From Polyangia bacterium (GTDB lineage Bacteria > Myxococcota_A > Polyangia > Haliangiales > JADYYK01), in contig JBGASF010000046.1 of the NCBI GenBank assembly GCA_044229835.1, positions 1-49,689 of the forward strand: a DNA stretch of 49,689 nt. The letters run 5' to 3'. Shown here in pieces: positions 1 through 49,689 of the stretch. How positions within the stretch are numbered: the stretch's first letter is position 1; the number at the start of each line of letters is the position of its first letter. The position numbers and the translations under genes were made by a program. The notes below the pieces were generated by a model. It worked only from the letters and a program-made list of their open reading frames with translations, did no database searches and had not been told where the DNA came from.

Positions 1-1640
<1,640 letters not shown>

Positions 1641-1658
1641 AGAACAGATGACGGAGGG

Positions 1659-2900
1659 CTACGGCTGCGGAGGGCGGCCGCCGTTGATGGTGATGGTCGA
1701 GACCGTGTCGGGCCACACCTTCGCGCGGTACTTGCCGAGCAGCGTGGCTGCGCCGCCGACCTTGCCCCAGCCCTCCACCGTCACCACCCCGGGCGCCATG
1801 TTGATGCCGGTGAAGATCCCGAGGCGGCTGGTGCCGACGCCGTCCATGCCGAGGTCGAACACCGTCTTGTTGGGGTTTCCGTTGGAGTACGAGCGCACGC
1901 CGGGGTTCATGTCATAGCCGACCTGCGCGGCCTCGAGGCGGACATCCTCGCAGTCGCGCACCTCGCCGGCGATGGCGCCGAAGCCGGGGGTGATGGCGGT
2001 GCCAATCGTCGTCGGGATGGTCATGTAGTCCGACTTCGACAGCACGTTGACGTTCTTCTCGAACTCCGGCCCCGCGGTGCCGGCCATGCGCAGACACTCG
2101 GTGTCCAGCGGGTCGGTGCCCTTGGCCGCGGTGCACGCGCGCGCCGCCGTCGACAGGTAGACGTTGTACTGCACCAGCACGCCCCACAGCGGGTCGGCCG
2201 TCTTGCCCGGGCCCATGGTGCGGATGGCCAGGAACTTGCGGGTCGGGATGTTCGGGATCTCGAAGCGCACCTCGGCGCGCAGGCGCTCCTCGCAGGTCGA
2301 GTTCAGGCAGTAGCGCGTGCCGTTGACCGAGGCGCCCTCGGGGCAGGCCGCGCAGTCGGCGGTCTGCGGCCGGCACGTCGCGTCGGTGCGGCCGAGGTCG
2401 GAGGTCGGGTTGGGGCAGAAGCGCGCCTTGGGGAACGACGCCGCGTCGAGCTTGACCGTGGTCTCGCCGATCGGCGTCACCGCGTCGATGCTGGCCGCGG
2501 CGTCGAGCTGCGCGGCGTCGAAGATCTGGATGGTGACGTCGTTGGAGTCCGGGCCCGACGAGAACACGTCGACCCAGCCGGTCAGCGTCACCTTGTCGGG
2601 CGTGGCCGGCTCCTGCGCGGGCGCCGCGGTCAGGCAGCCCAGCTTGGGCGCGGTGGTGGCGTCCTTGGCGCAGAACTCCTTGAGGTCGCCGCACTGCGCG
2701 CGCTTGGTCTCGGGGCGCTCGGCCACGTCGAGCGGCAGCGTGCACACCGCGCTGCCCGGGTTCTTCTTCGGGTACACGCACGAACAGCCAGGATCGGGGA
2801 CGACGCCCCCGTTGCAGGCGTCGTCATCGCCGCCACCACCACATCCAGCCGCCGCAGTGGACACCGACAGCGCGAGCGCGAGCATCGACCAACGAGTCAT
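1659..2900 (-). CDS. Secreted lipoprotein of unknown function, Cys-rich.
   Basis: ORF track 1659..2927. Preferred start is the ATG for MTRWSM... (cat at 2898-2900), preceded by a perfect AAGGAG SD. Signal peptide with lipobox ...STAAAGC; many paired Cys. Confidence 0.6.
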   Translation of the reverse strand: MTRWSMLALALSVSTAAAGCGGGGDDDACNGGVVPDPGCSCVYPKKNPGSAVCTLPLDVAERPETKRAQCGDLKEFCAKDATTAPKLGCLTAAPAQEPATPDKVTLTGWVDVFSSGPDSNDVTIQIFDAAQLDAAASIDAVTPIGETTVKLDAASFPKARFCPNPTSDLGRTDATCRPQTADCAACPEGASVNGTRYCLNSTCEERLRAEVRFEIPNIPTRKFLAIRTMGPGKTADPLWGVLVQYNVYLSTAARACTAAKGTDPLDTECLRMAGTAGPEFEKNVNVLSKSDYMTIPTTIGTAITPGFGAIAGEVRDCEDVRLEAAQVGYDMNPGVRSYSNGNPNKTVFDLGMDGVGTSRLGIFTGINMAPGVVTVEGWGKVGGAATLLGKYRAKVWPDTVSTITINGGRPPQP

Positions 2901-2948
2901 TCCAGGCTCCTTCTCAGTGCGCAGCAATATACCTGAACAACCTTCAAT

Positions 2949-3866
2949 CTAGATGCAGGCGCGATCACGGCCGGCGGCCTTGGCCCGGTACAGCGCCTGG
3001 TCGGCCTTCTCGAACAGGAGGTCGCCGCTGTCGCCGTCGTCGGGGCACACCGCGACCCCGATCGAGATGGTCGGCTGGATGATGACGCCGTCCTTCTCGA
3101 AGTGGTGCGTGCGCACGCGATCGACGATGGCCTCGGCGACCTTCAGCCCGGCGTCGCGGGTGTGGCGCTTCAAGTAGCACATGAACTCGTCGCCGCCGAA
3201 GCGGCAGGCCTCGCCGCGCGCGCCGACCACGTCGCGCAGGATGGCGCCGACCTCGGCGATGGCGTAGCCGCCGTAGGGATGGCCGTGGGTGTCGTTGATC
3301 TGCTTGAGGCCGTCCATGTCCATCACCAGCACCGCGATGGGCTCACCGGCGGCCAGCGCGCGCGCCAGCGCCAGCTCCAGCTCGGCGTCGAACTTGCGCT
3401 TGAGCAGGAGGCCGGTCAGCGCGTCGGTGCCGACCAGCTCCTCCAGCTTGTTGTGGAAGTCCATGTCGAGGCCGTCGGCGTAGCCGAACTTCACCACGCT
3501 GGCGCCGAGGAAGATCTTGTCGCCCTCGCTGAGGATGTGCGCGGTGACGCGCTCGCCGTTGACCAGGGTGCCGTTGGTCGAGCCGAGATCGCTGAGCAGG
3601 TAGCGCCCGTCGGGCGCGCGATCGATGCGGATGTGCTCGCGCGAGATCGACCCGTCGGCCAGCGGCAGCTCGACGTCGGGGTCGCGCCCGATGGTGACCG
3701 GGCGATCGAGCATGACGTGGGTGCCGAGGTCGCTCTCGGCGCCCTGGATGACCAGCAGCGAGGCCGCGCGGAGATCCTGAGCCCGGGCCGGCGCTTCGCC
3801 GTGCGCGAACTTGATGGTCTCTGCGCCCCGTCGATCCCTGCGTTTGGCCATGGGCCCTTGCCTCAC
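2949..3866 (-). CDS. FHA-domain-containing diguanylate cyclase (FHA + GGDEF).
   Basis: N-terminal FHA signature (VTIGRDPDVELPL...ISREHIRI...STNGTLVNGERV). C-terminal GGDEF domain with intact RFGGDEF motif. Start either GTG at 3866 or ATG at 3851. Confidence 0.8.
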   Translation of the reverse strand: MRQGPMAKRRDRRGAETIKFAHGEAPARAQDLRAASLLVIQGAESDLGTHVMLDRPVTIGRDPDVELPLADGSISREHIRIDRAPDGRYLLSDLGSTNGTLVNGERVTAHILSEGDKIFLGASVVKFGYADGLDMDFHNKLEELVGTDALTGLLLKRKFDAELELALARALAAGEPIAVLVMDMDGLKQINDTHGHPYGGYAIAEVGAILRDVVGARGEACRFGGDEFMCYLKRHTRDAGLKVAEAIVDRVRTHHFEKDGVIIQPTISIGVAVCPDDGDSGDLLFEKADQALYRAKAAGRDRACI

Positions 3867-3885
3867 CGTACCACCGCGCGCCGGG

Positions 3886-5880
<1,995 letters not shown>

Positions 5881-5990
5881 GACGCCGCGGTGTTTACCAC
5901 ATCATCCAAGCCGGGTCGCGCGATTGACATTGTGCGTCAAACTTGCAAGTGTTCCGCGCTCGTTGTCGCCGCTCCTTTTGTGAGGTCCCC

Positions 5991-7181
5991 ATGTCGATGA
6001 AGCAGTATCTGCTCACTCCTGGTCCGACTCCGGTGCCCGACCGCGTGCTGCTTGCGATGGCGCAGCCGGTGCTGCACCACCGCATGCCCGCCTTCTCCAA
6101 GATCTTCACCGAGGCGGTCGACGGCCTGGCGTGGATCTACCAGACCGCCGGTCGGCCCATCATCCTGAACGGCTCGGGCACCGCCGCGATGGAGGCCGCC
6201 GTCGTCAACCTGATGTCGAAGGGCGACACCGCGCTGGTCGCGCACTCGGGCAAGTTCGGCGAGCGCTGGGTCGAGCTCTGCAAGGCGTATGGAATCGCCA
6301 CCGTCGAGGTCAAGGCGCCCTACGGCGACGCCGTTGACCCTGCGGCGGTCGACCGGGCTCTCACCGAGAACCCCGGCATCAAGGCCGTGTTCATGCAGGC
6401 CAACGAGTCGTCGACCGGCGTGCGCCAGCCCTACGAGGCGGTCGCCAAGCTGGTGCAGGCGCGCCAGGACGTGCTGCTGGTGGTCGACGCCGTCAGCGCG
6501 CTGGGCGCCTGGGACATCCCGATGGACACCCTGGGCATCGACGCCCTGGTGACCGGGTCGCAGAAGGCGCTGATGCTGCCGCCGGGGCTGGCCTTCATCG
6601 CGCTGTCGGAGCGCGCCTGGGCTCGCCAGGCCAAGAGCGATCTGCCCAAGTACTACCTGAACCTGGCCACCGAGCGGAAGGCGCAGCAGAACGGCGAGAC
6701 CGCGTGGACGCCGGGGGTGTCGCTGATCATCGGCCTGCGCGAGGCGCTGGCCATGCTCAAGGAGGAGGGGCTGCCGGCCATCTTCGCGCGCCACGACGCG
6801 CTGGCCCGCGCCACCCGCGCGGCCATGGCGGCGGCCGGGCTGGAGCCCTTCTCGCGCGCGCCGTCGCCCACGGTGACCGCGATCAAGGCGCCCAAGAAGG
6901 CGGACGGCACCGTGATCGACACCGACGCGCTGGTCAAGCACCTGCGCGGCACCTATGGCGTGTCGATCGTGGGCGGGCAGGGCTCGATGAAGGGCCAGGT
7001 CTTCCGCGTCGCGCACCTCGGCTACTACGGGCCGTTCGACATCCTGACCGTGTGCACCGCGCTGGAGATGTCGCTCAAGGACCTGGGCTGCAACGTCGAG
7101 CTCGGCAAGTCGACGGCGGCCGCCGAGGAGATCCTTTCGGCGTGGCGCAAGCAGGCCAAGGCGGAGGCTGCGAAGAAGTAG
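5991..7181 (+). CDS. Class V pyridoxal-phosphate aminotransferase (AGXT / serine-glyoxylate / alternative phosphoserine aminotransferase type).
   Basis: MSMKQYLLTPGPTPVPDRVL... N-terminus and SQKAL pyridoxal-lysine region typical of class V aminotransferases. Located upstream of serA. ATG at 5991 chosen over the track start at 5943. Confidence 0.8.
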   Translation: MSMKQYLLTPGPTPVPDRVLLAMAQPVLHHRMPAFSKIFTEAVDGLAWIYQTAGRPIILNGSGTAAMEAAVVNLMSKGDTALVAHSGKFGERWVELCKAYGIATVEVKAPYGDAVDPAAVDRALTENPGIKAVFMQANESSTGVRQPYEAVAKLVQARQDVLLVVDAVSALGAWDIPMDTLGIDALVTGSQKALMLPPGLAFIALSERAWARQAKSDLPKYYLNLATERKAQQNGETAWTPGVSLIIGLREALAMLKEEGLPAIFARHDALARATRAAMAAAGLEPFSRAPSPTVTAIKAPKKADGTVIDTDALVKHLRGTYGVSIVGGQGSMKGQVFRVAHLGYYGPFDILTVCTALEMSLKDLGCNVELGKSTAAAEEILSAWRKQAKAEAAKK

Positions 7182-7993
7182 TGCCCGAGGAACGTGAAGG
7201 CGAACGTGAAGGCGAACGCGCAGGCCTGGCGACGCTGGGGGACATCGCCGCGCACCTCGATCAAGTGCTCGAGGTGCGGGCGGTGCGCGACTACGGGCCC
7301 AACGGCCTGCAGGTCGAGGCCCGCGCGCTGGGCAGCGCGGTGACCCGCGTCGCCACCGCGGTGTCGGCCAACCTGGCCGCCATCGAGGCCGCGGTGGCCT
7401 TCGGCGCCGAGCTCCTGGTGGTGCACCACGGCCTGATCTGGGGCGGCGGGATCGAGCGCGTGACCGGGCCGACCGCGCGCCGGCTGGCCGCGCTGCTGGG
7501 CGGCGGGGTCTCGCTGCTGGCCTATCACCTGCCGCTGGATCGCCACCCCACGCTGGGCAACAACGCCGGCCTGTGTGACCTGCTGGGGCTGGGGGCGCGG
7601 GCGCCGTTCGGCGAGGTGCGCGGCGTCGCCATCGGCACCGTGGGCGAGCTGGCGGCGCCGCTGCCGGCGGCCGAGCTGCGCGCGCGGGTCGCCGCCGGGG
7701 TCGGCCACCCGACCTTCGCCTTCATGCACGGGCCGGCCGAGGTGCGTCGCGTCGCGGTGTGCTCGGGCGCGGCGGGCGACATGATCGAGGCGGCGCGCGC
7801 GGCCGGCGCCGACGCCTTCCTGACCGGCGAGCTGGCCGAGCGTGCCGGCGAGCTGGCGCGCGAGCTGGGGATCCACCTCCTGGCGGCCGGGCACTACGCC
7901 ACCGAGGTGTTCGGGCCGCAGCGCCTGGGCGCCGAGCTGGCGACGCGCTTCGGCGTCGCCACCACCTTCGTAGACGTCCCGTCTCCACTGTAG
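7181..7993 (+). CDS. Nif3-like dinuclear metal centre protein (YqfO/YbgI family).
   Basis: Real gene is the 3' part of track ORF 6704..7993. GTG at 7181 overlaps the upstream stop (taGTG). Conserved ...DYGPNGLQVE..., HHG, AGHYATE motifs. N-terminal (EREG)n from a 12-bp tandem repeat. Confidence 0.7.
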   Translation: MPEEREGEREGERAGLATLGDIAAHLDQVLEVRAVRDYGPNGLQVEARALGSAVTRVATAVSANLAAIEAAVAFGAELLVVHHGLIWGGGIERVTGPTARRLAALLGGGVSLLAYHLPLDRHPTLGNNAGLCDLLGLGARAPFGEVRGVAIGTVGELAAPLPAAELRARVAAGVGHPTFAFMHGPAEVRRVAVCSGAAGDMIEAARAAGADAFLTGELAERAGELARELGIHLLAAGHYATEVFGPQRLGAELATRFGVATTFVDVPSPL

Positions 7994-8018
7994 CCATGTC
8001 GAGAAAAGGAAGCTCCCG

Positions 8019-9628
8019 ATGACGACACCGCAGCCGTTCAAGGTCCTGGTCGCCGACGACATGTCGGATCGCGTCACCGCGCTGCTGCGCGAGACGCCGG
8101 GCATCGAGGTCACGGTCAAGACCGGCATGAAGCCGGCCGAGCTCTTGGCCTTCGTGGCGCCGTTCCACGCCATCCTGGTGCGCTCGTCGAGCAAGATCAC
8201 GCCCGAGGTCATCGACGCCGCGCCCGAGCTGCGCTTCCTGGGTCGCGCCGGCATCGGCATCGACAACATCGACGTCAAGGCGGCGTCGCGGCGGGGGATC
8301 GTGGTCGAGAACACGCCGTCGGGCAACGCGGTGACCACGGCGGAGCACGCCATCTGCCTGCTGTGCTCGCTGGTGCGCCACATCCCGCAGGCCACGGCGT
8401 CGATGCGCGCCGGCAAGTGGGACAAGAAGAAGTTCCAGGGCACCGAGCTGTTCGAGAAGACGCTGGGCGTGGTCGGCCTGGGCAACATCGGGCGCCTGGT
8501 CGCCGAGCGCGCCACCGGCCTCAAGATGAAGGTCATCGCCTTCGATCCCTTCCTGGGCGAGGAGGCCGCGCAGCGCGTCGGCGCCGAGCTGGTCACGCTG
8601 GATCAGCTGTTCACCCGCTCCGACTTCATCACCGTGCACACGCCGCTGACGGCGGAGACCAAGGGGCTCATCGGGGCGCAGTCGATCGCGCGCATGAAGA
8701 AGGGCGTCTTCATCGTCAACGCCGCGCGCGGCGGGATCGTGGACGAGGCCGCGCTGCTCGACGCGCTCAAGTCGGGCCACGTGGCCGGCGCCGCGCTCGA
8801 CGTCTTCGCCGCCGAGCCGCCCACCGGCAGCCCGCTGCTGGAGCAGGACAACGTGGTGCTGACGCCGCACCTCGGCGCGTCGACCGACGAGGCGCAGGAG
8901 AAGGTCGCGGTCGAGCTCGGCGAGCAGCTGGTCGCCTTCGTGACCCGCGGCGAGATCAAGAACGCGGTCAATGTGGCGCCGGTGTCGCGCGAGGTGCTGC
9001 CGCGCCTGCAGCCCTACCTGGAGCTGGCCGGCAAGCTGGGCAGCCTGGTCGGGCAGCTGACGCGTGGCATCAACGAGGTCGACGTGGTGCTGACCGGCGA
9101 GGTCGGTGACCTGGGCAGCAAGGCGGTCGCCATGGCCGCGCTGGCCGGCGTGCTGCGGCCGCACCTGGATCGCCACGTGGTCAACGAGGTCAACGCCGCC
9201 ATCGTGGCCGCCGAGCGCGGCATCAAGATGACGCAGACGCAGCGCCCCGCGGGGCGCGACTACACCAGCGCCATCACCGTCATCGCGCGCGATCGCGACG
9301 GCAAGCAGCACCTGGTGCGCGGCGCGGTGTTCCACGTCGGCGAGCGCACCGAGCCGCGCATCGTGCAGGTCGATCAGTACACCCTGGAGGCGGTGCCCGA
9401 GGGGCGCCTGGTCATCATGCGCAACCACGACCGGCCCGGCGTCATCGGCGCGGTCGGGACGCTGTTCGGGCAGCGCGGCATCAACGTCGCGCGCCTGCAC
9501 CTCGGCCTCGACAAGGCCAACGATCAGGCGCTGGCGCTGTGGAACGTGGACGGCGAGATCGAGGACGCCGTGCTCGACGAGCTGCGCAAGCTGCCCCACG
9601 TGGTCGAGGTCCTGCGCGTCAGTCTGTA

Positions 9629-9629
<1 letters not shown>
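8019..9629 (+). CDS. serA: D-3-phosphoglycerate dehydrogenase with C-terminal ACT domain.
   Basis: Full-length match in layout to SerA: NAD Rossmann motif GVVGLGNIGRLVA, catalytic region, C-terminal ACT. Good RBS. Confidence 0.9.
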
Positions 9630-12344
<2,715 letters not shown>

Positions 12345-12345
<1 letters not shown>

Positions 12346-12437
12346 TGTTCCGGCAGCCCATCCTGGTCACCGCCGCGATCATCGCCGCCGCCGCGCTGGG
12401 GATCCTCTTCCTGGTGCTGCGGGGTGGATGTTCGTGA
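12345..12437 (+). CDS. Possible small single-pass membrane protein (30 aa), translationally coupled to purA.
   Basis: TGATG overlap with the purA stop. Hydrophobic MFRQPILVTAAIIAAAALGILFLVLRGGCS, very high GC3. Below the ORF-track length cut-off. Speculative. Confidence 0.3.
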
Positions 12438-12654
12438 AGTGGGCCCCGGCGCCCGGACCCGGACTGGGGGCTGGCTTCCGGCTAGCTTACGGAAAAGCGC
12501 CTCGATGAAGCCAAAGCTGGCCCAGGGCTCCGGGTCTATGCCTTCGAGAACGGCGGGTTTTCCGGTCGGCCGGTCTCTGGTGGTGGGCGCCCGTCCCGGG
12601 CTCACCGGCCGTGGCGGTAGCCTGTCCGTGGTGCGGAGGAGCTTGGCCAGTTGT

Positions 12655-12683
12655 TTGCTAGAAACGGTGAAAAGTCATATGAT
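12655..12683 (+). promoter_or_regulatory. Sigma70-like promoter candidate: TTGCTA, 17-bp spacer, TATGAT. Sits upstream of the zinc-ribbon protein gene.
   Basis: 4/6 match to -35 and 5/6 to -10 with ideal spacing, in a locally AT-richer intergenic stretch about 55 nt before ATG 12738. Confidence 0.4.
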
Positions 12684-12737
12684 GTCGCGACTGAAAAGGT
12701 CCGGCGTCCCCCAGGTCCCACTCTTCGAGAGGCCTCG

Positions 12738-14669
<1,932 letters not shown>

Positions 14670-14740
14670 CGTAGCGGCGTCGGACGCCTGAAGCAGCAGG
14701 GCCCCGCGGGCGATTGACGCGGGGCTCTGGTGTTTTCGGG

Positions 14741-15719
14741 CTACAGGATACCGGCCAGCTTGTGCGCCTGCTTGACGGCGGTCTCGAGGTCGCCGCTGTA
14801 GTACCAGGGGTACCTGAAGGCGCCCCAGCCCATGTGGGTCAGCGGCACGCGCAGGCGCGCGGCGTCCTCGGCGACGAAGGCGGCATAGGCCAGCACGTTC
14901 CACGGCAAGGTGGCCCACGGGCCCATGGGCGCGGTCTGCTCCAGGGCGGCGATGGCGTGATCGAGCTCGGCCAGCACCGCGGGCTGCTTGAAGTACGCCC
15001 GGGCGGCGGCCTCGCCGACGTCCATCAGCTGGCTGTTCCAGACCTCGAGGTGCGCGGCGATGGGCAGCGCGGGCAGGCCGCTCAGGGTCTCGGCGCGGGC
15101 GGCGGCGGCGCGCGCGAAGTCGAGCACCGCCTCGCCGGGCAGGCCGCTCCACTTGGGCGCCATCGCGACCACCAGCTGCTGGTGCGCCAGCCAGTTGTCG
15201 GGCTGGCGCCGGCACGCCTCGGCGAGCAGCTGCCGGCCCACGTCGAGGTCGGCGTCCTGCCCGCGCGCGATCTTGATGGCGAAGGCGTACGGCGTCGGAT
15301 CGGTGGGATCCATCTGCATGACCTGCTCGAGATCCTGGCGGGCCAGCGTCAGGCGCTGCTGGAACAGGCTGGCCGCCCCGCTGCCGACGCTGGACCCGGC
15401 GCCGCTGCCGCGCGCCTGCCAGGCCCAGTCGATCCGGGTCACGCCGCGCACCAGGAAGGGGACGACCGAGTGCGGCTCGTTGCCACACCAGGCGTCGCAC
15501 AGCACGCCGAGGTGGGGCACCAGGTGAGGTGACACCAGGTCGAGGTAGAAGGCGCGGTCGTTCCACAGCATGTCGCGCGTGGTCAGCAGGACGGTGTTGG
15601 TCGAGCTGACGTCGTAGCGCTTGACGGCATCGACCAGCATTGCGCCGGTGGCGTCACCTGCGCCTGGGTGCAGCTTGCTGCCGGCGAACATGGATTTGAG
15701 GCTGTCGAACAGGCCCATG
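14741..15719 (-). CDS. Hypothetical cytoplasmic protein.
   Basis: Coherent composition from MGLFDSLKSMF... (cat at 15717-15719). The upstream part of track ORF 14741..16030 is Arg/Pro-rich junk. No domain recognised. Confidence 0.45.
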
Positions 15720-15736
15720 GGGGGACGGTAGCACTG

Positions 15737-15750
15737 TCGAGCACGAGCAC
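15737..15750. repeat. Short (CGAGCA)x2 microsatellite remnant adjoining the conserved repeated element.
   Basis: Direct reading. Confidence 0.7.
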
Positions 15751-15786
15751 GTGGCCTTGGGTGGCGGGCGGTGGTGGCGCGGGGGG

Positions 15787-15846
15787 ACTGCGGCCGACCT
15801 TGCGTGTGGCGTGGGGCTGGTGCTGGGTTCGGCGGCGGCAGCTTGT
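15787..15846. repeat. Copy A of a ~60-bp repeated noncoding element (CTGCGGCCGACCTTGCGTG..GGGGCTGGTGC.GGGTTCGGCGGCGGCAGCTTG). A small hairpin (CAGCTT/AAGCTG) overlaps its 3' end.
   Basis: About 90% identical by eye to 49585-49644. The two copies would be in different reading frames, so not coding. Confidence 0.7.
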
Positions 15847-16259
15847 GTGGCGAAGCTGATGCGCGTGTTCGACCGCTGCCGCACTCCGCGCGGCCATGCG
15901 CAAGACGCTCCGCCTCGCCGTGATCGACTGCGATCATGGACATCGTCGTGTCTGCACCACCACCACTGCCACGCAAGGCGCCCAGCAACACCCTGGCGGC
16001 GGCGGCCTGACAACTCGGACTCGTCTTCATCCACCCTGCCGTGCGGCGCCTGCTGCCCGGACCGGTGGAGCGCTGGCGAGCACCGCATTCACCCGCTCCG
16101 ATTCGCCTCGGGGTGGCAAACCTACGGGATCACGAGAGCCGATCGAAACAGTGCCGGCGAGAGAACCGCGCAACACCAGCACTCCCGAGGCGATGACATC
16201 ACCGGGAGGGAACTACGCGGGCCAACGGCGTTCCTCAGTCGGACAGAAACCCTCGCTCT

Positions 16260-17651
16260 ATGTGCGTCCTCATCATCGGCTCAGAGTCCTATCGCTTGTC
16301 GCTCACGATGGCGTGCAAGCAAGCGGGATGGGAGGTGTCCGCCGAGCCCGGACGGGCAAACGCGATCCTTTTGGATCCAACGCTGGTTCGCTGGGCCAAC
16401 GAACCAGCAGAGCGAATCGTCGCGCTAGTGATCCGCGCAAGGCAGTTCGCCCAAGCCAACAGATTATCCCCTCGGCAGACCTGGCTGGTGGCGCTCCTGT
16501 CCCAGTGGGGACCCCCTTGCCCTGACGACCTTGCCGATCCTGTTCCGGTTGAGAACTCGATTCCGGTCGTCGCCACGGGCAACGGTGCGGCCAACTCATT
16601 CTTGCAGCCGCCATTCAACTACCCGGCGATACTGATCGTCTACAAGGAGTTGGCCTCCCCACAGAGATTGGTGTTTCAGCGCTGGGTGCAGGACGGGGGA
16701 GGCGCCAATGGATGGCGGACGCCACTCGAGGTTGATCCCTCCCTGCGTGGAGTGGCGGCAAACAATCGCTCGAACATCGTCGAGTTGAACGGCGAACTTT
16801 ATCTCTACGTTGTTCGCAATGACTCCACTGTGGCGGAGTATCTCTACGACCGAGCAAACTCGTCGTTTTCTCTGGTCGGGACCGTCCAGGTTGGCGGTGC
16901 GTCTGTCAGGGCGATCGAGGGTTTTGCTGTCACGGCTGGTTACGAGAAGGGATATGCTCGCAAGATCTACGCCGTCTATCGGCCGGCGGCCGGTGGGGCC
17001 GTCGAGTTTCTCCGTAGAGATGGGGCGAATGCATGGGCCGCGCTCACGAATACTGTGTGGTCGACCATGCCCAGGCTGAGTTCGACGTTCATGCCTGGCA
17101 TCACCTATGTGCCATTCGATGAGGCGGTGCCCTCTGAAGGTCGATTCTATGTCCACACAACAAACGCAGGCTGTGTCTTCGGGAACTGCATTAGCTCCAT
17201 ATTTACTGAGGGCAACGATCCCGCCTCGTCCACGACACGACGTCTGCGGTTTGTGACGAGTGGTCTGGGTTCCGAGGCCGTGTTTCAGTTCAGCCAGCTC
17301 AACGGGCAAGAGAGTCTCTTGGCGGTGCCGTACGCAGTGTCGGTGGGGACGAGGCACGTGGCTGTGGCAGGCTCCGTGACTGGGGTGGCTTTCTACCCAT
17401 TCTGGGATGGCATCTTCAACGCAGGTACGACCGATCACGATGATTTCGTCACAGTCGGCCGCAACACGGCATGTGGAATCAAGTGCATCCCACCAGCGCT
17501 GACACCGAACCCATCCGTTGCCGATGGATGCTGCCCGGGCGGTGCAACGGGACCTGGTTTTGACAAAGACTGCACTCAGAACTACCTGCGCGACGTTGCC
17601 TTCTCGGGGAGCGGAGACTGGAGCGCCACAGCCTCGTGTCGGGCGCTGTAG
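16260..17651 (+). CDS. Hypothetical protein inside a low-GC patch (~58-60% GC against ~71% for the window).
   Basis: Long ORF with atypical codon usage for this genome. No signal peptide or recognised domain. Start uncertain. Confidence 0.45.
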   Translation: MCVLIIGSESYRLSLTMACKQAGWEVSAEPGRANAILLDPTLVRWANEPAERIVALVIRARQFAQANRLSPRQTWLVALLSQWGPPCPDDLADPVPVENSIPVVATGNGAANSFLQPPFNYPAILIVYKELASPQRLVFQRWVQDGGGANGWRTPLEVDPSLRGVAANNRSNIVELNGELYLYVVRNDSTVAEYLYDRANSSFSLVGTVQVGGASVRAIEGFAVTAGYEKGYARKIYAVYRPAAGGAVEFLRRDGANAWAALTNTVWSTMPRLSSTFMPGITYVPFDEAVPSEGRFYVHTTNAGCVFGNCISSIFTEGNDPASSTTRRLRFVTSGLGSEAVFQFSQLNGQESLLAVPYAVSVGTRHVAVAGSVTGVAFYPFWDGIFNAGTTDHDDFVTVGRNTACGIKCIPPALTPNPSVADGCCPGGATGPGFDKDCTQNYLRDVAFSGSGDWSATASCRAL

Positions 17652-19036
17652 TGGGTTGGCTCGGTTGCATTGCGGCGCTGCTCGCGGGGTGCTTGGGTGC
17701 GCTTTCTGGCTGCGGCGGCAAGGGCCGCCCTGCCACTCAGGATGGAGCGCTGACGGATGCCGGGGCCAGCGTCGACTCCGCCCAGTGTCCCACCGCCGAT
17801 GCGGCCTCATGCGCTGGCGAGTGGCCGCCTCTGACTGCGCCCGCGGCGGCCAGCTTGCAGGTGCCTTTCGAGGTCAAGTGGGCCTATGTCGAACCGCAAG
17901 GGACGGGTCTGTTCAACGTGGTCGTCCTCCCATCTGCGCAGAAGGTGGTGTTTCGCCAGGGGACCTCAGTGATTGTGTTGATGGGCCTCGACGGTGGCAA
18001 CATCCGGCGGTTTGGGCCAGTTGCAGGGGCCGACCTTGGTCTCAACATCGCTGCTGACGCGCGCGATGACTTCTACGTGGCTGGTGAGCAACAAATCTAC
18101 TCGTACTCAGCGTCTGGAACACTGCGTTGGACGACCGACCTGCCGGGGCCCTTTCCGGCAGTGAGTGGCTCACCTGGCATGGCTGGCTTCGCGATTCGCG
18201 GCGGGACTCTCTACGCGGGGGCCACTGACCGGCGCCTCCACGCGATCGATACGACAGACGGGCGAGAAAGGTGGAGCATACCGCTCGCTATCGAAGCCTC
18301 GCTCACCCATCCCGTGGGCCGCGGCGATACTCTCTTCGTTCCAGTTCTGGGAGGCGGCCTGGTTGCCGTCGACGCGACTTCGGGTGCGGTGAGATGGCAG
18401 GCCCCGTGTCCGCATCTCATTGCCCCCAACATCCCCATGCCGACGCGAAGCATGGTGCTCGGTGGATCATACGATTTTGGTGGAGTGATCCCGAAGGAGG
18501 AGACTCGGGTTTTTGCGCTCGGGAAGTGCGACGAGCTCACCACGCCGGTATCACTGAGGGGAAACCCGGACTGGTCGCTGGAGACGCGGAGCGGGGCGGT
18601 TCTGGCCAGAGTCGAGCAGCGCAACCACGCCGTGGTGGATTTTGCCCTGATCGATCTCGCATCCAATCGTGAGCTCGCTCGCCGCACCATCGGCGTCGAC
18701 GACGGCGTCCAGCGCACGTTCGCTGCGTATGTCGTCGCGATTGGCGACGACGACGTTGCTTACATCGTCGAGACCTATGTGCCGATCGGAGCGCCAGGAG
18801 AAGCCTCACGGTTGCATCGTCTGTCGCTACCGAGCCTGGCGTCGGTCGGCCCCCCCCTTGAAATCGGGGAGGGCGCCACCATAGGCTATGCCTCGGCCAT
18901 GACCGATGAGGGGCTCCTCATCGTGCCACTGGCCCGGCGAGTGGTCGCGGTGCAGACCCCAAGCCCAGGGCCACTCAAGGGAGCATGGTCGTTGTCCCAC
19001 GGTGACGCGCGCGCCTCCAAGTGGCTCGAGCCGTAG
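17636..19036 (+). CDS. PQQ-repeat beta-propeller lipoprotein (BamB-like fold), in the low-GC patch.
   Basis: Lipobox LLAGCLGALSGC. PQQ-type repeats (GTLYAGATDRRLHAIDTTDGRERWSIPL, LVAVDATSGAVRWQAP). 16-nt overlap with the upstream gene. Confidence 0.6.
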   Translation: MSGAVVGWLGCIAALLAGCLGALSGCGGKGRPATQDGALTDAGASVDSAQCPTADAASCAGEWPPLTAPAAASLQVPFEVKWAYVEPQGTGLFNVVVLPSAQKVVFRQGTSVIVLMGLDGGNIRRFGPVAGADLGLNIAADARDDFYVAGEQQIYSYSASGTLRWTTDLPGPFPAVSGSPGMAGFAIRGGTLYAGATDRRLHAIDTTDGRERWSIPLAIEASLTHPVGRGDTLFVPVLGGGLVAVDATSGAVRWQAPCPHLIAPNIPMPTRSMVLGGSYDFGGVIPKEETRVFALGKCDELTTPVSLRGNPDWSLETRSGAVLARVEQRNHAVVDFALIDLASNRELARRTIGVDDGVQRTFAAYVVAIGDDDVAYIVETYVPIGAPGEASRLHRLSLPSLASVGPPLEIGEGATIGYASAMTDEGLLIVPLARRVVAVQTPSPGPLKGAWSLSHGDARASKWLEP

Positions 19037-19063
19037 GGAAGTCTGCATTCGCTCGCCCGGCGG

Positions 19064-20413
19064 TCAGCCCTGCAGCCGCGCCGCCAGCGCGAGCAGCCCC
19101 AGCCCGAACACCAGGATTGCCGCACCGCTGGCGACCACGGCTGCGCGCCGGGTGCGATCACCACCGTCACCGGTCAACCGGCTGCGCGACTCGGGCGTCG
19201 CCAGCAGCGCCGAGGCCAGCAGGTTGCCGCCGGCGAACAGGGCGCACAGCAGGATGGCCATCGGCGCGCGCGCCGCGAAGCCGGCCAGGGCCATGGCGCC
19301 CCACACCGCCGGCGAGCGCACCGCGGTCTTCAGCGCGTCGGCGCCCGCGGGCAGCGGCGCCGTCGCCGCGCGTCGCGCCAGCGCCAGGGTCACGATGCCG
19401 ATCGCCGCCATCACGCCCGCGGCCGCCAGCCCCAGCGCGCGCGGTGGCGACAGCTGCTCGAACAGGCGCGCCACCGGCAGCGCCGCGATCCCCACCACCA
19501 GGGTGCGCGCCAGGGCGTCCGCGATCGGGCTGACCTGCACCTTGTCACTGGTCAGCGCCGCCAGCCGTGCCGGCGCCACCGCGTCGAGCGCGCCGAGGAT
19601 CAGCGCGATCACCATCATCAGCAGCGCGCCCGCCGCGCCCAGGTCGGCGCGATGCGACAGCCCCAGCCACCACGGCACCGCGCCACCACCCGCACCACCC
19701 GCCCGCGTCGCGCCGCTGCCGGGTCGGCCCGCCGCCTGCTCGGGCGCGGCGTCGTCCAGCCAGGCCACCGTGACCGAGCGATCCTCGCCGCTCAGCTCGG
19801 CCGAGCCACGCCACAGGAACTGCGAGGTCACGCCCTGACCATGACGACCGATGTGCGAGGCCACCACGCGCAGCCCCGGCTCGGCCTGCACGAAGAGCTC
19901 GGTCTCGCCGGGCAGGTCGGGCTCGAAGGAGTGATCGACGTACAGCGAGTGGCTGCGCATGCGCCGGAGCGGCGCGCGCAGCACCAGGTCGACCGAGAAC
20001 GACCCCGCGCGCGTGACCGCCTGGCCCAGCCCCACCGAGGCCTCTGCCTTGTCGACCGGGACCACCACGCCGTCGATCTCGAGGCGCACCTTGGCCAGCA
20101 CCTCGGCCTGCGCGCGCCTGGCGAACGCGGTCTGCTCGGCGTCGTCGAGCACACCGTCGCGCGAGCTGTCCATCTGCGCGCGCGCCTCCAGCGCCGGGGC
20201 GTCCCCGAAGTACAGCGTGTACACGAAGCGCACGCTGTCCTGGCTGACGTCGAGCTTGAGGTAGCGGTTGTTCAAATTGGGATCGGGGCCGACATGCGCG
20301 GCCGCCGGCGTCGCCACCGCCAGCACGCCCAGCAGGACGACGACCCCGGCCACGGCCTGGCCCAGCGCCGCGGTGCTGCCCCTGCCTGGCCTCGAGCGCC
20401 CATGCGAGCCCAC
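19064..20413 (-). CDS. Membrane protein with signal peptide, periplasmic domain and a C-terminal multi-helix hydrophobic region.
   Basis: N-terminal signal AVAGVVVLLGVLAVATPAAAH, then a soluble domain, then several predicted TM helices. No confident family assignment. Confidence 0.5.
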   Translation of the reverse strand: MGSHGRSRPGRGSTAALGQAVAGVVVLLGVLAVATPAAAHVGPDPNLNNRYLKLDVSQDSVRFVYTLYFGDAPALEARAQMDSSRDGVLDDAEQTAFARRAQAEVLAKVRLEIDGVVVPVDKAEASVGLGQAVTRAGSFSVDLVLRAPLRRMRSHSLYVDHSFEPDLPGETELFVQAEPGLRVVASHIGRHGQGVTSQFLWRGSAELSGEDRSVTVAWLDDAAPEQAAGRPGSGATRAGGAGGGAVPWWLGLSHRADLGAAGALLMMVIALILGALDAVAPARLAALTSDKVQVSPIADALARTLVVGIAALPVARLFEQLSPPRALGLAAAGVMAAIGIVTLALARRAATAPLPAGADALKTAVRSPAVWGAMALAGFAARAPMAILLCALFAGGNLLASALLATPESRSRLTGDGGDRTRRAAVVASGAAILVFGLGLLALAARLQG

Positions 20414-20585
20414 GGGCCCCGTCTATCACCTTCACGGCCCGCGGGCAAAGGCCAAAGCCCCGAAACCACGTTCAAGCTGCCTGCCGCGCCAGTCAGGCTG
20501 CTCACGGTATTGACCGGAATCGTTGGCGCACCGTAGACTCCGCCTGCCCGGTCTTGCCGGGTGAACCCGCTTCGGAGGGTAGCTT

Positions 20586-21989
20586 ATGAGGAAGTCCCTG
20601 GCCTTTGCGCTGATCGGCTGCACGAGTCTGCTCGGTTGTGGCGGTGGTGATGGTGGTGGCCCCAACCCGGCGTTCGTCGACAAGCTGCCGTGCAGCGCCG
20701 CGACCAACGTCCCGCGCGCCGGCGACCACAAGCTGGTGCTGGCCAACCTCGAGATCGCGGACGTCACCGAGGGCTTCGACTTCAACGGCGACGGCCTCAT
20801 CGACAACGTGTTCGGCAACATCGGCCCGCTGGCCAACGGCTCGATCTCCGACTCGCTGGCCAAGGGCGAGCTGGTGGTCCCGATGGAGCTGTTCGACTTC
20901 CCGGCGGTCGCCGACGACACCTGCCTGAAGATGAACTTCTATCTCGGCAAGTACCGCTTCGACGACGACAACGACAGCAAGGTCACCACCGATACCAAGG
21001 GCAAGGGTGACTGCAACGATCACGAGATGACCATCCGCCCCGGCAACCCCGAGCTGGCCGACAACGGCGTCGATGACGACTGTGACGGCCTGGCCGACGA
21101 GACCCCGGGCGCCACCGGGCAGCCCGACGTGCCGTCGACCGCGACGCGTGACATGGACGGCGACGGTCAGACCGTGGCCGCCGGCGACTGCGACGATCGG
21201 CCCACCATGGGCACCATGTCGAAGAAGATGACCGGCGCCGAGGTCTGTGGCGACGGCTTCGACAATGACTGCTCGGGCGCCGCCGACGACGGCTGCACCT
21301 TCACCGATGGCAAGGGCGCCATCCGCCTCGATCCGCTGTCGTTCAACGCCGACCAGTCGGCCAAGATCAACTTCCAGAACGCCGCCGTGAAGGCGGGGCT
21401 GCTCGACGCCGGTCCGTCCAAGTTCGAGCTCTCGGTGCCGGCCATCAGCGACTTCGACCTCAACTTGAAGATCACCGGCACCCACGTGCAGGGCAAGGTC
21501 GCCGCCAGTGGCACCAGCGTCACCATCGGCACCATGACCGAGCTGGCCAAGCTGGGCGGCGTGCTGGATCTGCGCACGCTCGATCAGGTGCGCGGCATCG
21601 AGGTCAGCCAGATCAGCCTGCGCAAGGAGGACTCGCTGCTCGACGCCGTGTTCGCCGGCGGCGTCGTGGTCGCCTTCCTGCCGCTGCCCAAGAAGGAGGG
21701 CGGCAAGTACGACCAGCAGCCCACGCCCGACATCGACGTCGATGGCGACGGCCTCGAGATCGTGTGCCAGTCGGATCCGCCCGGCAGCACCAGCTGCGCC
21801 GCCAACCCCAAGGGCGACTTCCCGGTGGTCGACCTGTGCATCGACGGCGACGGCACCGCGGTGCGTGACGCCGACATGCCGACCGGCATGCAGTGCACCG
21901 ACGCCAAGAAGGGCGACAAGTACCGCTTCGTCGATGGCATCAGCGTGGCCTTGAATTTCCGCGCGGTTCCTGTGACCTTCGCTCCGTAA
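20586..21989 (+). CDS. Secreted lipoprotein with MopE-like putative metal-binding Cys/Asp repeats.
   Basis: Lipobox ALIGCTSLLGC. Repeats DNGVDDDCDGLADE and CGDGFDNDCSGAADDGC, typical of myxobacterial metal-binding-motif lipoproteins. Good GGAGGG RBS. Confidence 0.65.
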   Translation: MRKSLAFALIGCTSLLGCGGGDGGGPNPAFVDKLPCSAATNVPRAGDHKLVLANLEIADVTEGFDFNGDGLIDNVFGNIGPLANGSISDSLAKGELVVPMELFDFPAVADDTCLKMNFYLGKYRFDDDNDSKVTTDTKGKGDCNDHEMTIRPGNPELADNGVDDDCDGLADETPGATGQPDVPSTATRDMDGDGQTVAAGDCDDRPTMGTMSKKMTGAEVCGDGFDNDCSGAADDGCTFTDGKGAIRLDPLSFNADQSAKINFQNAAVKAGLLDAGPSKFELSVPAISDFDLNLKITGTHVQGKVAASGTSVTIGTMTELAKLGGVLDLRTLDQVRGIEVSQISLRKEDSLLDAVFAGGVVVAFLPLPKKEGGKYDQQPTPDIDVDGDGLEIVCQSDPPGSTSCAANPKGDFPVVDLCIDGDGTAVRDADMPTGMQCTDAKKGDKYRFVDGISVALNFRAVPVTFAP

Positions 21990-22028
21990 GGAACTTCCGT
22001 TCGACCCCGCCGCCTCCAGGAGCCGACC

Positions 22029-22244
22029 TTGCCCACCGACGTCGTCGCACACATCACCGGAACCGTCTGGAAGATCGAGAAGCAGATCGGCGACGACGTC
22101 GCCGAGGGCGACACCCTCATCATCCTGGAATCGATGAAGATGGAGATGCCCGTCGAGGCGCCGGCCTCTGGTAAGATCCAGGCCATCAAGATCAAGGAGG
22201 GCGATCCGGTCACCGAGGGCGCCGTCCTGATCATCCTGATCTAG
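22029..22244 (+). CDS. Stand-alone biotinyl-domain protein (BCCP-like, 71 aa).
   Basis: Biotin attachment motif E-S-M-K-M-E in a hammerhead-like context (GDTLIILESMKMEMPVEAP...G). TTG start with GGAG 8 nt upstream. Confidence 0.65.
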   Translation: MPTDVVAHITGTVWKIEKQIGDDVAEGDTLIILESMKMEMPVEAPASGKIQAIKIKEGDPVTEGAVLIILI

Positions 22245-22279
22245 ACCGCCTCTCACCATCCGGATCGGAGGACGCCGCC

Positions 22280-22552
22280 ATGAAGCTCGCCGCTGCCCTG
22301 TTGTTTGCGCTGGCCGTCGCGGGGTGCGGGGCGGTGGATGGCAAGGCGGTGGGCGCCAGCTGCCGGTCATCGAGCGAGTGCGCCGACGGCCTGGTGTGCG
22401 ACACCCTGACCGACAAGTGCGCCGAGAACATCACGCTGCGGCGTGACTCCGGCGTCATCGATGCCAACATGGTCGACGACGCCGAGGTCATGGATGTGCG
22501 CCCCATCGACGTGCGCATCATCGACGCGCCGTCGATCGACGCCCGCGACTGA
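22280..22552 (+). CDS. Small secreted lipoprotein (90 aa), Cys-rich.
   Basis: Lipobox LAVAGCG. GGAGGA RBS. Confidence 0.5.
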   Translation: MKLAAALLFALAVAGCGAVDGKAVGASCRSSSECADGLVCDTLTDKCAENITLRRDSGVIDANMVDDAEVMDVRPIDVRIIDAPSIDARD

Positions 22553-22575
22553 GCCGACCCCGACCCGCCTACGGC

Positions 22576-23691
22576 CTACGGCTCCTCGACGACCGCCGGC
22601 GGCACGCCCATGGTGTTGAACGGGCGCTCCTTGAGGATGCGGCTCATGGTCTTGAAGTCGTCGAACAGCTCGCGGTCGGCCAGCATGAGGCCGATGGTGC
22701 CCTCGGCGTCGGCGACGGCCTGGGTGATCTGAGCGGTCACCTTCATGATGCGGCGCGCCTCGTCGAGGGTGCCGCGCAGCGTGGCCAGGCCCGCCAGCAG
22801 CGCCTTGCGCTTGGCCGCCGGGAGCAGCCCGCCGAGGCGCGTGATGTTGGCCTGCAGCACCACGACCTTGCCGCGCATCTCGGTGATGTCGGCCTCGACC
22901 GCCTTCATGGCCTTCCTGAAGCGCGCCACCACCGCGCGCAGGCGGGGCAGCCGCTCGCCGGGCGCCAGCTCTTCCAGCAGCAGATCGCCCTCGTGCATGG
23001 CCTCGCGCACGTGGGCCACGATGCGGCTGACCTGGCCGCGCTCGGTGGGCAGCGACTGCAGGGTGTCCCACAGCGCCCACGCCGCGACCGCGAACTCGGC
23101 GAACGCCGGGCGCTGCTGCTCCACCGCGGCGCGCAGGATCTTCATGTTCTCCAGCGAGCGCGTCAGCAGCCGGTCGGTCGGCGCCGGGGTGACGCCGCAC
23201 ACCACGTCACCATCCTTCAGGAGTGGTCCCGGCTCGACCTCACGCGGCGGCGGCAGCACCTCGATGTACTGCGGCGCCAGGATCGAGCCCTGGTTGACGA
23301 AGAACTCGGCGTTCGTGCGCAGGTTGTCGCGCTCGCTCTGCTTGATCCACAGCGTCAGCAAGATCCGCGGCGCGCTGCTCTCGTGGCCGGCCTCGGCGGC
23401 GTCGCCGAACGCGGGCGGCTCGACCGGGCACACCCGGCGGTCGCGGCTGGCGAAGGCGACGCGCTCGACCTGGCCGATCTTCTTGCCCGAGACCCGCACC
23501 GCGGTGCCCACGCCCAGCTTGCCGATGCGCCCGAGCTCCATGGTGACCTGGACGCCGGGCCCGAAGTGCCGGCCCTCGATCAGCACGGTGGTGGCCATGA
23601 AGGCCGCCACCAGGCCGATGGCGACGGCGCCGACCACGAGGCGCAGGCTGTCCTCGTTGCGGCGCTTCTTCTTTTTCGGCGGCGTGGCCAT
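22576..23691 (-). CDS. MCE/MlaD-family protein (second paralogue, with long C-terminal helical region).
   Basis: N-terminal TM helix plus MCE domain (...VRVSGKKIGQVERV...). Confidence 0.7.
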   Translation of the reverse strand: MATPPKKKKRRNEDSLRLVVGAVAIGLVAAFMATTVLIEGRHFGPGVQVTMELGRIGKLGVGTAVRVSGKKIGQVERVAFASRDRRVCPVEPPAFGDAAEAGHESSAPRILLTLWIKQSERDNLRTNAEFFVNQGSILAPQYIEVLPPPREVEPGPLLKDGDVVCGVTPAPTDRLLTRSLENMKILRAAVEQQRPAFAEFAVAAWALWDTLQSLPTERGQVSRIVAHVREAMHEGDLLLEELAPGERLPRLRAVVARFRKAMKAVEADITEMRGKVVVLQANITRLGGLLPAAKRKALLAGLATLRGTLDEARRIMKVTAQITQAVADAEGTIGLMLADRELFDDFKTMSRILKERPFNTMGVPPAVVEEP

Positions 23692-23716
23692 GGCCCGGTT
23701 CAGCGGCGCTCGCTGC

Positions 23717-24733
23717 CTATTCCTTCCACAGGAACTTCCAGGGATTGCGCTTGAGGTCGCGCACCATCTCCTTGAGGTCGAGGTAGATGGCGTCGTCCCA
23801 CACGAAGGCGCCCGCGGTGCCCTTGCCGGCGCGGATGTGGTCGACCACGCTGCCGACCTTCTTGGTGATGCCGTTGACGTTCTTGGTGAGATCCGTGACC
23901 TGATCCAGCGAGGCCAGGATCTTGTCGCGATCCTCGGGTCGGATGATGCCGGTGGCGCGGATGACGCCGTCCATCGTCTTGTTGGCCTTGTTCATCACGC
24001 CGGGCAGCTCGCGGCTGGCGGTGGCGCTGATCGACTCCACGTTGGCGATGGTCCGTGACAGCCGCGCCGGGTTGGCGATCCCCTTGCGCAGGTCGCCAAT
24101 CAGCCCCGCACCCTGCTCGGTCAGCCCCTCGGCCTTCTGCAAGAGGCCCGAGATCTGCGCCTTGTTCTCGGTCAGCAGCGCGTTGACCGTGTTCACCGTG
24201 CTGGTCGAGTCCTCGATCAGCATGGTGATCTTCTCCTTGTTCTTCTTGAGCACCCACGACACGCCGTCGAGCACGTCGAACAGGCGCGCCACGATGAGAT
24301 CGGTGCGCGGCGGATCCTCGCCGTCGGCCTCGAACCCCGGCGGCATCGCCGGCTGATCGAAGGTCCCCGGGTTGATCTCGAGGTACTGCTCGCCCAGCAC
24401 GCCGGCGGTGTTGACGTAGAACTCGGCGTTCTGGCGCACGGTGTCCTTGACCCGATCCTCCAGCCACACCACCAGGCGGACATACTCGCGCTTGCCGGTC
24501 TTGGCCGAGACCTTGCCGCCGCGGAACTGCACGCTCTTGACCTTGCCGACCTTGATGCCCGAGACCTTGACCGGCGCGCCGGGGTGGATGTTGCCCGAGT
24601 AGCGGAACGACGCGTACACGGTGTAGCCATCCGACAGCGAGAAGTTGCCGAGGATGAAGATGAAGCCGCCGAGCAGGACCAGCGCGATCAGGATCATCGC
24701 GCCCACCTTGATCTCGAGCCCTCGTTCACGCAT
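23717..24733 (-). CDS. mlaD: MCE/MlaD-family substrate-binding protein.
   Basis: TM helix GAMILIALVLLGGFIFILG. MCE domain (VKVSGIKVGKVKSV...). Confidence 0.75.
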   Translation of the reverse strand: MRERGLEIKVGAMILIALVLLGGFIFILGNFSLSDGYTVYASFRYSGNIHPGAPVKVSGIKVGKVKSVQFRGGKVSAKTGKREYVRLVVWLEDRVKDTVRQNAEFYVNTAGVLGEQYLEINPGTFDQPAMPPGFEADGEDPPRTDLIVARLFDVLDGVSWVLKKNKEKITMLIEDSTSTVNTVNALLTENKAQISGLLQKAEGLTEQGAGLIGDLRKGIANPARLSRTIANVESISATASRELPGVMNKANKTMDGVIRATGIIRPEDRDKILASLDQVTDLTKNVNGITKKVGSVVDHIRAGKGTAGAFVWDDAIYLDLKEMVRDLKRNPWKFLWKE

Positions 24734-24742
24734 GCGTGCCTC

Positions 24743-25522
24743 TCAGAATCCCGGGGTTTCCATCGGGCCGTGCGACTGCCCGGTGATGAACTGCTGCACC
24801 ACCGGATCGGTGGAGGCGCGCAGCTCGGCCGGCGTGGCACAGACGTGCACCACGCCGCGATACAGGAAGGCGACCCGATCCGCGATCGAGAAGATCGAGG
24901 TCAGATCGTGCGACACCACGATGGACGTCACGCCCAGGGTGTCGGTCAGCTCGCGGATCAGCTTGTCGATGCGCCGCGCGCTGACCGGGTCGAGGCCGGT
25001 GGTCGGCTCGTCGAACAGGACGACCTCGGGGTCCAGCGTCAGGGTCCGCGCGATGGCGGCGCGCTTGCGCATGCCGTCGCCGAGGTCGGACGGCAGGCGA
25101 TCGGCGAACTCGCCCATGTGGACCTGCTCGAGGCGGCGCATGGCCTCGGTCAGGGCGCGCGCGCCGCGCAGCCCCTTGTGCTTGCGCAGCGGCAGCGCGA
25201 CGTTGTCGAGCAGCGTCATGGAGTCGAACAGCGTCGAGTTCTGGAACACCATGCCGCACTTCTTGCGCAGCGGGTACAGCGCGGCCTCCTCGAGATCCTG
25301 CACCGGCTGGCCGTCATAGAGGATCTCGCCGGCGTCGGCCTCGATGAGGCCGATGAGGTGCTTGATGGTGACCGACTTGCCGACGCCCGAGGTGCCGATG
25401 ATGAACATGACCTCGCCGCGCCCGATCTCGAGATCGATCCCGGTCAGCACGGCCTTGCCGCCGAACGCCTTCTCGACGCCGCGGAACACGATCTTGGGGC
25501 CGCTGTTGGAGGGCTCAGCCAT
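24743..25522 (-). CDS. mlaF: Mla-type ABC ATPase, subunit 2. Consensus Walker A/B and H-loop; deviant signature motif LGDGM.
   Basis: Real gene starts at [13 protein letters not shown] (ATGA overlap with mlaE); the upstream part of track ORF 24743..26398 is junk. Walker A GTSGVGKS, Walker B VVLFDEP, H-loop VVSHD, signature region [11 protein letters not shown]. Confidence 0.8.
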
Positions 25523-26316
25523 CAGCGCATCAGGTAGGTCATGAAGAAGTTGAGCAGCATGATCGAGATGGCCGCGGCGACGACGGCGTTGTTGACCGCG
25601 CGCCCGACGCCGATGGCGCCGCCCTTGACCGAGGTGCCGAAGTGGCAGCTGGTCAGCGCGATGGCCAGGCCGAACACGACCGCCTTGATGAGGCCGTGGG
25701 TGAAGTCCTCCAGGTGCAGCTGATCCTTCATGCCGTAGAACACGGTGGCGTACTCGACGTCGAGCAGGAGGTGCGAGAACAGGCCAGCGCCCAGCAGCGC
25801 GACCAGGTCGCCCATGATGACCAGGCAGACGATCGAGATCACCATCGCGACCACGCGCGGGACCACCAGGTAGCGCACCGGATCGATGGCCAGCGCGCGC
25901 AGGGCGTCGAGCTGCTCGGTGACCACCATGGTGCCGAGCTCGGCGGTGTTGTTGGCGCCGACGCGGCCGTTGAACATCAGGCCGATCAGCAGCGGCGCGA
26001 CCTCGCGCAGGGTGGCGTAGCCGGCGGCCCAGCCGATGATGCCGCGGGCGTTGAAGCGCTCCACGAAGATCCCGGCCTGGATGACCATGATGCCGCCGGT
26101 GAAGAAGGCGGTCAGCACCACGATGGGCACCGACTCGACGCCCATCTTGTAGAGGTTGCGCATGAGCTCGCGGGCGTCGAAGCGCGGCGGGATCAGCGCG
26201 CGCAGCACGCGCAGCAGGACCAGGGTGATGCCGCCGGCCTCGCGCGCGACCCCGAGGGCGCCGGCGCCGACCGCGGCCGACAGGTTGACGCTGGCGCGGC
26301 CGACGCGGCGGATCAC
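25522..26316 (-). CDS. mlaE: Mla-type ABC permease.
   Basis: MlaE/YrbE-like multi-TM protein. Couples by 4-nt overlaps to both flanking ATPase genes. Confidence 0.8.
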
Positions 26317-27050
26317 AGCGGGCCCTCGCTGGAGCCGGTGATGAACTGGCGCACCGCGGGGTCGTTCGACAGCGCGATCTCGGCGGCCTCGCCGTCATAC
26401 CTCAGCCGGCCCTTGTACAGCATGGCCAGGCGGCCGGCGTAGCCGCGCAGGGCGTCGACGTCGGACGACACCGCGACCACGGTGCAGCCGGTCTCGTCCT
26501 GCTCGGCCTTGAGCAGGTCGTAGATCTTCGAGGTCGTCACCGGGTCGAGGCCGGCGGTGGGCTCGTCATAGATCACGATGTCGGGCTGCGCGATCGACGC
26601 GCGCGCGATCCCGACCCGCTTCTTCATGCCGCCCGACAGCTCGGAGGGGAACTTGTGCTCGCTGCCGGCCAGGCCGACCGCGCGCAGGCGGCGCGCCACA
26701 CGGTCCTTGATCTCGCCGTCGGGCAGGCCGCCGCGGCGCACCAGCGGGAAGGCCACGTTGTCGCCCACGGTCATGAAGTCGAACAGGGCGTAGTTCTGGA
26801 ACAGCATGCCGATGCGCATGCGCAGCGCCATCAGCTCGTCCTCGCGCTGCTTGCTCAGCGCCACCCCGGCGACCGTGATCTCGCCGCGGTCGGGGCGCAA
26901 AAGGCCACACATCAGCTTGAGCAGGACGGTCTTGCCTGACGCACCGGGTCCAATCAGCCCCCAGCGCGCGCCCTTGGGCACATGCAGGTCGACCTGCTCG
27001 AGCAGGGGCGTGTGGCCGAAGCCCTTGGCCACTTGGCTGAACCGGATCAT
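26313..27050 (-). CDS. Mla-type ABC ATPase, subunit 1. Consensus signature LSGGM but H-loop His replaced (VAVSSDVD).
   Basis: Walker [10 protein letters not shown]-loop, LSGGMKKR, Walker B IVIYDEP, then S in place of the H-loop His. Confidence 0.75.
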
Positions 27051-27065
27051 CGGCGAACGCGGATA

Positions 27066-28171
27066 CTAACGTGATTTCGGTGCCGGTTGCGCGGATCCAG
27101 AGGCCTGGGTCACGGGCGGGCAGCCCAGCTGGGCGCGCAGCGCCGCCGCGCGGTCGCTGGAGGTCACCCGCTCGGGGTAGCGCCGGGCGTGCCGTGCCAG
27201 GGTGGCACAGGCGGCCCTGGGTTCGCCCCCGGCGGCCAGCGCGGTGGCGACCCAGACCGCGGCGTCGTCGCGCCGGGTCGAGTTGGGATAGTCGTCATAG
27301 GCGCGGCGGAAGTAGGCGAGCGCCTTGCCGGGGGCCTTCATGTCCTCGAGGGCGATGCGCCCGGCCTCGATGGCGGCGTCGGGCAGGTAGGGCGAGTTGT
27401 ACGACCCGATCATGCGCGCGGTCGCCTTGGTGCGCAGGAACTCCTCCAGGTGATCGATGGCCTCCTGGGGCCGGCCCAGGCCGCGCAGGATCTTGGCGGC
27501 GGTGCGCCAGGAGTCGTCGCGCAGGCCGGATTTCGGGTACTCCAGCGGCAGCCGGTCGTACAGCTTCAGGGCGCCTTCGAGGTCGCCGCGGTCCTGGGTC
27601 AGCAGGGCCGCCTCGAACAGCAGGTTGTCGCCCACCGTGGTGCCGGGCACCTGCGGCTCGAGCTCGAGCAGGATGGCCAAGAGGTGCGCCTGGTCGTGGC
27701 GGCGGCCCTCGCGCACCAGCACGCGCAGGGCGTCATCGGCCGCGGCCGAGTCGGGGTAGCCCAGGATGACCTTGTAGTGCAGCTCGTGGGCGCGCTGGTT
27801 CTGGCCGCTGTGCATCAGCAGATCGGCGGCGCGCTCCAGGGCGCGCGAGGCGGCGCGCCCGCGGTTGCCGACCATGTCGGGGATGACCAGGAAGGCGGCC
27901 ACGGCCTCATTGATCCGCATCAGGCGCGCCAGCGCCATGCCACGGCCCAGCGCGGCCGGCCCGCACACCTTGCGCAGGGTCCAGTCGCTGACGTCGCGCG
28001 GCGCGCCCTGGCAGCGCCTGTCGACCAGGCCGGAGTACAGCTTCAGGGCGTCGTCCCAGCGGCCCTGATCGCCGGCGCGCTCGGCCTCGGTCAGCTCGCG
28101 CGGGACCGCGCTGGGGCCACAGCCGGCCAGCGCGGCGCAGACCAGCAGCACGACGCCGAGACGGCCGGGCT

Positions 28172-28175
<4 letters not shown>
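27066..28175 (-). CDS. TPR-repeat lipoprotein.
   Basis: Lipobox LAGCG. Multiple TPR-like helical repeats. Coupled to the ltaE stop. Confidence 0.6.
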
Positions 28176-29242
<1,067 letters not shown>

Positions 29243-29273
29243 GCCGCGCAGGGTAGCAGAAGCCGGCGGTGAC

Positions 29274-30730
29274 CTAGCGCACCTCGAGCACCAGCACGCC
29301 GCGCCCCTTGGTGCCCAGGAAGACGCGCCGGGTCACCGGATCCAGCGCCACCGCGCGGGTGTCGTCGACCGCCACGCCGGCCGGGGCGCCCATCACGATG
29401 ACCAGCGCGCGGTCGCGCTTGAAGCGGGCGGCGCCCTTGGAGGTCGCCATCCAGACGTCGCCGCCGGCGTCGACGGCCAGCGAGCGGATGTCGTTCGAGG
29501 CCAGCGCCGAGTTCGTCGTGGTCAGCCCGTAGACCTGGGTCAGCATGCCGCCGGCGGCCAGCTGGTCGCCGAACAGGCCGTTGCCGTCGGTGGCGGCCCA
29601 CAGCAGCGAGCGCGCGCCGTCCCAGGCCAGATCGCGCACCTTGTCGTCGCCCGGCAGCAGGCTGGTGCTGGCGTTCGACATCAGATCGTAGAGGTCGTTG
29701 GAGGCCGCGATGTTGCGCGGCGCCGGCGCCCCGACCTCGACCACGGCCTCCAGCGTGAAGTCGCCCAGCGGCCCCAGCGCCCCGCCGAAGACGCCGGCGC
29801 CGTCCAGGGGCAGCACCCCGCGCGAGGTGGCCAGCCACAGCGAGGCCTGATCGAAGGGCGCCATCGCGAACACCGTGGGCGGCGTCCCGCTGGTGAAGGC
29901 GACCGCGAAGTCGAGCACGTTGCGCACCGGCGCCGCGGGATCGGTGCAGTCGACCCGCATCAGGTCGTTGGCGGTGACCGCGCCGAAGTAGGCGCGCGGC
30001 GAGCGCGGGTGGAAGAACACCGAGCGCCAGCGCGCGTTGCTGGGCAGGCCGCCCGAGAACGGCGCGCCCCCGGCCACGTCCTGCCAGGTCGCGCTGGGCG
30101 GCGCGATCGAGGTCAGCGGCGCGCTCATGGCGCCGTCGTCGGTCGCCACCCACAGGCGGCCCGCGCCGAGGTCGAGGTCGTTGACGTCGTTGCGCCCGGC
30201 GGCGCCCAGCGCCACCAGCTCGACGAAGGGCGCGGCGCGGAAGGCCGGGATGTCGACCATGCGCACGATGGGGGCGGGGCCCGCCACCGTGGCCTGCACG
30301 CGCGCGACATAGGTGGTGGCCTCGGCGGCGACCGCGCTGATGGCCGGGGCGGTCGGCCCCGGCAGGACGTTGCCCGCCGGGGTCAGCGACCAGGTCACCG
30401 TGATGGGCCCGAACGGCGAGCACGAGCCCACGGTGTCGAGCGCCACGGTGTCGCCCAGCAGCACCGGCGTCGGGGTGCCGCCCGCGGTCTTGACCTGGCC
30501 GTTGACGCGCACCACCAGCGTCAGGTCGGTGGTGCAGCCGGCGTCGGCGCCGCCGCCGTCGTCGGGGCCGCCATCACCAGGGCCGCCGTCGCCGGGGCCG
30601 CCGTCGCCGGGGCCGCCGTCGTCGGGCGCGGCGTCGCGCACGCGCACGCCGGAGCTGTCGAACGAGCAGCCTGCCGCCGCCGCCGCCCAGCACGCCAGCA
30701 CCAGCACGAGCGCGCGCGCCGGCGTCGTCA
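29274..30730 (-). CDS. Secreted lipoprotein with (DGGPG)n repeat, Ig-like region and a C-terminal beta-propeller/Reg_prop-like region.
   Basis: Real start is GTG overlapping the upstream TGA (GTGA). Lipobox [11 protein letters not shown]. 15-bp tandem repeat x4 encodes [20 protein letters not shown]. The upstream part of track ORF 29274..31889 is off-frame readthrough. Confidence 0.55.
30560..30632. repeat. 15-bp tandem repeat (~GGCCCCGGCGACGGC-like) x4-5 inside the lipoprotein gene.
   Basis: Direct reading; encodes DGGPG repeats. Confidence 0.7.
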
Positions 30731-31783
30731 CTTGTCCTCGGTCGCCGCCGCCGACGACGCGCGCACCACGTTGCCCAGCGAGATCCGGCTGGTCAGCAGC
30801 GCGATCGCCCCGGTGCCCATGTACCAGAGCACCTGGGTGGCGTGGCTGAACACCGCGAAGATCTGGCCGCCGTGCTCGACCACGTCCTTGGCCAGGTACA
30901 GCTTGAGGCCGACGATGGTGAACCAGGTGTACTGCCCGACCAGGCCGGGCGAGTTGGGCAGCGTGATGCCGACCGCGACCAGCCCCATCACGGTGAAGGC
31001 CGCGATCACCGACAGCCCACCCGGGCCGAGATCGAAGCCGCGCGCCAGCACCCACACGCTGAGGCCGTTGGCGCTCCAGTACACCACCGACATGGCCACG
31101 AAGATGGCCAGATCGCGCGGATCCTTGAGCACGCGGAAGCCCCGGATGAGCGCGTGCATCTTGTCGCCCAGCTTCTCGGCCAGCCGGGGCGCGAAGCGCT
31201 CGATCAGCGTGAGGCGCATGGTCCAGCGCACCGTCCAGCTGGGCGCGCTGAGCATGAAGATGAGGAACAGCATGGCGGCGCCGAAGATGGCCAGGCTGAT
31301 GTAGGCCGTCGGCATCATCCAGCTCGGCGCGGGCACGCTGCTGGCGGCGCGGATCGAGCAGGTCACGAACACCAGCAGCGAGATCAGCAGGCCATCGACG
31401 ATGCGCTCGACCGCGACGGTGCCCAGCGCGGAGGCCATCGACACCTTGCCGGGCTCGCGGATGAGGTACGGCCGCACGAACTCGCCCAGGCGCGCCGGCA
31501 GCGCCAGGATGGCCATGAAGCCCACCGTGCTGACCGACATCAGCCGGCCGAAGGGCAGCTCGACGCCGATCGGCCGCAGCAGGTACTTCCAGCGCCAGGC
31601 CCGGAACAGGTGCACCACGACCATGAGCGCGAACATCTGCGCCAGCGCCGGCCACAGCCGGTCCATGTCGACCGACTTCCAGGCCAGCTGCAGGTGGTGC
31701 CACTGATCGCCACGGAAATAGGCCAGCCAGGCGAACAGCGCCAGCATGGCGAGCGAGAGCGCGAGGTTGATCGCGAGCTTCAA
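30728..31783 (-). CDS. Lysylphosphatidylglycerol-synthase-TM-like / UPF0104 flippase-like integral membrane protein.
   Basis: [23 protein letters not shown]... and about 8 TM helices resembling the LPG_synthase_TM family. TTG start just after the upstream stop. The N-terminal half of track ORF 30728..32620 is junk. Confidence 0.6.
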
Positions 31784-31791
31784 AGCGGGGA

Positions 31792-33093
31792 CTACAGCCG
31801 GATGACCTTGCCGGGGGCCTGCTCGCGCACCTGCTTGGTGGCGTTGCGGGTGTCGATGACCAGGCGCGCCTCGCGCACCACGCGGCCATAGTCGACCACG
31901 GTGTGGTCGGTCACGATGACCACGGCGTCCCAGCTGGCCAGATCGGTCAGCGGCACCGAGGTCAGCTTGTGGTGCGGCAGCTCCAGGGTCGGCACGTGTG
32001 GGTCGTGGTACTGCACCTCGGCGCCGCGCTCCATCAGGAGCTCGATGACGTCGAGCGCCGGCGACTCGCGCATGTCCTCGATGTCGCGCTTGTACGAGAC
32101 GCCGAGCACCAGCACCTTGGCGCCCTTGACCGACTGCTTGCGGTCGTTCAGCGCGTCGCGCACGCGCTCGACCACGATGGCCGGCATGCCCGAGTTGATC
32201 TGGTCGGCCAGCTCGATGAAGCGCGCGTTGTACTTCATGGTCTTCATCTTCCACGACAGGTACAGCGGGTCGACCGGGATGCAGTGGCCGCCCAGGCCCG
32301 GGCCGGGGAAGAAGGGCATGAAGCCGAACGGCTTGGTCGCCGCGGCCTCGATGATCTCGAAGGTGTCGAGGCCGAGCTTGCCGGCCATGATGGCGATCTC
32401 GTTGACCAGGCCGATGTTGACGGCGCGGAAGGTGTTCTCCAGCAGCTTGACCATCTCGGCGGCGTCGGTCGACGACACCGGGACCACGCGGTCCATGACC
32501 TCGCCGTACATGGCGCGACCGGCCTCCATGCACTTGGGGGTGAAGCCGCCGATGACCTTGGGCGTGTTCTTGGTCTGGTACTTGGCGTTGCCCGGATCGA
32601 CGCGCTCGGGCGAGAAGCACACGAAGAAGTCGACGCCGACCTTGCGGCCGCCCTGCTCCAGGCGCGGCACCAGGACCTCGCGGGTGAAGCCGGGGAAGGT
32701 CGTCGACTCCAGGATGATGAGCTGGCCCGGGCGCAGGCGCGGCGCGATGTCCTCGGCCGCGGCCATGATGAAGGAGTTGTCGGGGTCCTTGGTCTTGTTG
32801 AGCGGCGTGGGCACGCAGATGACGATGACGTCGGCCTCGCCGAGCACGTTGGGATCGCTGCTGGCGGTCAGCTTGCCGGAGTCGACGTGGCTGGCGAGGA
32901 CGGCGTCGGGGATGTCCTTGATGTAGGACTTCTTGGCCTTGACGCCGGCGATCTTGCGCTCGTCCTTGTCATAGCCGGTGACCGAGAAGCCGGCGCGGGC
33001 GATCTCGGTGCACAGCGGCAGACCGACATAGCCGATCCCCACGACGGCGACCTTGGCGGTGTGCGACTGGATTCGTTCGAGGAGGGCGCTCAT
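31792..33093 (-). CDS. UDP-sugar (UDP-glucose / UDP-N-acetyl-mannosamine) 6-dehydrogenase family protein.
   Basis: Rossmann motif KVAVVGIGYVGLP, catalytic Cys region. Full-length nucleotide-sugar dehydrogenase. Start ATG (MSALLERIQ) or TTG at 33117. Confidence 0.85.
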   Translation of the reverse strand: MSALLERIQSHTAKVAVVGIGYVGLPLCTEIARAGFSVTGYDKDERKIAGVKAKKSYIKDIPDAVLASHVDSGKLTASSDPNVLGEADVIVICVPTPLNKTKDPDNSFIMAAAEDIAPRLRPGQLIILESTTFPGFTREVLVPRLEQGGRKVGVDFFVCFSPERVDPGNAKYQTKNTPKVIGGFTPKCMEAGRAMYGEVMDRVVPVSSTDAAEMVKLLENTFRAVNIGLVNEIAIMAGKLGLDTFEIIEAAATKPFGFMPFFPGPGLGGHCIPVDPLYLSWKMKTMKYNARFIELADQINSGMPAIVVERVRDALNDRKQSVKGAKVLVLGVSYKRDIEDMRESPALDVIELLMERGAEVQYHDPHVPTLELPHHKLTSVPLTDLASWDAVVIVTDHTVVDYGRVVREARLVIDTRNATKQVREQAPGKVIRL

Positions 33094-33138
33094 CGGGAGG
33101 CGAAGTCCTTTCTGCAATTCGGTTGCATCAAGCTGGGG

Positions 33139-33870
33139 TCAGCCGACCGGGTCGGGCAGTTCGCCCGCCACGATACGGCGGGGATGCTCCGCGAGCAACC
33201 GGGTCACTGCGCTGAGGCCCAGGCGCTTCTTGATCCAGGCCAGGCCGGCCCCGGCGGCGCGGACGTCCTCGGAGGTGTGCACGTCGGAGGCGCAGGCGTG
33301 GGCGACACCCTCCTCGACCAGGCGGCGCGCCTGCTTGCCCTGCTGCCGGCCGTGGGCGCCATCGAGCGCGGCCAGGTCGACCACCAGGGCGCACGACTCG
33401 GCCAGCTGGGTCAGGCGGTCCCAGTCCTTCCACAGCGGCATGTAGCGCTCCGGGTGGGCCATCACCGGCAGCATGCGGCTGACGCGCAGCTCGAACAGGA
33501 CGTCCTCGAGGCGGGGCGGCAGCTGCTGCACTGGGAGCTCGAACAGGAAGGCGGGGCCGCCGTCATAGCGCGGGAAGCTGCGCTGGGACAGGCGAGCGAA
33601 GAACACGTCGTCCCACATGTTTTCGGCTGCCAGGCGCAGCGTCACCGGGACCGCGGCGGCGGCGCGGGCGGCCTCCAGGGCGCCGTGCGCGGCGCTGATG
33701 GCGGCGGCCTCGGGGAGGAACATGCCGGCGCGTTGATGCGGCGTGGCAAAGACCTCGGAGAAGCCCAGATCGCCGAGGCCGCGCAGCATGGCGACGCCGT
33801 CCCCGAGCTGCTTGGCGCCGTCGTCCAGCCCGGCGAGGACGTGCGAGTGAAGGTCGAGGAAGCCGGCCAT
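33139..33870 (-). CDS. CpsB/CapC-type PHP-domain protein-tyrosine phosphatase.
   Basis: N-terminus LDLHSHVLAGLDDG, matching the CpsB/YwqE metal-dependent tyrosine phosphatase motif. Confidence 0.8.
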   Translation of the reverse strand: MAGFLDLHSHVLAGLDDGAKQLGDGVAMLRGLGDLGFSEVFATPHQRAGMFLPEAAAISAAHGALEAARAAAAVPVTLRLAAENMWDDVFFARLSQRSFPRYDGGPAFLFELPVQQLPPRLEDVLFELRVSRMLPVMAHPERYMPLWKDWDRLTQLAESCALVVDLAALDGAHGRQQGKQARRLVEEGVAHACASDVHTSEDVRAAGAGLAWIKKRLGLSAVTRLLAEHPRRIVAGELPDPVG

Positions 33871-33946
33871 GCAGAGGCGCGGAGTGTAACAGAGAATACT
33901 CAGGCGTCAGTCGCCATCCCGGGCCCTGGCGGGCCCAAGCAGCGGC

Positions 33947-33976
33947 TTGGCGATGGGTCCAACAAAATGCCATAAT
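33947..33976 (+). promoter_or_regulatory. Sigma70-like promoter candidate: TTGGCG, 18-bp spacer, CATAAT. Upstream of the coiled-coil protein gene, divergent from cpsB.
   Basis: Near-consensus -10 with acceptable -35 and spacing, about 45 nt upstream of ATG 34022. Confidence 0.35.
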
Positions 33977-34021
33977 CACGAGTCACGGGACGCACCGCCG
34001 CGTCCGCCGCGCGAGGAAACG

Positions 34022-34759
34022 ATGGCCGAGAAGAAAGAAAGCTCCGTGCTGTTTTCGCTCCGAGAGCTGCGCCAGCTGGAGGACGACCGCGTCACCAAGG
34101 AGCAGCAGGACCTGTCAGCGCGCCTGGCCGCCGAGAAGCAGGCCAAGCTCGACGCCGAGCGCCGCGCCCGTGAAGAGGAAGAGGCCAAGCTGCGCGCCGA
34201 GCAGGAGCGCGTGCGCGCCGAGCAGGAGCGTCGCGAGGCGCTGGAGCGCGAGGAGCGCATCCGGGTCCAGGAGACCGAGCGCAAGGCGCAGATCGAGGCG
34301 CAGATGCAGCTCGAGCAGCAGCGCCTGCACCACGAGCACGAGCAGAAGCTGGCCGCCGCGCCCAAGCGCAGCCACAAGGTGCTGTACGCCATCGTGGCCA
34401 GCATGGTCGTGCTGGTCATCGTGCTGGGCGTGGTCTTCTACATGAACAAGCAGAAGACCGACCGCGAGCGACGCCAGTCGGCCGCCGTGCTGGCCATGCT
34501 GCAGAAGCAGCTCGCCGACGCCGACGCCGAGTCCAAGGCGGTCAACGACCGCATCAAGGTGCTGACCGACCGGCTGGCCGCGGCCAGCACCCCGGAGGAG
34601 CGCGACGCCATCGGCGCCGACATCGCCAAGGAGACCAAGAAGTCGGAGGGCATCACGCGCAAGCGCAAGGACCTCGGCGAGAAGATGAAGAACCCCAAGG
34701 GGCTCAAGCTCGAGGACCTGAACACGACGGATGCCCTCGGGGGCATCAAGGGCCAATAG
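34022..34759 (+). CDS. Coiled-coil membrane protein (charged E/R/K-rich N-terminal coiled coil, one TM helix, C-terminal coiled coil).
   Basis: ATG with GAGGAA RBS. (AEQER)-type heptad-like repeats. TM helix VLYAIVASMVVLVIVLGVVFY. Confidence 0.6.
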   Translation: MAEKKESSVLFSLRELRQLEDDRVTKEQQDLSARLAAEKQAKLDAERRAREEEEAKLRAEQERVRAEQERREALEREERIRVQETERKAQIEAQMQLEQQRLHHEHEQKLAAAPKRSHKVLYAIVASMVVLVIVLGVVFYMNKQKTDRERRQSAAVLAMLQKQLADADAESKAVNDRIKVLTDRLAAASTPEERDAIGADIAKETKKSEGITRKRKDLGEKMKNPKGLKLEDLNTTDALGGIKGQ

Positions 34760-34766
34760 CTCCCTC

Positions 34767-34986
34767 ACCACGGTCACGGTCACGGTCACGGACCACGGAC
34801 CACGGACCACGACCCGCATCGCCGATCGCCGCTGCTGAGCCGTCCGCCCGCCGTCGCCGCCCGCCGCCCGCCGCCCGCCGTCGCCGTCCGCCGCCCGCCG
34901 CCCGCCGTTGCCGCCCGCCGCCCGCCGCCCGCCGGCGCCGCCCGCCGTCGCCGTGTGGCGTGACCGTGACCGTGACCGTGCGGTTG
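34767..34986. repeat. Composite intergenic repeat between convergent genes: (CGGTCA)x4 then (CGGACCA)x3, then ~16 copies of a CCGCCCG/CCGCCGT heptamer, then (GTGACC)x3. The outer arrays are inverted complements of each other.
   Basis: Direct reading. Left arm 34767-34794 is the reverse complement of right arm 34966-34986, so a ~22-bp stem could enclose a ~170-nt GC-rich loop. Confidence 0.85.
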
Positions 34987-34990
34987 GGGC

Positions 34991-36056
34991 TTACTTCGTG
35001 ACCTTGAAGGGGCGGGGGTGCTTGGTGGTGCCGGCTTCGGTGGTGAGGGTGAAGGTGGCGTCGGTGGTGTCGGGGGGGATCATGACGGTGACCGAGGTGT
35101 CGCCGGTGCGGGCCAGGACCTTGAGGGTGCGATCGCCGTAGGTGACCTTGGTGGCCTCGGTGAAGCCGGTGCCGGTCAGGGTCACGCGGGTGGTGGCGGG
35201 GCCCGAGGCGGGGGCGAAGTCGAGCAGCTTGGGCGGGGCGAGGACGACGAAGGGCGTCCCGAAGTCCACCACGGCCTTGCCGCGGCGGTGCTGGAACTTC
35301 GCGGTGACCGCGTTCTTCGGCAGCGTGGCCACGATGGACTTGGCGGTCAGGCGCTGGATCTCCAGCGGGCGGGTGCCCAGCCAGAGCTCGTCGCCGGCCT
35401 GGAAGTTGGCGCCGGTCAGCGTGACGGTGACGCCGGGCAGGCCGCGCGGCGGCTCGAAGCCGGTGATGGTCGCGGGCAGCACCAGCGTGAAGGGGCCGCT
35501 GGCGACGGCGCGCCCGCTGGGGTTCTCGATGCTGAACAGCTCGCCGGTGGCGGCGTCGGTGGGGACCTGGACCTTGAGCGTGGTCGGGGTGCGCTCGCGG
35601 ACGATCAGCGCGGTCTTGCCATAGCTGACCTTGTCGGTCGCGCTGGTCTCGGCCAGCGTGAGGGTGACCACGGTGCCGGGCGGGCCCGCCGAGGGCACGA
35701 AGGTCGACAGCACCGGGGCCGCGGGCAAGAGCTCGAAGGCGGGCTGCACCAGCAGCGGGCGGCTGCTGCCGCGCGTGATGGCCAGCTCGCCGCTGGCGGC
35801 GCCCCTGGGGATGGTCAGCTCGATCCGCGTCGGCTGGATGGTCGCGCTGACCGGCGCGCCGCCCACGCTGACGACGTCACCGGGCAGAAAGCCCGAGCCG
35901 TCGAGCACCACCTTGGTGCCAGGCGGCCCCTTCAGCGGGGCGAACCCGGTGACCCGCGCCGGCTCGACGATGGAGACCCAGCGCCCCGTCCACGGCCATG
36001 CCGCAGCCACACTCGAGGTCGCCAGCAGGACCCCGAGAACCGCCAGCCTTTTCATC
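34991..36056 (-). CDS. Secreted protein with tandem IPT/TIG (Ig-like) domains.
   Basis: Signal peptide MKRLAVLGVLLATSSVAAAW. Repeated ...TGF.P..G.PGT.V.L.G.GF... Ig-like units. GGAGG RBS. The track ORF's extended N-terminus overlaps a tRNA and is rejected. Confidence 0.7.
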
Positions 36057-36074
36057 GCAAACCTCCGCAAGGGG

Positions 36075-36146
36075 AGGTGCCGCCCGGATTCGAACCGGGG
36101 AATAGAGGCTTTGCAGGCCTCCGCCTTACCACTTGGCCACGGCACC
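36075..36146 (-). tRNA. tRNA-Cys (anticodon GCA).
   Basis: 72 nt. 7-bp acceptor stem GGTGCCG/CGGCACC, D-loop AGTGGTAA, anticodon loop CUGCAAA, T-arm GGTTCGAATCC, discriminator U. CCA not encoded. Confidence 0.85.
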
Positions 36147-36260
36147 GTGGTCAGAAACGAGGCGCAGTATATGCGGGGAGGGCAGGGTGTCAACGCCGCG
36201 ATGCAACTGAGTTATCGTAGCGACCAGGCCAGCGCAGGCCACGACAGGACCCGACAGGAC

Positions 36261-37364
36261 ATGGACTCTCCCATCCAGGATGCCGAGGTGGTGCGTCGCG
36301 GCGCCGAGCTGGCCGAGCTGGGCCGGCAGCTGGCGCGTCTCGGCCTGAGCCCCGAAAAGGTGCTGACCTTCACCGGGGCGCTGTCACTGGGTGACCTGTC
36401 GCGCGCCATCGACGACACCGCCCGGCGCGCCAGCAAGCTGCCCCGACCGCGCGGGCTGGGGGCGCTGATCGCGCTGCTGTGCTGTGGCCTGGCGCAGTCG
36501 GCGGCCGAGCTGGAGGCCGTGCTGGGGGCGCCCGCGCTGGCGCTCCTGGAGGCGGTCGGCGTGCTGGAGCGCGCGGGCGCCGACCTGGTGCCGCGGCTGG
36601 CGCTGGTGCCGGCGCAGCGCCGCCTGGGGGCGCGCGCCGGGCGCGCGGTCGGGCCGGTGGTGCTGGTCGCCCATGATCTGCACCGGCTGCGCTTCGAGTC
36701 GCTGGCGGTGATGGCGCCCGATCTGTCGTCGGAGCTGATGCTGCGCGCCAGCATCACGCGTGCGGGCAGCTGGCTCGACGTCGGCACCGGCAGCGGGGTG
36801 GTCGCGCTGGCGGCGGCGCTGCGCGGCACGCCGCGGGTGATCGCGGCCGATCTCAACCCGCGGGCGGGCGCCTTCGTGCGCCTGGGTGCGGCGCTGAACG
36901 GGGTCGCCGGCGCGGTGACCGCGCTGGAGTCCGACCTCATGCAGGCGGTGCCGCCGGGGCGGCATGACGTCATCACCTTCAACTCGCCGCTGCTGTTCGG
37001 CATGGGCGACCTGCTGTGGCGCAACACCGCGGAGGGGCCGGCGCTGCTGCGCCGCTTCTTCGATGACCTCGCGCCCCGGCTGGCCGGTGAGGCGCTGATC
37101 CACGCCCAGCTGCCGCACGACGAGCGCGTGCTGCCCGCGCGGGTGCCGATGACCGATCCCGCGCGCTTCCACGGCCTCAGCCTGCGCTACGAGCTGGGCG
37201 AGGAGTGGGCCCAGGGCCTGCTCTGGCTGACGCCCGCCGGCGGCGGCCGCGCCATCTGGGTCGAGGAGCTGCACGAGCCCACGCCCGAGCAGCTGTTCCT
37301 CGATCGCGAGCAGCTCGAGATCGCGCTGGCGCGCAACGAAATGCGCTCGCCCGTGGCCACGTAG
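36261..37364 (+). CDS. Class I SAM-dependent methyltransferase (MTS/PrmC-like small-domain type).
   Basis: Motif I LDVGTGSGVVALAAA. Post-motif DLNPRA reminiscent of N-methyltransferases. Real start MDSPIQ... (ATG 36261) within track ORF 35631..37364. Confidence 0.6.
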   Translation: MDSPIQDAEVVRRGAELAELGRQLARLGLSPEKVLTFTGALSLGDLSRAIDDTARRASKLPRPRGLGALIALLCCGLAQSAAELEAVLGAPALALLEAVGVLERAGADLVPRLALVPAQRRLGARAGRAVGPVVLVAHDLHRLRFESLAVMAPDLSSELMLRASITRAGSWLDVGTGSGVVALAAALRGTPRVIAADLNPRAGAFVRLGAALNGVAGAVTALESDLMQAVPPGRHDVITFNSPLLFGMGDLLWRNTAEGPALLRRFFDDLAPRLAGEALIHAQLPHDERVLPARVPMTDPARFHGLSLRYELGEEWAQGLLWLTPAGGGRAIWVEELHEPTPEQLFLDREQLEIALARNEMRSPVAT

Positions 37365-37382
37365 TTGATGTAGGAGAGGGCG

Positions 37383-38564
37383 ATGGCTGCGATTGTGGTG
37401 CAGAAGTATGGCGGGTCGTCGGTCGCCGACGTCGAGAAGCTACGCCGGGTTGCGCGCCGGGTGGTCGACACCGCGCAGACCGGCAAGCGGGTCTGCGTGG
37501 TGGTCTCGGCGATGGGCGACACCACCGACGAGCTGCTCGCGCTGGCGCGCAAGGTGTCGCCGGCGCCGCAGCGGCGCGAGCTCGACATGCTGCTGTCGGC
37601 CGGTGAGCGCATCTCGATGTCGCTGCTCTCGATGGCCATCCACGAGCTGGGCGCCGAGGCCATCTCGTTCACCGGATCGCAGAGCGGCATCATCACCAAC
37701 GATCGCCACTCGGGCGCGCGCGTCCTCGAGGTGCGGCCCTACCGCATCCAGGACGAGCTCGAGCGCGGCAAGATCGTCATCGTCGCCGGCTTCCAGGGCG
37801 TGTCGTACAAGAAGGAGATCACCACGCTGGGGCGCGGCGGGTCGGACACCACCGCGGTCGCGCTGGCGGCGGCGCTGGGCGCCGAGTTCTGCGAGATCTG
37901 CTCCGACGTCGATGGCGTGTACAGCGCCGACCCGCGCGTGGTCGACGCGCCGCGCCTGCTGGCCGCGGTCAGCTACGACGAGATGCAGGAGCTGGCGGCG
38001 CTGGGCGCCAAGGTGCTGAACCCGCAGTGCGTGGAGTTCGCGCGCTCGGCGGGGATCGCGATCTTCGCCCGCGCCACCGCGGGCGGCGGGGCCGGCACGG
38101 AGATCGGCGCGGCGCACAGCGGGCGGCGCGTGGTCGGCGTCACCGGCACCGGCGACCTGGTGCGGGTGCGCTTCGCGGGGCGCGGCGGGGCGGCGCGGGC
38201 GCGCACGCTGGCGCACGCCCTGGCCGAGGACGGCGTGGTCACGCTGTGTGGCGGCGCGGCCGAGGACGGCGGGGCCTGGGTGTTCGAGACCGACGACCTG
38301 CCCGACTGGGCCAAGGTCAAGGCGCGCATCGTGGCCATCGGCGGCAGCGACGTGGTGATCGAGGAGGGGCTGGGCGCGGCCAGCGTGGTGGGGCAGGGCA
38401 TCGGCGGCGATCCCGCGGCGCTGGAGAAGGCGCTGACGGTGGCGCACGAGCTCGGCGTCGAGACGCTGGGGGTGTACACCTCGCCGCTGCGCATCACGCT
38501 GCTGGCGCCGCCGGCGCGCATCAAGGAGCTGGTGCGCGCGCTGCACGCCGCGCTGTGCGCGTGA
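37383..38564 (+). CDS. lysC: Aspartate kinase.
   Basis: N-terminus [19 protein letters not shown], and AAK-family fold signatures with C-terminal ACT-like region. AGGAGAG RBS. Confidence 0.9.
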
Positions 38565-38626
38565 CGGTGGCCGGCCGTGCGCGCGGCGGCTGGTCCGGCC
38601 GCGCGCCGGCGTAGTACCTTGGCGCC

Positions 38627-39424
38627 ATGTTCGGTCTGCGCGGTGGTGCCCGGCCTGCCAATGACGCCCGTGGGGTGAGCCCGGGCGAGCGGCCCCGCTG
38701 GGGGCGCGCCGGCGGCCGGCCGCTGGTGATCGGCCACCGCGGCGCCTCGGCGCGGGCGCCCGAGAACACGCTCGCGGCCTTCGCGCTGGCGCGGCGCGAG
38801 GGCGCCGATGGCGTCGAGCTCGACGTCATGCGCTGCGGCTCGGGCGAGCTGGTGGTGTTCCACGACTGGGACCTCGAGCGGCTGGGCCAGCGCCCGGGCA
38901 AGGTGGCCCGGCTGCCCCTCGAGGCGCTGCGCGAGGTCGACCTCGGCGGCGGCGAGCGCATCCCCCTGCTATCCGAGGTGCTGGAGCAGCTCGGGCCCGA
39001 CATGCTGGTCAACGTCGAGCTCAAGGTGCGCGGCTCCGGCGTAGGCGGCGAGCTGGCGGCGCCGGTCGTCGGCACGCTGCGCCGGCACGCCATGGGCGCG
39101 CGGGCGCTGGTGTCGAGCTTCCACCCGCTGGAGCTGGCCCGCGTGCGCGCGCTGGCGCCCGACGTGCTGACCGGCTACCTGTTCCACGCCGAGCAGGCGC
39201 TGCCGCTGCGCCGCGCCTGGCCGGCGTGCTGGCTGCGCCCGGCGGCGATGCACCCCGATCGCCAGCTGGTGTCGGAGCCCGCGGTGGCGCGCTGGCACCG
39301 CCGCGGCATGGCGGTCAACGTGTGGACGGTCGACGAACCAGGGCCACTGCGGGCGTTCGCGGCGATGGGCGTGGATGGTTTGATCACGAATGATCCAGCA
39401 GGCGCGCGGGCGGCGCTGGCCTGA
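38627..39424 (+). CDS. Glycerophosphodiester phosphodiesterase family protein.
   Basis: GDPD motifs [19 protein letters not shown] and GADGVELDV. Confidence 0.8.
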
Positions 39425-39438
39425 GCACGAGCACGAGC
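39421..39438. repeat. Short (GAGCAC)x2.7 microsatellite between convergent genes.
   Basis: Direct reading. Confidence 0.7.
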
Positions 39439-39445
39439 CGGTGCG

Positions 39446-41878
39446 CTAGTAGTCGCCGCTGCCGCCGCCCTGCGACAGGCCGCGCAGCAGGTTCTGCGCC
39501 GCGACGTCGACCGGGCCCAGCAGGTCGACCACGTCCTCGACGTGCTTGCCGAACTCGGCGGACTGGTTGTACATGCGCTTGATGCGCTTGAACTCGGTCT
39601 CGCCGACGCCGAAGCCGGCGTAGTCGCGGCCGTCGCCGCGCCAGCCGATGGTGCCGTTGAAGAACTCGAGGATCTCGCGCGGGGTGCAGTCGGTGCGCGA
39701 GCTCATCGCGGCGCGCGCCAGCGCGACCACCTCGCGGACCGACGAGGTCAGGAGCATCACGGTGGCGTAGCGCTCGCCCGGCTTCTTGCCCGCGGGCGCC
39801 GGCGCCAGCCCGGCGCCCTTGAGCTTGGCGTCGTCGCGCGCGACGCGATCGAGCTGCTCGCCGAGCTTGAGGTACTCCTCGCGGCGCTGCGCCACCTGCT
39901 TCTGCAGCGCGTAGGCCTTGGTGGCGTAGGTCTCGACCGAGACGCGGTACTTGGTGGCCTGCTCCTTGAGCTTGAGCGCCCCGCTGACCTGCGAGATCTG
40001 CGCGCAGTGGGTCTCGACCGCGTAGATCTTGGCGCGCAGCGAGTTGACCTCGCTGGCGAAGTAGAAGTCGGCGATGGCGTTCATGGCGCCGCCGATGCTG
40101 GTCGGCAGCGTGAAGCCGCCGTCCTGCTCGTACGAGGTGTTGCGCCCGTCCTCGCCCGGCTTCTTGGAGACGTCGAGATCGGTCTTGGTCTGGACGTTGC
40201 GCACGATGATGGCGCCGTCCTTGTTGGTGGTGGTGTAGGTCGGGTTCCAGCGCGCCGGCTTGCCCGCCATGATGGCGCGCTTGTTGCGCCCGGCGTTGAT
40301 GGTGGCGCCCATCATGTTGACCTTCTCGGTGGCGTTGGCGATGGCCGCGGGGGCGCCGTTGACCACCGCGGCGGTGGTGTCGATGGCGCTGCCGACCTGC
40401 TTGATGAAGGCCTTGGTCTTCTCGATCTCGCCCATGCGCTCGCGCGCGCCGTCGGCCTCGTGGTTCTTCTTCTCCTTGTCGAGCTCGAGCATGTGCTGCT
40501 GGAAGCCGAGGAAGTCGGCCTGCATGGCCTTGTGCGCCATGGTGGCCTCCATGGCGGAGGTGGTCACGTCGTGGCCCTGCGAGGGCTCGGCCAGGTGCTC
40601 GGAGGCGTCGCGCGAGCCGGCGTTGTAGAGATCGCGGATGCGCTCGCCGACCGCGCCCGCGCCGGTGGCGGCGACCCCGGCGCCGGAGTCGCTGGCGTGG
40701 CCGAGCTCGCGGGTCAGGCCGGCGACCATGGCCGACACGTTGTGGCCGATGCCGAGCGCGTTCATCTGGCCCTGCAGGCGCGTCATCGAGCCCCACACCG
40801 CGTTGGCCTGCGGCACCCAGGCGTTGAACCCGGTGAACTGCTGCTCCTCGGTGGTGCGGTCGCTGATGAGCTGGCGCAGCTTGCCCTCGAGGATCGGGAT
40901 GGCCTCGCCGGCCTGCTGCTTCTGCCAGTACATGTGCGAGCCGAACATGCCCTCGCCGCTGATCTTCTTGTTCTTCTCGATCTGGTTCTGCAGGTAGGTG
41001 CGGCCCTTCTCGATGGCCGAGAAGTCGGGCGCGACCTGGTGCAGCTGCAGCTCGTCGGGCGTCATGTGCAGGATCGACAGCTGCTTGCCCTCGTCGGCCA
41101 GCTCGACGGCCTCGCTGGCCGACTGCTTGAGCAGGGCGCCGCTGTAGCCGGCCTCGCCGGCGTGGATCTCCTGGTTGCCGTGGATCGGCATGGCCTCGGT
41201 GGGGCCGCCGATGCCGGGATCGGCGCCGACGTTGGCGTTGACGTTCTCCTTGCGCATCATGCGCGCCACGCCGCTGGCGCCGGCCGACACCTGCGCGGGC
41301 GCGCCCAGCACCATGCGGTCGGCGGCGGCGTCGGCCTCGAGCTCGAAGGCGTCACCGGGGGTCGACACCTGGGCCTTGCCGGCGGGCACCGGGGCGGCGC
41401 CGCGCTGCTGCACGGTGTGGGCGACCTCGTGCGCGAGCAGGGCCTCTCCGCCGCGCGAGCCCGGCGTGTACTCGCCGGCGCCGAAGTGGATGTCCTGGCC
41501 GAACGCGAAGGCACGCGCGCCCAGGGCGTCGGCGGCGCCGGCCGACTCCGCGCCGGTGTGCACGCGCACGCCGCCGAGGTCGGTCCCCAGCGAGCCCTCG
41601 AACTTGCTGCGCAGGCCGTCGGGCAGCTGCACGCCGCCGCCGGTGGGCACGCTGTCGACCGCGCCGGCGCTGGTGTCGGCGCCGGGGGCGGAGGCGGCAG
41701 CGCCGTCCTTGGCCTGGCGCTGTACGATCCCGTCGGCGAGGGTGCGCCGTCCCGGGGGCGCGCCGTTGCTGTTCTCGGGCGACTGCTTGGACTCGACCTC
41801 GTGGTTTGCCGACTGCTGATAGCGCATGGCCGCTGCTAGAGCAGCCGGCGTGCCCACAGGGGCCCACGCGGTTTCCAC
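39446..41878 (-). CDS. Large DUF4157 (zincin-like, HExxH) domain protein with about 600 aa of uncharacterised C-terminal region; candidate polymorphic-toxin/eCIS-type effector.
   Basis: Region LPDGLRSKFEGSLGTDLGGVRVHTGAESAGAADALGARAFAFGQDIHFGAGEYTPGSRGGEALLAHEVAHTVQQRG matches the DUF4157 consensus including HExxH. Start GTG 41878 or ATG 41827. Confidence 0.65.
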   Translation of the reverse strand: METAWAPVGTPAALAAAMRYQQSANHEVESKQSPENSNGAPPGRRTLADGIVQRQAKDGAAASAPGADTSAGAVDSVPTGGGVQLPDGLRSKFEGSLGTDLGGVRVHTGAESAGAADALGARAFAFGQDIHFGAGEYTPGSRGGEALLAHEVAHTVQQRGAAPVPAGKAQVSTPGDAFELEADAAADRMVLGAPAQVSAGASGVARMMRKENVNANVGADPGIGGPTEAMPIHGNQEIHAGEAGYSGALLKQSASEAVELADEGKQLSILHMTPDELQLHQVAPDFSAIEKGRTYLQNQIEKNKKISGEGMFGSHMYWQKQQAGEAIPILEGKLRQLISDRTTEEQQFTGFNAWVPQANAVWGSMTRLQGQMNALGIGHNVSAMVAGLTRELGHASDSGAGVAATGAGAVGERIRDLYNAGSRDASEHLAEPSQGHDVTTSAMEATMAHKAMQADFLGFQQHMLELDKEKKNHEADGARERMGEIEKTKAFIKQVGSAIDTTAAVVNGAPAAIANATEKVNMMGATINAGRNKRAIMAGKPARWNPTYTTTNKDGAIIVRNVQTKTDLDVSKKPGEDGRNTSYEQDGGFTLPTSIGGAMNAIADFYFASEVNSLRAKIYAVETHCAQISQVSGALKLKEQATKYRVSVETYATKAYALQKQVAQRREEYLKLGEQLDRVARDDAKLKGAGLAPAPAGKKPGERYATVMLLTSSVREVVALARAAMSSRTDCTPREILEFFNGTIGWRGDGRDYAGFGVGETEFKRIKRMYNQSAEFGKHVEDVVDLLGPVDVAAQNLLRGLSQGGGSGDY

Positions 41879-41967
41879 GGGTTACCGCGGGTTGCCCCCT
41901 GGCCCAGCATGGCCTGGTCCGTGAACCACCCGCGCTGGTGCAGCCCACGGGGGCGACCGCCACAGCG

Positions 41968-42864
41968 TCAGCGCGGCGGCAACAGGTGGTCGATCAGGGC
42001 ACGCGCCGCCGCCGAGCGTCGCGGCGTGGCGGGGTAGATCAGCGAGAAGGGGCGGCTGGCGCCGCGGTGGTCGCGCAGCACCTCGACCAGGAGGCCGCGC
42101 TCGACGGCGTCCTTGACCAGGAAGTCGTAGCTCTGGATGAGGCCGAGGCCGGCGCGGGCCAGGGTGACCAGGGCGACGACGTCGTCGGAGCAGCGCACCG
42201 GGGCGGGTGGAGTGAAGGCGCGGGGCCCGGGCAGGAAGCTCCAGGGCAGGGGGCGGCCCGTGCTCGGCATGGTGAAGGTGATGCAGGTGTGATCGACGAG
42301 CTGCGCCGGGGTGCGCGGGGCGGGGTGGCGCGCCAGGTACGACGGCGCGGCGTAGACCCCGAGCGGGAAGTCGCCCAGCTTGCGCGCGATGAGGCCCTTG
42401 TCACGGATGAGGCCCTGGCGGATGGCGAGGTCGAAGCCCTCCTGGGTGAAGTCGATGTTGCGGTTGCCGATGTGGAGGTCGAGCTCGATGGCGGGATAGC
42501 GCTCGCGGAAGGCGGCCAGCGCGGGCAGCAGGCGGTGGTGGCCGAACGAGGTCGGCGCGCTCAGGCGCACCACCCCGGCGTGGACGCCCCCGCGCGCGGC
42601 GACCTCGTGCTCGGCGAGCTCGAGCAGCGCGAGCGCTTGCTTGGCGGCGCGGTAGTAGGCGTGGGCCTCGTCGGTGGGCGTCACGGTGCGCGTGCTGCGC
42701 CGGAACAGGCGCACGCCCAGGGTGTCCTCGAGGCGGACGACGCTGCGGCTGGCCGCCTGCGGGGTCACGCCGAGCTGGCGGGCGGCCCTGGAGAAGCTGC
42801 CCAGCTCGAAGGCGGCGCAGAAGGTGAGGAGGTTGGGCAGGGTCGATTGCAGCGCCATGGTCAC
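41968..42864 (-). CDS. LysR-family transcriptional regulator.
   Basis: N-terminal wHTH (LLTFCAAFELGSFSRAARQLGVTPQAASRSVVRLE) plus LysR substrate-binding domain. Divergent from the DJ-1 gene. Confidence 0.85.
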   Translation of the reverse strand: MTMALQSTLPNLLTFCAAFELGSFSRAARQLGVTPQAASRSVVRLEDTLGVRLFRRSTRTVTPTDEAHAYYRAAKQALALLELAEHEVAARGGVHAGVVRLSAPTSFGHHRLLPALAAFRERYPAIELDLHIGNRNIDFTQEGFDLAIRQGLIRDKGLIARKLGDFPLGVYAAPSYLARHPAPRTPAQLVDHTCITFTMPSTGRPLPWSFLPGPRAFTPPAPVRCSDDVVALVTLARAGLGLIQSYDFLVKDAVERGLLVEVLRDHRGASRPFSLIYPATPRRSAAARALIDHLLPPR

Positions 42865-42977
42865 TTGTACATCGATGGTACAGGTGATGTGCGATTGTCA
42901 CCACTACTGCGCGGCGCCGCCAGGAGGCATCTTGCTCTCACCGGGCACACACGACCGGCAAGGCCAAGGAGAGAGCC

Positions 42978-43667
42978 ATGACGACGACGACGACCCAGAA
43001 GCGCATCCTCATCGCCACCACCAGCCATACCCAGCTCGGCGACACCGGCAAGCCCACCGGGGCCTACCTGGCCGAGGTCGCGCACCCCCACGCGGCCTTC
43101 GTGCGCGCCGGCCATGGCGTGGAGTTCGCCAGCGTACGGGGTGGCCAGATCCCGCTCGACGGCGTGGCCGACGCCGACGCCGGAAGCCGCGCCTTCCTGG
43201 AGGCCCACGGCGCCGAGCTGGCCAGCAGCCAGGCCGCGGCGAGCGTCGACCCCGCGCGCTATGACGCCATCTTCTTCGCCGGTGGCCACGGCACCATGTG
43301 GGATCTGCCCGAGGACGCGGCGTTCCAGCGCGTCGCGGCGGCGATCTACCAGCGCGGCGGCGTGGTCGCCGCGGTGTGCCACGGCCCGGCCGCGCTGGTG
43401 AACCTGCGCCTCGCGGATGGTCGCTACCTGGTCGATGGCAAGCGGGTCAGTGCCTTCACCAACGAGGAGGAGCGCGCGGTGAAGCTCGAGGGCGTGGTGC
43501 CGTTCCTGCTCGCCGATGCCCTGGTCGCGCGCGGCGCCCAGCACGTGCCGGCGCCCAGCTGGAAGTCGCACGTGGTGGTCAGCGAGCGGCTGGTGACGGG
43601 GCAGAACCCGGCGTCGGCGACGGGGGTGGCGGAGGCGGTGGTCAAGGTGCTGGCGGGTGAAGCCTGA
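42978..43667 (+). CDS. DJ-1/PfpI (class I glutamine amidotransferase-like) family protein.
   Basis: Nucleophile elbow AAVCHGPAAL. Overall ThiJ/HchA-like pattern. Confidence 0.75.
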   Translation: MTTTTTQKRILIATTSHTQLGDTGKPTGAYLAEVAHPHAAFVRAGHGVEFASVRGGQIPLDGVADADAGSRAFLEAHGAELASSQAAASVDPARYDAIFFAGGHGTMWDLPEDAAFQRVAAAIYQRGGVVAAVCHGPAALVNLRLADGRYLVDGKRVSAFTNEEERAVKLEGVVPFLLADALVARGAQHVPAPSWKSHVVVSERLVTGQNPASATGVAEAVVKVLAGEA

Positions 43668-43668
43668 G

Positions 43669-43716
<48 letters not shown>

Positions 43717-43735
43717 GCGCCAGGGCGGCCGGGGG

Positions 43736-45628
43736 TCAGCGTGGACGCAGGGTCAGGATCTCGTGCGGTTCATCGAAGCCCTTCAGGCGCCTGGCGAAGC
43801 TGTGGCTGGGCTCGGCCTCGGCGGCGGCGACGCGGGCGACCTCGGGGCGGGTCGAGAGCTCGGTCAGCAGCGCGACCTCGTTGGCGCCGGCCTGGGCCTG
43901 CAGGCGGGCGGCCAGGTTGACGGTGGTGCCGAAGAAGTCGAGGCGGCCGTTGGCGCGCACGGCGAGGCAGGCGCCCTCGTGGATGCCGACGCGCACGGCG
44001 AGGTCGGGCACGCCGCGCGCCGCGGCCGACCTGCCGACCTCGCGCGCCATCTCGAGGCCGGCCGACAGCGCCCGCGCCGGCGAGGTGAAGGTGGCCATCA
44101 CGGCGTCGCCCATGGTCTTGACCACCGCGCCCTGGTGCGCCGCGATGACCGCCGAGACGTCGCGGAAGTGGGCCTGCACCAGGGCGAAGGCGCGGGCGTC
44201 GCCGATGCGACGGTACAGCGCCGTGGTGCCGGTCAGGTCCGAGAACAGCACCGCCAGGTGGCCCACCGTCAGGTCCAGCCCGACCGCCGGGGCCTCGGCC
44301 GAGAACAGGTCGATGAACTCCGGGAAGGTCGCCAGCAGGGTGCCGGGCACCGCGTCGGAGGGGAAGTCGGCGCGCTCGAACAGCAGGGTCAGCGGCACCG
44401 AGGTGCTGTTGCTGCACGCCAGGGTGGTGCTGCCGTCCTGGCTGTCCTCGCTGGCGCGCGCCAGCAGCAGCCCGGCGTCGGTGACCTCGACCTCCACCGC
44501 GCGCGGCGCCGGGTGCGCGGGCAGCAGGGCACGGCGCTGGCCCGCGCGCACCAGCAGCCCCCCGGGCGGCAGCGCCAGCTGCAGCGCGCGGCGCTCCCCG
44601 GCCTCGAGCCGGACGCCGGCGAACAGCTGGGGGCGATGCCAGGGCGAGGCCGCGCAGAAGACGCTGGGCCTGACCGGGCGCAGCGCGGCGTTGACGCTGA
44701 AGGTGGCCTCGACGTTGGCGGCCAGGTCCAGCTCGAAGGCGATGTCGCAGTCGGCGCAGTGCGCGCGCCGGGCCAGCTGGTCGAGGCTGGTCGCGACCTC
44801 GGCCCCGACCCGGCACACCGGGCAGTCGAGCTGCCAGCGCAGGTCGACCAGGCCGGCGCGGGTGGCGTACAGGAAGCCGCGCACGACGTCGCGCTCGTCG
44901 GCGCTCCAGGCCCGCGCCAGCTCCAGCGGACGCAGCTGGGTCAGCTCGTCGTCCGCGCGCGTGCGCAGCAGCTCGACGATGCGGTCGCGCACCTCGGGCC
45001 GCACCGGCGCCTCGGCGAAGCGGCCAGCGCAGAACGCGAAGGGCTCCTCGGCCAGCGCCGAGGACGGGCCGTTCCACGCCGGGTCGGCCCCGCTGGCCCA
45101 CAGGAAGCGCCGCGCCTGGCGCAGCGCGGGCTCGTCCCGGTCGGCCGTGGCCGCCAGCGCCGCCGCGCCGCCGCGCTCGAGCACGCCGGCCAGCGCCTCG
45201 ACGTGGCGCACCAGCGCCTGCCCGGTGCGCTCGATCATGGCCGCCGCCAGCTCGGCGGGCAGCATCGGTGCGCGCTCGATGTACGAGCGCACCTCCAGCC
45301 GGGTGCCGCCGGCCTCCGCCGCCACCGTGTAGGCGTAGCCGCCGCGCGCCACCGGCCCGGTCAGGAAGCGGCGCTCGGCGGTCAGGCGCTGGCCCTCGAC
45401 GCCGTCGCCGATCTCCAGCCAGGACACCTCCATGCCCATCACGCGGGTGCGCCCGACCTGCGCCCGCGTGCGCGGATCGGCCGGGTCGATGAGCTCGTAG
45501 CTGTAGCTCGACTGCTTGAACCCGATGGCGCGATCCCAGCGATTGGAGTCGGCCATCAGCGCCCACACCAGCCCCGGGGGCCCCGGCAGCAGGCGCGACA
45601 CCTGGGTCTCGTAGAGGAGCTGGCTCAC
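43736..45628 (-). CDS. Class III adenylate/guanylate cyclase with N-terminal SRPBCC-like ligand-binding domain and a CxxC...CxxC zinc-ribbon-like element.
   Basis: C-terminal catalytic domain (LAVLFSDLTGTTALYRR..., VKTMGDAVMATF, RVGIHEGACL...FGTTVNLAARLQ). N-terminus YETQVSRLLPGPPGLVWALMADSNRWDRAIGF looks like a Bet v1/START strand. CPVCRVG...CADCD in the middle. The upstream 183 aa of the track ORF is junk. GTG start overlaps upstream TGA. Confidence 0.75.
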   Translation of the reverse strand: MSQLLYETQVSRLLPGPPGLVWALMADSNRWDRAIGFKQSSYSYELIDPADPRTRAQVGRTRVMGMEVSWLEIGDGVEGQRLTAERRFLTGPVARGGYAYTVAAEAGGTRLEVRSYIERAPMLPAELAAAMIERTGQALVRHVEALAGVLERGGAAALAATADRDEPALRQARRFLWASGADPAWNGPSSALAEEPFAFCAGRFAEAPVRPEVRDRIVELLRTRADDELTQLRPLELARAWSADERDVVRGFLYATRAGLVDLRWQLDCPVCRVGAEVATSLDQLARRAHCADCDIAFELDLAANVEATFSVNAALRPVRPSVFCAASPWHRPQLFAGVRLEAGERRALQLALPPGGLLVRAGQRRALLPAHPAPRAVEVEVTDAGLLLARASEDSQDGSTTLACSNSTSVPLTLLFERADFPSDAVPGTLLATFPEFIDLFSAEAPAVGLDLTVGHLAVLFSDLTGTTALYRRIGDARAFALVQAHFRDVSAVIAAHQGAVVKTMGDAVMATFTSPARALSAGLEMAREVGRSAAARGVPDLAVRVGIHEGACLAVRANGRLDFFGTTVNLAARLQAQAGANEVALLTELSTRPEVARVAAAEAEPSHSFARRLKGFDEPHEILTLRPR

Positions 45629-46170
45629 GGCGCGCCCAGGCCCGGCGGCGTCGCGGCGTCGGGCCGGCTGATGGCGGCGTCGCACACCTTCATGGTGCAG
45701 TCGGCGCTCTGGTTGGCGCCCACGCAGCGGCAGGTGTTGCAGTCGACCGGGTAGGTCTCGCCGGCCTCGTAGTACCTGCCGGCCTGCGCACAGCCACACA
45801 GGGCGCCGCGCGCGGTGGTCCCGCCGGCGCCGACCGTGACCTCGACCGGGACGCCCAGGCTGCCGATCACCAGCCCCTCGCGCGCCTCCTCGGCGCACAG
45901 CTCGATGCGCACGCGCGCGCCCAGGGCGTCGCCGACGGCGCTGATGGTCGCGACGCCGCGCTGCGCGGCCAGCCGCTCGTGGTGCGCGGCGACCACGTCC
46001 TGCACGTGGCGCAGCGCGTTCAGGCCGGCGGCCACGGCGGCGTCCATGGTGGGCGGGCCGGAGGCCGAGGGGGCCGGCGTCTGCGCGCGACCCGACCGGC
46101 GCCGGCAGGCTGGCACGGCGAGCTCGACCAGCAGCAGAATCGCGAGCACAAACGGGGCTCTCGCGCGCAC
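45625..46170 (-). CDS. Secreted protein with signal peptide and a C-terminal 8-Cys module, translationally coupled to the cyclase.
   Basis: Signal peptide MRARAPFVLAILLLVELAVPA. C-terminal ...CGC...CNTCRC...CTMKVC. GTGA overlap with the downstream gene start. Occupies a different frame from the junk N-extension of the cyclase ORF. Confidence 0.5.
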   Translation of the reverse strand: MRARAPFVLAILLLVELAVPACRRRSGRAQTPAPSASGPPTMDAAVAAGLNALRHVQDVVAAHHERLAAQRGVATISAVGDALGARVRIELCAEEAREGLVIGSLGVPVEVTVGAGGTTARGALCGCAQAGRYYEAGETYPVDCNTCRCVGANQSADCTMKVCDAAISRPDAATPPGLGAP

Positions 46171-46292
46171 GTCCGCACGTTAGCACGGCCTCGGTTGACG
46201 CCCGCTCAGGAAGCGGTCAACCTAATCGCCCCGTTTGGCTGGACGCGCATCGCTAGAACAGCCCCGGGACGATAGCGCTGGGAGGGGATCTG

Positions 46293-48854
46293 ATGGACGA
46301 GCGGACGCAGAAGCGGGACCTGGTGCTCGCACCGAGCGAGTACGCCTATATGCAGGACGTCACCAAGGGCATCATCAAGACGTACACCGGCCCGACGGTG
46401 ATCAACCCGACGGCGCAGGAGCGCCCGGTGCTCTTCAACACGCAGAAGAAGCGCTTCGAGGGCTGCACCCTCGAGCAGGCCGTGCAGCAGGCGGCCATCG
46501 CGCCCGAGGGCTACTACCTGGTGGTGAAGAACCCGTCGGTCAAGGGTGATCACCCGGTCGCCGGCGGCGTCTACCCGTCGCCCGACCTGCACGTCGGCCG
46601 CAAGATCAACATCACCGGGCCGTGCGACTTCGCGCTGTGGCCGGGCCAGATCGTCAAGCTGGTCCAGGGCCACCACCTGCGCTCGAACCAGTACCTGCTG
46701 GTGCGCGTGTACAACGAGGAGGAGGCGCGCGGCAACTGGCGCAAGGCCGTGGTCAAGCCGGCCGCCGCCGAGGCCGGCGCGCCCGAGACCGTGGGCGCGC
46801 CGCCGCCGACCCTGCGCGTGCCCAGCGATCTGACCGTGGGCAAGCTGCTCATCATCAAGGGCACCGATGTGTCGTTCTACATCCCGCCCACCGGCGTCGG
46901 CGTGGTGCCCGACGAGGGCGGCCAGGTCTACGTGCGCGACGCCCTCACGCTGGAGCGCCTGGAGTACTGCATCCTGGTCGACCAGAACGGCAAGAAGCGC
47001 TACGAGCGCGGCCCCCAGGTCGTGTTCCCGGAGCCCACCGAGACCTTCATCACCAAGGACGGTCATCGCAAGTTCCGCGCCCTCGAGCTGAACGAGATCC
47101 AGGGCCTGCACATCAAGGTCATCGCGCCCTACGAGGAGGCCGGGCGGCGCTACAAGGAGGGCGACGAGATCTTCATCACCGGGAAGGAGACCGCGATCTA
47201 CTTCCCGCGCGAGGAGCACTCGCTGGTGCGCTACGACGGCAAGGACAAGCACTTCGCCGTCGCGGTGCCCGCGGGCGAGGCGCGCTACGTCATGAACCGC
47301 AAGAGCGGTGAGATCCGCATGACGCTGGGGCCGGCCATGCTGCTGCCCAACCCGACCGACGAGGTCATCGTGCGCCGTGTCCTGACCGACAAGGAGTGCA
47401 TGACCTGGTACCCGGGCAACGACGAGGCGCTGGCCTACAACCGCAGCCTGCGCCAGGTCGCCATGCACGCGCCGACCACGCGCGCCGGCGTGGTCTCGGA
47501 GGGCGACTACGAGCGCAGCCAGCGCCGCGGCGGCCAGCAGAAGCAGGGCGCGATGGCGGCCTCGGTGGCGATGGAGGGCAGCTCGGTCAGCAAGGACAGC
47601 GCCGCCATGATGGGCGACGTGCTGGAGCGCGGCTCCAACTTCACCCAGCCGCGCACGCTGGTGTTCAACACCAAGTACGAGGGCGTGCCCTCGGTCAACG
47701 TCTACGTCGGCTACGCCGTGATGGTGATCGACAAGAAGGGCCACCGCCGTGTCGAGCAGGGGCCCAAGAACATCCTGCTGCAGTACGACGAGACGCTGGA
47801 GGTCATCGAGCTGTCGACCGGCAAGCCGAAGTCGACCGATCGGCTGATCCTGACGGTGTTTCTGCGCGTGCTCAACAACAAGGTCGGCGACATCTGCGAG
47901 GTCGAGACCTCGGATCACGTGCGCGTGCGCCTGACCTACTCGCTGCGGGTCAACTTCGAGGGCGATCCGGACCGCTGGTTCGAGGTCGAGAACTACGTCA
48001 AGTTCCTGTGCGATCACGTGCGCTCGGTGCTCAAGGGCGCGGTCAAGCGCCACTCCATCGAGGCCTTCTACGCCGGGTCGGTCGACCTCTTGCGCGACAT
48101 CATCCTGGGCAAGAGCAGCGACAAGGGCGAGCGCGCGGGCATGAAGTTCCCCGAGAACGGCATGCACGTGACCGACGTCGAGGTGCTGGCGGTCGAGATC
48201 GACGACGCGCGGATCGCGGCGCTGCTGGCCGAGGCGCAGCACGAGGCGGTGGAGTCGAACATCACGCTGCTGCGCGCCAACCGCGGCCTGGAGGTCACCC
48301 GGCGCAAGGAGGAGATCGCGCGCCAGGAGGCCGAGGCCAAGACCGCGACGCTCAAGCGCAAGGCCGAGCTGGAGGTCGAGGAGACCGCCAGCAAGCTGCG
48401 CACGGTGCTGGCCGGGATCGGGGCCGAGATCGCGCAGCATGACGAGCGCAAGAAGGCGGCCGAGGCCAAGAACGCCGGCGTCGACGTCGAGCACAAGGCG
48501 CAGCTCGAGCGCGATCGCTCGGTGGCGGTGTTCAAGCAGGAGGTCCAGAAGAGCGAGCAGGCCATCCGCCTGGCCGCGCTGGAGGCCGACGCGCAGAACG
48601 CCATCAAGCGCTTCCAGGCCGCGCAGGCGGGCTTCTCGGAGGCGCTGCTGGCGGCGTCGAACAACGAGCTGCTGGTCAAGGTGGCCGACGCCATGAGCGT
48701 GCAGCACTTCATCGGCGGCAAGACGCTGACCGACGTGGTCGACCGCATCTTCGCGGGCACCCCGCTGGCGGGGCTGATGGAGCGGGTCAAGGACCGGGTC
48801 ACCAGCAATGGTGGCGCGCGGCTGTCGGCCCCGCCGGCGACGCCGAGCAAGTGA
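46293..48854 (+). CDS. Major vault protein (MVP) homologue: N-terminal MVP repeat domains, shoulder (SPFH/band-7-like) domain and C-terminal cap-helix coiled coil.
   Basis: Collinear similarity to eukaryotic MVP. N-terminus LAPSEYAYMQDV...GP...ERPVLF...YYLVVKNP compared with human IPPYHYIHVLD...GP...ERVLF...HYCTVANPV. Shoulder region LSTGKPK...ETSDHVRVRLTYSLRVNFEG...FLCDHVRSVLKGAV compared with LSAGRPK...[20 protein letters not shown]...ACKAIASRVRGAV. Long C-terminal helix ending ...GKTLTDVVDRIFAGTPLAG. Host-like GC. Confidence 0.8.
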   Translation: MDERTQKRDLVLAPSEYAYMQDVTKGIIKTYTGPTVINPTAQERPVLFNTQKKRFEGCTLEQAVQQAAIAPEGYYLVVKNPSVKGDHPVAGGVYPSPDLHVGRKINITGPCDFALWPGQIVKLVQGHHLRSNQYLLVRVYNEEEARGNWRKAVVKPAAAEAGAPETVGAPPPTLRVPSDLTVGKLLIIKGTDVSFYIPPTGVGVVPDEGGQVYVRDALTLERLEYCILVDQNGKKRYERGPQVVFPEPTETFITKDGHRKFRALELNEIQGLHIKVIAPYEEAGRRYKEGDEIFITGKETAIYFPREEHSLVRYDGKDKHFAVAVPAGEARYVMNRKSGEIRMTLGPAMLLPNPTDEVIVRRVLTDKECMTWYPGNDEALAYNRSLRQVAMHAPTTRAGVVSEGDYERSQRRGGQQKQGAMAASVAMEGSSVSKDSAAMMGDVLERGSNFTQPRTLVFNTKYEGVPSVNVYVGYAVMVIDKKGHRRVEQGPKNILLQYDETLEVIELSTGKPKSTDRLILTVFLRVLNNKVGDICEVETSDHVRVRLTYSLRVNFEGDPDRWFEVENYVKFLCDHVRSVLKGAVKRHSIEAFYAGSVDLLRDIILGKSSDKGERAGMKFPENGMHVTDVEVLAVEIDDARIAALLAEAQHEAVESNITLLRANRGLEVTRRKEEIARQEAEAKTATLKRKAELEVEETASKLRTVLAGIGAEIAQHDERKKAAEAKNAGVDVEHKAQLERDRSVAVFKQEVQKSEQAIRLAALEADAQNAIKRFQAAQAGFSEALLAASNNELLVKVADAMSVQHFIGGKTLTDVVDRIFAGTPLAGLMERVKDRVTSNGGARLSAPPATPSK

Positions 48855-48877
48855 CGCGGCGCTGAGCGAGGCGAGCG

Positions 48878-49445
48878 GTGAGCACAGCAGGAGGCCTTGC
48901 GATCTCGGAGCGCGGCACGCTGATCATCCCGAGCGGGCGTGCCGCGCTGCCGTTCCTGAAGGACGAGTGGAGCCATGGCGGGTTGACGCTGTGGCCCAAG
49001 GCCGAGCACCACTTCACGGTGTTCGGCTTCTCCATCGGCAAGCACCTCGGCAAGGCGCGCGCGCTGCCCGGCTTCATCGACTGGGTCAACGCGCGCATCG
49101 CCGAGCACGACTGGAGCTGGCGCCTGGGCCAGCAGTGCTTTCACCTGCGCCAGCCCGAGCCGCGCGCGCTGGACACCGTGGTGGTGCGCATCGAGGCGGG
49201 GATCGCGGCGTTCTTCGCCAAGGTGGAGGCCGAGGCGCGCACGCGGGGCGCCAGGCCCGAGCTGCTGGAGGCGCTGGCCGCGCCGCCGCCGCCGCACGTG
49301 ACGCTGTACACGAGTGATCGCGAGGGCAAGCAGGGCATCGGGCTGAACCGGGTGGCCGACCTGGAGGCGGCGATCGCGAGGGGCAGGGCGGGGGATGCCA
49401 GCGGGCTGTGTGCGGTCGAGGTGCCGGCGGCGGCGGTGCTGGGGT

Positions 49446-49447
<2 letters not shown>
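48878..49447 (+). CDS. Putative 2H phosphoesterase-superfamily protein (LigT/cyclic phosphodiesterase-like), immediately downstream of the MVP homologue.
   Basis: Two H-x-T/S-x motifs in the expected contexts: HFTVFGFSIG and HVTLYTS. About 190 aa. 23-nt gap after the MVP stop. Confidence 0.45.
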
Positions 49448-49556
<109 letters not shown>

Positions 49557-49584
49557 TGATGGCGGTGGGTGGTGGTGGTGCGGG

Positions 49585-49644
49585 GGCTGCGGCCGACCTT
49601 GCGTGGCGATTGGGGGCTGGTGCCGGGTTCGGCGGCGGCAGCTT
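49585..49644. repeat. Copy B of the ~60-bp repeated noncoding element, followed by an interrupted hairpin (15 bp of pairing, 9-nt loop) at 49639-49677.
   Basis: About 90% identical to 15787-15846. CAGCTTGCG...CGCAAGCTG arms with an inner CGCCAGC/GCTGGC. Confidence 0.7.
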
Positions 49645-49689
49645 GCGCGCCAGCAAAGAGCGCTGGCACGCAAGCTGCGCGGGCCGCCT

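Follow-up and report, generated by a model that had tools for sequence, protein, structure and literature searches.

A probable remnant of a horizontally acquired protease and lipoprotein cassette in a Polyangia genome

Compositional islands of the type described by Lawrence and Ochman are the closest described counterparts of the locus reported here, and its two genes recall three known protein groups. We analyzed a 49,689-nucleotide window, the whole stretch under study, from contig JBGASF010000046.1 of a Polyangia bacterium (GCA_044229835.1). Like the Lawrence-Ochman islands, the islet in this window departs from its host in GC content and codon usage, is present or absent at a precise site when close relatives are compared, and shows decay after gain. 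Its homologues, too, occupy compositionally unusual stretches in other hosts, in one case next to IS elements. Unlike those islands, the islet spans only 3.3 kb and lacks an integrase, a transposase, a tRNA target, and direct repeats. The downstream gene (gene 2) shares the PQQ_2 domain and lipoprotein signal of the eight-bladed BamB (YfgL)/PQQ_2 lipoproteins, and BamB is its best structural match. However, it is only 14–17% identical to BamB and falls far short of the BamB equivalog cut-offs (34 versus 285 bits), and its conserved genomic pairing is with a secreted metalloprotease gene rather than with BAM-related genes. Full-length relatives of the upstream gene (gene 1) resemble the M10/M12-like metzincins, with their HExxHxxGxxH motif and C-terminal propeller or lectin-like domain, whereas gene 1 lacks the whole catalytic half. 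Its first 79 residues and a leader of ~100 nt are instead homologous to a small LuxR/GerE regulator of 140 amino acids but, unlike such regulators, its helix-turn-helix (HTH) is incomplete.

Composition and borders of the islet

The segment 15720–19064 has a GC content of 63.7%, versus 71.1% for the whole window. With a sliding window of 3,345 nt, the GC minimum of 63.5% fell at this patch and was the strongest dip observed, as positions outside the patch averaged 71.6% (standard deviation 2.0%, minimum 67.8%). The initial annotation had given a GC of ~58–60% over the segment. The dip is real but milder, and that range fits the core of gene 1 only, the lowest 1-kb value being 59.2% at 16501–17500. 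Gene 1 has a GC content of 60.1% and gene 2 of 65.4%. The 540-bp noncoding stretch to the left of gene 1 had also been called AT-richer, but at 68.7% GC it is unremarkable for intergenic DNA; its leftmost 124 nt reach 72.6%, and a native repeated element forms its left end. Codon usage of both genes is atypical, as first proposed. GC3 is 0.69 in gene 1 and 0.72 in gene 2, versus 0.86–0.98 in almost every other candidate ORF, and A/T-ending codons make up 31% and 27.5%, respectively, versus 5.9%. The leave-one-out codon log-likelihood gave z scores of −8.3 and −7.3 against a reference of 28 native genes. GC1 and whole-gene GC are lowered in addition to GC3. The sliding-window and codon analyses, which had been suggested as checks, show that the patch is statistically distinct and foreign-like in composition.

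The sister metagenome-assembled genome (MAG) SJ525, at ~94% nucleotide identity, is collinear with the window on both sides of the patch. At the site of the 3,324-nt segment 15737–19060, SJ525 has a 116-bp spacer that carries a (CGAGCA)8 array. In the synteny check that had been suggested, the patch thus proved to be a precise indel, missing from this sister genome. In blastn, the reverse complement of locus L014 matched the window at 5841–15736 (its positions 1–9839) and at 19061–27068 (9956–17955). The original borders, 15720 and 19064, lie 17 nt (left) and 4 nt (right) from those of the sister comparison. We searched the right junction for remnants of the SJ525 spacer and found only the microsatellite and chance 7–10-mers. 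On the left, the islet is flanked by a native minus-strand gene, hyp325 (14741–15718; 325 amino acids, GC3 ~0.87 or more, no assigned function), whose orthologue is present in SJ525 and in L027/L028. On the right, 24 nt (19037–19060) separate the gene 2 stop codon from the breakpoint. Next comes hyp449 (19064–20413, minus strand), a native gene for a 449-residue membrane protein with a GC3 of 0.93.

The left boundary does coincide with a microsatellite and a repeated element, as the initial annotation had observed. A remnant of a native (CGAGCA)n microsatellite, 2.3 units read directly on the plus strand, lies at 15738–15751; in the orthologous spacer, SJ525 carries 8 units and L027/L028 carry ~13 mixed units. 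It is followed by a plus-strand G-rich module of ~86–95 nt (15760–15845), which is missing from the SJ525 locus. A second composite element, again a (CGAGCA)n array plus the module (module copy at 49561–49645), occupies 49449–49645 on the plus strand, near the right end of the window. The two module copies are 86% identical over 87 nt and share one 21-mer exactly, where none is expected by chance. We considered the module as a structured RNA and rejected this, as fold z scores were only −2.3 and −2.5, the two copies fold differently, and Rfam returned no family match. Exact-protein look-ups for the context beyond the second copy gave no match. The noncoding DNA at 15846–16153 had no homologue by blastn or tblastx among all fetched loci. 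A literature search on the hexamer repeat, or on such islands in Myxococcota, returned nothing relevant.

Hallmarks of mobility were sought throughout the patch. Searches with Pfam, NCBIfam, PHROG, and PADLOC found no mobility genes and no phage or defense families, and only two ORFs are present. There is no tRNA or tmRNA target at the patch, the sole tRNA in the window being at 36073–36146. The search for direct repeats at the borders, proposed at the outset, and for inverted repeats there found none; the left border abuts the native microsatellite.

Gene content and relatives in other hosts

Gene 1 (16260–17651, plus strand) encodes 463 amino acids, or 478 in strains with a T at position 16216. 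The segment 16154–16496 (plus strand) comprises the leader and the first ~79 codons of a LuxR/GerE-type regulator gene and is 69% identical to nucleotides 75–417 of L019. The leader homology to this luxR locus extends over ~100 nt, and the DNA match ends at 16495. At the protein level, residues 1–79 are 66% identical to residues 16–94 of P0021, a LuxR/GerE protein of 140 residues with its GerE HTH at 83–137. From 16497 to 17651 (plus strand), gene 1 is the 3′ remnant of a metzincin-like secreted protease gene, encoding a C-terminal β-propeller and a six-cysteine tail; residues ~79–461 are 38–41% identical to residues 584–957 of the 958-residue P0017. In blastp, the two homologies meet back to back at residues 79|80. 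Gene 1 had been listed as a plain hypothetical protein. Based on these alignments, it is a deletion-generated chimera of two unrelated genes, joining a LuxR-type N-terminus to the C-terminal domain of a metalloprotease.

A word-indexed search found only gene 1 itself, but its apparent orphan status was discarded when an exhaustive HMMER search returned 63 homologues, mostly as the C-terminus of proteins of 900–1,000 residues. Gene 1 itself matches no Pfam family, including the GerE HTH, and contains no HExxH motif, whereas P0017, P0019, P0030, and P0040 have a zinc motif within residues 430–502. It therefore belongs to neither group, having no metzincin motif or catalytic domain, and it cannot be a LuxR regulator because its DNA-binding HTH is cut after 12 residues. 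The AlphaFold2 model has pLDDT values below 50 for most of residues 1–88 and high values for 90–410, and the C-terminal part is predicted to adopt a sialidase/lectin-like propeller fold. We conclude that gene 1 is very probably a non-functional fusion remnant.

Gene 2 (17636–19036, plus strand) is intact, encodes 466 amino acids, and shares 16 nt with the end of gene 1. Its identification as a PQQ-like β-propeller lipoprotein held up. It scores 57.4 bits against PQQ_2 (PF13360; cut-off 27.6) and has an LSGC lipobox whose Cys26 is conserved in P0003. BamB is the top fold match of its predicted structure, with a TM-score of at most 0.75 normalized to the target, for a propeller prediction made from a shallower alignment. 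Gene 2 does not reach the BamB equivalogs (TIGR03300, 34.2 versus 285.2 bits; NF008351, 27.6 versus 423 bits) or the quinoprotein dehydrogenases (TIGR03075, 14.8 versus 480 bits), and its match to PF01011 is a 60-residue fragment below the cut-off. Long contigs annotate a protein of only 194 amino acids, which would suggest a nonsense mutation. SNP mapping shows an intact frame; gene callers shorten gene 2 because of its atypical codon usage.

The full-length relatives of gene 1 (P0017, P0019, P0030, and P0040) have a signal peptide, TSP3 repeats, and an HExxHxxxxxH motif, and their C-terminal domain is the one still present in gene 1. Among the full-length proteases examined, P0017, found in five assemblies, and P0019 (31% identity) are the closest, and each is encoded directly before an overlapping PQQ_2 gene. 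Gene 2 is 36% identical to the propeller genes directly after P0017, and its product is likely a membrane-anchored partner of the protease. P0030, which is more distantly related, lacks a propeller partner gene. No curated Pfam or NCBIfam threshold was reached by the full-length protease family, and no solved relative was detected when the full-length protease sequence was searched against the PDB. In L019, the LuxR-type regulator gene precedes a different, M10-like metalloprotease gene, and in L020–L024 the gene upstream of the protease is not LuxR; the link between LuxR and this protease subfamily comes solely from the gene 1 chimera and L019.

Homologues are scattered and compositionally atypical (L002, L020–L024, L025, and L026). 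GC3 is 0.61 and 0.59 for the family genes in L025 (versus 0.91–0.94), 0.52 in L026 (versus 0.89–0.96), and 0.72 in L002 (versus 0.86–0.98). In L020, where GC3 is 0.74, the pair shares a low-GC3 block of 14 kb with unrelated genes, and ISAZ013 and IS21 transposases flank the block. The occurrence of both genes in similar low-GC3 patches of other high-GC genomes, once beside transposases, agrees with the horizontal acquisition initially proposed. GC3 is depressed in all six contexts examined, across 27–42% protein identity, and every family member seen in a high-GC host has a low GC3. These low values in other high-GC hosts support a foreign origin of the cassette. The same pattern, with no donor lineage identified, would also fit a codon bias intrinsic to the family. 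Searches for plasmid copies of the islet genes found none.

Age and origin of the islet

The initial annotation offered recent acquisition or a fast-evolving locus as explanations, and neither fits the comparison with a third lineage. In this lineage, L018, the islet occupies the same site but is truncated differently. Three quarters of gene 1 is gone, and immediately after a GltJ-like gene come its final 100 codons and the beginning of gene 2. A 330-nt unique segment in L018 has no homologue in any fetched locus. Between the window and L018, islet dS is 0.18–0.19, about equal to the flank dS of 0.14, and the islet is therefore older than the species split rather than recent. The islet dN/dS of 0.22–0.23 is close to that of the flanking genes (0.10–0.20), which is not that of a fast-evolving locus and shows past purifying selection in the second lineage. 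Within the species, the islet has 0 synonymous and 5 non-synonymous or stop-loss SNPs, versus 25 and 7 in the flanks (Fisher p = 0.002, with small counts). All three population SNPs in gene 1 are non-synonymous, and its start codon is polymorphic.

A 360-nt flank tree, ((window,SJ525),(L018,L027)), favors loss in SJ525. In the tree of the adjacent hyp325 gene, the window groups with L027, which fits gain after the SJ525 split, or recombination. The two genes adjoining the islet show raised divergence between lineages, and neighboring segments give incongruent trees. The islet was probably spread or lost among sibling lineages by homologous recombination in these flanks.

Our preferred explanation, which we regard as probable, is that an accessory cassette was gained horizontally and that 15737–19060 is what remains of it as it decays, in the spacer between two native genes and beside a native (CGAGCA)n microsatellite. 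As rebuilt from relatives, the intact cassette would have consisted of a small LuxR/GerE regulator gene, a protease gene, and a lipoprotein gene. The ancestral protease would have been a secreted metzincin-type zinc protease of ~960 amino acids, with a signal peptide, TSP3 calcium-binding repeats, an HExxHxxxxxH motif, a C-terminal β-propeller, and a Cys-rich tail; the lipoprotein would have come from a translationally coupled BamB-like PQQ_2 gene of ~470 codons. In this species, an internal deletion fused the regulator at codon ~79 to the final ~385 protease codons, with the reading frame preserved. This removed the HTH, signal peptide, and catalytic domain and produced a 463-residue fusion, probably junk, while the lipoprotein gene is still intact. 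The low GC and GC3 would be the cassette's own composition, kept through incomplete amelioration rather than made in place.

We weighed this explanation against several others. The window is a MAG contig, and microsatellites break assemblies at this locus, as would suit a chimeric contig with foreign reads. Such an assembly or binning artefact is extremely unlikely: both junctions are present in 12 independent same-species contigs (ENA, Logan, and NCBI assemblies) at 99.8–100% identity, and in a diverged lineage the islet DNA adjoins the same native gene as it does here. It is also very unlikely, and largely refuted, that the low GC arose in place as pseudogenes drifted toward AT under relaxed selection and mutation bias. 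Gene 1 as a fusion remnant, the further truncation in L018, and the exclusively non-synonymous or stop-loss changes within the species fit such drift. However, intact full-length homologues elsewhere have equal or lower GC3, the dN/dS between lineages indicates long-term constraint, and a dS of ~0.18 is too small for GC3 to have shifted from ~0.93 to ~0.70 since the split. A more serious proposal, though still improbable, is that the genes are long-resident, that low GC3 is selected or intrinsic to the family (rare-codon-limited or silenced expression), and that SJ525 deleted them with no recent transfer involved. The six low-GC3 contexts across 27–42% identity, the flank tree that favors loss, and the presence of the islet in two lineages under purifying selection all agree with it. 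Against it stand the lowered GC1 and whole-gene GC, the unrelated genes and IS elements that share the low-GC3 block of L020, and the patchy distribution among relatives; a family GC3 of 0.52–0.74 suggests differing donors or stages, not a single set point.

A further alternative concerns gene 1, which could be a functional new gene with a truncated receiver-like N-terminus and a propeller, and may be kept open for translational coupling to gene 2, whose start lies within gene 1, 16 nt from the end. In its favor, the reading frame runs across the junction and stays open for 463 codons in a stretch of 60% GC, and dN/dS of the C-terminal part is 0.23. That value mostly reflects the time before the fusion, however, and the protein has no signal peptide despite a six-cysteine tail typical of secreted proteins. 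Its N-terminal residues are predicted to be mostly unfolded, its fused architecture was found in no other protein among the 1.8 billion cluster representatives searched with HMMER, and the population SNPs and the loss in L018 also weigh against function, which we consider quite unlikely.

Meaning for the family

The islet is an ordinary but cleanly documented case of gene gain and decay, and it opens no long-standing question. Its main value lies in annotation and as a clean example, with an apparent orphan hypothetical protein traced to a deletion-made fusion of two genes. It also illustrates that a small islet lacking mobility genes can be retained in sibling lineages and follow different paths of decay there. 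A speculative and rather unlikely extension is that the protease and BamB-like lipoprotein form a self-contained module held at a GC3 of ~0.5–0.75 in every high-GC host (GC3 > 0.9) in which it occurs. If so, low GC3 would be a maintained feature, through rare-codon-limited or silenced expression or continual exchange by flank recombination among Myxococcota-like genomes, and not the fading trace of one transfer; the (CGAGCA)n-plus-module spacers would then be preferred sites for gain and loss of such DNA. Finally, the islet draws attention to a conserved but uncharacterized pair in high-GC genomes of the deltaproteobacterial or Myxococcota type, in which a BamB-like lipoprotein accompanies a large secreted metzincin-like protease.

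Composition and boundaries of the islet

The initial annotation described window positions 15720–19064 as a patch of 58–60% GC carrying two genes of atypical codon usage. The dip is real: the region has 63.7% GC compared with 71.1% for the window, and 3.3-kb stretches outside it average 71.6% (sd 2.0%, lowest 67.8%). Only the core of gene 1 (16260–17651, + strand, 463 aa, 60.1% overall) reaches 58–60%. Gene 2 (17636–19036, +, 466 aa) has 65.4%, and the 540-bp noncoding stretch, also said to be AT-richer, has 68.7%. Third codon positions carry most of the shift, with a GC3 of 0.69 in gene 1 and 0.72 in gene 2 versus 0.86–0.98 in nearly all other candidate ORFs of the window, and 31% and 27.5% A/T-ending codons versus 5.9%. 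A leave-one-out codon model places gene 1 at 8.3 sd and gene 2 at 7.3 sd below 28 native genes. Therefore, the compositional anomaly is real and significant, atypical codon usage holds for both genes, and the noncoding stretch lies outside it. Gene 2 (P0091/P0093) is annotated with only its last 194 aa on long contigs, among them the window contig in its own NCBI record, and with 466 aa on short ones. The reading frame is intact, so the shortened calls apparently come from a gene caller misled by the atypical codon usage.

We compared the window with the MAG "Deltaproteobacteria bacterium SJ525," the sole relative in the species-level genome collection. SJ525 is collinear with both sides of the islet at ~94% identity (matches at 5841–15736 and 19061–27068) and has 116 bp between these matches instead of 3,324 bp. 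By this synteny comparison, a check proposed initially, the islet (15737–19060) is a precise indel. The window, which spans an entire 49,689-nt contig of an NCBI MAG, shares its junctions at 99.8–100% identity with twelve contigs assembled independently (ENA, Logan, and NCBI), which excludes misassembly. A search of the islet, including its borders for direct repeats, found no tRNA, integrase, transposase, or border repeats.

Within the SJ525 spacer lie a purine-rich stretch and an array of the form (CGAGCA)8, and 2.3 units of this array remain at the window's left junction (15738–15751). A G-rich module of ~86–95 nt follows (15760–15845), so the left boundary does coincide with a microsatellite and a repeated element. 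The module recurs at 49561–49645 (86% identity between copies), in both cases directly after a hexamer array; it has no Rfam match and a weak predicted structure, and is absent from the SJ525 locus. Other (CGAGCA)n arrays lie at 1–74, 10653–10734, 43670–43716, and 49449–49557, all in the same orientation as the remnant. SJ525 keeps arrays at both orthologous sites checked, with copy numbers (window versus SJ525) of 13 versus 11 at window ~10653 and 2.3 versus 8 in the islet spacer. The repeated element looks native, marking the left edge of the indel and not part of the foreign DNA. Two arrays begin 2–3 nt past a stop codon, one lies in frame after the HisZ-like domain of ORF 9734–11050, where it would read (ST)13, and contig ends tend to fall in these arrays. 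A separate composite of tandem repeats (34758–34991) runs from (CACGGT)n and (CACGGAC)n through (CCGCCCG)n with a 27-nt period to (CGTGAC)n, its outer arrays forming 41-nt inverted arms that are 80% complementary. Farther along, the 853-aa product of 46293–48854 (+) bears the Pfam domains Vault_3 and MVP_shoulder (8.7e-27), making it a bacterial homologue of the major vault protein of eukaryotes.

Ancestry of the two islet genes

Gene 1 appeared orphan-like in a word-indexed search, a status overturned by 63 relatives in an exhaustive HMMER search. Residues 79–461 match the C-terminal ~375 residues of 900–1000-aa proteins, best P0017 (958 aa, 41% identity), and residues 1–79 match residues 16–94 of P0021 (140 aa, 66% identity), which has a GerE/LuxR HTH at residues 83–137. 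By blastp, the two homologies abut at gene 1 residues 79|80. At the DNA level, the start of gene 1 and ~100 nt of leader are homologous to L019, the luxR locus (69% identity), up to window 16495. Besides a signal peptide, P0017 and its kin carry TSP3 repeats and, at residues 430–502, a zinc motif (HExxHxxxxxH); the HExxH motif is absent from gene 1. The predicted structure is mostly unfolded over the first 88 residues and a confident sialidase/lectin-like propeller over 90–410. Among 1.8 billion cluster representatives, the exhaustive HMMER search found this architecture nowhere else. Therefore, given the back-to-back homologies, missing motif, split fold, and unique architecture, this "hypothetical protein" is very probably an in-frame fusion made by deletion, its start taken from the 5′ end of a LuxR/GerE regulator gene and the rest from a protease gene's 3′ third, without HTH, signal peptide, or catalytic domain. 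Position 16216 is polymorphic (C/T): the T allele (7 of 9 contigs) gives an ATG and thereby a gene 1 of 478 aa, and the window carries ACG, so its ORF begins at 16260.

Gene 2 is a PQQ-like β-propeller lipoprotein, as first annotated, scoring 57.4 bits for PQQ_2 (cut-off 27.6) and bearing a lipoprotein signal with Cys26 conserved in P0003, its one close homologue (42% identity). BamB is the best structural match of its AF2 model (pTM 0.72), but gene 2 falls far under the equivalog scores of both BamB and quinoprotein dehydrogenase. The P0003 gene (L002 224–1591 / L016 10001–11266; GC3 0.72) is solo: it adjoins no protease gene, and a 2Fe-2S ferredoxin-like gene (GC3 0.98) ends 38 nt before it.

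In five assemblies, one of them an 8-Mb NCBI contig, P0017 is followed directly by an overlapping PQQ_2 gene (465–473 aa, 36% identical to gene 2). A 468-aa PQQ_2 gene likewise follows P0019 (963 aa, 31% identical to gene 1), and none lies behind the more distant P0030. From this pairing, the two islet genes represent a decayed copy of a protease and propeller-lipoprotein module. The regulator's link to the module is weaker; at L019, the LuxR homologue lies upstream of another, M10-like metalloprotease.

Age, constraint, and possible exchange of the islet

Neither recent acquisition nor a fast-evolving locus, both raised initially, agrees with L018, a 1.7-kb contig from another lineage. It contains, in this order, the GltJ-like gene, a 330-nt stretch without a match, the final 100 codons of gene 1 (92% amino acid identity to the window), and an open start of gene 2; it lacks hyp325, the islet's left neighbour gene in the window (14741–15718, −), and three quarters of gene 1. 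Compared between the window and L018, the islet has dS 0.18–0.19 and dN/dS 0.22–0.23, and the flank 0.14 and 0.16. By these values, the islet predates their split, and purifying selection acted on it through most of that period. Polymorphism within the species comprises 0 synonymous changes, 4 non-synonymous changes, and 1 stop-loss in the islet genes, versus 25 synonymous and 7 non-synonymous changes in flanking genes (Fisher p = 0.002). Constraint thus seems to have relaxed, an effect to be expected after loss of the protease. The 330-nt segment (L018 637–968) stands in place of hyp325 and most of gene 1, has ~23-nt direct repeats (GGTGGGTCrGTTTC..GCTGGC), and matches nothing among all sequences fetched.

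Over 360 nt of the GltJ-like gene (12651–14669, +), four taxa, including the fourth lineage L027/L028, group as ((window,SJ525),(L018,L027)), with informative sites 19 versus 3. On this pattern, the islet would be ancestral and lost in SJ525. In hyp325, however, the window is nearer L027 (dS 0.135) than SJ525 (dS 0.204), and divergence from SJ525 is greatest in the two genes adjoining the indel (dS 0.20 and 0.28, versus 0.12–0.14 farther out). This incongruence and divergence peak would fit a swap of the islet or the empty allele among sibling lineages via homologous recombination. In L027/L028, a long hexamer array lies upstream of hyp325, together with a G-rich start resembling the window's module. 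The 672-aa GltJ-like product has an MJ0042-type zinc ribbon, GYF_2, Pro/Lys-rich repeats, and an AgmX/PglI-like C-terminal domain, and is GltJ-like in N-terminal architecture only (102 bits, cut-off 450).

Source of the low GC

Module genes have lowered GC3 in every high-GC context examined: 0.61 and 0.59 at L025 (neighbours 0.91–0.94), 0.52 at L026 (0.89–0.96), 0.74 at L020 (0.84–0.94, host genes downstream of the block), and 0.72 at L002, the solo P0003 (0.86–0.98). At L020, the protease-propeller pair lies inside a 14-kb low-GC3 block with ISAZ013 and IS21 transposases on its two sides. This block (276–14237 of L020, which comes from an 8-Mb contig of NCBI GCA_963853155.1) holds the intact pair, a kinase-like gene, and the ISAZ013 transposase, and the IS21 istA/istB pair is just downstream. 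Therefore, the low GC is the cassette's own composition and not a product of decay in place, which supports a horizontal origin of the islet, one we consider likely. The same recurrence would also fit a less likely, minority reading, that low GC3 is intrinsic to the protease/propeller family. The earlier proposal of horizontal acquisition is supported, and "recent" is not, as the islet is shared with L018. Overall, a small foreign islet in decay is the probable account of this region. Such an islet is an ordinary type of feature; the detail in which it is resolved here is unusual.

Follow-up and report, generated by a model that had tools for sequence, protein, structure and literature searches.

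The window (the whole stretch of DNA analysed here, 49,689 nt long, with a G+C content of ~71%) contains two copies of a repeat on the + strand: copy 1, at 15787-15846, and copy 2, close to the right-hand end and starting at 49587. An earlier note, made from the letters alone, had described a noncoding element of ~60 bp in two ~90% identical copies, each beside a (GAGCAC)n array and each followed by an inverted repeat. The two-copy repeat was borne out by alignment, by exact shared blocks and by shuffles: the 60-nt cores are ~90% identical, with small indels, and both copies contain the same exact 19-mer (CTGCGGCCGACCTTGCGTG; 15788-15806 and 49587-49605) and the same exact 32-mer (GGGCTGGTGCYGGGTTCGGCGGCGGCAGCTTG; 15814-15845 and 49614-49645). 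With up to 3 mismatches allowed, these blocks are found in the window only at these two places; the expectations from shuffles were 0.07 and 0.00 per window, respectively. Leftward of the core the homology continues through a GGTGG-rich tract, so that the repeat is ~90 nt long: 15757-15846 aligns with 49556-49645 at ~82% identity over 94 nt. The element is indeed noncoding. A coding element was rejected as (i) indels separate the two window copies, and 1-2-nt indels are present in loci L022 and L026, (ii) the copies have no frame in common and (iii) the open reading frame that crosses the region in L020 stops before the ATG.

Copy 2 is located downstream of the MVP operon. A (GAGCAC/GAGGAC/GAGTTC)n array (49449-49555, + strand) begins 1 nt after the TAG of a 189-aa gene and is followed on the same strand by the G-rich tract (49556-49586, placed by alignments), by the element itself (49587-49637), which a 14-copy profile and alignment resolve into CTGCGGCCGACCTTGCGTGGCG, a variable block of ~15 nt and an invariant GGTTCGGCGGCG, and by a hairpin with arms GCAGCTTGCGCGCCAGC and GCTGGCACGCAAGCTGC (49638-49678). 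The stem of this hairpin is conserved in all intact copies; in copy 2 it pairs 49638-49654 with 49662-49678 over 17 bp, with one C.A mismatch. The window ends within the next invariant block, CGCGGGCCGCCTCT, of which only the start is present (49679-49689, + strand). In every contig that carries the MVP gene of the window, the sequence stops within the array or shortly beyond it. L001, a contig of the same lineage, reaches 170 nt farther than the window, into a 28-bp palindrome, a Shine-Dalgarno sequence and the ATG of MAFKVLEMAIALAGQLRGPLEA, and L082, which is 97% identical to window 49012-49689, contains the whole of a gene cassette together with its right array. Copy 2 forms the left arm of an intact cassette, the continuation of which is seen in L001 and L082. 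Array-flanked cassettes would account for the breaks of short-read assemblies at these places.

Copy 1 has the make-up of a relic. It is preceded by the remnant of a left (GAGCAC)n array (15738-15751, + strand), identified from its sequence and from synteny with relatives, and by a G-rich GGTGG tract (15753-15786, + strand) that aligns with the tract of all intact left arms. Both copies thus adjoin (GAGCAC)n arrays, as the earlier note had it, the array of copy 1 being a stub of ~2.5 units. Copy 1 itself retains the 19- and 32-nt blocks common to copy 2 and is cut inside the 5' arm of the hairpin: the blastn match to the full cassette covers only 15760-15845, and no homology was found past 15846, where local alignment was no better than with shuffles. 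What had been taken for the inverted repeat of copy 1 is a 6-bp pair (CAGCTT at 15839-15844 and AAGCTG at 15853-15858), the genuine 5' arm being represented by its first 8 nt only. This pair is not equivalent to the 17-bp stem. Copy 1 is 79-83% identical to the intact copies and more diverged than any of them. The DNA that follows, at 15847-19060, does not belong to the cassette according to synteny and G+C content (0.62-0.64 at 16-19 kb vs ~0.71 elsewhere in the window), and includes low-GC genes of 463 and 466 aa.

A cassette of two convergent genes

The element is very probably the left, array-proximal end of a multi-copy, two-gene cassette of ~1.15 kb, one of the window copies being intact and the other a relic. 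From the left, the cassette is composed of a (GAGCAC/GAGGAC)n array, the GGTGG-rich tract, CTGCGGCCGACCTTGCGTGGCG, ~15 variable nt, GGTTCGGCGGCG, the hairpin, ~45 variable nt, the 28-bp palindrome, a Shine-Dalgarno sequence with ATG, and gene A. There follow a G+C-rich intergenic hairpin, gene B on the opposite strand, a palindrome, a hairpin, CGACTTGAATCGGGCGCACATCCGAAAC and a right array, (GAGCAC/GAGACC/GACCAC)n, in direct orientation relative to the left array. Genes A (109 aa, opening with MAFKVLEMAIALAGQLRGPLEA) and B (107 aa) are convergent, and each has its own hairpin and 5'-UTR palindrome. Alignment of the cassette to its reverse complement gives 65% identity over ~1,080 nt, which indicates an old inverted duplication of one module, made up of a hairpin, then a 5'-UTR palindrome, then a PF05635/TIGR02436 gene. 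The duplication is imperfect: in the gene-B arm the 5' two-thirds of the element are missing, and CGACTTGAATCGGGCGCACATCCGAAAC is found instead.

[quoted passage not shown] The E-values recorded for the 4HB products are 1.9e-15 (PF05635) and 1e-16 (TIGR02436). The two paralogues are 43% identical, close homologues form a 34-member cluster at an identity of at least 90%, and the nearest solved structure by sequence is 2GSC. No match to a defence system was obtained with PADLOC. Proteins of PF05635/TIGR02436 are very widespread and often multi-copy; to our knowledge, neither a stand-alone function nor a mode of spread is known for them.

The cassette occurs in uncultured Myxococcota, in a clade of about genus rank. 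When species-representative genomes were scanned with the 19-mer, the result was 12 scattered singletons, a number consistent with chance, and 3 matches in a single metagenome-assembled genome (MAG), "Deltaproteobacteria bacterium SJ525" (SJ525). At all 3 SJ525 matches the array, the G-rich tract, the element, the hairpin, the palindrome and a 4HB gene are found together. Of the loci returned by a metagenome scan with GGTTCGGCGGCGGCAGCTTG, 31 were due to chance and one was a true cassette. Cassettes complete with both arrays are present at L021, L022 and L026, which belong to the long-read assembly GCA_963853155.1, and at L071, L072 and L082. The earlier expectation of further copies outside the window was fulfilled, with more than 20 loci in at least 7 contexts, distributed over three related assemblies and many metagenome contigs. 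By left flank, 7 distinct contexts were counted, plus one beside a UvrD gene; many of the contexts come from short-read contigs, in which mis-joins across arrays are possible. Every copy recovered except 15787-15846 is joined at a fixed distance to the hairpin, the palindrome and gene A.

A sigma-54-type motif and the conservation of the left arm

The 3' arm of the hairpin in copy 2 reads CTGGCACGCAAGCTGCG and contains TGGCACGCAAGCTGC (49664-49678, + strand), a sequence of the form TGGCACG-N4-CTGC. The published sigma-54 consensus is TGGCACG-4N-TTGC(T/A) (PMC7910581), and the hairpin motif is a near-match to it with one departure (CTGC for TTGC), the -24 GG and the -12 GC being kept. The pattern TGGCACGNNNNYTGC (TGGCACG-N4-YTGC) has one match in the window, at the hairpin. 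In L021 it occurs twice (0.04 expected), once per arm and each time facing the gene of that arm, and both arms of L026 also carry the motif facing their own genes. Among 68 loci, TGGCACGNNNNYTGC is present only in cassettes, and every cassette hairpin carries the motif. The A and B arms have identical -24 and -12 blocks and differ in the spacer; two compensatory stem pairs keep the hairpin paired, and one such pair is found in the palindrome. Upstream of two distant PF05635 homologues no sigma-54-like motif is present, indicating that the motif is specific to the cassette of this clade. Its position, ~115 nt upstream of the gene A ATG, would imply a long 5' UTR.

Across 14 unique copies, the invariant noncoding segments are GGTTCGGCGGCG with the hairpin, the following CGCGGGCCGCCTCT, and the palindrome. 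Within the element, the 5' block is semi-conserved and the ~15-nt centre varies in sequence and length, with TGC.GCCGACCTTGCG.GG and GGTTCGGCGGCG nearly or fully invariant. Variation is clustered in the ~15 nt that separate the two conserved blocks of the left arm (TGCGGCCGACCTTGCG and GGTTCGGCGGCG) and in the 45 nt that follow the hairpin. The invariant 3' third of the element, GGTTCGGCGGCG plus GCAGCTTG, is part of the conserved block that contains the putative promoter hairpin.

We tentatively propose that, in intact cassettes, the element is upstream regulatory DNA of a putative sigma-54-type promoter of gene A. The 3' arm of the hairpin would be the -24/-12 promoter driving gene A, and the element, which would span ~-25 to -125 relative to it, would be or contain upstream regulatory DNA. 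Sites for enhancer-binding proteins of sigma-54 promoters normally sit at ~-25 to -125. The main weakness of the proposed role is gene B, which has the same promoter hairpin but lacks the upstream segment: either the element is unnecessary for such a promoter, or genes A and B are differently regulated.

The conservation outside the variable centre could also simply reflect recent ancestry and homogenisation among copies. The element would then be a functionless spacer that rides with the cassette, its similarity between copies being due to recent duplication and gene conversion, not to selection. We consider this unlikely, although several observations agree with it. The paired columns never covary, the central block is free to vary, and the gene-B arm does without a homologous segment, or at any rate survives without one. 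Furthermore, copies within a genome resemble each other more than orthologues do: intact left-arm copies are 88-99% identical to one another, with 93-97% within genomes and 88-93% between genomes, and L069 is 95-96% identical to the paralogues of its own lineage and 92% identical to its orthologue L021. Nor is the cassette unusually conserved, as the L069 and L021 cassettes are 88.2% identical and their orthologous flanks 89.6%. Against it stand the clustering of variation described above, with its near-invariant and invariant blocks, and the faster divergence of the relic copy once it lay outside the cassette.

In view of the values for L069 and L021, the idea that the cassette had passed horizontally from one distant host to another was dropped. 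The suspicion of such a transfer had arisen when no purA of GCA_963853155.1 was found among the top matches.

Hexamer arrays and a site in three states

The window also contains solitary (GAGCAC)n arrays. One is located at the window start (1-74, + strand), in the same orientation as the other arrays. Another lies in frame inside a gene (10653-10734, + strand, detected with TRF), where it reads (AGC ACG)n and encodes (Ser-Thr)n; the phase of third-codon-position GC is continuous across it, so that the host gene is real, and the array at this site is solitary and of different length in SJ525 and L036. A further one is intergenic, between a DJ-1/PfpI gene and a convergent guanylate-cyclase gene (43670-43716, + strand). 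The arrays of the window have a period of 6 with 95-100% matches (TRF). Array length varies between strains (VWA site: 66, 78 and 229 nt; MVP site: 84, 90 and 102 nt; site upstream of purA: 78, 60 and 48 nt) and differs at orthologous sites in multiples of 6: the arrays behave as microsatellites (simple sequence repeats). In 303 kb of unrelated control loci, one period-6 array of at least 8 copies was found. In the searchable literature, neither GAGCAC arrays in myxobacteria nor stand-alone PF05635 cassettes were found to be described.

Comparison of the copy-1 site between relatives shows three possible states of an array site: empty in SJ525, occupied in L036 and degraded in the window. Synteny between SJ525 (L068) and the window extends to the left and right of the site at ~94% identity, L068 1-14641 corresponding to window 1087-15736 and L068 14758-21299 to window 19061-25610. 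In place of window 15737-19060, SJ525 has only a solitary array of ~9 units separating the 325-aa gene from the gene that follows. L036, a JGI contig, is 93.8% syntenic with window 4186-15736 and carries at the copy-1 site an array of ~108 nt, then the left arm of the cassette and gene A. The window itself has an array of 2.5 units, ~110 nt of left arm and 3.2 kb of unrelated low-GC DNA, with no right array. Because a relative (L036) carries the cassette at the same site, the stand-alone copy 1 is read as a truncation. A cassette would once have occupied the array beside the 325-aa gene, and the part from mid-hairpin through the right array would later have been replaced by the 3.2 kb. The three lineages are roughly equidistant at this site, so that the direction of change, gain or loss, cannot be assigned.

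The window sequence at copy 1 is found unchanged in nine contigs from other samples. Strain polymorphism at copy 1 was rejected on this basis, an apparent difference in the genes of the low-GC patch being a difference in gene calling. A search for orthologues of the 325-aa neighbour protein returned only an identical protein.

The possibility that cassettes are gained and lost by recombination between arrays deserves a little less than even odds in our view. Cassettes would be copied into arrays or deleted from them through homologous recombination, gene conversion or break repair; the flanking arrays would provide the homology and the solitary arrays would be empty sites. Such a process would account for the direct orientation of the arrays, for their variable length and for the empty site with its solitary array. 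The case for movement of this kind comes from a single three-state site without polarity and from the architecture of the cassette. No junction or circular intermediate of cassette movement was seen.

An association between PF05635 genes and hexamer arrays was also found in other lineages. Two distant PF05635 genes (47-49% identity) both adjoin long period-6 arrays; at least one of the two lineages is presumably a Myxococcota MAG. In L091, the gene is carried by a 906-nt element with 54-nt terminal inverted repeats (TIRs), embedded in a (GGCTCG/GGTTCG/GACTCG)n array, of which ~890 nt and ~650 nt lie at its two sides; two TIR-like mini-insertions are found within that array. In L093, the gene is followed by a (GAAGGC/GAAGAG/GAAGAC)n array of ~440 nt. 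These loci suggest that the link between PF05635 and hexamer arrays reaches beyond this clade, two cases being too few to generalise.

Alternatively, the element could be a cis-acting terminal site of a mobile cassette whose recombinase or transposase is encoded elsewhere, the arrays being its targets. It does lie exactly at the junction between array and cassette and is specific to that end; the presence or absence of the cassette at the array of one orthologous site, the array-embedded L091 element with its TIRs and the small TIR-like solo insertions near it point in the same direction. We nevertheless judge a terminal site improbable, as (i) the neighbour gene tables list no gene for a recombinase, a transposase or a reverse transcriptase within a cassette or next to one, (ii) the left ~70 nt and the right ~50 nt of the cassette are neither inverted nor direct repeats of each other, (iii) there is no target-site duplication (TSD) except the arrays themselves and (iv) direct arrays of 50-230 nt on both sides are enough for RecA-type recombination.

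A small RNA gene family, one of the readings offered in the earlier note, was not supported. A small structured RNA encoded or formed by the element, whether an sRNA or a cis-regulatory RNA and possibly on the minus strand, is very improbable. On the minus strand the hairpin pairs over 18 bp without interruption, with a G.U pair among them (z = -5.0), and the arms GCGGCCGACC and GGTTCGGCGGC could close a variable loop. However, the strong structure is that of the promoter hairpin, outside most of the element, and the relic copy is without it. The folds of the element on the + strand are unremarkable (z ~0 to -1; 0.0 and -1.1 for the two copies), Rfam gave over the element no family at the gathering score and nothing specific at E-value thresholds, and neither a sigma-70-type promoter nor an intrinsic terminator was found on either strand around either copy or across the full cassette. 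The covariance analysis of copies that had been suggested (RNAalifold, 8 copies, each strand) returned invariant pairs with 0-1 two-sided, compensatory changes; with invariant pairs, covariation is uninformative either way for the element.

An autonomous REP- or MITE-like repeat that adjoins 4HB genes by chance would fit one stand-alone, noncoding, hairpin-associated copy (15787-15846), but is contradicted by all the other copies, which are fixed to hairpin, palindrome and gene A, and by the truncated nature of copy 1 itself at a site occupied in a relative by the full cassette. The earlier proposal of a small extragenic repeat or MITE fails likewise, since every intact copy is the left end of the 1.15-kb cassette: the search for termini and target-site duplications gave no TIR, and no TSD beyond the arrays. 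A MITE was rejected on these grounds and as the flanks are variable-length arrays and the unit carries two genes, and a REP or BIME as the only solo copy is a truncation.

Taken as a whole, the best explanation makes the element the left arm of a cassette, with a possible regulatory role and with gain and loss of the cassette possibly mediated by the arrays; we put its probability at roughly 0.8. Once explained as part of a gene unit and debris of that unit, the 60-bp repeat is a weaker candidate for a new RNA or MITE.

Relation to known small gene elements

The cassette can be compared with several known systems. PF05635 is the open reading frame of the Coxiella 23S rRNA intervening sequence (IVS), and the IVSs of Coxiella and Leptospira (PMC4990558) resemble the cassette in being repeated or selfish units of less than 1.5 kb with an inverted-repeat architecture and with a PF05635 reading frame as sole cargo. 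In contrast to an IVS, the cassette lies outside rRNA: neither the window nor the loci contain rRNA, and the contexts are all between protein-coding genes. It also differs in having two convergent paralogues, each with a hairpin carrying a sigma-54-like putative promoter and a palindrome, in being bracketed by direct hexanucleotide arrays and in occupying many chromosomal sites. The family and fold of the cassette proteins are related to those of Avd of diversity-generating retroelements (DGRs), which PF05635 resembles (PMC10053308). Unlike a DGR, the cassette has no reverse transcriptase among the called neighbours within 2.5-10 kb at any locus and no template or variable repeat, the only repeats at cassette loci being the arrays and the cassette's own arms.

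With sigma-54 promoters of the Myxococcus xanthus type, the cassette motif shares the GG/GC spacing and the conserved DNA at ~-25 to -125; the putative cassette promoter would differ from them in being embedded in the 3' arm of a perfect hairpin or palindrome. REP/BIME repeats and MITEs are, like the element, multi-copy, noncoding, hairpin-containing and mostly intergenic, whereas the element is part of a gene-bearing unit with neither TIR nor TSD, and its single solo copy is read as a deletion product.

Minimal mobile elements of Neisseria and integron cassettes are small gene units bounded by repeats and without a mobility gene of their own. The present cassette is like these units in being present or absent at a fixed site, delimited by repeats and without a mobility gene. 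It is unlike them in that its boundaries are dispersed hexanucleotide microsatellite homology, not conserved genes or attC, and in that it is single, not stacked. No integrase or phage-integrase domain was found among the neighbours of the cassettes, which are single and dispersed.

A wider and more speculative reading, which we think unlikely, is that hexanucleotide arrays serve as dispersed landing pads for small selfish elements with only Avd-like PF05635 genes as cargo. Recombination from one array to another, or break repair, would account for both the spread and the loss of such elements, which would need to encode no recombinase, and the sequence at 15787-15846 would be an example of the solo end-relics left behind. 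In favour of this reading, the cassette of this clade and the two distant PF05635 genes, in L091 and L093, are each next to long period-6 arrays, with a different unit in each case, and such arrays are rare in the control loci. The clade described here offers handles on PF05635 genes, namely a two-gene cassette, a recognisable promoter type, conserved hairpins and flanking microsatellites, and its natural allele series of empty array, occupied array and relic makes the regulation and mobility of such genes testable. Set beside the systems above, the element alone is ordinary, and what is unusual is the array-bracketed cassette, as a variant among small selfish gene elements.

Hexamer arrays and contig ends

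The (GAGCAC)n arrays of the window (1-74, 10653-10734, 15738-15751, 43670-43716 and 49449-49555) occur at a density of about one per 10 kb, and all share a single orientation, on the + strand. The left edge of the window lies within such an array and its right edge within the hairpin of a cassette, and the breaks of other contigs coincide with the array and cassette-hairpin positions at which the window starts and stops, which suggests that short-read assemblies are fragmented by the (GAGCAC)n and cassette repeats. The array at 10653-10734 is located within a real gene (ORF 9539-11050), as the third-position GC phase is continuous across it, and its in-frame translation is (Ser-Thr)n. Among the three related lineages (the window, the SJ525 MAG and a JGI contig), this array measures 78, 60 and 48 nt.

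The palindrome upstream of the 4HB genes and cassette decay

Directly 5' of the Shine-Dalgarno sequence of each four-helix-bundle (4HB) gene lies a 28-bp near-perfect palindrome (3925-3991 and 4706-4765 in L021, a full cassette of the long-read assembly GCA_963853155.1; 13441-13497 in L001, the contig that extends past the window end). The palindrome exists in two versions that are unlike in sequence but retain pairing: one pair is clearly compensatory, and the outer arms differ completely. Candidate roles are those of a 5'-UTR structure and of an operator, the latter perhaps bound by the 4HB proteins themselves. In GCA_963853155.1, one cassette bears an internal deletion (L022 3620-3650 versus L026 3620-3860) by which gene B has lost its 5' end, its palindrome and its hairpin; cassette decay in place has therefore occurred in other genomes as well.

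The low-GC patch and other features of the window

The low-GC patch (15737-19060; GC 0.62-0.64) carries two PQQ_2-like genes, of 463 and 466 aa. Since the syntenic SJ525 contig is devoid of it, the patch is a lineage-specific replacement of cassette and array. An intergenic block at 34758-34991 contains several short tandem repeats, in the order (CACGGT)3 and (CACGGAC)3, a (CCGCCCG)n array of ~100 nt, and (GTGACC)3, which is inverted relative to the first repeat; a tRNA-Cys gene (36073-36146, minus strand) lies ~1.1 kb away. The bacterial major-vault-protein (MVP) gene, with Vault_3 and MVP_shoulder domains, and a 189-aa gene that follows it and has no family match occupy 46293-49447 (+ strand); ~5 kb upstream of the MVP gene, an eCIS_core-domain protein of 793 aa is encoded (39446-41878, minus strand).

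Distant PF05635 genes beside arrays

At locus L091 (1080-3586; GCA_048500355.1), a distant PF05635 gene is carried by a 906-nt element whose terminal inverted repeats (TIRs) measure 54 nt. This element is surrounded by a (GGCTCG/GGTTCG/GACTCG)n array of great length, and there are two TIR-like mini-insertions of ~57 nt, at 1313-1375 and 1385-1440. The second distant gene, at L093 (JGI Ga0373634_0000006), is likewise placed between arrays (1986-2341 and 2899-3337), with a 15-nt period on one side and, on the other, a ~440-nt (GAAGGC/GAAGAG/GAAGAC)n hexamer array that is also the end point of two sister contigs.

Follow-up and report, generated by a model that had tools for sequence, protein, structure and literature searches.

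Two ABC ATPases, A1 and A2, flank an MlaE-family permease in the 49,689-nucleotide stretch of DNA analysed here (the window). On sequence grounds the best explanation, to which we give good though not full confidence, is that they form the obligate heterodimeric motor of a Mla/MCE-type transporter with one hydrolysing site. It has long been asked why an ATP site that does not hydrolyse should arise and persist in ABC transporters; to our knowledge, work on such sites has been confined almost wholly to type IV exporters (TAP, CFTR, MRP1, TM287/288), while every characterised member of the MlaFE/MCE class that we know of (MlaF2, MceG2) has a symmetric motor. Asymmetric ATPase pairs are known from drug-efflux pumps, and for Mla/MCE transporters we found none described in the papers searched; the literature searched likewise gave nothing relevant on a heterodimeric or degenerate MlaF or MceG, or on Mla in Myxococcota. 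This agrees with an earlier sequence-only reading of the same DNA, which had called such asymmetry new to MlaF-type importers. In this locus the same degenerate-site solution has arisen among the MlaFE/MCE lipid transporters, an ABC class with no structural relationship to type IV exporters. In addition, the outer-membrane lipid biology of Myxococcota is unusual, and the cluster marks an uncharacterised envelope-lipid machine widespread among them.

Gene cluster and ATPase motifs

All genes of the cluster lie on the minus strand of the window, in the order TPR lipoprotein, A1, Ea, A2, MCE1 and MCE2, and together they are predicted to encode an envelope transporter of the Mla/MCE type (type VIII ABC), with lipid as the putative substrate. 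The first gene (27066..28175, 369 aa) encodes a predicted TPR-repeat lipoprotein with a lipobox at the N-terminus, as read from the sequence, with TPR Pfam matches and with weak matches to the YbgF and BamD models. A TPR homologue lies directly upstream of A1 in most related loci, in some of which the gene is missed by tblastn and detected by Pfam, and its product is a candidate outer-membrane or periplasmic partner. A1 itself (26313..27050, 245 aa; ABC_tran 9.5e-32) is an MlaF-like ABC ATPase and is followed by the permease (25522..26316, 264 aa, GTG start), which is of the Ea paralogue type; its PF02405 match (4e-68) spans 211 of the 212 profile positions, and its score against TIGR00056, 199.8 bits, is slightly below the cut-off of 212.2. 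The second MlaF-like ATPase, A2 (24743..25522, 259 aa, ATG at 25522; ABC_tran 2.4e-29), precedes MCE1 (23717..24733, 338 aa; PF02470 1.5e-16) and MCE2 (22576..23691, 371 aa; PF02470 2.1e-10). MCE1 consists of an N-terminal transmembrane helix, an MCE domain and a C-terminal extension of about 200 aa, with weak similarity of residues 4-232 to the M. smegmatis Mce1 chain 8fed_B and a faint Helical_needle match. MCE2 is divergent, being about 23% identical to MCE1, and the N-termini of both, as read from the sequence, have the hydrophobic character of a membrane anchor. The stop of A1 and the start of the permease overlap by 4 nt (GTGA), as had been claimed for both sides of the permease, but the permease stop and the A2 start overlap by 1 nt only (TGATG). 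Pfam domains of MlaB (STAS), MlaC and MlaA are found neither in the operon nor in the window ORFs scanned, and an Rfam scan of the window gives one tRNA and no other match. On the whole, the MlaE, MCE and MlaF-lineage matches agree with the first description of the locus as a Mla-like transporter with two MCE proteins after the ATPases.

A1 and A2, one on either side of the permease, are 40% identical in a gap-free alignment, in line with the claim that two distinct ABC ATPases flank it. For both of them MlaF ranks first among the NCBIfam models as well as among solved structures; with 172 and 201 bits they fall far below the MlaF equivalog cut-off of 441 bits, and are therefore family members and not MlaF orthologues. 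Each aligns gap-free to solved MlaF chains (7d06, 6xbd; E about 1e-45 to 1e-53), so that the motif positions are unambiguous and the shift of motif residues, named beforehand as a possible refutation, does not occur. All motifs given below are on the minus strand. In A1, the Walker A GPGASGKT (residues 34-41, 26928..26951) keeps Lys and Thr and has Ala at the fourth position, usually Gly, the Q-loop Gln is kept, the signature LSGGM (residues 138-142, 26625..26639) equals the MlaF consensus, and the Walker B IVIYDEP (residues 158-164, 26559..26579) keeps Glu163. The H-loop VSSDV (residues 194-198, 26457..26471) has Ser196 in place of the switch histidine, at a position where A. baumannii MlaF reads ivshdv in the gap-free alignment. 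In A2, the Walker A GTSGVGKS (25373-25396) and the Walker B VVLFDEP (25004-25024) are consensus, the Q-loop Gln is present, and the H-loop VSHDL (residues 203-207, 24902..24916) has His205. Its signature reads LGDGM (residues 147-151, 25070..25084), with Gly148 and with Asp149 replacing the first Gly of LSGGM, where E. coli MlaF reads pselsggm, again without gaps. The alignments thus bear out both motif assignments of the sequence-only reading, namely a lost H-loop His beside a kept LSGGM in A1, and LGDGM beside intact Walker A/B and H-loop in A2.

Conservation in relatives and the loss of Eb

The comparison covers 79 orthologues of A1 and 47 of A2 from related genomes, together with 80 fetched loci. 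Fully consensus A1 is found in 0 of the 79 orthologues, each of which has exactly one catalytic defect: 22 combine Walker-B DE with H-loop Ser, and the other 57 combine Walker-B DD with H-loop His. The Bradymonadales-type orthologues have Asp at the position of the Walker-B Glu (DDP). The A1 signature is near-consensus in all 79, with LSGG[MQ] in 78 and ISGGM in one, and the closest 120 A1 homologues have without exception H-loop Ser (120/120) and LSGGM (120/120). The A2 orthologues are uniform, with Asp at signature position 3, an intact Walker A, Walker-B DE and H-loop His in 47 of 47; among further A2-type homologues the signature Asp is present in 119 of 120, with Walker A, Walker B and H-loop intact. 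Judged from these sequences, the motif defects of A1 and A2 are not due to chance, and the same degenerate site is reached by two different routes, which therefore speaks for selection for asymmetry and not for drift. In an NJ tree, calculated without bootstrap or other support values, A1 and A2 fall into two clades whose internal branching is similar. Their pairwise distances are correlated with r=0.92, as shared phylogeny alone would yield, and the mean pairwise distance is 0.47 for A1 versus 0.36 for A2, so that A1 is the faster-evolving of the two.

A2 is present in 49 of the 80 fetched loci, so that relatives do have the paired arrangement, for which a single ATPase in orthologous loci had been named as the counter-case. 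The order is A1-Ea-Eb-A2 in 48 of these 49, with two MlaE-type permease paralogues, Ea and Eb, between the ATPases. Across Haliangiales/Kofleriaceae, Polyangiales and Bradymonadales the system is usually, and was ancestrally, asymmetric throughout, with A1, A2, Ea, Eb and two MCE proteins. That relatives carry two permeases, one of which this lineage has lost, had escaped the earlier reading.

Eb has been cleanly deleted in the lineage of the window. The window has one MlaE gene and no Eb, and Eb is missing as well from L001, from L081-L084, which are separate assemblies, and from L088 (A1 88% identical); in the fully syntenic L085, 68-74% identical, Eb is still present and has an ATGA overlap at either end. 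Among the 120 best Eb homologues there is no protein from the 8.02-Mb contig of the operon, which suggests that Eb is absent from the rest of the genome. An origin of the single permease as an Ea/Eb recombinant is rejected, as at the 20 alignment columns that tell the two paralogues apart it matches Ea in 19 and Eb in 0. Between strains, dN/dS is 0.03-0.08 for A1, 0.03-0.05 for the permease and 0.09-0.11 for A2; with MCE1 included these genes range over 0.02-0.11, and MCE2 has about 0.2. Thus A1, Ea, A2 and both MCE genes are under purifying selection after the loss of Eb (dN/dS 0.02-0.2). This speaks against a reliance of A2 solely on Eb, and for one permease being served by both ATPases. Most likely the asymmetric pair would now drive an Ea homodimer, and it is in this sense that we infer an Ea2 stoichiometry for the lineage.

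Besides these, about 16 related loci (e.g. L027, L028) have TPR-A1-Ea followed by unrelated genes, with no A2 within 7 kb. A search with A2 of the nearest clade, in which contigs were compared by length, gives no match to those of these loci, and it detects an A2-type protein on a contig as long as that of L065. In such lineages their A1 (A1') might act without A2. In L028, a giant ORF downstream was considered as a large MCE protein and rejected, being PutA. A1 is alone in L011, L019 and L020, and the cluster is often split or rearranged, as in L005 and L079.

The two ATP sites and competing explanations

The head-to-tail geometry of NBD dimers is established, and the mapping of both defects to one site follows from it (PMC7756269). 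In a dimer of this kind the defects of A1 and A2 are predicted to fall in the same composite site, while the other site reads as fully consensus. The defects are complementary, and therefore neither homodimer would have a consensus site and the heterodimer would have exactly one. The consensus site would consist of Walker A, Walker B, Q-loop and H-loop of A2 with LSGGM of A1 and should hydrolyse ATP, with A2 as the predicted catalytic subunit. The impaired site would consist of Walker A, Walker B and H-loop of A1 with the A2 signature (Asp for the first Gly), without the switch His in this lineage and without the catalytic Glu in others; A1 is the predicted non-catalytic P-loop side of this degenerate site and the signature donor to the consensus one. 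From the motifs we infer physical heterodimerisation of A1 and A2 and hydrolysis at one site. ATP binding is probably retained at the impaired site, because A1 keeps the Walker A Lys, the Walker B Asp and Glu and the Q-loop Gln, and the site would probably bind ATP stably, with a hinge-like or regulatory role of the kind found in heterodimeric type IV exporters. The changes of His to Ser and of Glu to Asp in A1 may lower hydrolysis rather than abolish it. Of the earlier proposal of one canonical and one fully degenerate site, the placement of both defects in one composite site stands, but "fully" was overstated, since A1 keeps its ATP-binding residues and catalytic Glu.

Three other explanations of the motifs have to be weighed. 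A1 homodimers and A2 homodimers might engage the permease separately, either, in relatives, as two transporters with common MCE proteins, one joining dimers of A1 and Ea and the other dimers of A2 and Eb, or with the motor swapped by condition. The gene order, in which A1 adjoins Ea and Eb adjoins A2, is in favour of such an arrangement, and so are the loci with A1-Ea and no nearby A2 or with A1 alone and the frequent splitting or rearrangement of the cluster. However, an A1 homodimer would have both sites without His (or Glu) and an A2 homodimer both sites with an Asp-containing signature, a consensus site arising from the A1-A2 combination only. Moreover, Eb is gone here while A2, which would be orphaned, is kept, with its start overlapping the Ea stop (TGATG) and dN/dS of about 0.1; we thus regard separate homodimers as quite improbable. 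Unlikely too is a heterodimer with both sites active, in which Ser196 of A1 and Asp149 of A2 are tolerated tuning variants and the asymmetry is only kinetic. The intact ATP-binding residues of A1, in this lineage together with the catalytic Glu, would allow it, and some H-loop substitutions of ABCC1 (Gln, Asn) keep transport (PMC7756269). Against it, the same site is without the catalytic Glu in 57 of 79 A1 orthologues, from sister lineages, the partner signature is altered throughout, which is the classic pattern of sites known to be impaired in hydrolysis, and A1 evolves faster than A2. As for a decaying operon, disabled by the loss of Eb and with the odd motifs as the onset of pseudogenisation, the absence of one of the relatives' two permease genes is the point that could suggest it; but the deviant motifs are old and shared by sequences far outside this lineage, at least six assemblies have every reading frame intact, and the dN/dS values of 0.02-0.11 (A1, E, A2, MCE1) and about 0.2 (MCE2) contradict it, so that it can hardly be credited at all.

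Starting from the preferred reading, an obligate A1-A2 heterodimer with one hydrolysing site, a wider and more tentative one may be considered, which we hold to have a real chance, though somewhat below even, of being right. There would be a Myxococcota-wide class of MCE transporters that is asymmetric throughout (A1-A2, Ea-Eb, MCE1-MCE2), in which the degenerate site would serve as a permanently ATP-bound hinge replacing the clamp made of MlaB and the C-terminal handshake, with one ATP per cycle and directionally biased movement of lipid through the MCE tunnel. In such a class either of two interchangeable defects (Glu to Asp, His to Ser) would maintain the degenerate site, and the present lineage would have a heterodimeric motor on a homodimeric permease after the clean loss of Eb.

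Comparison with known transporters

MlaFEDB of E. coli and A. baumannii (type VIII ABC; MlaF2E2D6B2; PDB 6XBD, 7D06) has in common with the present locus an MlaE-family permease, the MlaF-like ATPase fold, an MCE-domain protein with an N-terminal transmembrane helix, and the family signature LSGGM, kept here in A1. MlaF forms a homodimer in which both sites are consensus, with MlaB and a C-terminal handshake stabilising the dimer (PMC7790496). In contrast, this locus has two ATPases that have diverged to 40% identity, whose motif defects complement each other and which are without a long C-terminal extension, as well as two MCE genes with C-terminal extensions of about 200 aa and a conserved TPR lipoprotein. 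The elements that define type VIII, namely an MlaE permease, an anchored MCE protein and an ATPase of the MlaF/MceG lineage, are all present, and those of the canonical Mla pathway (homodimeric MlaF; MlaB, MlaC, MlaA) are absent from the operon and the scanned window ORFs.

The mycobacterial Mce1 and Mce4 systems (PDB 8FED) are composed of a YrbEA/B heterodimer, an MceG homodimer and an Mce A-F heterohexamer. They are similar in having more than one MCE gene, long helical C-terminal parts and an overall asymmetry, and the relatives of this locus carry heterodimeric-type MlaE permeases (Ea, Eb); a permease pair of the YrbEA/YrbEB type, absent from the window, is found in 48 related loci. In Mce1 the permeases and MCE proteins alone are heteromeric, the ATPase being an MceG homodimer that different systems have in common (PMC9882608), whereas here the ATPases are predicted to be heteromeric with one degenerate site. 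Instead of six MCE genes and a shared homodimeric MceG, the locus has two MCE genes and two dedicated ATPases.

A search of all representatives with A2 also detects tandem-fused MlaF-like ATPases, P0245-P0248 (546-581 aa), which resemble A1-A2 as MlaF-lineage NBDs in an obligate asymmetric pair. Their C-terminal half is without the first signature Gly (VSAGE, ISSGQ, ISNGE), and all other motifs are consensus, with no Walker-B or H-loop defect. That they are fusions of A1 and A2 is rejected, because their N halves and C halves group in clades separate from those of A1 and A2, showing an independent duplication; the single gene neighbourhood inspected, that of the orphan gene P0246, contains neither MlaE nor MCE. 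Such natural variants, with two ways to disable one site, two permeases versus one, and an independent tandem-fused MlaF, open the role of the degenerate site to direct testing in a new context.

The likeness in the ATPases is to the heterodimeric type IV exporters TM287/288, BmrCD, TmrAB, MsRv1273c/72c, TAP1/2, CFTR and MRP1. In their degenerate sites one NBD has Asp for the catalytic Glu, or is without the switch His, or both, and the partner has a non-consensus signature (PMC7756269; PMC12038006). The sequence features of such a site are found here, namely non-identical NBDs, one with a catalytic-residue defect and its partner with a deviant signature, which are predicted to fall in the same composite site. 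Unlike in these exporters, the NBDs are separate polypeptides not fused to the TMD, and the transmembrane fold and transport mode, those of a type VIII MlaE with an MCE ring, are unrelated. The degeneracy arose independently within the MlaF lineage, and in the Bradymonadales-type pair, with DDP in A1 and FGDGM in A2, it matches the Glu-to-Asp pattern of the type IV exporters exactly.

The operon and the motifs of its two ATPases

Assignment of the window genes to families with Pfam and NCBIfam reveals six co-directional genes on the minus strand (22576-28175), encoding a TPR-repeat protein that carries the signal peptide of a lipoprotein (27066-28175), the MlaF-like ATPase A1 (26313-27050; 245 aa), a MlaE-family permease (25522-26316; 264 aa, GTG start; MlaE 4e-68), the second MlaF-like ATPase A2 (24743-25522; 259 aa), and, as an earlier sequence-only reading had said, two MCE-domain proteins, MCE1 (23717-24733; MlaD/MCE 1.5e-16) and MCE2 (22576-23691; MlaD/MCE 2.1e-10). 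Both ATPases match ABC_tran and have MlaF as best NCBIfam model, with 172 and 201 bits, far under the equivalog cut-off of 441. The 4-nt overlaps claimed for either side of the permease hold only for one side: the A1 stop and the permease GTG overlap by 4 nt (GTGA), and the permease stop and the A2 ATG by 1 nt (TGATG). MCE1 and MCE2 carry C-terminal extensions of about 200 aa each, and MCE1 weakly resembles Mce1 chain 8fed_B and gives a faint Helical_needle match.

A1 and A2 are 40% identical in a gap-free alignment, and each aligns without gaps to the solved MlaF of A. baumannii (7D06) and E. coli (6XBD), with E-values of 1e-45 to 1e-53, so that the motif positions are unambiguous. A1 has Walker A GPGASGKT, the Q-loop Gln, Walker B IVIYDEP and the MlaF consensus signature LSGGM, while its H-loop VSSDV has Ser196 in place of the MlaF His. 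A2 has Walker A GTSGVGKS, the Q-loop Gln, Walker B VVLFDEP and H-loop VSHDL, and its signature is LGDGM against LSGGM in MlaF. The sequence-only reading, which gave A1 a consensus signature without the H-loop His and A2 intact Walker motifs and H-loop His with a deviant signature, is therefore confirmed by this alignment, and none of the H-loop or signature residues is shifted.

Several other features of the window are recorded here. The upstream neighbourhood (28172-33117, minus strand), with a UDP-glucose/GDP-mannose dehydrogenase and an LPG_synthase_TM-family membrane protein, is common to L085 (1-5438), a 68-74%-identical related locus, and in both a GntG-family PLP-dependent (threonine-aldolase-like) enzyme lies directly upstream of the TPR gene; the neighbourhood may be linked in function to the synthesis of envelope lipids or glycolipids. 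The plus-strand ORF 46257-48854 encodes a bacterial MVP-like protein of 865 aa, in which a Major Vault Protein shoulder domain (PF11978, 8.9e-27) is accompanied by a Vault_3 repeat (4.1e-09), and an 811-aa protein (39446-41881, minus strand) has an eCIS_core domain (2.5e-28), named for extracellular contractile injection systems. Positions 16000-19000 have a GC content of 0.62 versus about 0.70-0.75 elsewhere and may be acquired DNA; there the ORF 17636-19036 encodes a BamB/PQQ beta-propeller and the adjoining ORFs have no Pfam match. A tRNA gene (36075-36146, minus strand; Rfam 68.3 bits) lies within the opposite-strand stop-to-stop span 35625-37364 of a methyltransferase-like ORF, whose start is thus probably downstream of the tRNA.

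Conservation of the defects and of the paired arrangement

The SSD H-loop, LSGGM and DEP recur without exception in the 120 database proteins most similar to A1 (64-100% identity). A scan of species-representative genomes yielded 80 loci from Haliangiales/Kofleriaceae, Polyangiales, Bradymonadales and unclassified Myxococcota MAGs, whose encoded proteins were extracted and aligned. In 22 of 79 A1 orthologues (L001-L022, from Haliangiales, Kofleriaceae and Polyangiales) the alignment shows Walker-B Asp-Glu with an H-loop Ser, whereas the other 57 keep the H-loop His but have Asp for the catalytic Glu (Walker-B Asp-Asp); none of the 79 is fully consensus and none combines both substitutions. The A1 signature is near consensus in all 79 (LSGG[MQ] in 78, ISGGM in one). 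On the A2 side, all 47 full-length orthologues have Asp at signature position 3 (LGDGM, LSDGM, FGDGM, IGDGL or VGDGL) together with consensus Walker A, Walker-B Asp-Glu and H-loop His, and among another 120 cluster representatives of the A2 type the signature residue is Asp in 119 and His in one, FDEP and SHD being invariant. The paired arrangement also recurs in related Myxococcota, A2 being present in 49 of the 80 loci, and the system is kept across several orders. In L009 (9362-10115) the A2 orthologue falls into two tblastn segments with motifs garbled in one reading frame, which is a frameshift or assembly error.

The defect classes of A1 and A2 map to one composite site, formed by the A1 P-loop side and the A2 signature, while the A2 P-loop side and the A1 signature make up an invariant, consensus site. 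Judged from the motifs, this consensus site would be possible only in an A1-A2 heterodimer, neither homodimer having one. The conserved and complementary defects support the predicted one canonical and one degenerate nucleotide site per pair. Beyond that prediction, the degenerate site is maintained by two alternative substitutions in different lineages, which points to selection for asymmetry rather than drift. In type IV exporters, degenerate sites are likewise marked by Glu to Asp replacement, a missing switch His and a non-consensus signature in the partner (PMC12038006; PMC7756269), as with Asp497 and Gln528 of MsRv1273c (PMC12038006).

In a neighbour-joining tree without support values, A1 and A2 form separate clades with similar internal branching orders, and A2 is closer than A1 to MlaF of E. 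coli and A. baumannii. Across 44 complete loci the pairwise distances of A1, A2 and the two permease paralogues Ea and Eb correlate (r=0.90-0.95), consistent with co-inheritance, although shared phylogeny alone would also give this. A1 evolves faster than A2 (mean pairwise distance 0.47 vs 0.36), as expected of a subunit with a relaxed catalytic site of its own. The database also contains tandem-fused MlaF-like ATPases of 546-581 aa (P0245-P0248; one example at L093 7001-8668), with a fully consensus N half and a C-half signature of VSAGE, ISSGQ or ISNGE, the first Gly being gone. They are not A1-A2 fusions but an independent duplication, P0246 adjoining mreBCD-pbp2-rodA with MlaE and MCE absent nearby, and they are a second, unexplained built-in asymmetry within the MlaF lineage.

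Loss of one permease and variation of the cluster

Two MlaE paralogues lie between the ATPases in 48 of the 49 loci with A2, in the order (TPR)-A1-Ea-Eb-A2-MCE(-MCE). The identity of Ea to Eb is about 33-37%, and twenty alignment columns cleanly split them; the window permease has the Ea state in 19 of these columns and the Eb state in none, ruling out an Ea/Eb chimera. Eb is absent from the 49.7-kb window, and the 8.02-Mb contig in GCA_963853155.1 that carries the operon has none of the best 120 Eb homologues. The single-permease layout is also found in L001, L088 (A1 88% identical) and four more assemblies (L081-L084), and in L088 an ATPase N-terminus directly follows the Ea stop. Eb is present in L090-L092 (75% identity) and L085 (68-74% identity). 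In its flanks L085 shows synteny to the window, reaching from UDP-glucose dehydrogenase at one end to a biotin-lipoyl protein at the other, and its Eb has an ATGA overlap at each boundary. In the recent past of the window lineage Eb was thus removed by a clean excision, a natural permease loss that the sequence-only reading had not seen. Among strains of this lineage dN/dS is 0.03-0.08 for A1, 0.03-0.05 for Ea, 0.09-0.11 for A2, 0.02-0.05 for MCE1 and about 0.2 for MCE2, and the single-permease system remains under purifying selection. The paired genes might also belong to two distinct transporters, each fully homodimeric (A1 with Ea, A2 with Eb); the retention of A2 although Eb was lost argues against this model.

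Permease residues 121-146 (25879-25956, minus strand), between predicted TM2 and TM3 at the site of the MlaE coupling helix, differ from MTVTEQLDGLRA of the nearest two-permease relatives; Val and Ala there agree with Eb as well as with Ea of Polyangiales, which weakly hints that the permease adapted to docking both ATPases once Eb had gone.

About 16 loci, mostly freshwater MAGs (L027, L028, L031, L035, L040, L041, L046, L048, L049, L051, L052, L058, L063, L071, L074 and L078), have TPR-A1'-Ea, with Walker B DDP in A1', followed by unrelated genes (PutA in L028), with Eb, A2 and MCE absent within 7 kb. In these lineages either the operon is split or the system is reduced or A1'-only. Splitting evidently happens readily in this cluster, with examples in L005-L008, L006, L018, L022 and L079. 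L030 has between Eb and A2 an extra ORF of about 200 aa (9341-9970, plus strand) with a signal peptide (MKYRWLIFFAVFLFAADA), a C-terminal LWGF and no Pfam match, possibly a small beta-barrel that serves the system in the outer membrane; other Bradymonadales-type loci have equivalent Eb/A2 gaps of 650-750 nt.

Proposed mechanism and comparison with known systems

We propose that A1 and A2 form a 1:1 heterodimer on a permease dimer, which would be Ea-Eb in most lineages and probably Ea2 in the window lineage. The A2 P-loop site would hydrolyse ATP. The A1 P-loop site keeps the Walker-A Lys and Thr, Walker-B Asp and Q-loop Gln; it may bind ATP with slow or no turnover, and this ATP would hold the NBDs together or gate the cycle. 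The ATP-bound degenerate site could stand in for the clamp that MlaB and the C-terminal handshake provide in canonical MlaF2B2 (PMC7790496). This clamp is absent here: the A1 chain stops at the position corresponding to MlaF 252, and no STAS gene was detected among the window ORFs scanned. The MCE extensions with their 8fed_B and Helical_needle likeness, together with the conserved TPR lipoprotein, suggest a bridge or tunnel rather than a MlaC shuttle.

By its permease, MCE proteins and ATPase lineage, the cluster belongs to the Mla/MCE (type VIII) transporter class. Canonical Mla has a homodimeric MlaF together with MlaB, MlaC and MlaA, whereas the window cluster has no such homodimer and none of these three was detected among the window ORFs scanned; mycobacterial-type Mce combines six Mce genes with a homodimeric MceG and with YrbE permeases that are heterodimeric (PMC9882608). 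The cluster is neither of the two. The literature searched, whose incomplete coverage makes this absence of evidence only, describes no MlaF/MceG pair that is heterodimeric or degenerate. Degenerate-site heterodimeric exporters appear, from the motifs, to share the working principle of the cluster, although their transmembrane fold is unrelated. In the CUT2 sugar importers (for example RbsA/RbsC), fused two-NBD ATPases work on homodimeric permeases, so that an asymmetric motor on a symmetric permease has precedent among ABC importers generally.

Follow-up and report, generated by a model that had tools for sequence, protein, structure and literature searches.

The gene at 39446-41878 of the 49.7-kb window (the whole stretch of DNA that was analysed) probably encodes a stray cargo or accessory protein of a phage-tail-like injection system, because the family to which it belongs usually sits in injection-system gene clusters elsewhere. 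We hold with moderate confidence that it is an orphan member of a cargo-like family associated with contractile injection systems (CISs), with a layout like that of the cargo proteins Cgo1 and Cgo2. The activity of its product is probably non-enzymatic.

Gene and protein architecture

The ORF is a genuine, intact coding gene, and its GC content by codon position (0.68/0.48/0.98) matches that of the genuine genes of this window (72% GC). A 765-aa ORF on the opposite strand (39542-41839) was rejected as a shadow ORF. Gene callers placed the start in three independent assemblies at the ATG at 41827, 17 codons downstream of the GTG of the maximal ORF, and this ATG is the likelier start. Residue numbers of domains and motifs refer to the 793-aa version (only the PF13699 match, aa 84-161, is numbered on the 810-aa version). 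We found no sigma-70-like promoter, and terminator-like sites are no more frequent than in shuffled sequence. The features of the gene and its product are as follows.

39446..41878, minus strand: maximal ORF, 810 aa, GTG start (GC3 0.98)
39446..41827, minus strand: likeliest coding sequence, 793 aa, ATG start, stop codon included (gene calls in independent assemblies)
41666..41827, minus strand: polar N-terminal region, aa 1-54, predicted disordered, without signal peptide (AF2, composition and hydropathy)
41396..41629, minus strand: DUF4157/eCIS_core zincin-like domain, aa 67-144 (PF13699, E=2.5e-28; AF2 pLDDT 92-97)
41417..41431, minus strand: intact HEVAH (HExxH) motif, followed by TVQQ; HEVAHTVQQ is aa 133-141 (sequence)
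41183..41395, minus strand: linker, aa 145-215, with an ELEAD helix after the zincin core and a low-confidence Gly/Ala-rich stretch (composition, AF2)
39449..41182, minus strand: conserved ~590-aa all-alpha module, aa 216-793, of an unnamed family (91 representatives, alignments, AF2)
40349..40396, minus strand: the family's most conserved motif, VG-x-(A/T)-ID...NGAP, aa 478-493 (family alignments)
40187..40246, minus strand: small beta insertion NPTY-x6-G-x5-N-x-QT, aa 528-547, which marks one subfamily (alignment, AF2)
39449..39469, minus strand: Gly-rich C-terminal tail GGGSGDY, with the conserved terminal Tyr last (54/60 complete members)

The original prediction of a DUF4157 protein with an HExxH motif is confirmed: the match to PF13699 (eCIS_core, formerly DUF4157) spans model positions 1-78 of 79 and scores 98.5 bits, well above the Pfam gathering cut-off of 22, and the HExxH motif is present. 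At the N-terminus, aa 12-49 have pLDDT<50 in the full-length AF2 model and are predicted to be disordered, so that by AF2 and hydropathy the protein has the disordered, hydrophilic N-terminus without a Sec/Tat signal that is expected of cargo. No TM helix, signal peptide or hydrophobic N-terminus was found in the protein (the maximum 19-aa hydropathy anywhere is 1.28); a soluble, cytoplasmic protein of ~793 aa is the best explanation, and the earlier suggestion of a secreted metalloprotease-like protein is not borne out.

The remaining ~600 aa had been described as lacking a recognisable domain, and they indeed gave no match in Pfam, NCBIfam, PHROGs, PADLOC or PDB sequences, whether searched as a single sequence or as a profile. 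The top PDB profile match of this part (Tic22, E=0.0017 over 80 residues) was judged spurious. A structural search gave no significant match and no toxin or enzyme fold, so the toxin fold that remote-homology and structure searches were meant to reveal here did not appear. AF2 models (pTM 0.62 for the module, 0.64 for the full-length protein) contain helices of up to 68 aa, and the only structural neighbours of the module are tape-measure, SMC or hook-junction-like coiled coils, none of them significant. D483, within the VG-x-(A/T)-ID...NGAP motif, is nearly invariant, and the motif is modelled at low confidence. The window protein lacks the LQRxxGNxAV motif found in module-only family members.

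The module family and its association with injection systems

The family was revealed only by an exhaustive HMMER scan of 1.84 billion cluster representatives (E<=1e-3); a word-indexed homologue search returned just three relatives of the C-terminal region, and a 23-sequence alignment used as query did no better. Of the 91 representatives found at E<=1e-3, 37 reached E<=1e-30, and many align over the whole module. They come from six phyla (Myxococcota, Chloroflexota, Bacteroidota, Actinomycetota, Gemmatimonadota and Cyanobacteriota), with a module identity of 30-45% across phyla, and the terminal Tyr (GGGSGxY) is present in 54 of the 60 members with a complete C-terminus. The family is rare, undescribed and unnamed. 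PF13699 is present in 27 of 50 full-length members, and DUF4157 and the module occur either fused or as adjacent genes: for example, a 253-aa DUF4157 gene lies 4 bp upstream of a module-only gene at L007-9, and at L021 the module gene is followed by a DUF4157 gene. Loci in genomes and metagenomes were found with a hand-designed degenerate DNA pattern for the beta insertion (NPTY-x6-G-x5-N-x-QT); true family members accounted for 10 of 11 genome matches and six of seven metagenome matches, and the pattern had no viral matches.

CIS genes adjoin the homologue in 11 of 19 independent loci: eight have sheath, tube or Pvc16_N genes beside the module gene, and three more have an AAA ATPase gene. The usual slot is between a Cis15/Pvc15-type AAA+ ATPase and Pvc16_N/sheath, and it is constant in clusters from five phyla. 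In one full CIS cluster, which surrounds the homologue P0011, the order is Pvc16_N, WHD+AAA, DUF4157, DUF4157+module, Pvc16_N, sheath, two tube genes, DUF4157, CIS_tube, VgrG, PAAR and gp25. The same slot carries tandem DUF4157 proteins that differ in their C-terminal regions, which is the pattern expected of a cargo array. Overall, clusters with a homologue look like those of the cytoplasmic CIS lineage of Streptomyces/Chloroflexota. The window protein had been proposed as a candidate cargo or effector; this reading is strengthened, because homologues of its unannotated part sit within CIS clusters, and it is weakened by the gene's own locus, which has no CIS gene.

DUF4157 is itself an eCIS marker (PMC8213781, PMC11297309), and the closest parallel in layout is provided by Cgo1 and Cgo2 of the Algoriphagus machipongonensis AlgoCIS, lumen cargo proteins with an NTD-DUF4157-CTD arrangement (PMC8894135), whose loading requires the NTD and can dispense with DUF4157 (bioRxiv 10.64898/2026.05.27.728243). 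The window protein likewise has a disordered N-terminus, a central DUF4157 domain and a folded C-terminal domain (the likeness drawn here is one of layout), and its homologues are also encoded in CIS clusters with a Cis15-type AAA+ ATPase, sometimes with tandem DUF4157 genes. Unlike the Cgo genes, the window gene lies outside such a cluster, and its module is a multi-phylum family with a terminal Tyr rather than a system-specific domain. The arrangement of N-terminal DUF4157, long linker and C-terminal domain is also that of the DUF4157-bearing eCIS-associated toxins (EATs) of Geller 2021 and Danov 2024 (PMC8213781, PMC11297309), among which the window protein would belong to the 983 predicted members that have DUF4157 as their only annotated domain. 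Validated EATs, however, have enzymatic toxin domains that can be recognised (deaminase, transglutaminase, nuclease and others); 88% of them are encoded within ten genes of an eCIS operon (PMC8213781, PMC11297309). The window protein lacks an enzyme fold, and the window is without eCIS genes.

The main rival to the cargo reading gives the module a structural or assembly role, as an accessory of one CIS lineage and not an injected effector: it might scaffold or plug the lumen, serve as an adaptor for the cap or terminator, or be the AAA+ ATPase's partner or substrate-mimic. The window copy would then be a dispersed copy or a relic. The constant slot in five phyla, the end-to-end conservation, the near-invariant Tyr on a flexible Gly tail (which resembles a docking peptide) and the long helices throughout, with coiled coils as the only structural neighbours, all point this way; identity of 30-45% across phyla at a fixed cluster position fits a lineage-specific structural or assembly part better than typical variable cargo. 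But a structural part would not usually be an orphan at about 40% of loci, as the module gene is, the fusion to DUF4157 behind a disordered N-terminus is the layout of proven cargo (PMC8894135), and the gene is dispensable between close relatives (see below). Moreover, the tape-measure/Tme-like slot (tube to tube initiator) is held by another DUF4157 protein, which in cluster L010 does not resemble the module (hhalign probability 0.1%). We consider a structural role possible but unlikely. The module was also rejected as a tape measure protein: it has no Pfam or PHROG match to one, its tape-measure matches in BFVD fall short of significance (E>=5e-3, TM about 0.1) and its gene lies beside the AAA ATPase in clusters.

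Two further systems share features with the family. Tme (BN159_7576) of Streptomyces davawensis is a tape-measure-related CIS effector with DUF4157 (PMC11126660); as in the window protein, an N-terminal DUF4157 domain is followed by a long, largely helical region, and the gene order of its CIS cluster resembles that of clusters holding the homologues. Tme, however, is 2,247 aa long and about 70% disordered, with predicted TM helices and a nuclease at its C-terminus, and is encoded between the tube and tube-initiator genes (PMC11126660), whereas the window family has neither TM helix nor nuclease and its slot is beside the AAA ATPase. The CIS effectors Sco4256-4258 of Streptomyces coelicolor occupy a slot similar to that of the homologues, flanked in a cytoplasmic CIS cluster by the AAA ATPase side and the sheath operon; these non-enzymatic lumen-filling proteins (single-TM, ricin-type domains) are without DUF4157 (PMC10066040), which the window protein has, and share no detectable homology with it.

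The window locus and its strain variation

None of the CIS/T6SS structural genes (sheath, tube, Pvc16_N, VgrG, PAAR, gp25, Cis15) was found in the window, as originally stated: Pfam annotation of 31 window ORFs gave housekeeping and regulatory genes only, and a tblastn search of the window with 13 proteins from a complete CIS cluster had the DUF4157 gene itself as its sole match. The flanks covered, 39 kb to one side of the gene and 8 kb to the other, are thus free of CIS genes. An EAT gene is expected in a CIS operon or at most about ten genes from one; the window gene departs from this, whereas homologues at 11 of the 19 loci conform. A LysR regulator gene lies just upstream on the same strand, in housekeeping surroundings, and on the other side a GDPD gene is convergent, 21 bp apart. 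The adjacent immunity gene that was to be looked for is absent, no immunity-type gene being found beside the window gene, and no downstream gene is conserved across the family loci. We count against the cargo reading the lack of CIS genes near the window copy and in view at 8/19 loci, the lack of an immunity neighbour and the missing LQRxxGNxAV motif.

An orphan locus amid housekeeping genes, downstream of a same-strand LysR gene, would also fit a CIS-independent role in this genome; the protein might, for example, be a zincin-like protease or regulator of the cytoplasm, built on a helical scaffold, or be exported by another route. Several homologues are orphans as well (eight of 19 loci have no CIS gene in view, four of them with good flanks: the window, L001, L007 and L031), and a complete Kofleriaceae genome has AAA+DUF4157 gene pairs with no sheath or tube genes within 10 kb. 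However, effector genes of contractile systems are commonly distant from the apparatus, the family as a whole is strongly linked to CISs, and the window protein has no export signal. The eCIS specificity of DUF4157 in surveys is also very high (odds ratio 2614; PMC8213781), and we regard a CIS-independent role as distinctly unlikely.

Comparison with a sister genome (GCA_963853155.1) delimits a strain-variable segment around the gene.

39420..45681, no strand: strain-variable segment with the DUF4157-module gene, LysR, DJ-1/PfpI and DUF5939 adenylate cyclase genes (sister-genome comparison)

The flanks share 91-94% nt identity between the two, the window copy is absent from the sister genome, and ~11 kb with Dicty_CTDC and RHS/YD-shell genes is found at the site; the absence makes the DUF4157-module gene dispensable between close relatives, and the RHS toxin genes support the cargo reading. 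Neither IS nor att-like repeats turned up in the flanks in a repeat search, whose sole finding is a (GCACGA)n microsatellite at two intergenic junctions. Another allele (P0123) is 100% identical to the window protein from aa 143 to 793, but from aa 23 to 142 the identity is only ~60%, with a recombination breakpoint near 41400, just after HEVAH. Alleles exchange an N-terminal cassette with the module unchanged.

This variation bears on the proposal that the protein is a polymorphic toxin of the classical type or a secreted HExxH metalloprotease, which would have a C-terminal toxin domain that varies and a cognate immunity gene. Many validated toxins carry an N-terminal DUF4157 domain (PMC8213781, PMC11297309), there are many short Kofleriaceae DUF4157 paralogues that vary in length, and the sister genome has an RHS toxin cassette at this very site. 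The DUF4157 matches listed are Kofleriaceae/Myxococcota proteins from other assemblies. However, the C-terminal ~590 aa are one family throughout, conserved to the last residue, the sole allelic mosaicism found is N-terminal, and there is no immunity-like neighbour, signal peptide or toxin fold. No DUF4157 paralogue from the same or the sister genome was seen among the matches listed. The conserved C-terminus already largely refutes the proposal, which now seems hardly credible.

Proposed function and implications

As cargo, the window protein would be recognised through its disordered N-terminus, by analogy with Cgo1/Cgo2, and a CIS AAA+ ATPase, with its gene at another place in the genome, would unfold it and load it into the tube lumen, from which sheath contraction would expel it. 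The all-alpha module may then act non-enzymatically, on a membrane or protein target or by merely filling the lumen; as the homologues' clusters are like those of cytoplasmic CISs of Streptomyces/Chloroflexota, the target could be the producer cell itself. A more speculative idea, to which we give little credence, is that the module is an unrecognised, widely conserved CIS component whose flexible GGGSGxY-COOH tail would serve the neighbouring Cis15-type AAA+ ATPase as a signal for docking or loading. This would be a second recognition route besides the N-terminal signal, and the exchangeable DUF4157 cassette would fit the one payload to a variety of host systems.

DUF4157 proteins are the main bioinformatic marker of CIS cargo, and their C-terminal regions are mostly of unknown function. 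One such region is now defined as a discrete conserved family, present in six phyla, usually encoded beside the loading ATPase, with a near-invariant terminal Tyr and a swappable N-terminal cassette. The window locus itself yields a modest result: the copy there is orphan and strain-variable, and any partner machinery it has is outside the window. As a structural protein, the module would supply a part that has been missing from the Streptomyces/Chloroflexota-type CIS; as cargo, it would be an unusually conserved, apparently non-enzymatic payload that could aid the understanding and engineering of loading.

The DUF4157 gene and its product

The gene at 39446-41878 on the minus strand reads as the original prediction described it, an 810-aa ORF with a GTG start, and its codon-position GC (0.68/0.48/0.98) follows the pattern of genuine genes in this window of ~72% GC. 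Gene calls in three independent assemblies start at the ATG at 41827, giving a protein of 793 aa; residues are numbered on this version throughout. The proposed DUF4157 domain was confirmed by a full-length match to Pfam PF13699 (eCIS_core, formerly DUF4157; E=2.5e-28, 98.5 bits, cut-off 22), in which HEVAHTVQQ is uninterrupted. Two studies describe DUF4157 as a highly specific marker of extracellular contractile injection systems (eCIS) (PMC8213781, PMC11297309). The remainder of the protein has no match in Pfam and NCBIfam, among PDB sequences (single sequence and profile searches), or in PHROGs and PADLOC. No signal peptide was found in the protein, and no transmembrane helix (peak 19-residue hydropathy 1.28). 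A 765-aa ORF antisense to the gene, at 39542-41839 (+), is not a gene but a shadow ORF of the sort common where GC is high.

The C-terminal module as a protein family

A word-indexed search returned only three relatives of the C-terminal region (the module, aa 216-793). An exhaustive phmmer search of 1.84 billion cluster representatives returned 91 at E<=1e-3 (73 of them at E<=1e-10, 37 at E<=1e-30), and numerous matches span the entire 611-residue query. In alignments, conserved motifs run the full length of the module: FNAWVPRAN, EINE-K...VG-TID...GAP, HNPTY...VRN-QT, LPTS, RR-YL-FG-QLD-FAR, ERYATIM...REV and a Gly-rich tail. The last residue is a tyrosine in 54 of the 60 members with a complete C-terminus, typically in GGGSGxY. 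PF13699 is found in 27 out of 50 full-length members; the rest are mainly module-only proteins, 600-650 aa long. An N-terminal LQxxxGNxAV motif occurs in 18 representatives (17 of them without HExxH); in module-only members (e.g. P0015, P0019, P0026, P0033 and P0045-47 of family alignment A2) LQ(R/Q)xxGNxAV stands in the place of DUF4157. The window protein lacks this motif, which may serve as an alternative signal for targeting or loading. By these alignments the module is a single domain family coupled to DUF4157, not a variable toxin tip.

AF2 models were obtained for the module alone (pLDDT 71.6, pTM 0.62) and for the full-length protein (pLDDT 79.0, pTM 0.64). In the full-length model the N-terminus is disordered (aa 12-49, pLDDT<50), the DUF4157 core is modelled with confidence (pLDDT 92-97) and the module is all-alpha, with helices of up to about 68 residues and a small beta insertion at the NPTY...QT motif; one of two low-confidence segments spans the most conserved motif, VGSAIDTT...NGAP. 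Foldseek searches detected no enzyme, toxin or pore-former fold; in PDB (best E=0.08, TM<=0.17) and BFVD (best E=3e-3, TM about 0.1; Rad50/SMC and tape-measure proteins) alike, the matches were to generic long helices or coiled coils only.

Genomic contexts of the homologues

P0011, 36% identical to the window protein over the module, is encoded in a canonical contractile injection system (CIS) cluster, locus L010, with the gene order:
Pvc16_N, WHD+AAA ATPase, DUF4157 (679 aa), DUF4157+module (1056 aa), Pvc16_N-CarboxypepD_reg, sheath, tube, small gene, tube, DUF4157 (975 aa), CIS_tube, VgrG-like, PAAR, gp25

Further loci came from a search with a degenerate DNA pattern built on the NPTY...QT motif. 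True family members made up 10 of its 11 matches in GTDB genomes and six of its seven in JGI metagenomes; IMG/VR gave no match to it. After removal of duplicates, 19 informative loci were scored by tblastn with the L010 proteins and by Pfam.

CIS genes beside the module gene in the 19 loci
Sheath, tube or Pvc16_N adjoining (8/19): L010/11/33; L005/L017 (Gemmatimonadaceae); L032; L012 (Ferruginibacter); L015 (Propionibacteriales); L021 (Chloroflexia); L027; L028/30
Cis15-type AAA ATPase adjoining (3/19): L003; L013 (Kofleriaceae); L022 (Chloroflexi)
No CIS gene in view (8/19; good flanks in just four: window, L001, L007, L031): window; L001 (Nitrolancea); L006; L007-9; L014; L016; L019 (Desertifilum); L031

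Most commonly the module gene has the AAA ATPase on one side and Pvc16_N/sheath on the other. Tandem DUF4157 genes with differing C-terminal regions share this slot in L010 and L028; the 679-aa neighbor (L010 7924-9963) weakly resembles the module's C-terminal third in a profile comparison (hhalign probability 70%, E=4e-5), and the tandem genes of L010 may be distant paralogues. The DUF4157 protein in the Tme-like slot has no similarity to the module. In L007-9 and L021, DUF4157 and module are separate neighboring genes, in either order, which argues that the two parts work together. We regard these contexts as the decisive evidence for a link to CIS, and membership of the window protein in a CIS-linked family is well supported.

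Two side observations concern Kofleriaceae. In GCA_047600425.1 (L025 6978-10894) a 1007-aa WHD+AAA (Cis15-like) gene is directly followed by a gene for a 297-aa DUF4157 protein, 49% identical to the window N-terminus, with FHA-domain genes nearby and no sheath/tube gene within 10 kb; AAA+DUF4157 pairs may thus exist outside complete CIS clusters. In a Kofleriaceae MAG, the module and AAA genes are followed, a few genes further on, by one (L013 6838-7506) of the SUKH-1 (SMI1_KNR4) family, whose members are immunity proteins in polymorphic toxin systems.

In gene order, the clusters that hold the homologues are similar to those of the Streptomyces type, where tube and tube initiator flank a DUF4157 effector related to tape-measure proteins (PMC11126660); this lineage and Chloroflexota CIS are described as acting in the cytoplasm (PMC10066040, PMC12998442). 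The window protein shares the architecture reported for Cgo1/Cgo2 of AlgoCIS, proven lumen cargo with disordered NTD, DUF4157 and folded CTD (PMC8894135); there the NTD is reportedly needed for loading via a Cis15-type ATPase and DUF4157 is dispensable (bioRxiv 10.64898/2026.05.27.728243). We infer that the window protein would be cargo, not a structural part. A lineage-specific structural or assembly accessory, to which we give about one chance in four, is favored by the fixed synteny of the module gene, the end-to-end conservation of the module and the tail ending in tyrosine.

The window locus and its variation

The window is one complete 49,689-bp NCBI contig of a MAG, with housekeeping and regulatory genes (serA-, hisS- and purA-type, ABC-F ATPase, MlaD proteins, UDP-glucose dehydrogenase, a TIG-domain protein, tRNA-Cys, a methyltransferase, aspartate kinase, GDPD) and, beyond the DUF4157 gene, LysR, DJ-1/PfpI, DUF5939 adenylate cyclase and a major-vault-protein homologue, in this order.

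Other features of the window
16260-17651: ORF without Pfam match, in a low-GC stretch
17636-19036: PQQ_2/BamB-like ORF, same stretch
36073-36146, minus: tRNA-Cys (GCA), by both ARAGORN and Rfam
46293-48854, plus: 853-aa homologue of eukaryotic major vault protein, MVP_shoulder (E=8.7e-27) and Vault_3

GC is about 0.62 at 16000-19000 and about 0.72 elsewhere, and this segment may be foreign DNA. The tRNA overlaps the 5' end of the listed 400-aa TIG-domain ORF (34991-36193), and the true start of that gene must therefore lie downstream of the listed one. Related MAGs keep the vault-protein homologue at >=90% identity; after it comes a conserved 189-aa ORF without Pfam match (48878-49447). Two (GCACGA)n microsatellites flank the DUF4157-LysR-DJ-1 block: 2.5 units just past the GDPD stop codon (39424-39438), the site of the synteny break with the sister genome, and about eight units just past the DJ-1 stop codon (43671-43716).

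The DUF4157 gene, with flanks of 39 kb and 8 kb, was the sole match in the window to the 13 proteins of the complete CIS cluster (tblastn) and is therefore a true orphan. The convergent GDPD gene is only 21 bp from its end, leaving no room for an immunity-type ORF downstream. A search for sigma-70-like promoters was negative, and terminator-like sites show no excess over shuffled sequence. That the protein works here independently of any CIS is unlikely; a CIS elsewhere in the genome is presumed.

The sister genome (GCA_963853155.1, 8.02-Mb contig) is 91-94% identical in nucleotides to window 29271-39419 and 45682-49464, and has, in exchange for 39420-45681, about 11 kb (L023 11464-20750 / L024 1-8754) with genes for two Dicty_CTDC proteins plus two toxin-type RHS/YD-shell (teneurin-like) genes; degraded LysR fragments lie directly against GDPD. 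In another related MAG, going by accession order, just two genes separate GDPD from the vault-protein homologue. The site of the DUF4157-LysR-DJ-1-cyclase block looks like a variable 'weapon' island.

Four sequences make up the 90%-identity cluster of the protein, none of them from the sister genome: the window copy, P0001, a 94-aa fragment and a second allele, P0123. P0123 is 100% identical to the window protein over aa 143-793 but only about 60% over the N-terminus and DUF4157 core, aa 23-142 (window ~41400-41761), with the recombination breakpoint directly past HExxHxxQQR. For the N-terminal 215 aa, the nearest relatives come from Kofleriaceae and other Myxococcota and are short DUF4157 proteins (45-65% identity); the nearest module outside the species is from Nitrolancea (40%). 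Together these indicate a payload-like module that stays constant and an N-terminal cassette that is swapped locally, the opposite of polymorphic-toxin logic. A classical polymorphic toxin or secreted protease, among the readings offered by the original prediction, is essentially refuted. The explanation we favor, at about even odds, is that the window protein is an orphan from a cargo-like family associated with CIS: it would be packed into a CIS whose genes lie elsewhere in the genome, and its all-alpha module would act non-enzymatically.

Proteins of this kind, DUF4157 CIS-associated proteins, are known already, and 983 predicted eCIS-associated toxins are reported to have no annotated domain other than DUF4157 (PMC11297309). 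What is new is the delineation of the C-terminal region as a conserved family in six phyla with a characteristic cluster position, a near-invariant terminal tyrosine and a swappable N-terminal cassette; the 38 papers in the searched library that mention DUF4157 hold no apparent description of it. Though not surprising, the finding is a useful lead for CIS specialists; the window copy, an orphan, has no partner within the window on which to test it.

Follow-up and report, generated by a model that had tools for sequence, protein, structure and literature searches.

On a 49,689-nucleotide contig of a Polyangia bacterium (the window), a cyclase gene stands directly behind a small gene for a cysteine-rich protein, and the small gene lies divergent to a gene for a bacterial major vault protein (MVP) homologue. 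This arrangement raises the question of whether the cyclase and the small protein work together, as the original prediction held, and whether both belong with the MVP operon.

Gene model and domains of the cyclase

The cyclase gene and its predicted domains occupy the following positions.

43736..45628, minus strand: cyclase CDS, 630 aa, GTG start, TGA stop
45185..45604, minus strand: SRPBCC / Polyketide_cyc2 domain, residues 9-148 (Pfam 29.3 bits, cut-off 27.4)
44309..45169, minus strand: DUF5939 region, about residues 154-440
44747..44824, minus strand: CPxC (C269, P270, C272) and CxxC (C291, C294) knuckles
43865..44260, minus strand: class III cyclase catalytic domain, residues 457-588 (Pfam Guanylate_cyc PF00211, 62.4 bits, cut-off 21.9)

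The minus-strand frame carrying the cyclase is open from 46186 to 43736 and is thus longer than the cyclase itself. We found that third-position GC changes frame at about 45628 on this strand: GC3 was 0.98 for the cyclase (43739-45628) and 0.60 for the part of the long ORF 5′ of 45628, indicating that this upstream stretch is not coding in the cyclase frame. The GTG at 45628 also agreed with the N-termini of 57 cyclase homologues. The protein has no transmembrane segment, with a maximum Kyte-Doolittle hydropathy of 1.31. As judged from its sequence, it is a class III enzyme, soluble and cytoplasmic, from a widespread SRPBCC-DUF5939-cyclase family, for which we aligned 58 members, and 89 homologues in a second alignment.

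The original prediction of an SRPBCC domain, a CxxC...CxxC element and a cyclase domain in one protein agreed with the Pfam domains, with the invariant Cys4 set and with the hairpins of the structure model. PF10604 was matched by 49 of the 58 family members at E<=0.01 (best 1.4e-10), and one member also matched PF03364. Pfam DUF5939 matched residues 210-319 with 62 bits. The confident model of this region comprises a winged-helix-like domain within the helical part, a two-hairpin Cys4 zinc ribbon and an eight-strand beta-sandwich, and a Foldseek search of the model against the PDB gave no match at E<=0.001. The CPxC and CxxC residues were invariant in both alignments (58/58 and 89/89), and each motif sits at a beta-hairpin turn (model pLDDT 92; fragment strands 112-119/126-130 and 139-142/147-150). 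The Cys4 site is thus a predicted zinc ribbon with a putative structural or redox-sensitive role.

Class III cyclases use a metal-binding Asp pair, a Lys/Asp pair that specifies adenine and an Asn/Arg pair that stabilizes the transition state. We assigned the catalytic residues by alignment to the best solved relative, the Mycobacterium avium adenylate cyclase Ma1120 (E 3.4e-21), together with this established knowledge of the class. The adenylate-cyclase-type residues D464, K504, D508, D564, N571 and R575 were all invariant in the 58 homologues, which points to an adenylate rather than a guanylate cyclase; of the earlier label "adenylate/guanylate cyclase", the class III assignment and the first half therefore stood, and the second half did not. 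Because the metal Asp pair, the Lys/Asp adenine pair and the Asn/Arg transition-state pair are all present, we propose that the enzyme would form a homodimer making cAMP, with its activity set by the N-terminal modules, namely the SRPBCC pocket domain, the winged-helix-like domain, the Cys4 zinc ribbon and the beta-sandwich.

We also considered whether the protein could be a Pycsar-type antiphage pyrimidine cyclase (PycC). PADLOC returned PycC matches, which were weak (best E 4.7e-12, 43.8 bits) and confined to the catalytic domain; since the PycC models are built on class III cyclase homologues, such a match is expected. The adenine-type Lys/Asp pair speaks against PycC, and no gene for a cNMP-binding effector adjoins the cyclase; indeed, no cNMP-binding protein was found among the scanned window genes. 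Moreover, the SRPBCC and DUF5939 architecture marks a sensor cyclase and is found in housekeeping contexts. An antiphage role is thus highly improbable, and we retain the assignment to a sensor-type adenylate cyclase. The architecture itself adds nothing new. However, DUF5939, which is combined with a cyclase domain in at least 98 database proteins, would combine a winged helix with a zinc ribbon of four invariant cysteines and a beta-sandwich, and this predicted fold leads to a testable hypothesis in which cAMP synthesis by an uncharacterised sensor family responds to a ligand and to metal or redox state.

A small gene for a predicted pacifastin-like lipoprotein

The small gene and its predicted parts are as follows.

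45625-46170, minus strand: small gene for a predicted exported pacifastin-like protein, 181 aa, GTG start, GC3 0.96 in its own frame
46105..46170, minus strand: predicted signal peptide ending in the lipobox-like Cys22 (LAVPAC), hydrophobic segment 1.97
45826..46053, minus strand: N-domain (about residues 40-115) of helix, two strands, helix and strand, with the invariant C92
45682..45798, minus strand: pacifastin-like domain C125...C163, C-G-C-x16-C-N-T-C-R-C-x8-C-T-M-K-V-C

Cysteines occur at positions 22, 92, 125, 127, 144, 147, 149, 158 and 163 of the small protein. All nine and the whole pacifastin-like motif are kept in three species at 74-91% identity, that is, in the window and in its two closest relatives, the loci L001 and L053. 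The earlier description of an "8-Cys module" was roughly right, in that seven cysteines fall within 39 residues, to which C92 and the signal-peptide cysteine are added. The dN/dS of the gene ranged from 0.26 to 0.60; it was 0.26 between L001 and L053, and 0.48-0.60 between the window and its relatives, which suggests relaxed constraint on the window copy. This raised value, the missing OmpA domain of the wider family (see below) and the finding of only two close homologues among 5.8 billion proteins would all fit a shadow ORF with no function or the decaying remains of a gene for an OmpA lipoprotein. Such a reading is nevertheless very unlikely: the GC3 signature matches the gene's own frame, the nine cysteines and the motif are conserved, the L001-L053 dN/dS is low, and three genomes share the truncated form. 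On these sequence data the small gene is truly coding, and the proposal that it is a real gene for a secreted Cys-rich protein was borne out by its GC3, its conserved cysteines and its N-terminal hydrophobic signal.

To place the small protein in its family, we aligned 13 members. Cys22 was invariant in all of them and always ended an N-terminal hydrophobic stretch. Compared with the lipobox pattern [LVI][ASTVI][GAS]C, the relatives carry LTAGC, LAGGC, LLGC, LVAC and similar sequences, and the window carries AVPAC with an atypical Pro at -2. The protein is predicted to be Sec-exported and is probably lipid-anchored. Eleven of the 13 aligned members start with a lipobox and end in a PF00691 OmpA domain, whereas the clade of the window, L001 and L053 has lost the OmpA domain and ends 0-18 residues past the last cysteine. 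As read from this alignment, the small protein belongs, in shortened form, to a family of bacterial lipoproteins composed of a lipobox, the N-domain, the pacifastin-like domain and an OmpA-like peptidoglycan anchor. Two distant full-length relatives (P0117 and P0118) have no MVP alongside.

The pacifastin resemblance, originally put forward as weak, turned out to be stronger than thought. Pfam Pacifastin_I (PF05375) matched residues 136-171 of the small protein with 30.1 bits, above the cut-off of 27.9, and the L053 copy scored 26.5, just under it. Twelve of the 13 bacterial family members matched this model at E<=1 (best 1e-9). In a sequence search of the PDB, the ten best matches were all pacifastin inhibitors, including locust PMP-C (E 4e-4) and SGPI-2. 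The pacifastin signature reads Cys1-X9-12-Cys2-Asn-X-Cys3-X-Cys4-X2-3-Gly-X3-6-Cys5-Thr-X3-Cys6 (PMC2689174). The stretch from Cys2 to Cys6 in the window, C144-N-T-C147-R-C149-V-G-x6-C158-T-MKV-C163, fits this signature in its Cys, Asn and Thr, whereas 16 (from C127) or 18 (from C125) residues separate Cys1 from Cys2, against 9-12, and the Gly follows Cys4 after one residue against two or three. The AF2 model of the small protein was unreliable over the pacifastin-like domain, with pLDDT of about 30, so the disulfide pattern of the pacifastin fold (1-4, 2-6, 3-5) is putative here.

The reactive site P1-P1′ of pacifastins lies between Cys5 and Cys6 (PMC2689174). On this basis and from the alignment to PMP-C, P1-P1′ is predicted to be Met160-Lys161, and the position equivalent to P1 is Leu or Met in most of the family. 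The domain would then inhibit serine proteases by canonical tight binding, with Met160 as P1, and the Met160-Lys161 site points to a target of the chymotrypsin or subtilisin type.

It is also conceivable, although somewhat unlikely, that the domain is a structural or adhesive module of the VWC/TIL type in a family of peptidoglycan-associated lipoproteins rather than a protease inhibitor, and that the pacifastin match reflects a shared small-disulfide scaffold. Eight of the 13 family members also matched VWF (best 1.4e-5) and VWC (9e-5), and the small protein matched VWF and mucin entries in the PDB at E 0.04-0.14. In addition, classical pacifastins have a shorter Cys1-Cys2 spacing, and an "ancestral" class with its N-terminal hairpin embedded in matrix proteins is described in PMC13388995. 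However, Pacifastin_I was the best and most consistent model across the family and exceeded its cut-off in the window, the CNxCxC...CT-x3-C core was matched exactly, and Leu or Met at the P1 position is retained in most members. We therefore favour the inhibitor reading, under which the protein may have a periplasmic self-protection or regulatory role and would bear on the origin of the "arthropod" pacifastin family.

Neighbourhood, probable rearrangement and the shared spacer

The features that bear on gene order are listed below.

43670..43716, plus strand: (GAGCAC)7.8 microsatellite, lying between the stop codons of DJ-1 and the cyclase
45625..45628, minus strand: GTGA overlap of the cyclase GTG start and the small-gene TGA stop
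45628..45681, minus strand: lineage-specific 18-aa tail of the small protein, DAAISRPDAATPPGLGAP, in place of the ancestral 'PP*' (junction DNA)
46171..46292, strand not applicable: 122-bp spacer separating the divergent small gene and MVP
46293..48854, plus strand: bacterial MVP homologue, 853 aa (Pfam MVP_shoulder 93.9 bits, Vault_3 36.9 bits)
48878..49447, plus strand: 189-aa ORF accompanying MVP
49449..49543, plus strand: (ACGAGC)15.8 array, same unit as (GAGCAC)n, 2 nt past the stop of the 189-aa ORF

Comparison with L001 and L053 showed that the small gene, the 122-bp spacer, MVP and the 189-aa ORF are kept there at 94% nucleotide identity. In both loci the small gene ends with 'CPP*', followed by a microsatellite or a remnant of one, and the cyclase is not downstream; in L053, a (GAGCAC)n array directly follows the small gene. 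The similarity to the relatives breaks at about 45675-45681, just past the last Cys codon and at a (GAGCAC)n microsatellite, and blastn homology to L001 and L053 stops at 45675 and at 49453/49464. The (ACGAGC)15.8 array forms the right edge of the conserved block. The clade thus shares a block of ~3.8 kb, consisting of the small gene, the divergent MVP and the 189-aa ORF and bounded by (GAGCAC)n microsatellites, and in this genome the cyclase CDS is located between the small gene and the small gene's microsatellite. Conversely, the locus of the closest cyclase homologue, L002, is homologous to the window only over the CDS (45628-43735), beginning exactly at 45628. No database homologue exceeded 80% identity to the cyclase, whereas MVP was 98-99% identical to its relatives.

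The first four bases of the cyclase itself supply the GTGA overlap; the L002 cyclase likewise starts with GTGAGC and overlaps another upstream gene. In six cyclase homologue loci (L002, L003, L075, L076, L077 and L078) the neighbours were unrelated. No conserved partner of the cyclase and no homologue of the small gene was found near it in these loci, and the cyclase often overlaps or abuts its upstream gene. The start/stop overlap and the shared spacer are thus no evidence of functional coupling. Taken together, the cyclase and the small gene probably became neighbours only recently and are unlikely to be a dedicated functional pair; the coupling first proposed for them is not supported, given the missing cyclase in L001 and L053 and the unrelated neighbours in the six loci.

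We consider it fairly likely that two independent genes were brought into head-to-tail order by a rearrangement that was recent and confined to this lineage, either an insertion here or a deletion in both relatives. An orthologue of the cyclase may lie elsewhere in the genomes of L001 and L053, whose assemblies may be incomplete. In the proposed course of events, the small ORF would have lost its own stop and read on to the TGA inside the GTGA start of the cyclase, so that the two genes are probably co-transcribed here from the 122-bp spacer. Such co-transcription would represent new wiring and not an evolved partnership. A further, tentative idea is that dispersed (GAGCAC)n microsatellites of the same orientation serve as substrates for the shuffling of gene blocks in this myxobacterial lineage. 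The flanking DNA differs exactly at the arrays among the three genomes, the block has arrays on both sides, and the cyclase CDS fits with nucleotide precision between the small gene and its array; even so, we rate this idea as rather unlikely. If true, the arrays would be cassette boundaries that create new operon fusions, and cAMP synthesis would have been wired to a promoter region shared with a bacterial vault-protein gene.

The divergent 122-bp region shared with MVP was found as predicted and is kept in the two relatives, with 89-94% identity among the three. Its divergence is similar to the synonymous divergence of MVP (pS 0.09), indicating that its conservation is uninformative. The GTTGAC-N16-GTCAAC palindrome noted earlier is present at 46194-46221; as a signal, however, it was no better than chance. 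Shuffling of the spacer yielded a 6-bp inverted repeat in 51% and a 7-bp repeat in 18% of the sequences, and among 122-nt tiles taken from the window itself, 31% held a 7-bp inverted repeat. As an RNA hairpin it was modest, with a z-score of -2.2 for the minus strand and -1.6 for the plus strand. Scans of 43500-46400 found no sigma-70 consensus promoter and no intrinsic terminator, and Rfam matched only a tRNA-Cys at 36075-36146.

These results bear on the broader reading of a single signalling system that evolved together, made up of the cyclase, the secreted Cys-rich protein and the MVP operon; in it, a lipophilic ligand would gate the cyclase, the cyclase would be functionally linked to its secreted partner, and the palindrome would control all three. 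The overlap and the shared spacer are real, two relatives also have the spacer with its palindrome, and the SRPBCC domain is present. However, neither of the closest relatives has the cyclase at this position, cyclase homologues at six loci have unrelated neighbours, the GTGA is intrinsic to the cyclase CDS, the palindrome does not exceed chance, and the spacer conservation corresponds to neutral divergence. Furthermore, the small protein is predicted to be exported and the cyclase to be cytoplasmic and soluble. We regard a single system as quite unlikely and keep to the reading of two genes recently brought together.

A scan of 66 MVP loci, mostly from Myxococcota metagenome-assembled genomes, found a homologue of the small gene or the pacifastin motif in L053 only; L001 was found separately. 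The 189-aa ORF is kept beside MVP in L001, L053, L004-L007, L010 and L043, and searches of Pfam, NCBIfam, PADLOC and the PDB gave no match for it.

Relation to known systems

The closest counterparts of the cyclase are the proteins that combine DUF5939 (PF19363) with Guanylate_cyc. They match the window cyclase in length (about 610-660 aa) and in domains, share 31-80% identity with it, carry PF10604 in front in 49 of the 58 sampled, and keep the Cys4 set and the catalytic residues invariant; in databases they are annotated as "adenylate/guanylate cyclase domain-containing protein" or "DUF5939 domain-containing protein". The window cyclase shows no architectural difference from them and is distinguished by its genomic context only, apart from a Gln at position 334 where 56 of the 58 members have His. 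A literature search on DUF5939 found no paper and no characterised family member, and a search for SRPBCC with adenylate cyclase gave one match, which was irrelevant. Ma1120 and other class III adenylate cyclases have equivalent metal, substrate and transition-state residues, whereas Ma1120 aligns with the catalytic domain only (query residues 433-588); a sequence search found no solved relative for the N-terminal 450 residues. Fur/PerR and TFE-alpha, in which a winged helix is followed by a Cys4 zinc site, are also among the closest known systems.

Bacterial MVP homologues have been reported in Myxococcales, Cytophagales and Oscillatoriales (bioRxiv 10.1101/872010), a study in which their gene neighbourhood is not discussed, and a literature search for "major vault protein" with "myxobacteria" found no paper. 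The association of MVP with a pacifastin-like lipoprotein is confined here to three close relatives.

Among the pacifastins, PMP-C/LCMI-II have a CNTCRC-x8-CT(L/M)K(A/V)C core that is nearly identical in the window protein. Arthropod pacifastins derive from a processed multi-domain precursor, whereas the window protein is bacterial and has one such domain ending a putative lipoprotein. It also differs from PMP-C/LCMI-II and SGPI-2/SGCI in two extra conserved cysteines (C92, and C125 or C127), and from arthropod pacifastins in the longer segment before Cys2 (16-18 against 9-12 residues). Bacterial pacifastin-like domains were recently described in Sorangium, Chondromyces, Polyangium and CPR (PMC13388995, Sci Rep 2026). 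The myxobacterial proteins of that study share with the window protein a pacifastin-like scaffold and an origin in large GC-rich myxobacterial genomes. They have 204-238 aa and 1-3 domains detected by structure only, whereas the window domain is detectable by sequence and ranks among the clearest pacifastin-like domains seen at sequence level in bacteria. Moreover, the window protein has one domain behind a conserved N-domain, followed in the wider family by OmpA; PMC13388995 describes neither this OmpA-anchored pacifastin-like lipoprotein family nor a link to vault proteins.

Reading frames and the cyclase family

Because the window has a GC content of ~71%, long ORFs occur in all frames, and the reading frames of the cyclase and small-gene region were settled by codon-position GC (GC3). 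The small gene gave a GC3 of 0.96 in its own frame and the cyclase 0.98 (43739-45628, minus strand), with the frame signal changing at ~45628; the part of an 816-aa ORF upstream of 45628 gave 0.60, indicating that it is non-coding in that frame. The cyclase GTG at 45628, which overlaps the small-gene TGA as GTGA, is consistent with the N-termini of 57 homologues. The ORFs, the overlap, the spacer and the palindrome of the original prediction were all found:

43736-45628, minus strand, cyclase, 630 aa
45625-46170, minus strand, small gene, 181 aa
46171-46292, 122-bp spacer between the small gene and MVP
46194-46221, palindrome GTTGAC-N16-GTCAAC within the spacer
46293-48854, plus strand, MVP, a bacterial major vault protein homologue
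48878-49447, plus strand, 189-aa ORF

Pfam placed three domains in the cyclase: Polyketide_cyc2 (SRPBCC) at residues 9-148, scoring 29.3 bits with the cut-off at 27.4; DUF5939 at residues 210-319, with 62 bits; and Guanylate_cyc at residues 457-588, with 62.4 bits. A word-indexed search of 5.8 billion proteins returned at least 98 homologues at E<=1e-10, and all 98 listed carry DUF5939 and Guanylate_cyc; most are 600-670 aa, with a few shorter or partial, and their source names are 'adenylate/guanylate cyclase domain-containing protein', 'class 3 adenylate cyclase' or 'DUF5939 domain-containing protein'. Separate scans of 58 members placed DUF5939 and Guanylate_cyc in all 58 and Polyketide_cyc2 in 49 (best E 1.4e-10), so the predicted SRPBCC assignment of the N-terminus is solid at the level of sequence. 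The cyclase is a fresh member of a catalogued yet uncharacterised family, and a paper search gave none mentioning DUF5939.

Class III cyclases carry two metal-binding aspartates, an adenine-selecting Lys/Asp pair and an Asn/Arg pair for transition-state stabilisation. D464, K504, D508, D564, N571 and R575 proved invariant when 58 and 89 members were aligned; judged by alignment with Ma1120, the Mycobacterium avium adenylate cyclase and closest solved relative (E 3.4e-21), these are the putative metal aspartates, adenine-selecting Lys/Asp and transition-state Asn/Arg. The enzyme is thus predicted to be active and ATP-specific. A Pycsar reading was rejected on the specificity residues and on the search having given only weak PADLOC matches. 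In the same alignments C269-P270-x-C272, C291-x-x-C294 and C325 are invariant. An AlphaFold2 model of residues 150-452, built from the 89-sequence alignment (pLDDT 92.2, pTM 0.88), runs from helices through two beta-hairpins to an eight-strand beta-sandwich, and the CPxC and CxxC motifs sit at the hairpin turns. The invariance of the four cysteines together with this modelled topology supports the proposed zinc ribbon, in which they would bind the metal. Foldseek of the model against the PDB gave nothing significant, with weak cupin/jelly-roll hints for the sandwich. No segment exceeds a Kyte-Doolittle hydropathy of 1.31, which argues for a soluble, cytoplasmic protein. We propose that the cyclase works as a dimer that makes cAMP, with its N-terminal modules controlling the activity; a small molecule would be the ligand of the SRPBCC domain, and the zinc ribbon would be structural or, by analogy with PerR, redox-sensitive.

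The locus also has a second nucleotide-second-messenger enzyme, an FHA-GGDEF diguanylate cyclase (2949-3866, minus strand) 40 kb from the cyclase. None of the window genes scanned was found to encode a cNMP-binding protein.

The junction between the small gene and the cyclase

The small gene is coding and, as estimated from sequence comparison, under purifying selection that is somewhat relaxed on the window branch. All nine cysteines are kept in the window, in the database protein P0001 and at L001 (P0002) and L053, the two closest relatives of the small gene-MVP block, and dN/dS is 0.26 for L001 versus L053 and 0.48-0.60 for the window versus either. Together with GC3, these data led to rejection of the reading that the small gene is a shadow ORF.

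The original prediction coupled the cyclase to the small protein and, through the common spacer, to MVP as one system. The cyclase is absent from this position in both relatives. L001 (GCA_963853155.1) has the small gene in divergent orientation to MVP and a 191-aa ORF, and downstream of the small gene lie RHS/teneurin-like genes on the other strand. At L053 (MAG SJ525, whose MVP is 99% identical), only 35200-39419 and 45675-49453 of the window find a match; the intervening 6.2 kb, which in the window encode an eCIS_core protein, a LysR regulator, a DJ-1/PfpI protein and the cyclase, are replaced by 1.2 kb of other DNA. The final codons of the small gene read '...CTMK(V/A)C-P-P-stop' in both relatives, with a (GTGCTC)n array directly after them, 7 copies at L053 and a 2-copy remnant at L001. 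The window gene diverges right after the Cys163 codon and continues for 18 new codons to the TGA within the cyclase's GTGAGC start, and the array now lies just past the cyclase stop (43670-43716). The junction is therefore lineage-specific.

Homologues of the cyclase likewise have different neighbours. The closest, P0003 at locus L002 (80% identity), is preceded by genes for a cNMP-binding protein and a HEAT/CSD protein, and others have still other neighbours. At the nucleotide level, the window and L002 are homologous over exactly the cyclase coding sequence, start to stop codon (45628-43735). Since the L002 cyclase also begins GTGAGC over the stop of a different upstream gene, the GTGA overlap is a trait of the cyclase's own 5' end and not evidence of partnership. 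Among the matches listed, identity to the cyclase reaches 80% at most, whereas MVP is 98-99% identical to its relatives; this favours gain or relocation of the cyclase in the window lineage, although its loss in both relatives could instead have occurred. The pairing is probably accidental, and the synteny data weaken the one-system reading. A direct functional link is unlikely because the cyclase is cytoplasmic and the small protein exported. Here the two genes probably share a transcript and are coupled in translation, as a by-product of the rearrangement.

At L002 (2406-6441) the genes form an apparent operon of cNMP_binding protein, HEAT/CSD protein and cyclase (last), with 4-nt overlaps, so that a cAMP-making enzyme is encoded along with a candidate cAMP receptor. 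The window eCIS_core gene (PF13699, 98.5 bits; 39446-41878, minus strand, 810 aa), in the variable segment without counterpart at L053, neighbours the LysR regulator (41968-42864) and the DJ-1/PfpI protein (42978-43667).

Five (GAGCAC)n arrays occur in the 50-kb window (1-74, 10653-10734, 39423-39434, 43670-43716 and 49449-49543), with 2 to 16 near-perfect copies in one orientation, all intergenic and mostly right after stop codons. Others lie at L053 (5349-5390), L001 (~6692-6703 and ~10478-10490) and the database locus L003 (3925-4002). Similarity of the window to both relatives ends exactly at such arrays, which border the rearranged blocks, and copy number after the 189-aa ORF is 15.8, 2.5 and 0 across genomes, a pattern which suggests rearrangement hot spots or cassette boundaries. 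At L053 (~5150-5349) a ~24-nt unit (CACGAACCTGGGTCGGGTCCGGTC) occurs in ~5 irregularly spaced copies beside the array 3' of the small gene. Tandem CCGCCCG and related units (34844-34953; period 7/20/27, ~15 heptamer copies), flanked by CACGGT, CACGGAC and CGTGAC short repeats (34769-34980), lie just upstream of the L053-syntenic region. A 3-kb stretch at 16000-19100 has ~62% GC versus ~71% elsewhere and two ORFs of ~465 aa, one of which encodes a PQQ_2/BamB-like beta-propeller, and may be foreign DNA.

The conserved MVP block

The conserved unit comprises the small gene, the spacer, MVP and the 189-aa ORF (45675-49453), with 94% nucleotide identity to L001 and L053. A survey of 185,579 species genomes yielded 66 MVP loci, of which L053 alone has the small gene; L001, found separately, also has it. 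An ORF of ~190 aa is conserved more widely, immediately beside MVP in at least eight loci (window 48878-49447, L001 6708-7283, L053 8587-9162, and L004-L007, L010 and L043). It gave no Pfam, NCBIfam, PADLOC or PDB match and could be a partner associated with the vault.

Across the three genomes the spacer keeps 89-94% identity, and because its divergence matches the synonymous divergence of MVP (pS ~0.09), its conservation is uninformative on function. The palindrome exists as predicted, with one substitution in its N16 among the three genomes, but its significance did not hold up, as comparable inverted repeats are just as common in shuffled and in real sequence. A scan of the spacer and cyclase region found no sigma-70 consensus promoter or intrinsic terminator.

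In many Kofleriaceae/Haliangiales MAGs, a motif TGGAC-N6-TCTTGAA, or TGGnCGCG-N4-GTGCA with sigma-54-like GG-N10-GC spacing, occurs within 140 nt upstream of MVP (L026, L030, L036, L037, L039, L040, L042, L048, L049, L057, L058, L062, L063, L069 and others), with repeated TGCTCC/GGAGCA elements upstream of it. The window has a variant with off-by-one spacing at 46240-46259 (TGGACGCGCATCGCTAGAAC). This arrangement may represent a conserved promoter of MVP, enhancer sites included.

The small protein as a probable pacifastin-like lipoprotein

The small protein carries an N-terminal export signal, two arginines and a hydrophobic stretch ending at Cys22, and would be exported and probably lipidated. 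Its C-terminal part matched Pacifastin_I (30.1 against a gathering score of 27.9), and among solved structures pacifastin-family inhibitors take all ten top places by sequence, PMP-C/LCMI-II first (E 4.3e-4; EAGETYPVDCNTCRCVGANQSADCTMKVC aligned with EPGKTFKDKCNTCRCGADGKSAACTLKAC). In the pacifastin signature the reactive site lies between the last two cysteines (PMC2689174), so P1-P1' of the small protein would be Met160-Lys161.

Only two close homologues came from the word-indexed search of 5.8 billion proteins, and an exhaustive HMMER search of 1.84 billion representatives gave 46 matches, some of them to proteins that repeat the pacifastin-like unit up to 19 times. Eleven of the 46 match as a single stretch spanning nearly the whole profile; these proteins of 221-313 aa have a lipobox, a Pro/Ala-rich linker, the N-domain that the small protein also has before its pacifastin-like domain, with the conserved Cys92 equivalent, the pacifastin-like domain itself and a C-terminal OmpA-like domain. 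The OmpA domain is absent from the small protein and both close relatives. In the same HMMER set, P0101-P0105, P0110 and P0111 carry 4-19 tandem repeats, and P0132, a 57-aa fragment (...GCVYAGVEYAAGETYKADCNTCHCVGNNLAMCTLMAC...), looks by eye very similar to the small protein's domain over ~38 aligned residues; the sources of these eight proteins could bear on horizontal transfer.

Pacifastin_I was the most consistent match across the family (12/13 members, best E 1e-9), and VWF and VWC matches were weaker (8/13), so that a VWC-like, non-inhibitory role of the Cys-rich domain is possible. Under the pacifastin assignment, the loop would serve in the cell envelope as an inhibitor of proteases of the chymotrypsin or subtilisin type, which is plausible on the ground that myxobacteria secrete many proteases.

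Pacifastin-like domains were reported in 2026 from Sorangium, Chondromyces, Polyangium and CPR bacteria (PMC13388995); the myxobacterial examples have one to three domains, were found by structure only and come with no mention of OmpA or vault proteins. The small protein, probably a lipoprotein, has a bacterial pacifastin-like domain that can be detected by sequence and is a variant of this kind, which had been reported only computationally in that year.

What the first reader, a model, noticed from the sequence alone, without database searches (positions are those of the whole stretch)
46293..48854. Full-length bacterial homologue of the eukaryotic major vault protein
The 853-aa product aligns collinearly with eukaryotic MVP across all three architectural parts: the N-terminal repeat domains, the shoulder domain and the cap-helix. 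Vaults are giant eukaryotic ribonucleoprotein shells, and bacterial MVP homologues are rare and functionally unexplored. Codon usage matches the host, so this is unlikely to be a recent eukaryotic contaminant. An ordered-assembly-capable MVP in a myxobacterium raises the possibility of a vault-like proteinaceous nanocompartment, for example for cargo sequestration during development or predation.
Basis: partly seen in the sequence, partly recalled or inferred. Interest (0 to 1): 0.9.

Follow-up and report, generated by a model that had tools for sequence, protein, structure and literature searches.

The report
Myxobacterial major vault protein homologue
The gene is a real, intact bacterial relative of the eukaryotic vault shell protein, but it belongs to a large, already described family common in myxobacteria; the only possibly new detail is a small putative RNA/nucleotide-trimming enzyme gene beside it.

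Summary
ORF 46293-48854 (+) encodes an 853-aa protein with host-like codon bias (GC3 0.97). It hits Pfam MVP_shoulder (8.7e-27) and Vault_3 (3.9e-9). A family profile aligns with human MVP end to end (hhalign 99.9%, E 9.8e-33, residues 1-821 vs 1-847, 23% identity).

Three points need correcting:
- It has about eight repeat modules, not nine. One 55-residue repeat is missing and repeat 8 carries a ~60-residue insert.
- The structure model confirms only the shoulder and the 136-residue cap helix.
- Such proteins are not rare: more than 5000 hits, 1258 clusters at 50% identity. JGI already names them 'major vault protein'. Myxobacterial examples have been published in silico since 2013.

No vPARP, TEP1 or vault-RNA-like partner lies in the window.

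Cage assembly is inferred, not shown. Verdict: a new member of a known kind, of moderate interest.

The parts
46280..46287 (+). Shine-Dalgarno-like GGGAGGGG, 5 nt upstream of the MVP start codon
   Evidence: Read directly from the sequence. No sigma-70-like promoter was found in 45500-49689. The 122-nt upstream region folds no better than shuffles, z 0.26.
46293..48854 (+). MVP-like gene, 853 aa including stop
   Evidence: ORF. GC3 0.97. Pfam MVP_shoulder and Vault_3. Only MVP chains hit in PDB. Full-length hhalign to human MVP, E 9.8e-33. Foldseek top 12 hits are all MVP, E 2e-17 to 1e-13.
46293..47873 (+). N-terminal repeat region, aa 1-527, about eight MVP-type beta-repeat modules: R1 1-72, R2 73-125, two short modules in 126-208, R6 209-263, R7 264-321, R8 322-446, R9 447-527. 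No counterpart of human R3.
   Evidence: Domain map from hhalign. Sub-profile comparisons show two alternating repeat types: R1~R6~R8~R9 (up to 88.7% probability) and R2~174-207~R7 (61-75%). Pfam detects only the last repeat, as Vault_3. The AF2 model is low-confidence here.
47445..47630 (+). Poorly conserved insert within repeat 8, aa ~385-446, partly helical or disordered. Absent from human MVP.
   Evidence: hhalign gap pattern. Mean top-residue frequency 0.25 against 0.6-0.7 in flanking repeats. pLDDT 25-58 across this segment.
47874..48203 (+). Shoulder domain (SPFH/band-7-like fold), aa 528-637
   Evidence: Pfam MVP_shoulder 8.7e-27. pLDDT mostly 72-89 (one block 63). 110 of 127 human columns aligned, 28% identical. 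After MVP, the next Foldseek hits are the SPFH cage proteins flotillin, prohibitin, HflK/C and stomatin.
48204..48623 (+). Cap-helix, aa 638-777. Predicted as one continuous helix, 639-774.
   Evidence: AF2 secondary structure H639-774, pLDDT about 76-87 over most of it and lower (57-71) from ~aa 720. 140 of 156 human cap-helix columns aligned.
48624..48851 (+). Cap-ring-like region and C-terminal tail, aa 778-853
   Evidence: 41 of 43 human cap-ring columns aligned, but only 17% identical. pLDDT 34-62. The tail from aa 820 is poorly conserved.
48878..49447 (+). Downstream gene, 189 aa: a divergent 2H-phosphoesterase-like protein, probably co-transcribed with MVP (23-nt gap, same strand, no terminator-like site)
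49004..49021 (+). First H-x-T motif of the 2H-like protein (E43 H44 H45 F T47 V), on a beta-strand
   Evidence: E43, H45 and T47 are invariant and H44 nearly invariant in 30 sequences. Strand E45-49 in the model.
49283..49312 (+). Second H-x-T motif (P136 PPP H140 V T142 L Y T145), on a beta-strand
   Evidence: P137, P139, H140, T142 and T145 are invariant in 30 sequences. Strand E140-145 in the model.

Best explanation
This is an intact, expressed-looking member of the bacterial branch of the major vault protein family.

Shown:
- Its architecture is about eight N-terminal MVP-type beta-repeat modules, an SPFH-like shoulder, a ~136-residue cap helix and a cap-ring-like end. It is collinear with human MVP but one repeat shorter, and repeat 8 carries an insert.
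- It has no signal peptide or membrane segment visible in the sequence.
- It is under strong purifying selection across Myxococcota.

Inferred from what all structurally solved relatives do (MVP, flotillin, prohibitin, HflK/C, stomatin):
- The shoulder and long helix drive self-assembly into a closed ring or dome in the cytoplasm.
- Two domes may pair through repeat 1 into a somewhat shorter vault-like barrel.

Inferred from gene order:
- In this lineage the shell gene is probably co-transcribed with a small 2H-phosphoesterase-like enzyme. That enzyme would act on a 2',3'-cyclic phosphate, a 2'-5' linkage or a cyclic-nucleotide-type substrate, as an accessory or cargo of the shell.
- This partner is facultative across the family, so it cannot define the core function.
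For: - Homology: Pfam MVP_shoulder 8.7e-27 and Vault_3 3.9e-9. PDB hits are MVP only. Full-length hhalign to verified human MVP gives 99.9%, E 9.8e-33. Foldseek ranks 12 MVP structures first (E 2e-17 to 1e-13), then SPFH cage proteins (3e-6 to 1e-3).
- Internal repeats were detected independently of the human template.
- Shoulder and a single 136-residue helix are modelled at pLDDT mostly 76-89 (lower from ~aa 720).
- Native gene: GC3 0.97, Shine-Dalgarno-like sequence.
- Family size and conservation: 65-77% identity across MAGs labelled as different myxobacterial families; 625 clusters at 50% identity with E<=1e-30, the top 150 listed being mostly full length.
- When the window is compared with a 92-94% identical genome, the block 45675-49453 (a small lipoprotein-like gene, MVP and the 2H-like gene) is conserved while both flanks differ.
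Against: - No evidence of oligomerisation was obtainable here.
- The N-terminal repeats are modelled at low confidence, and Pfam misses all repeats but the last.
- The residues that form the human half-to-half waist contacts are not conserved.
- Of 13 human NAD+/ADP-ribose pocket residues, only K506, R504 and D521 have conserved or similar counterparts, so nucleotide binding cannot be transferred.
- The 2H-like gene is absent from most MVP loci (13 of the 71 MVP-carrying loci held have it).
- Five members of the 2H-like family lie away from any MVP gene within the flanks held. One of these is in a phage-like block.
Confidence: 0.6

Rival explanations
1. A single dome docked on the inner face of the cytoplasmic membrane, working like the other SPFH cages (HflK/C, flotillin, stomatin) to fence off a membrane patch, rather than a free closed barrel.
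For: - The shoulder has the SPFH fold, and the best non-MVP structural matches are membrane-abutting SPFH cages.
- One close homologue also carries a Band_7 Pfam hit (P0037).
- Sokolskyi 2019 reports that this bacterial clade is more band-7-like than eukaryotic MVP.
- A 2026 paper reports eukaryotic vaults associating with membranes in situ (PMC13100048, listed; abstract only read).
- The human waist-contact residues are not conserved.
Against: - The translation shows no transmembrane or hydrophobic N-terminal segment.
- About 520 residues of MVP-type repeats replace the membrane anchor of classical SPFH proteins.
- MVP structures score about 10 orders of magnitude better than SPFH cages.
Confidence: 0.2
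2. A non-assembling or loosely assembling cytoplasmic scaffold that binds nucleotides in the shoulder and sequesters them, as Sokolskyi 2019 proposed for bacterial MVP-like proteins.
For: - Human MVP binds NAD+, ADP and ADP-ribose between adjacent shoulders.
- The G-K-P-K 'keyhole' loop is retained: K513 is 100% conserved and N529 98% conserved in the family.
- A nucleotide- or RNA-end-processing-type enzyme is encoded next door.
Against: - Most pocket residues (R437, R507, H509, R511, W545, K573) are not conserved.
- In human MVP the pocket forms between two assembled subunits, so binding there presupposes assembly.
- The long cap helix is retained in the listed family members.
Confidence: 0.1
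3. Part of a mobile or anti-phage defence island, with the 2H-like enzyme acting on an immune nucleotide signal.
For: - Both flanks of the MVP/2H block differ between two 92-94% identical genomes.
- The window-specific flank carries an eCIS_core (DUF4157) protein and a nucleotide cyclase with weak PycC-model hits.
- The L050 flank carries an AAA_15/AAA_21 ATPase.
- MVP-like genes occur in huge phages and in viral contigs.
- Structural neighbours of the 2H-like protein include the anti-CBASS enzyme Acb1 and a poxvirus cGAMP phosphodiesterase.
- The vault component TEP1 was recently reported to be a TIR-like NADase related to an anti-phage system.
Against: - Neither protein hits any PADLOC model.
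- The MVP gene itself is conserved at 65-77% identity across myxobacterial families with changing neighbours, as expected of a vertically inherited core gene rather than a shuffled defence gene.
- There is no match in plasmids.
- The PycC hits are generic similarity among class III cyclases.
Confidence: 0.08
4. Eukaryotic contamination or a recent eukaryote-to-bacterium transfer.
For: None beyond the family name.
Against: - 23% identity to human MVP.
- GC3 0.97, like the neighbouring genes.
- Embedded between typical bacterial genes.
- Hundreds of diverged bacterial relatives.
Confidence: 0.01

Closest known systems
Eukaryotic major vault protein (rat/human MVP; PDB 4V60, 4HL8, 9BW5, 11DR)
   Same: Collinear domain order: tandem beta-repeats, SPFH-like shoulder, long cap helix, cap-ring. 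hhalign E 9.8e-33 over residues 1-821. MVP structures are the top structural matches. The G-x-P-K loop of the shoulder is retained.
   Different: - 23% identity.
- About eight repeats rather than nine: no R3 counterpart, short R4/R5 region.
- ~60-residue insert in R8, and a cap helix ~16 residues shorter.
- Waist-contact residues and most NAD+-pocket residues are not conserved.
- No PARP4, TEP1 or vault RNA counterpart in the window.
- Assembly is unproven.
Previously reported bacterial MVP-like proteins (Plesiocystis pacifica A6FXM1/A6FXE2, Enhygromyxa salina A0A0C2D5V5, Corallococcus H8MNI3, Saprospira H6L4P8; Daly 2013, Sokolskyi 2019)
   Same: Same phylum for the myxobacterial examples, similar length, same Pfam signature, about 25% identity to eukaryotic MVP as reported by Daly. 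JGI names the close homologues 'major vault protein'.
   Different: I did not align the window protein directly with those UniProt entries, because they were not retrievable here. That it belongs to the same clade as the Nannocystineae/Bacteroidota type is inferred from identity levels and MAG labels.
SPFH (band-7) cage proteins: HflK/C, flotillin, prohibitin, stomatin, erlin
   Same: Shoulder fold plus a long C-terminal helix that forms the wall and roof of a ring-shaped cage. These are the second tier of structural hits.
   Different: They are membrane-anchored and lack the ~520-residue MVP repeat region. Their E-values are 10 or more orders of magnitude weaker than for MVP.
Asgard archaeal and phage MVP homologues (Nat Microbiol 2026, PMC12962969; bioRxiv 10.1101/2023.11.10.566534)
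   Same: Prokaryotic or viral MVP-like proteins with cap helix, shoulder and a reduced number of repeats. Relatives 41-54% identical to the window protein occur in huge phages and viral contigs.
   Different: The Asgard protein is reported to have five repeats. The viral contigs have 52-56% GC and phage-type neighbours, including topoisomerase II and an endolysin-like gene.
2H phosphoesterase superfamily (LigT/ThpR, CPDase, Usb1, Acb1, AKAP18, coronavirus ns2) - for the downstream gene

Membership tests
Major vault protein family (Pfam Vault repeats + MVP_shoulder) | SPFH-like shoulder domain (PF11978) | tested here: met
   8.7e-27, 93.9 bits against a cutoff of 25, covering profile positions 2-118 of 118. 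pLDDT mostly 72-89 (one block 63).
Major vault protein family (Pfam Vault repeats + MVP_shoulder) | Tandem N-terminal MVP beta-repeat domains (nine in vertebrates) | tested here: met
   - Profile alignment covers human R1, R2 and R4-R9, with a 55-residue gap at R3.
- Internal repeat similarity reaches 88.7% probability.
- Pfam detects only Vault_3, the last repeat.
- The count is about eight, not nine.
- The fold is not confirmed by the model, which has low pLDDT here.
Major vault protein family (Pfam Vault repeats + MVP_shoulder) | Long cap-helix following the shoulder | tested here: met
   A single helix 639-774 at pLDDT about 76-87 over most of it, lower (57-71) from ~aa 720. 140 of 156 human columns aligned.
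Major vault protein family (Pfam Vault repeats + MVP_shoulder) | Cap-ring domain closing the particle | tested here: inconclusive
   41 of 43 columns aligned, but at 17% identity and pLDDT 34-62.
Major vault protein family (Pfam Vault repeats + MVP_shoulder) | Self-assembly into a two-halved barrel (39+39 copies in mammals) | not testable with these tools
   No multimer prediction or experiment was available. The human waist-contact residues are not conserved.
Vault ribonucleoprotein particle (MVP + PARP4 + TEP1 + vault RNA) | Presence of PARP4-, TEP1/TROVE- or vault-RNA-like partners | tested here: not met
   - No PARP, TROVE, VIT or vWA domain was found in any window gene scanned.
- Rfam finds only a tRNA at gathering threshold and nothing credible near the gene.
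- The rest of the genome was not available.
- A VIT+vWA protein lies near MVP in another clade, but it has a signal peptide.
Vault NAD+/ADP-ribose binding site (Lodwick 2025) | Basic pocket residues R437, R504, K506, R507, H509, R511, D521, W545, K573 | tested here: not met
   Only K506->K513 (100% in the family), R504->K511 (60%) and D521->N529 (98%) are conserved or similar. The other residues differ.
2H phosphoesterase superfamily (downstream gene) | Two H-x-T/S-x motifs | tested here: met
   H45-F-T47 and H140-V-T142 are invariant in 30 sequences.
2H phosphoesterase superfamily (downstream gene) | Bilobed alpha+beta 2H fold | tested here: inconclusive
2H phosphoesterase superfamily (downstream gene) | Match to a curated 2H family model (e.g. 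PF13563, PF02834) | tested here: not met
   No hit for the window protein at E<=10. One relative hits 2_5_RNA_ligase2 at E 0.022, below the cutoff.
2H phosphoesterase superfamily (downstream gene) | Phosphodiesterase or ligase activity | not testable with these tools
   Requires an enzyme assay.
Known anti-phage defence systems (PADLOC) | Match to a defence-system protein model | tested here: not met
   No hit for the MVP-like or the 2H-like protein.

The most novel reading that the evidence does not exclude
The MVP-like shell and the adjacent 2H-phosphoesterase-like enzyme form a bacterial vault-type compartment. The enzyme would be housed in, or recruited to, the cage, and would process an RNA 3' end or a cyclic or ADP-ribose-derived nucleotide.

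This would be a prokaryotic counterpart of two recently noted eukaryotic links: vault RNA as a substrate of the 2H enzyme Usb1 (PMC6265477), and NAD+/ADP-ribose chemistry inside vaults. Related shells in huge phages would then hint at a role in phage-host conflict.
Probability: 0.12. Interest if true: 0.8.

Novelty: new member of a known kind. Interest (0 to 1): 0.4.

Why it matters
Vault function is a 40-year-old open question, and no prokaryotic MVP has been studied experimentally. This gene shows nothing new about the family's existence. It does point to a very large, strongly conserved bacterial family that could serve as a simple system (one shell gene, no PARP4 or TEP1) for asking what the ancestral cage does.

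The recurrent 2H-phosphoesterase-like neighbour gives one concrete, testable biochemical lead. If bacterial MVPs assemble, they would also be a new class of prokaryotic protein compartment and a possible nanocontainer that can be expressed in bacteria.

Tried and rejected
- **NCBIfam:** no model for the protein.
- **PADLOC:** no hit for MVP or the 2H-like protein.
- **Rfam:** gathering threshold on the whole window gives only a tRNA. E-value mode around the gene gives only sub-threshold chance-level hits. The 5' leader is not unusually structured.
- **Promoter/terminator scan:** nothing.
- **AlphaFold with a 40-sequence alignment of close homologues:** a poor model of the repeat region (pLDDT 54).
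- **NAD+-pocket transfer from human MVP:** rejected, because most residues are not conserved.
- **Ser/Thr kinases near MVP:** present in 21 of 67 loci, but myxobacterial genomes are very rich in such kinases (my own knowledge). I treat the overall frequency as chance. Only the kinase-2H-MVP order in one clade, and a ~380-aa kinase downstream in another, look syntenic.
- **VIT+vWA protein near MVP in five loci:** rejected as a vPARP analogue. It has a signal peptide and the five loci form one narrow clade.
- **Window neighbours (cyclase, DJ-1, LysR, eCIS_core protein):** not conserved next to MVP elsewhere, and absent from a 92-94% identical genome.
- **Plasmid search:** no match.
- **Explicit phylogeny with eukaryotic MVPs:** not built. 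The remaining homology search would have returned mainly vertebrate sequences, so I rely on published trees.
Full report
**1. The observation**

The ORF at 46293-48854 on the + strand is real (853 aa, ATG start). GGGAGGGG lies 5 nt before the start codon. Third-position GC is 0.97, within the 0.86-0.98 range of the surrounding genes. The ORF ends 835 nt before the window edge. Hundreds of homologues have the same length and architecture, so a frameshift, chimera or contig-edge artefact is excluded.

**2. Is it an MVP homologue?**

Pfam gives MVP_shoulder at 8.7e-27 (aa 528-638, full profile coverage) and Vault_3 at 3.9e-9 (aa 478-523). Vault, Vault_2 and Vault_4 are not detected, and NCBIfam has no model. 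Against all PDB sequences, the only hits are MVP chains: 2.6e-16 with the single sequence and 1.8e-24 with a family profile.

To test collinearity over the N-terminal half, I wrote out human MVP from memory and verified it as identical to PDB 11dr_A over residues 1-893. A profile of 40 close homologues aligned only from query 217 onwards (99.3%). A profile of 143 diverse representatives (40-54% identical to the query, Neff 4.5) aligned locally over query 1-821 and human 1-847. That alignment has 99.9% probability, E 9.8e-33, 712 columns and 23% identity.

Foldseek with the AlphaFold model ranks 12 MVP structures first (E 2e-17 to 1e-13). SPFH cage proteins follow at 3e-6 to 1e-3: flotillin, prohibitin, HflK/C, stomatin and erlin. 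The homology claim is therefore secure.

**3. Anatomy and how it differs from vertebrate MVP**

Mapping the rat/human domain boundaries through the alignment gives:

| Domain | Query residues | Note |
|---|---|---|
| R1 | 1-72 | 14-residue insert |
| R2 | 73-119 | |
| R3 | essentially none | 6 of 54 columns; a 55-residue gap |
| R4/R5 | 126-208 | a further ~29-residue gap; Pro/Ala-rich linker |
| R6 | 209-263 | |
| R7 | 264-321 | |
| R8 | 322-446 | ~60-residue insert, poorly conserved, low confidence |
| R9 | 447-527 | |
| Shoulder | 528-637 | |
| Cap helix | 638-777 | 140 of 156 columns |
| Cap-ring | 778-819 | 17% identity |

Sub-profile comparisons made without the human template show two alternating repeat types. 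One type is R1~R6~R8~R9, up to 88.7% probability. The other is R2~(174-207)~R7, at 61-75%. The protein therefore has about eight repeat modules rather than nine.

The AlphaFold model (mean pLDDT 54) is confident only for R1, the last repeat, the shoulder, and one uninterrupted helix at 639-774 with pLDDT about 76-87 over most of it. The beta-fold of the middle repeats is thus supported by profile homology, not by the model.

Across the diverse family, R6-R9 and the shoulder are the best conserved parts. The cap helix, the R8 insert and the tail are the least conserved. The translation shows no signal peptide or hydrophobic segment.

**4. How common and how new?**

The word-indexed search returned 5007 proteins at E<=1e-3. 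The best 120 are all 65-99% identical and 798-888 aa long, from MAGs labelled Myxococcales, Polyangia, Nannocystaceae, Kofleriaceae or Haliangiales. Many are named 'major vault protein' by JGI. The exhaustive search of 50%-identity representatives found 1258 clusters at E<=1e-3 and 625 at E<=1e-30. The top 150 are mostly full length.

The literature already describes bacterial MVP homologues in silico:
- Daly et al. 2013 list Corallococcus, two Plesiocystis copies, Microscilla, Saprospira, Flexibacter and Herpetosiphon (PMC3762200).
- Sokolskyi 2019 analyses Enhygromyxa and others.
- Phage and Asgard homologues followed.

My searches found no experimental study of a bacterial MVP. So 'rare' is wrong and 'functionally unexplored' is right. 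This gene is a further member of a known kind.

**5. Genomic context**

The immediate upstream, divergent gene is most likely the 181-aa ORF 45625-46170 (-). It has a lipoprotein-like N-terminus and a Cys-rich pacifastin-like end, and it is shared with locus L050. The 816-aa 'cyclase' ORF is over-extended through it.

L050 is a MAG contig whose DNA is 92-94% identical to the window and whose MVP is 99% identical. It lacks window 39420-45674, which carries an eCIS_core/DUF4157 protein, LysR, DJ-1/PfpI and the cyclase. Homology also ends at 49453, just after the downstream gene. The block of lipoprotein-like gene, MVP and downstream gene is thus conserved between variable flanks.

None of the window's other neighbours recurs next to MVP in 66 related genomic loci. 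No PARP, TROVE, VIT or vWA protein is present in the window. No Rfam family other than one tRNA is present either.

**6. The downstream gene**

Gene 48878-49447 (+), 189 aa, begins 23 nt after the MVP stop codon, with no terminator-like site between them. It has no Pfam hit and belongs to a small family of 29 clusters.

Two H-x-T motifs (H45/T47 and H140/T142) are invariant in 30 sequences, and each lies on a predicted beta-strand. The AlphaFold model is very confident, at pLDDT 95.3.

**7. Linkage of the downstream gene to MVP**

In the window and 12 related loci, the gene lies on the same strand as MVP:
- Directly downstream of MVP in the window, L050 and L001-L004.
- Directly upstream in L007, L040, L071 and L072, where it is preceded by a ~1000-aa Ser/Thr kinase.
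- 2.4 kb upstream in L068-L070.

Four more distant members (L067, L073, L074, L076) have no MVP in the flanks held. A fifth (L075) sits in a phage-like run of small ORFs with Dam-like and NUDIX genes. A neighbour-joining tree places the MVP-linked members in two of four clades.

Most MVP loci lack the gene: 13 of the 71 MVP-carrying loci held have it. The link is therefore real but facultative. It suggests an accessory activity, not the core function.

**8. Mechanism**

- **Shown:** homology, domain order, conservation, native codon usage, gene adjacency.
- **Inferred, assembly:** every structurally solved relative with an SPFH-like domain followed by a long helix forms a closed ring or dome (MVP, flotillin, prohibitin, HflK/C, stomatin). 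The most likely behaviour here is therefore self-assembly into a cytoplasmic cage. It might be a barrel of two halves, somewhat shorter than the vertebrate vault because one repeat is missing.
- **Inferred, partner:** the 2H-like enzyme acts with the cage on an RNA end or a cyclic or ADP-ribose-type nucleotide.
- **Against transferring eukaryotic details:** the human waist-contact residues and most of the NAD+/ADP-ribose pocket are not conserved. Only K513 and N529 are near-invariant counterparts, and K511 is a partly (60%) conserved one.

**9. Rivals**

A membrane-docked single dome, a nucleotide-sequestering scaffold, and a defence-island element remain possible at lower probability. Contamination or recent transfer from a eukaryote is refuted.

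**10. Verdict**

The gene is a new member of a known kind. Interest is moderate. The family remains an attractive, unstudied route to vault function, and the 2H-like neighbour is a concrete lead. The gene itself is an ordinary representative of an abundant, already annotated family.

Noticed in passing
window 39420-45674 (compared with L050 8208-9396): A 6.3-kb block is absent from a 92-94% identical MAG contig, where about 1.2 kb of other DNA takes its place. The block carries an 810-aa eCIS_core/DUF4157 protein, a LysR regulator, a DJ-1/PfpI protein, and a nucleotide cyclase with DUF5939 and Polyketide_cyc2 domains. It is a strain-variable island right next to the MVP block. The cyclase gives weak hits to PADLOC PycC models (7e-12), which is probably generic class III cyclase similarity.
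   Followed up: partly
window 45625-46170 (-) and 43736-46186 (-): The 816-aa 'cyclase' ORF is over-extended. Its Arg-rich first ~190 residues overlap, out of frame, a 181-aa ORF with a lipoprotein-like signal and a Cys-rich pacifastin-like domain. That ORF is conserved in L050 and is the true divergent neighbour of the MVP gene.
   Followed up: partly
window 49449-49555: A hexanucleotide tandem repeat (ACGAGC, 15.8 copies, 95% matches, then CGAGTT x2.7) starts one base after the stop codon of the 2H-like gene, in frame with it. It would read (D/H)-E repeats. It is absent from L050, and homology between the two genomes ends here.
   Followed up: partly
window 49638-49678: A 17-nt inverted repeat, 94% complementary with a 7-nt loop, lies near the window end.
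   Followed up: no
window 36075-36146 (-): A tRNA gene (68 bits) lies inside the long + strand ORF 35625-37364. The methyltransferase gene there must therefore start downstream of the tRNA.
   Followed up: no
window 16100-19000: GC falls to 0.57-0.64 against about 0.70-0.75 elsewhere. Two consecutive + strand ORFs lie here: 16260-17651 with no Pfam hit, and 17636-19036 with a PQQ_2/BamB-like beta-propeller. This may be acquired DNA.
   Followed up: partly
L010, L013, L014, L017 (e.g. L017 12633-15092); a 96-aa member of the same ORF cluster at the same position in L019: In one narrow MVP clade (MVPs 88-96% identical), an 813-891 aa protein with VIT, vWA and P_proprotein domains lies 0.9-4.7 kb downstream of MVP. 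PARP4 carries the same VIT+vWA pair. This protein has an N-terminal signal peptide, so it is probably exported and the adjacency is probably coincidental.
   Followed up: yes
LR756500.1 20982-23363; LR756501.1/LR756503.1 17581-19599; L077 3986-6613; L078 3986-6586: MVP-like ORFs 41-54% identical to the window protein occur in huge uncultured phage genomes (462 and 735 kb) and in two IMG/VR contigs with 52-56% GC. In both IMG/VR contigs a topoisomerase II large-subunit gene lies downstream, and L077 also has an endolysin-like gene upstream. No PHROG family matches the MVP-like protein.
   Followed up: partly
L029, L033, L039, L054, L060 (directly downstream of MVP); also L023, L036, L055, L059: In a Haliangiales/Kofleriaceae clade, a ~380-aa Ser/Thr kinase with a hydrophobic C-terminal segment follows the MVP gene on the same strand, 13-179 nt away in five loci. 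In another clade a ~1000-aa kinase precedes the 2H-like gene, overlapping it by 4 nt in L071.
   Followed up: partly
L075 4301-4855: A member of the 2H-like family sits in a phage-like array of about 20 small same-strand ORFs, with a Dam-like gene (a faint Pfam hit only) and a NUDIX gene and no MVP. The small enzyme family is therefore also found in mobile or viral contexts.
   Followed up: no
L050 13798-14820 (-): In the near-identical genome, the DNA after the 2H-like gene encodes an AAA_15/AAA_21 (OLD/AbiEii-like) ATPase. The window's own downstream region is cut off by its end.
   Followed up: no
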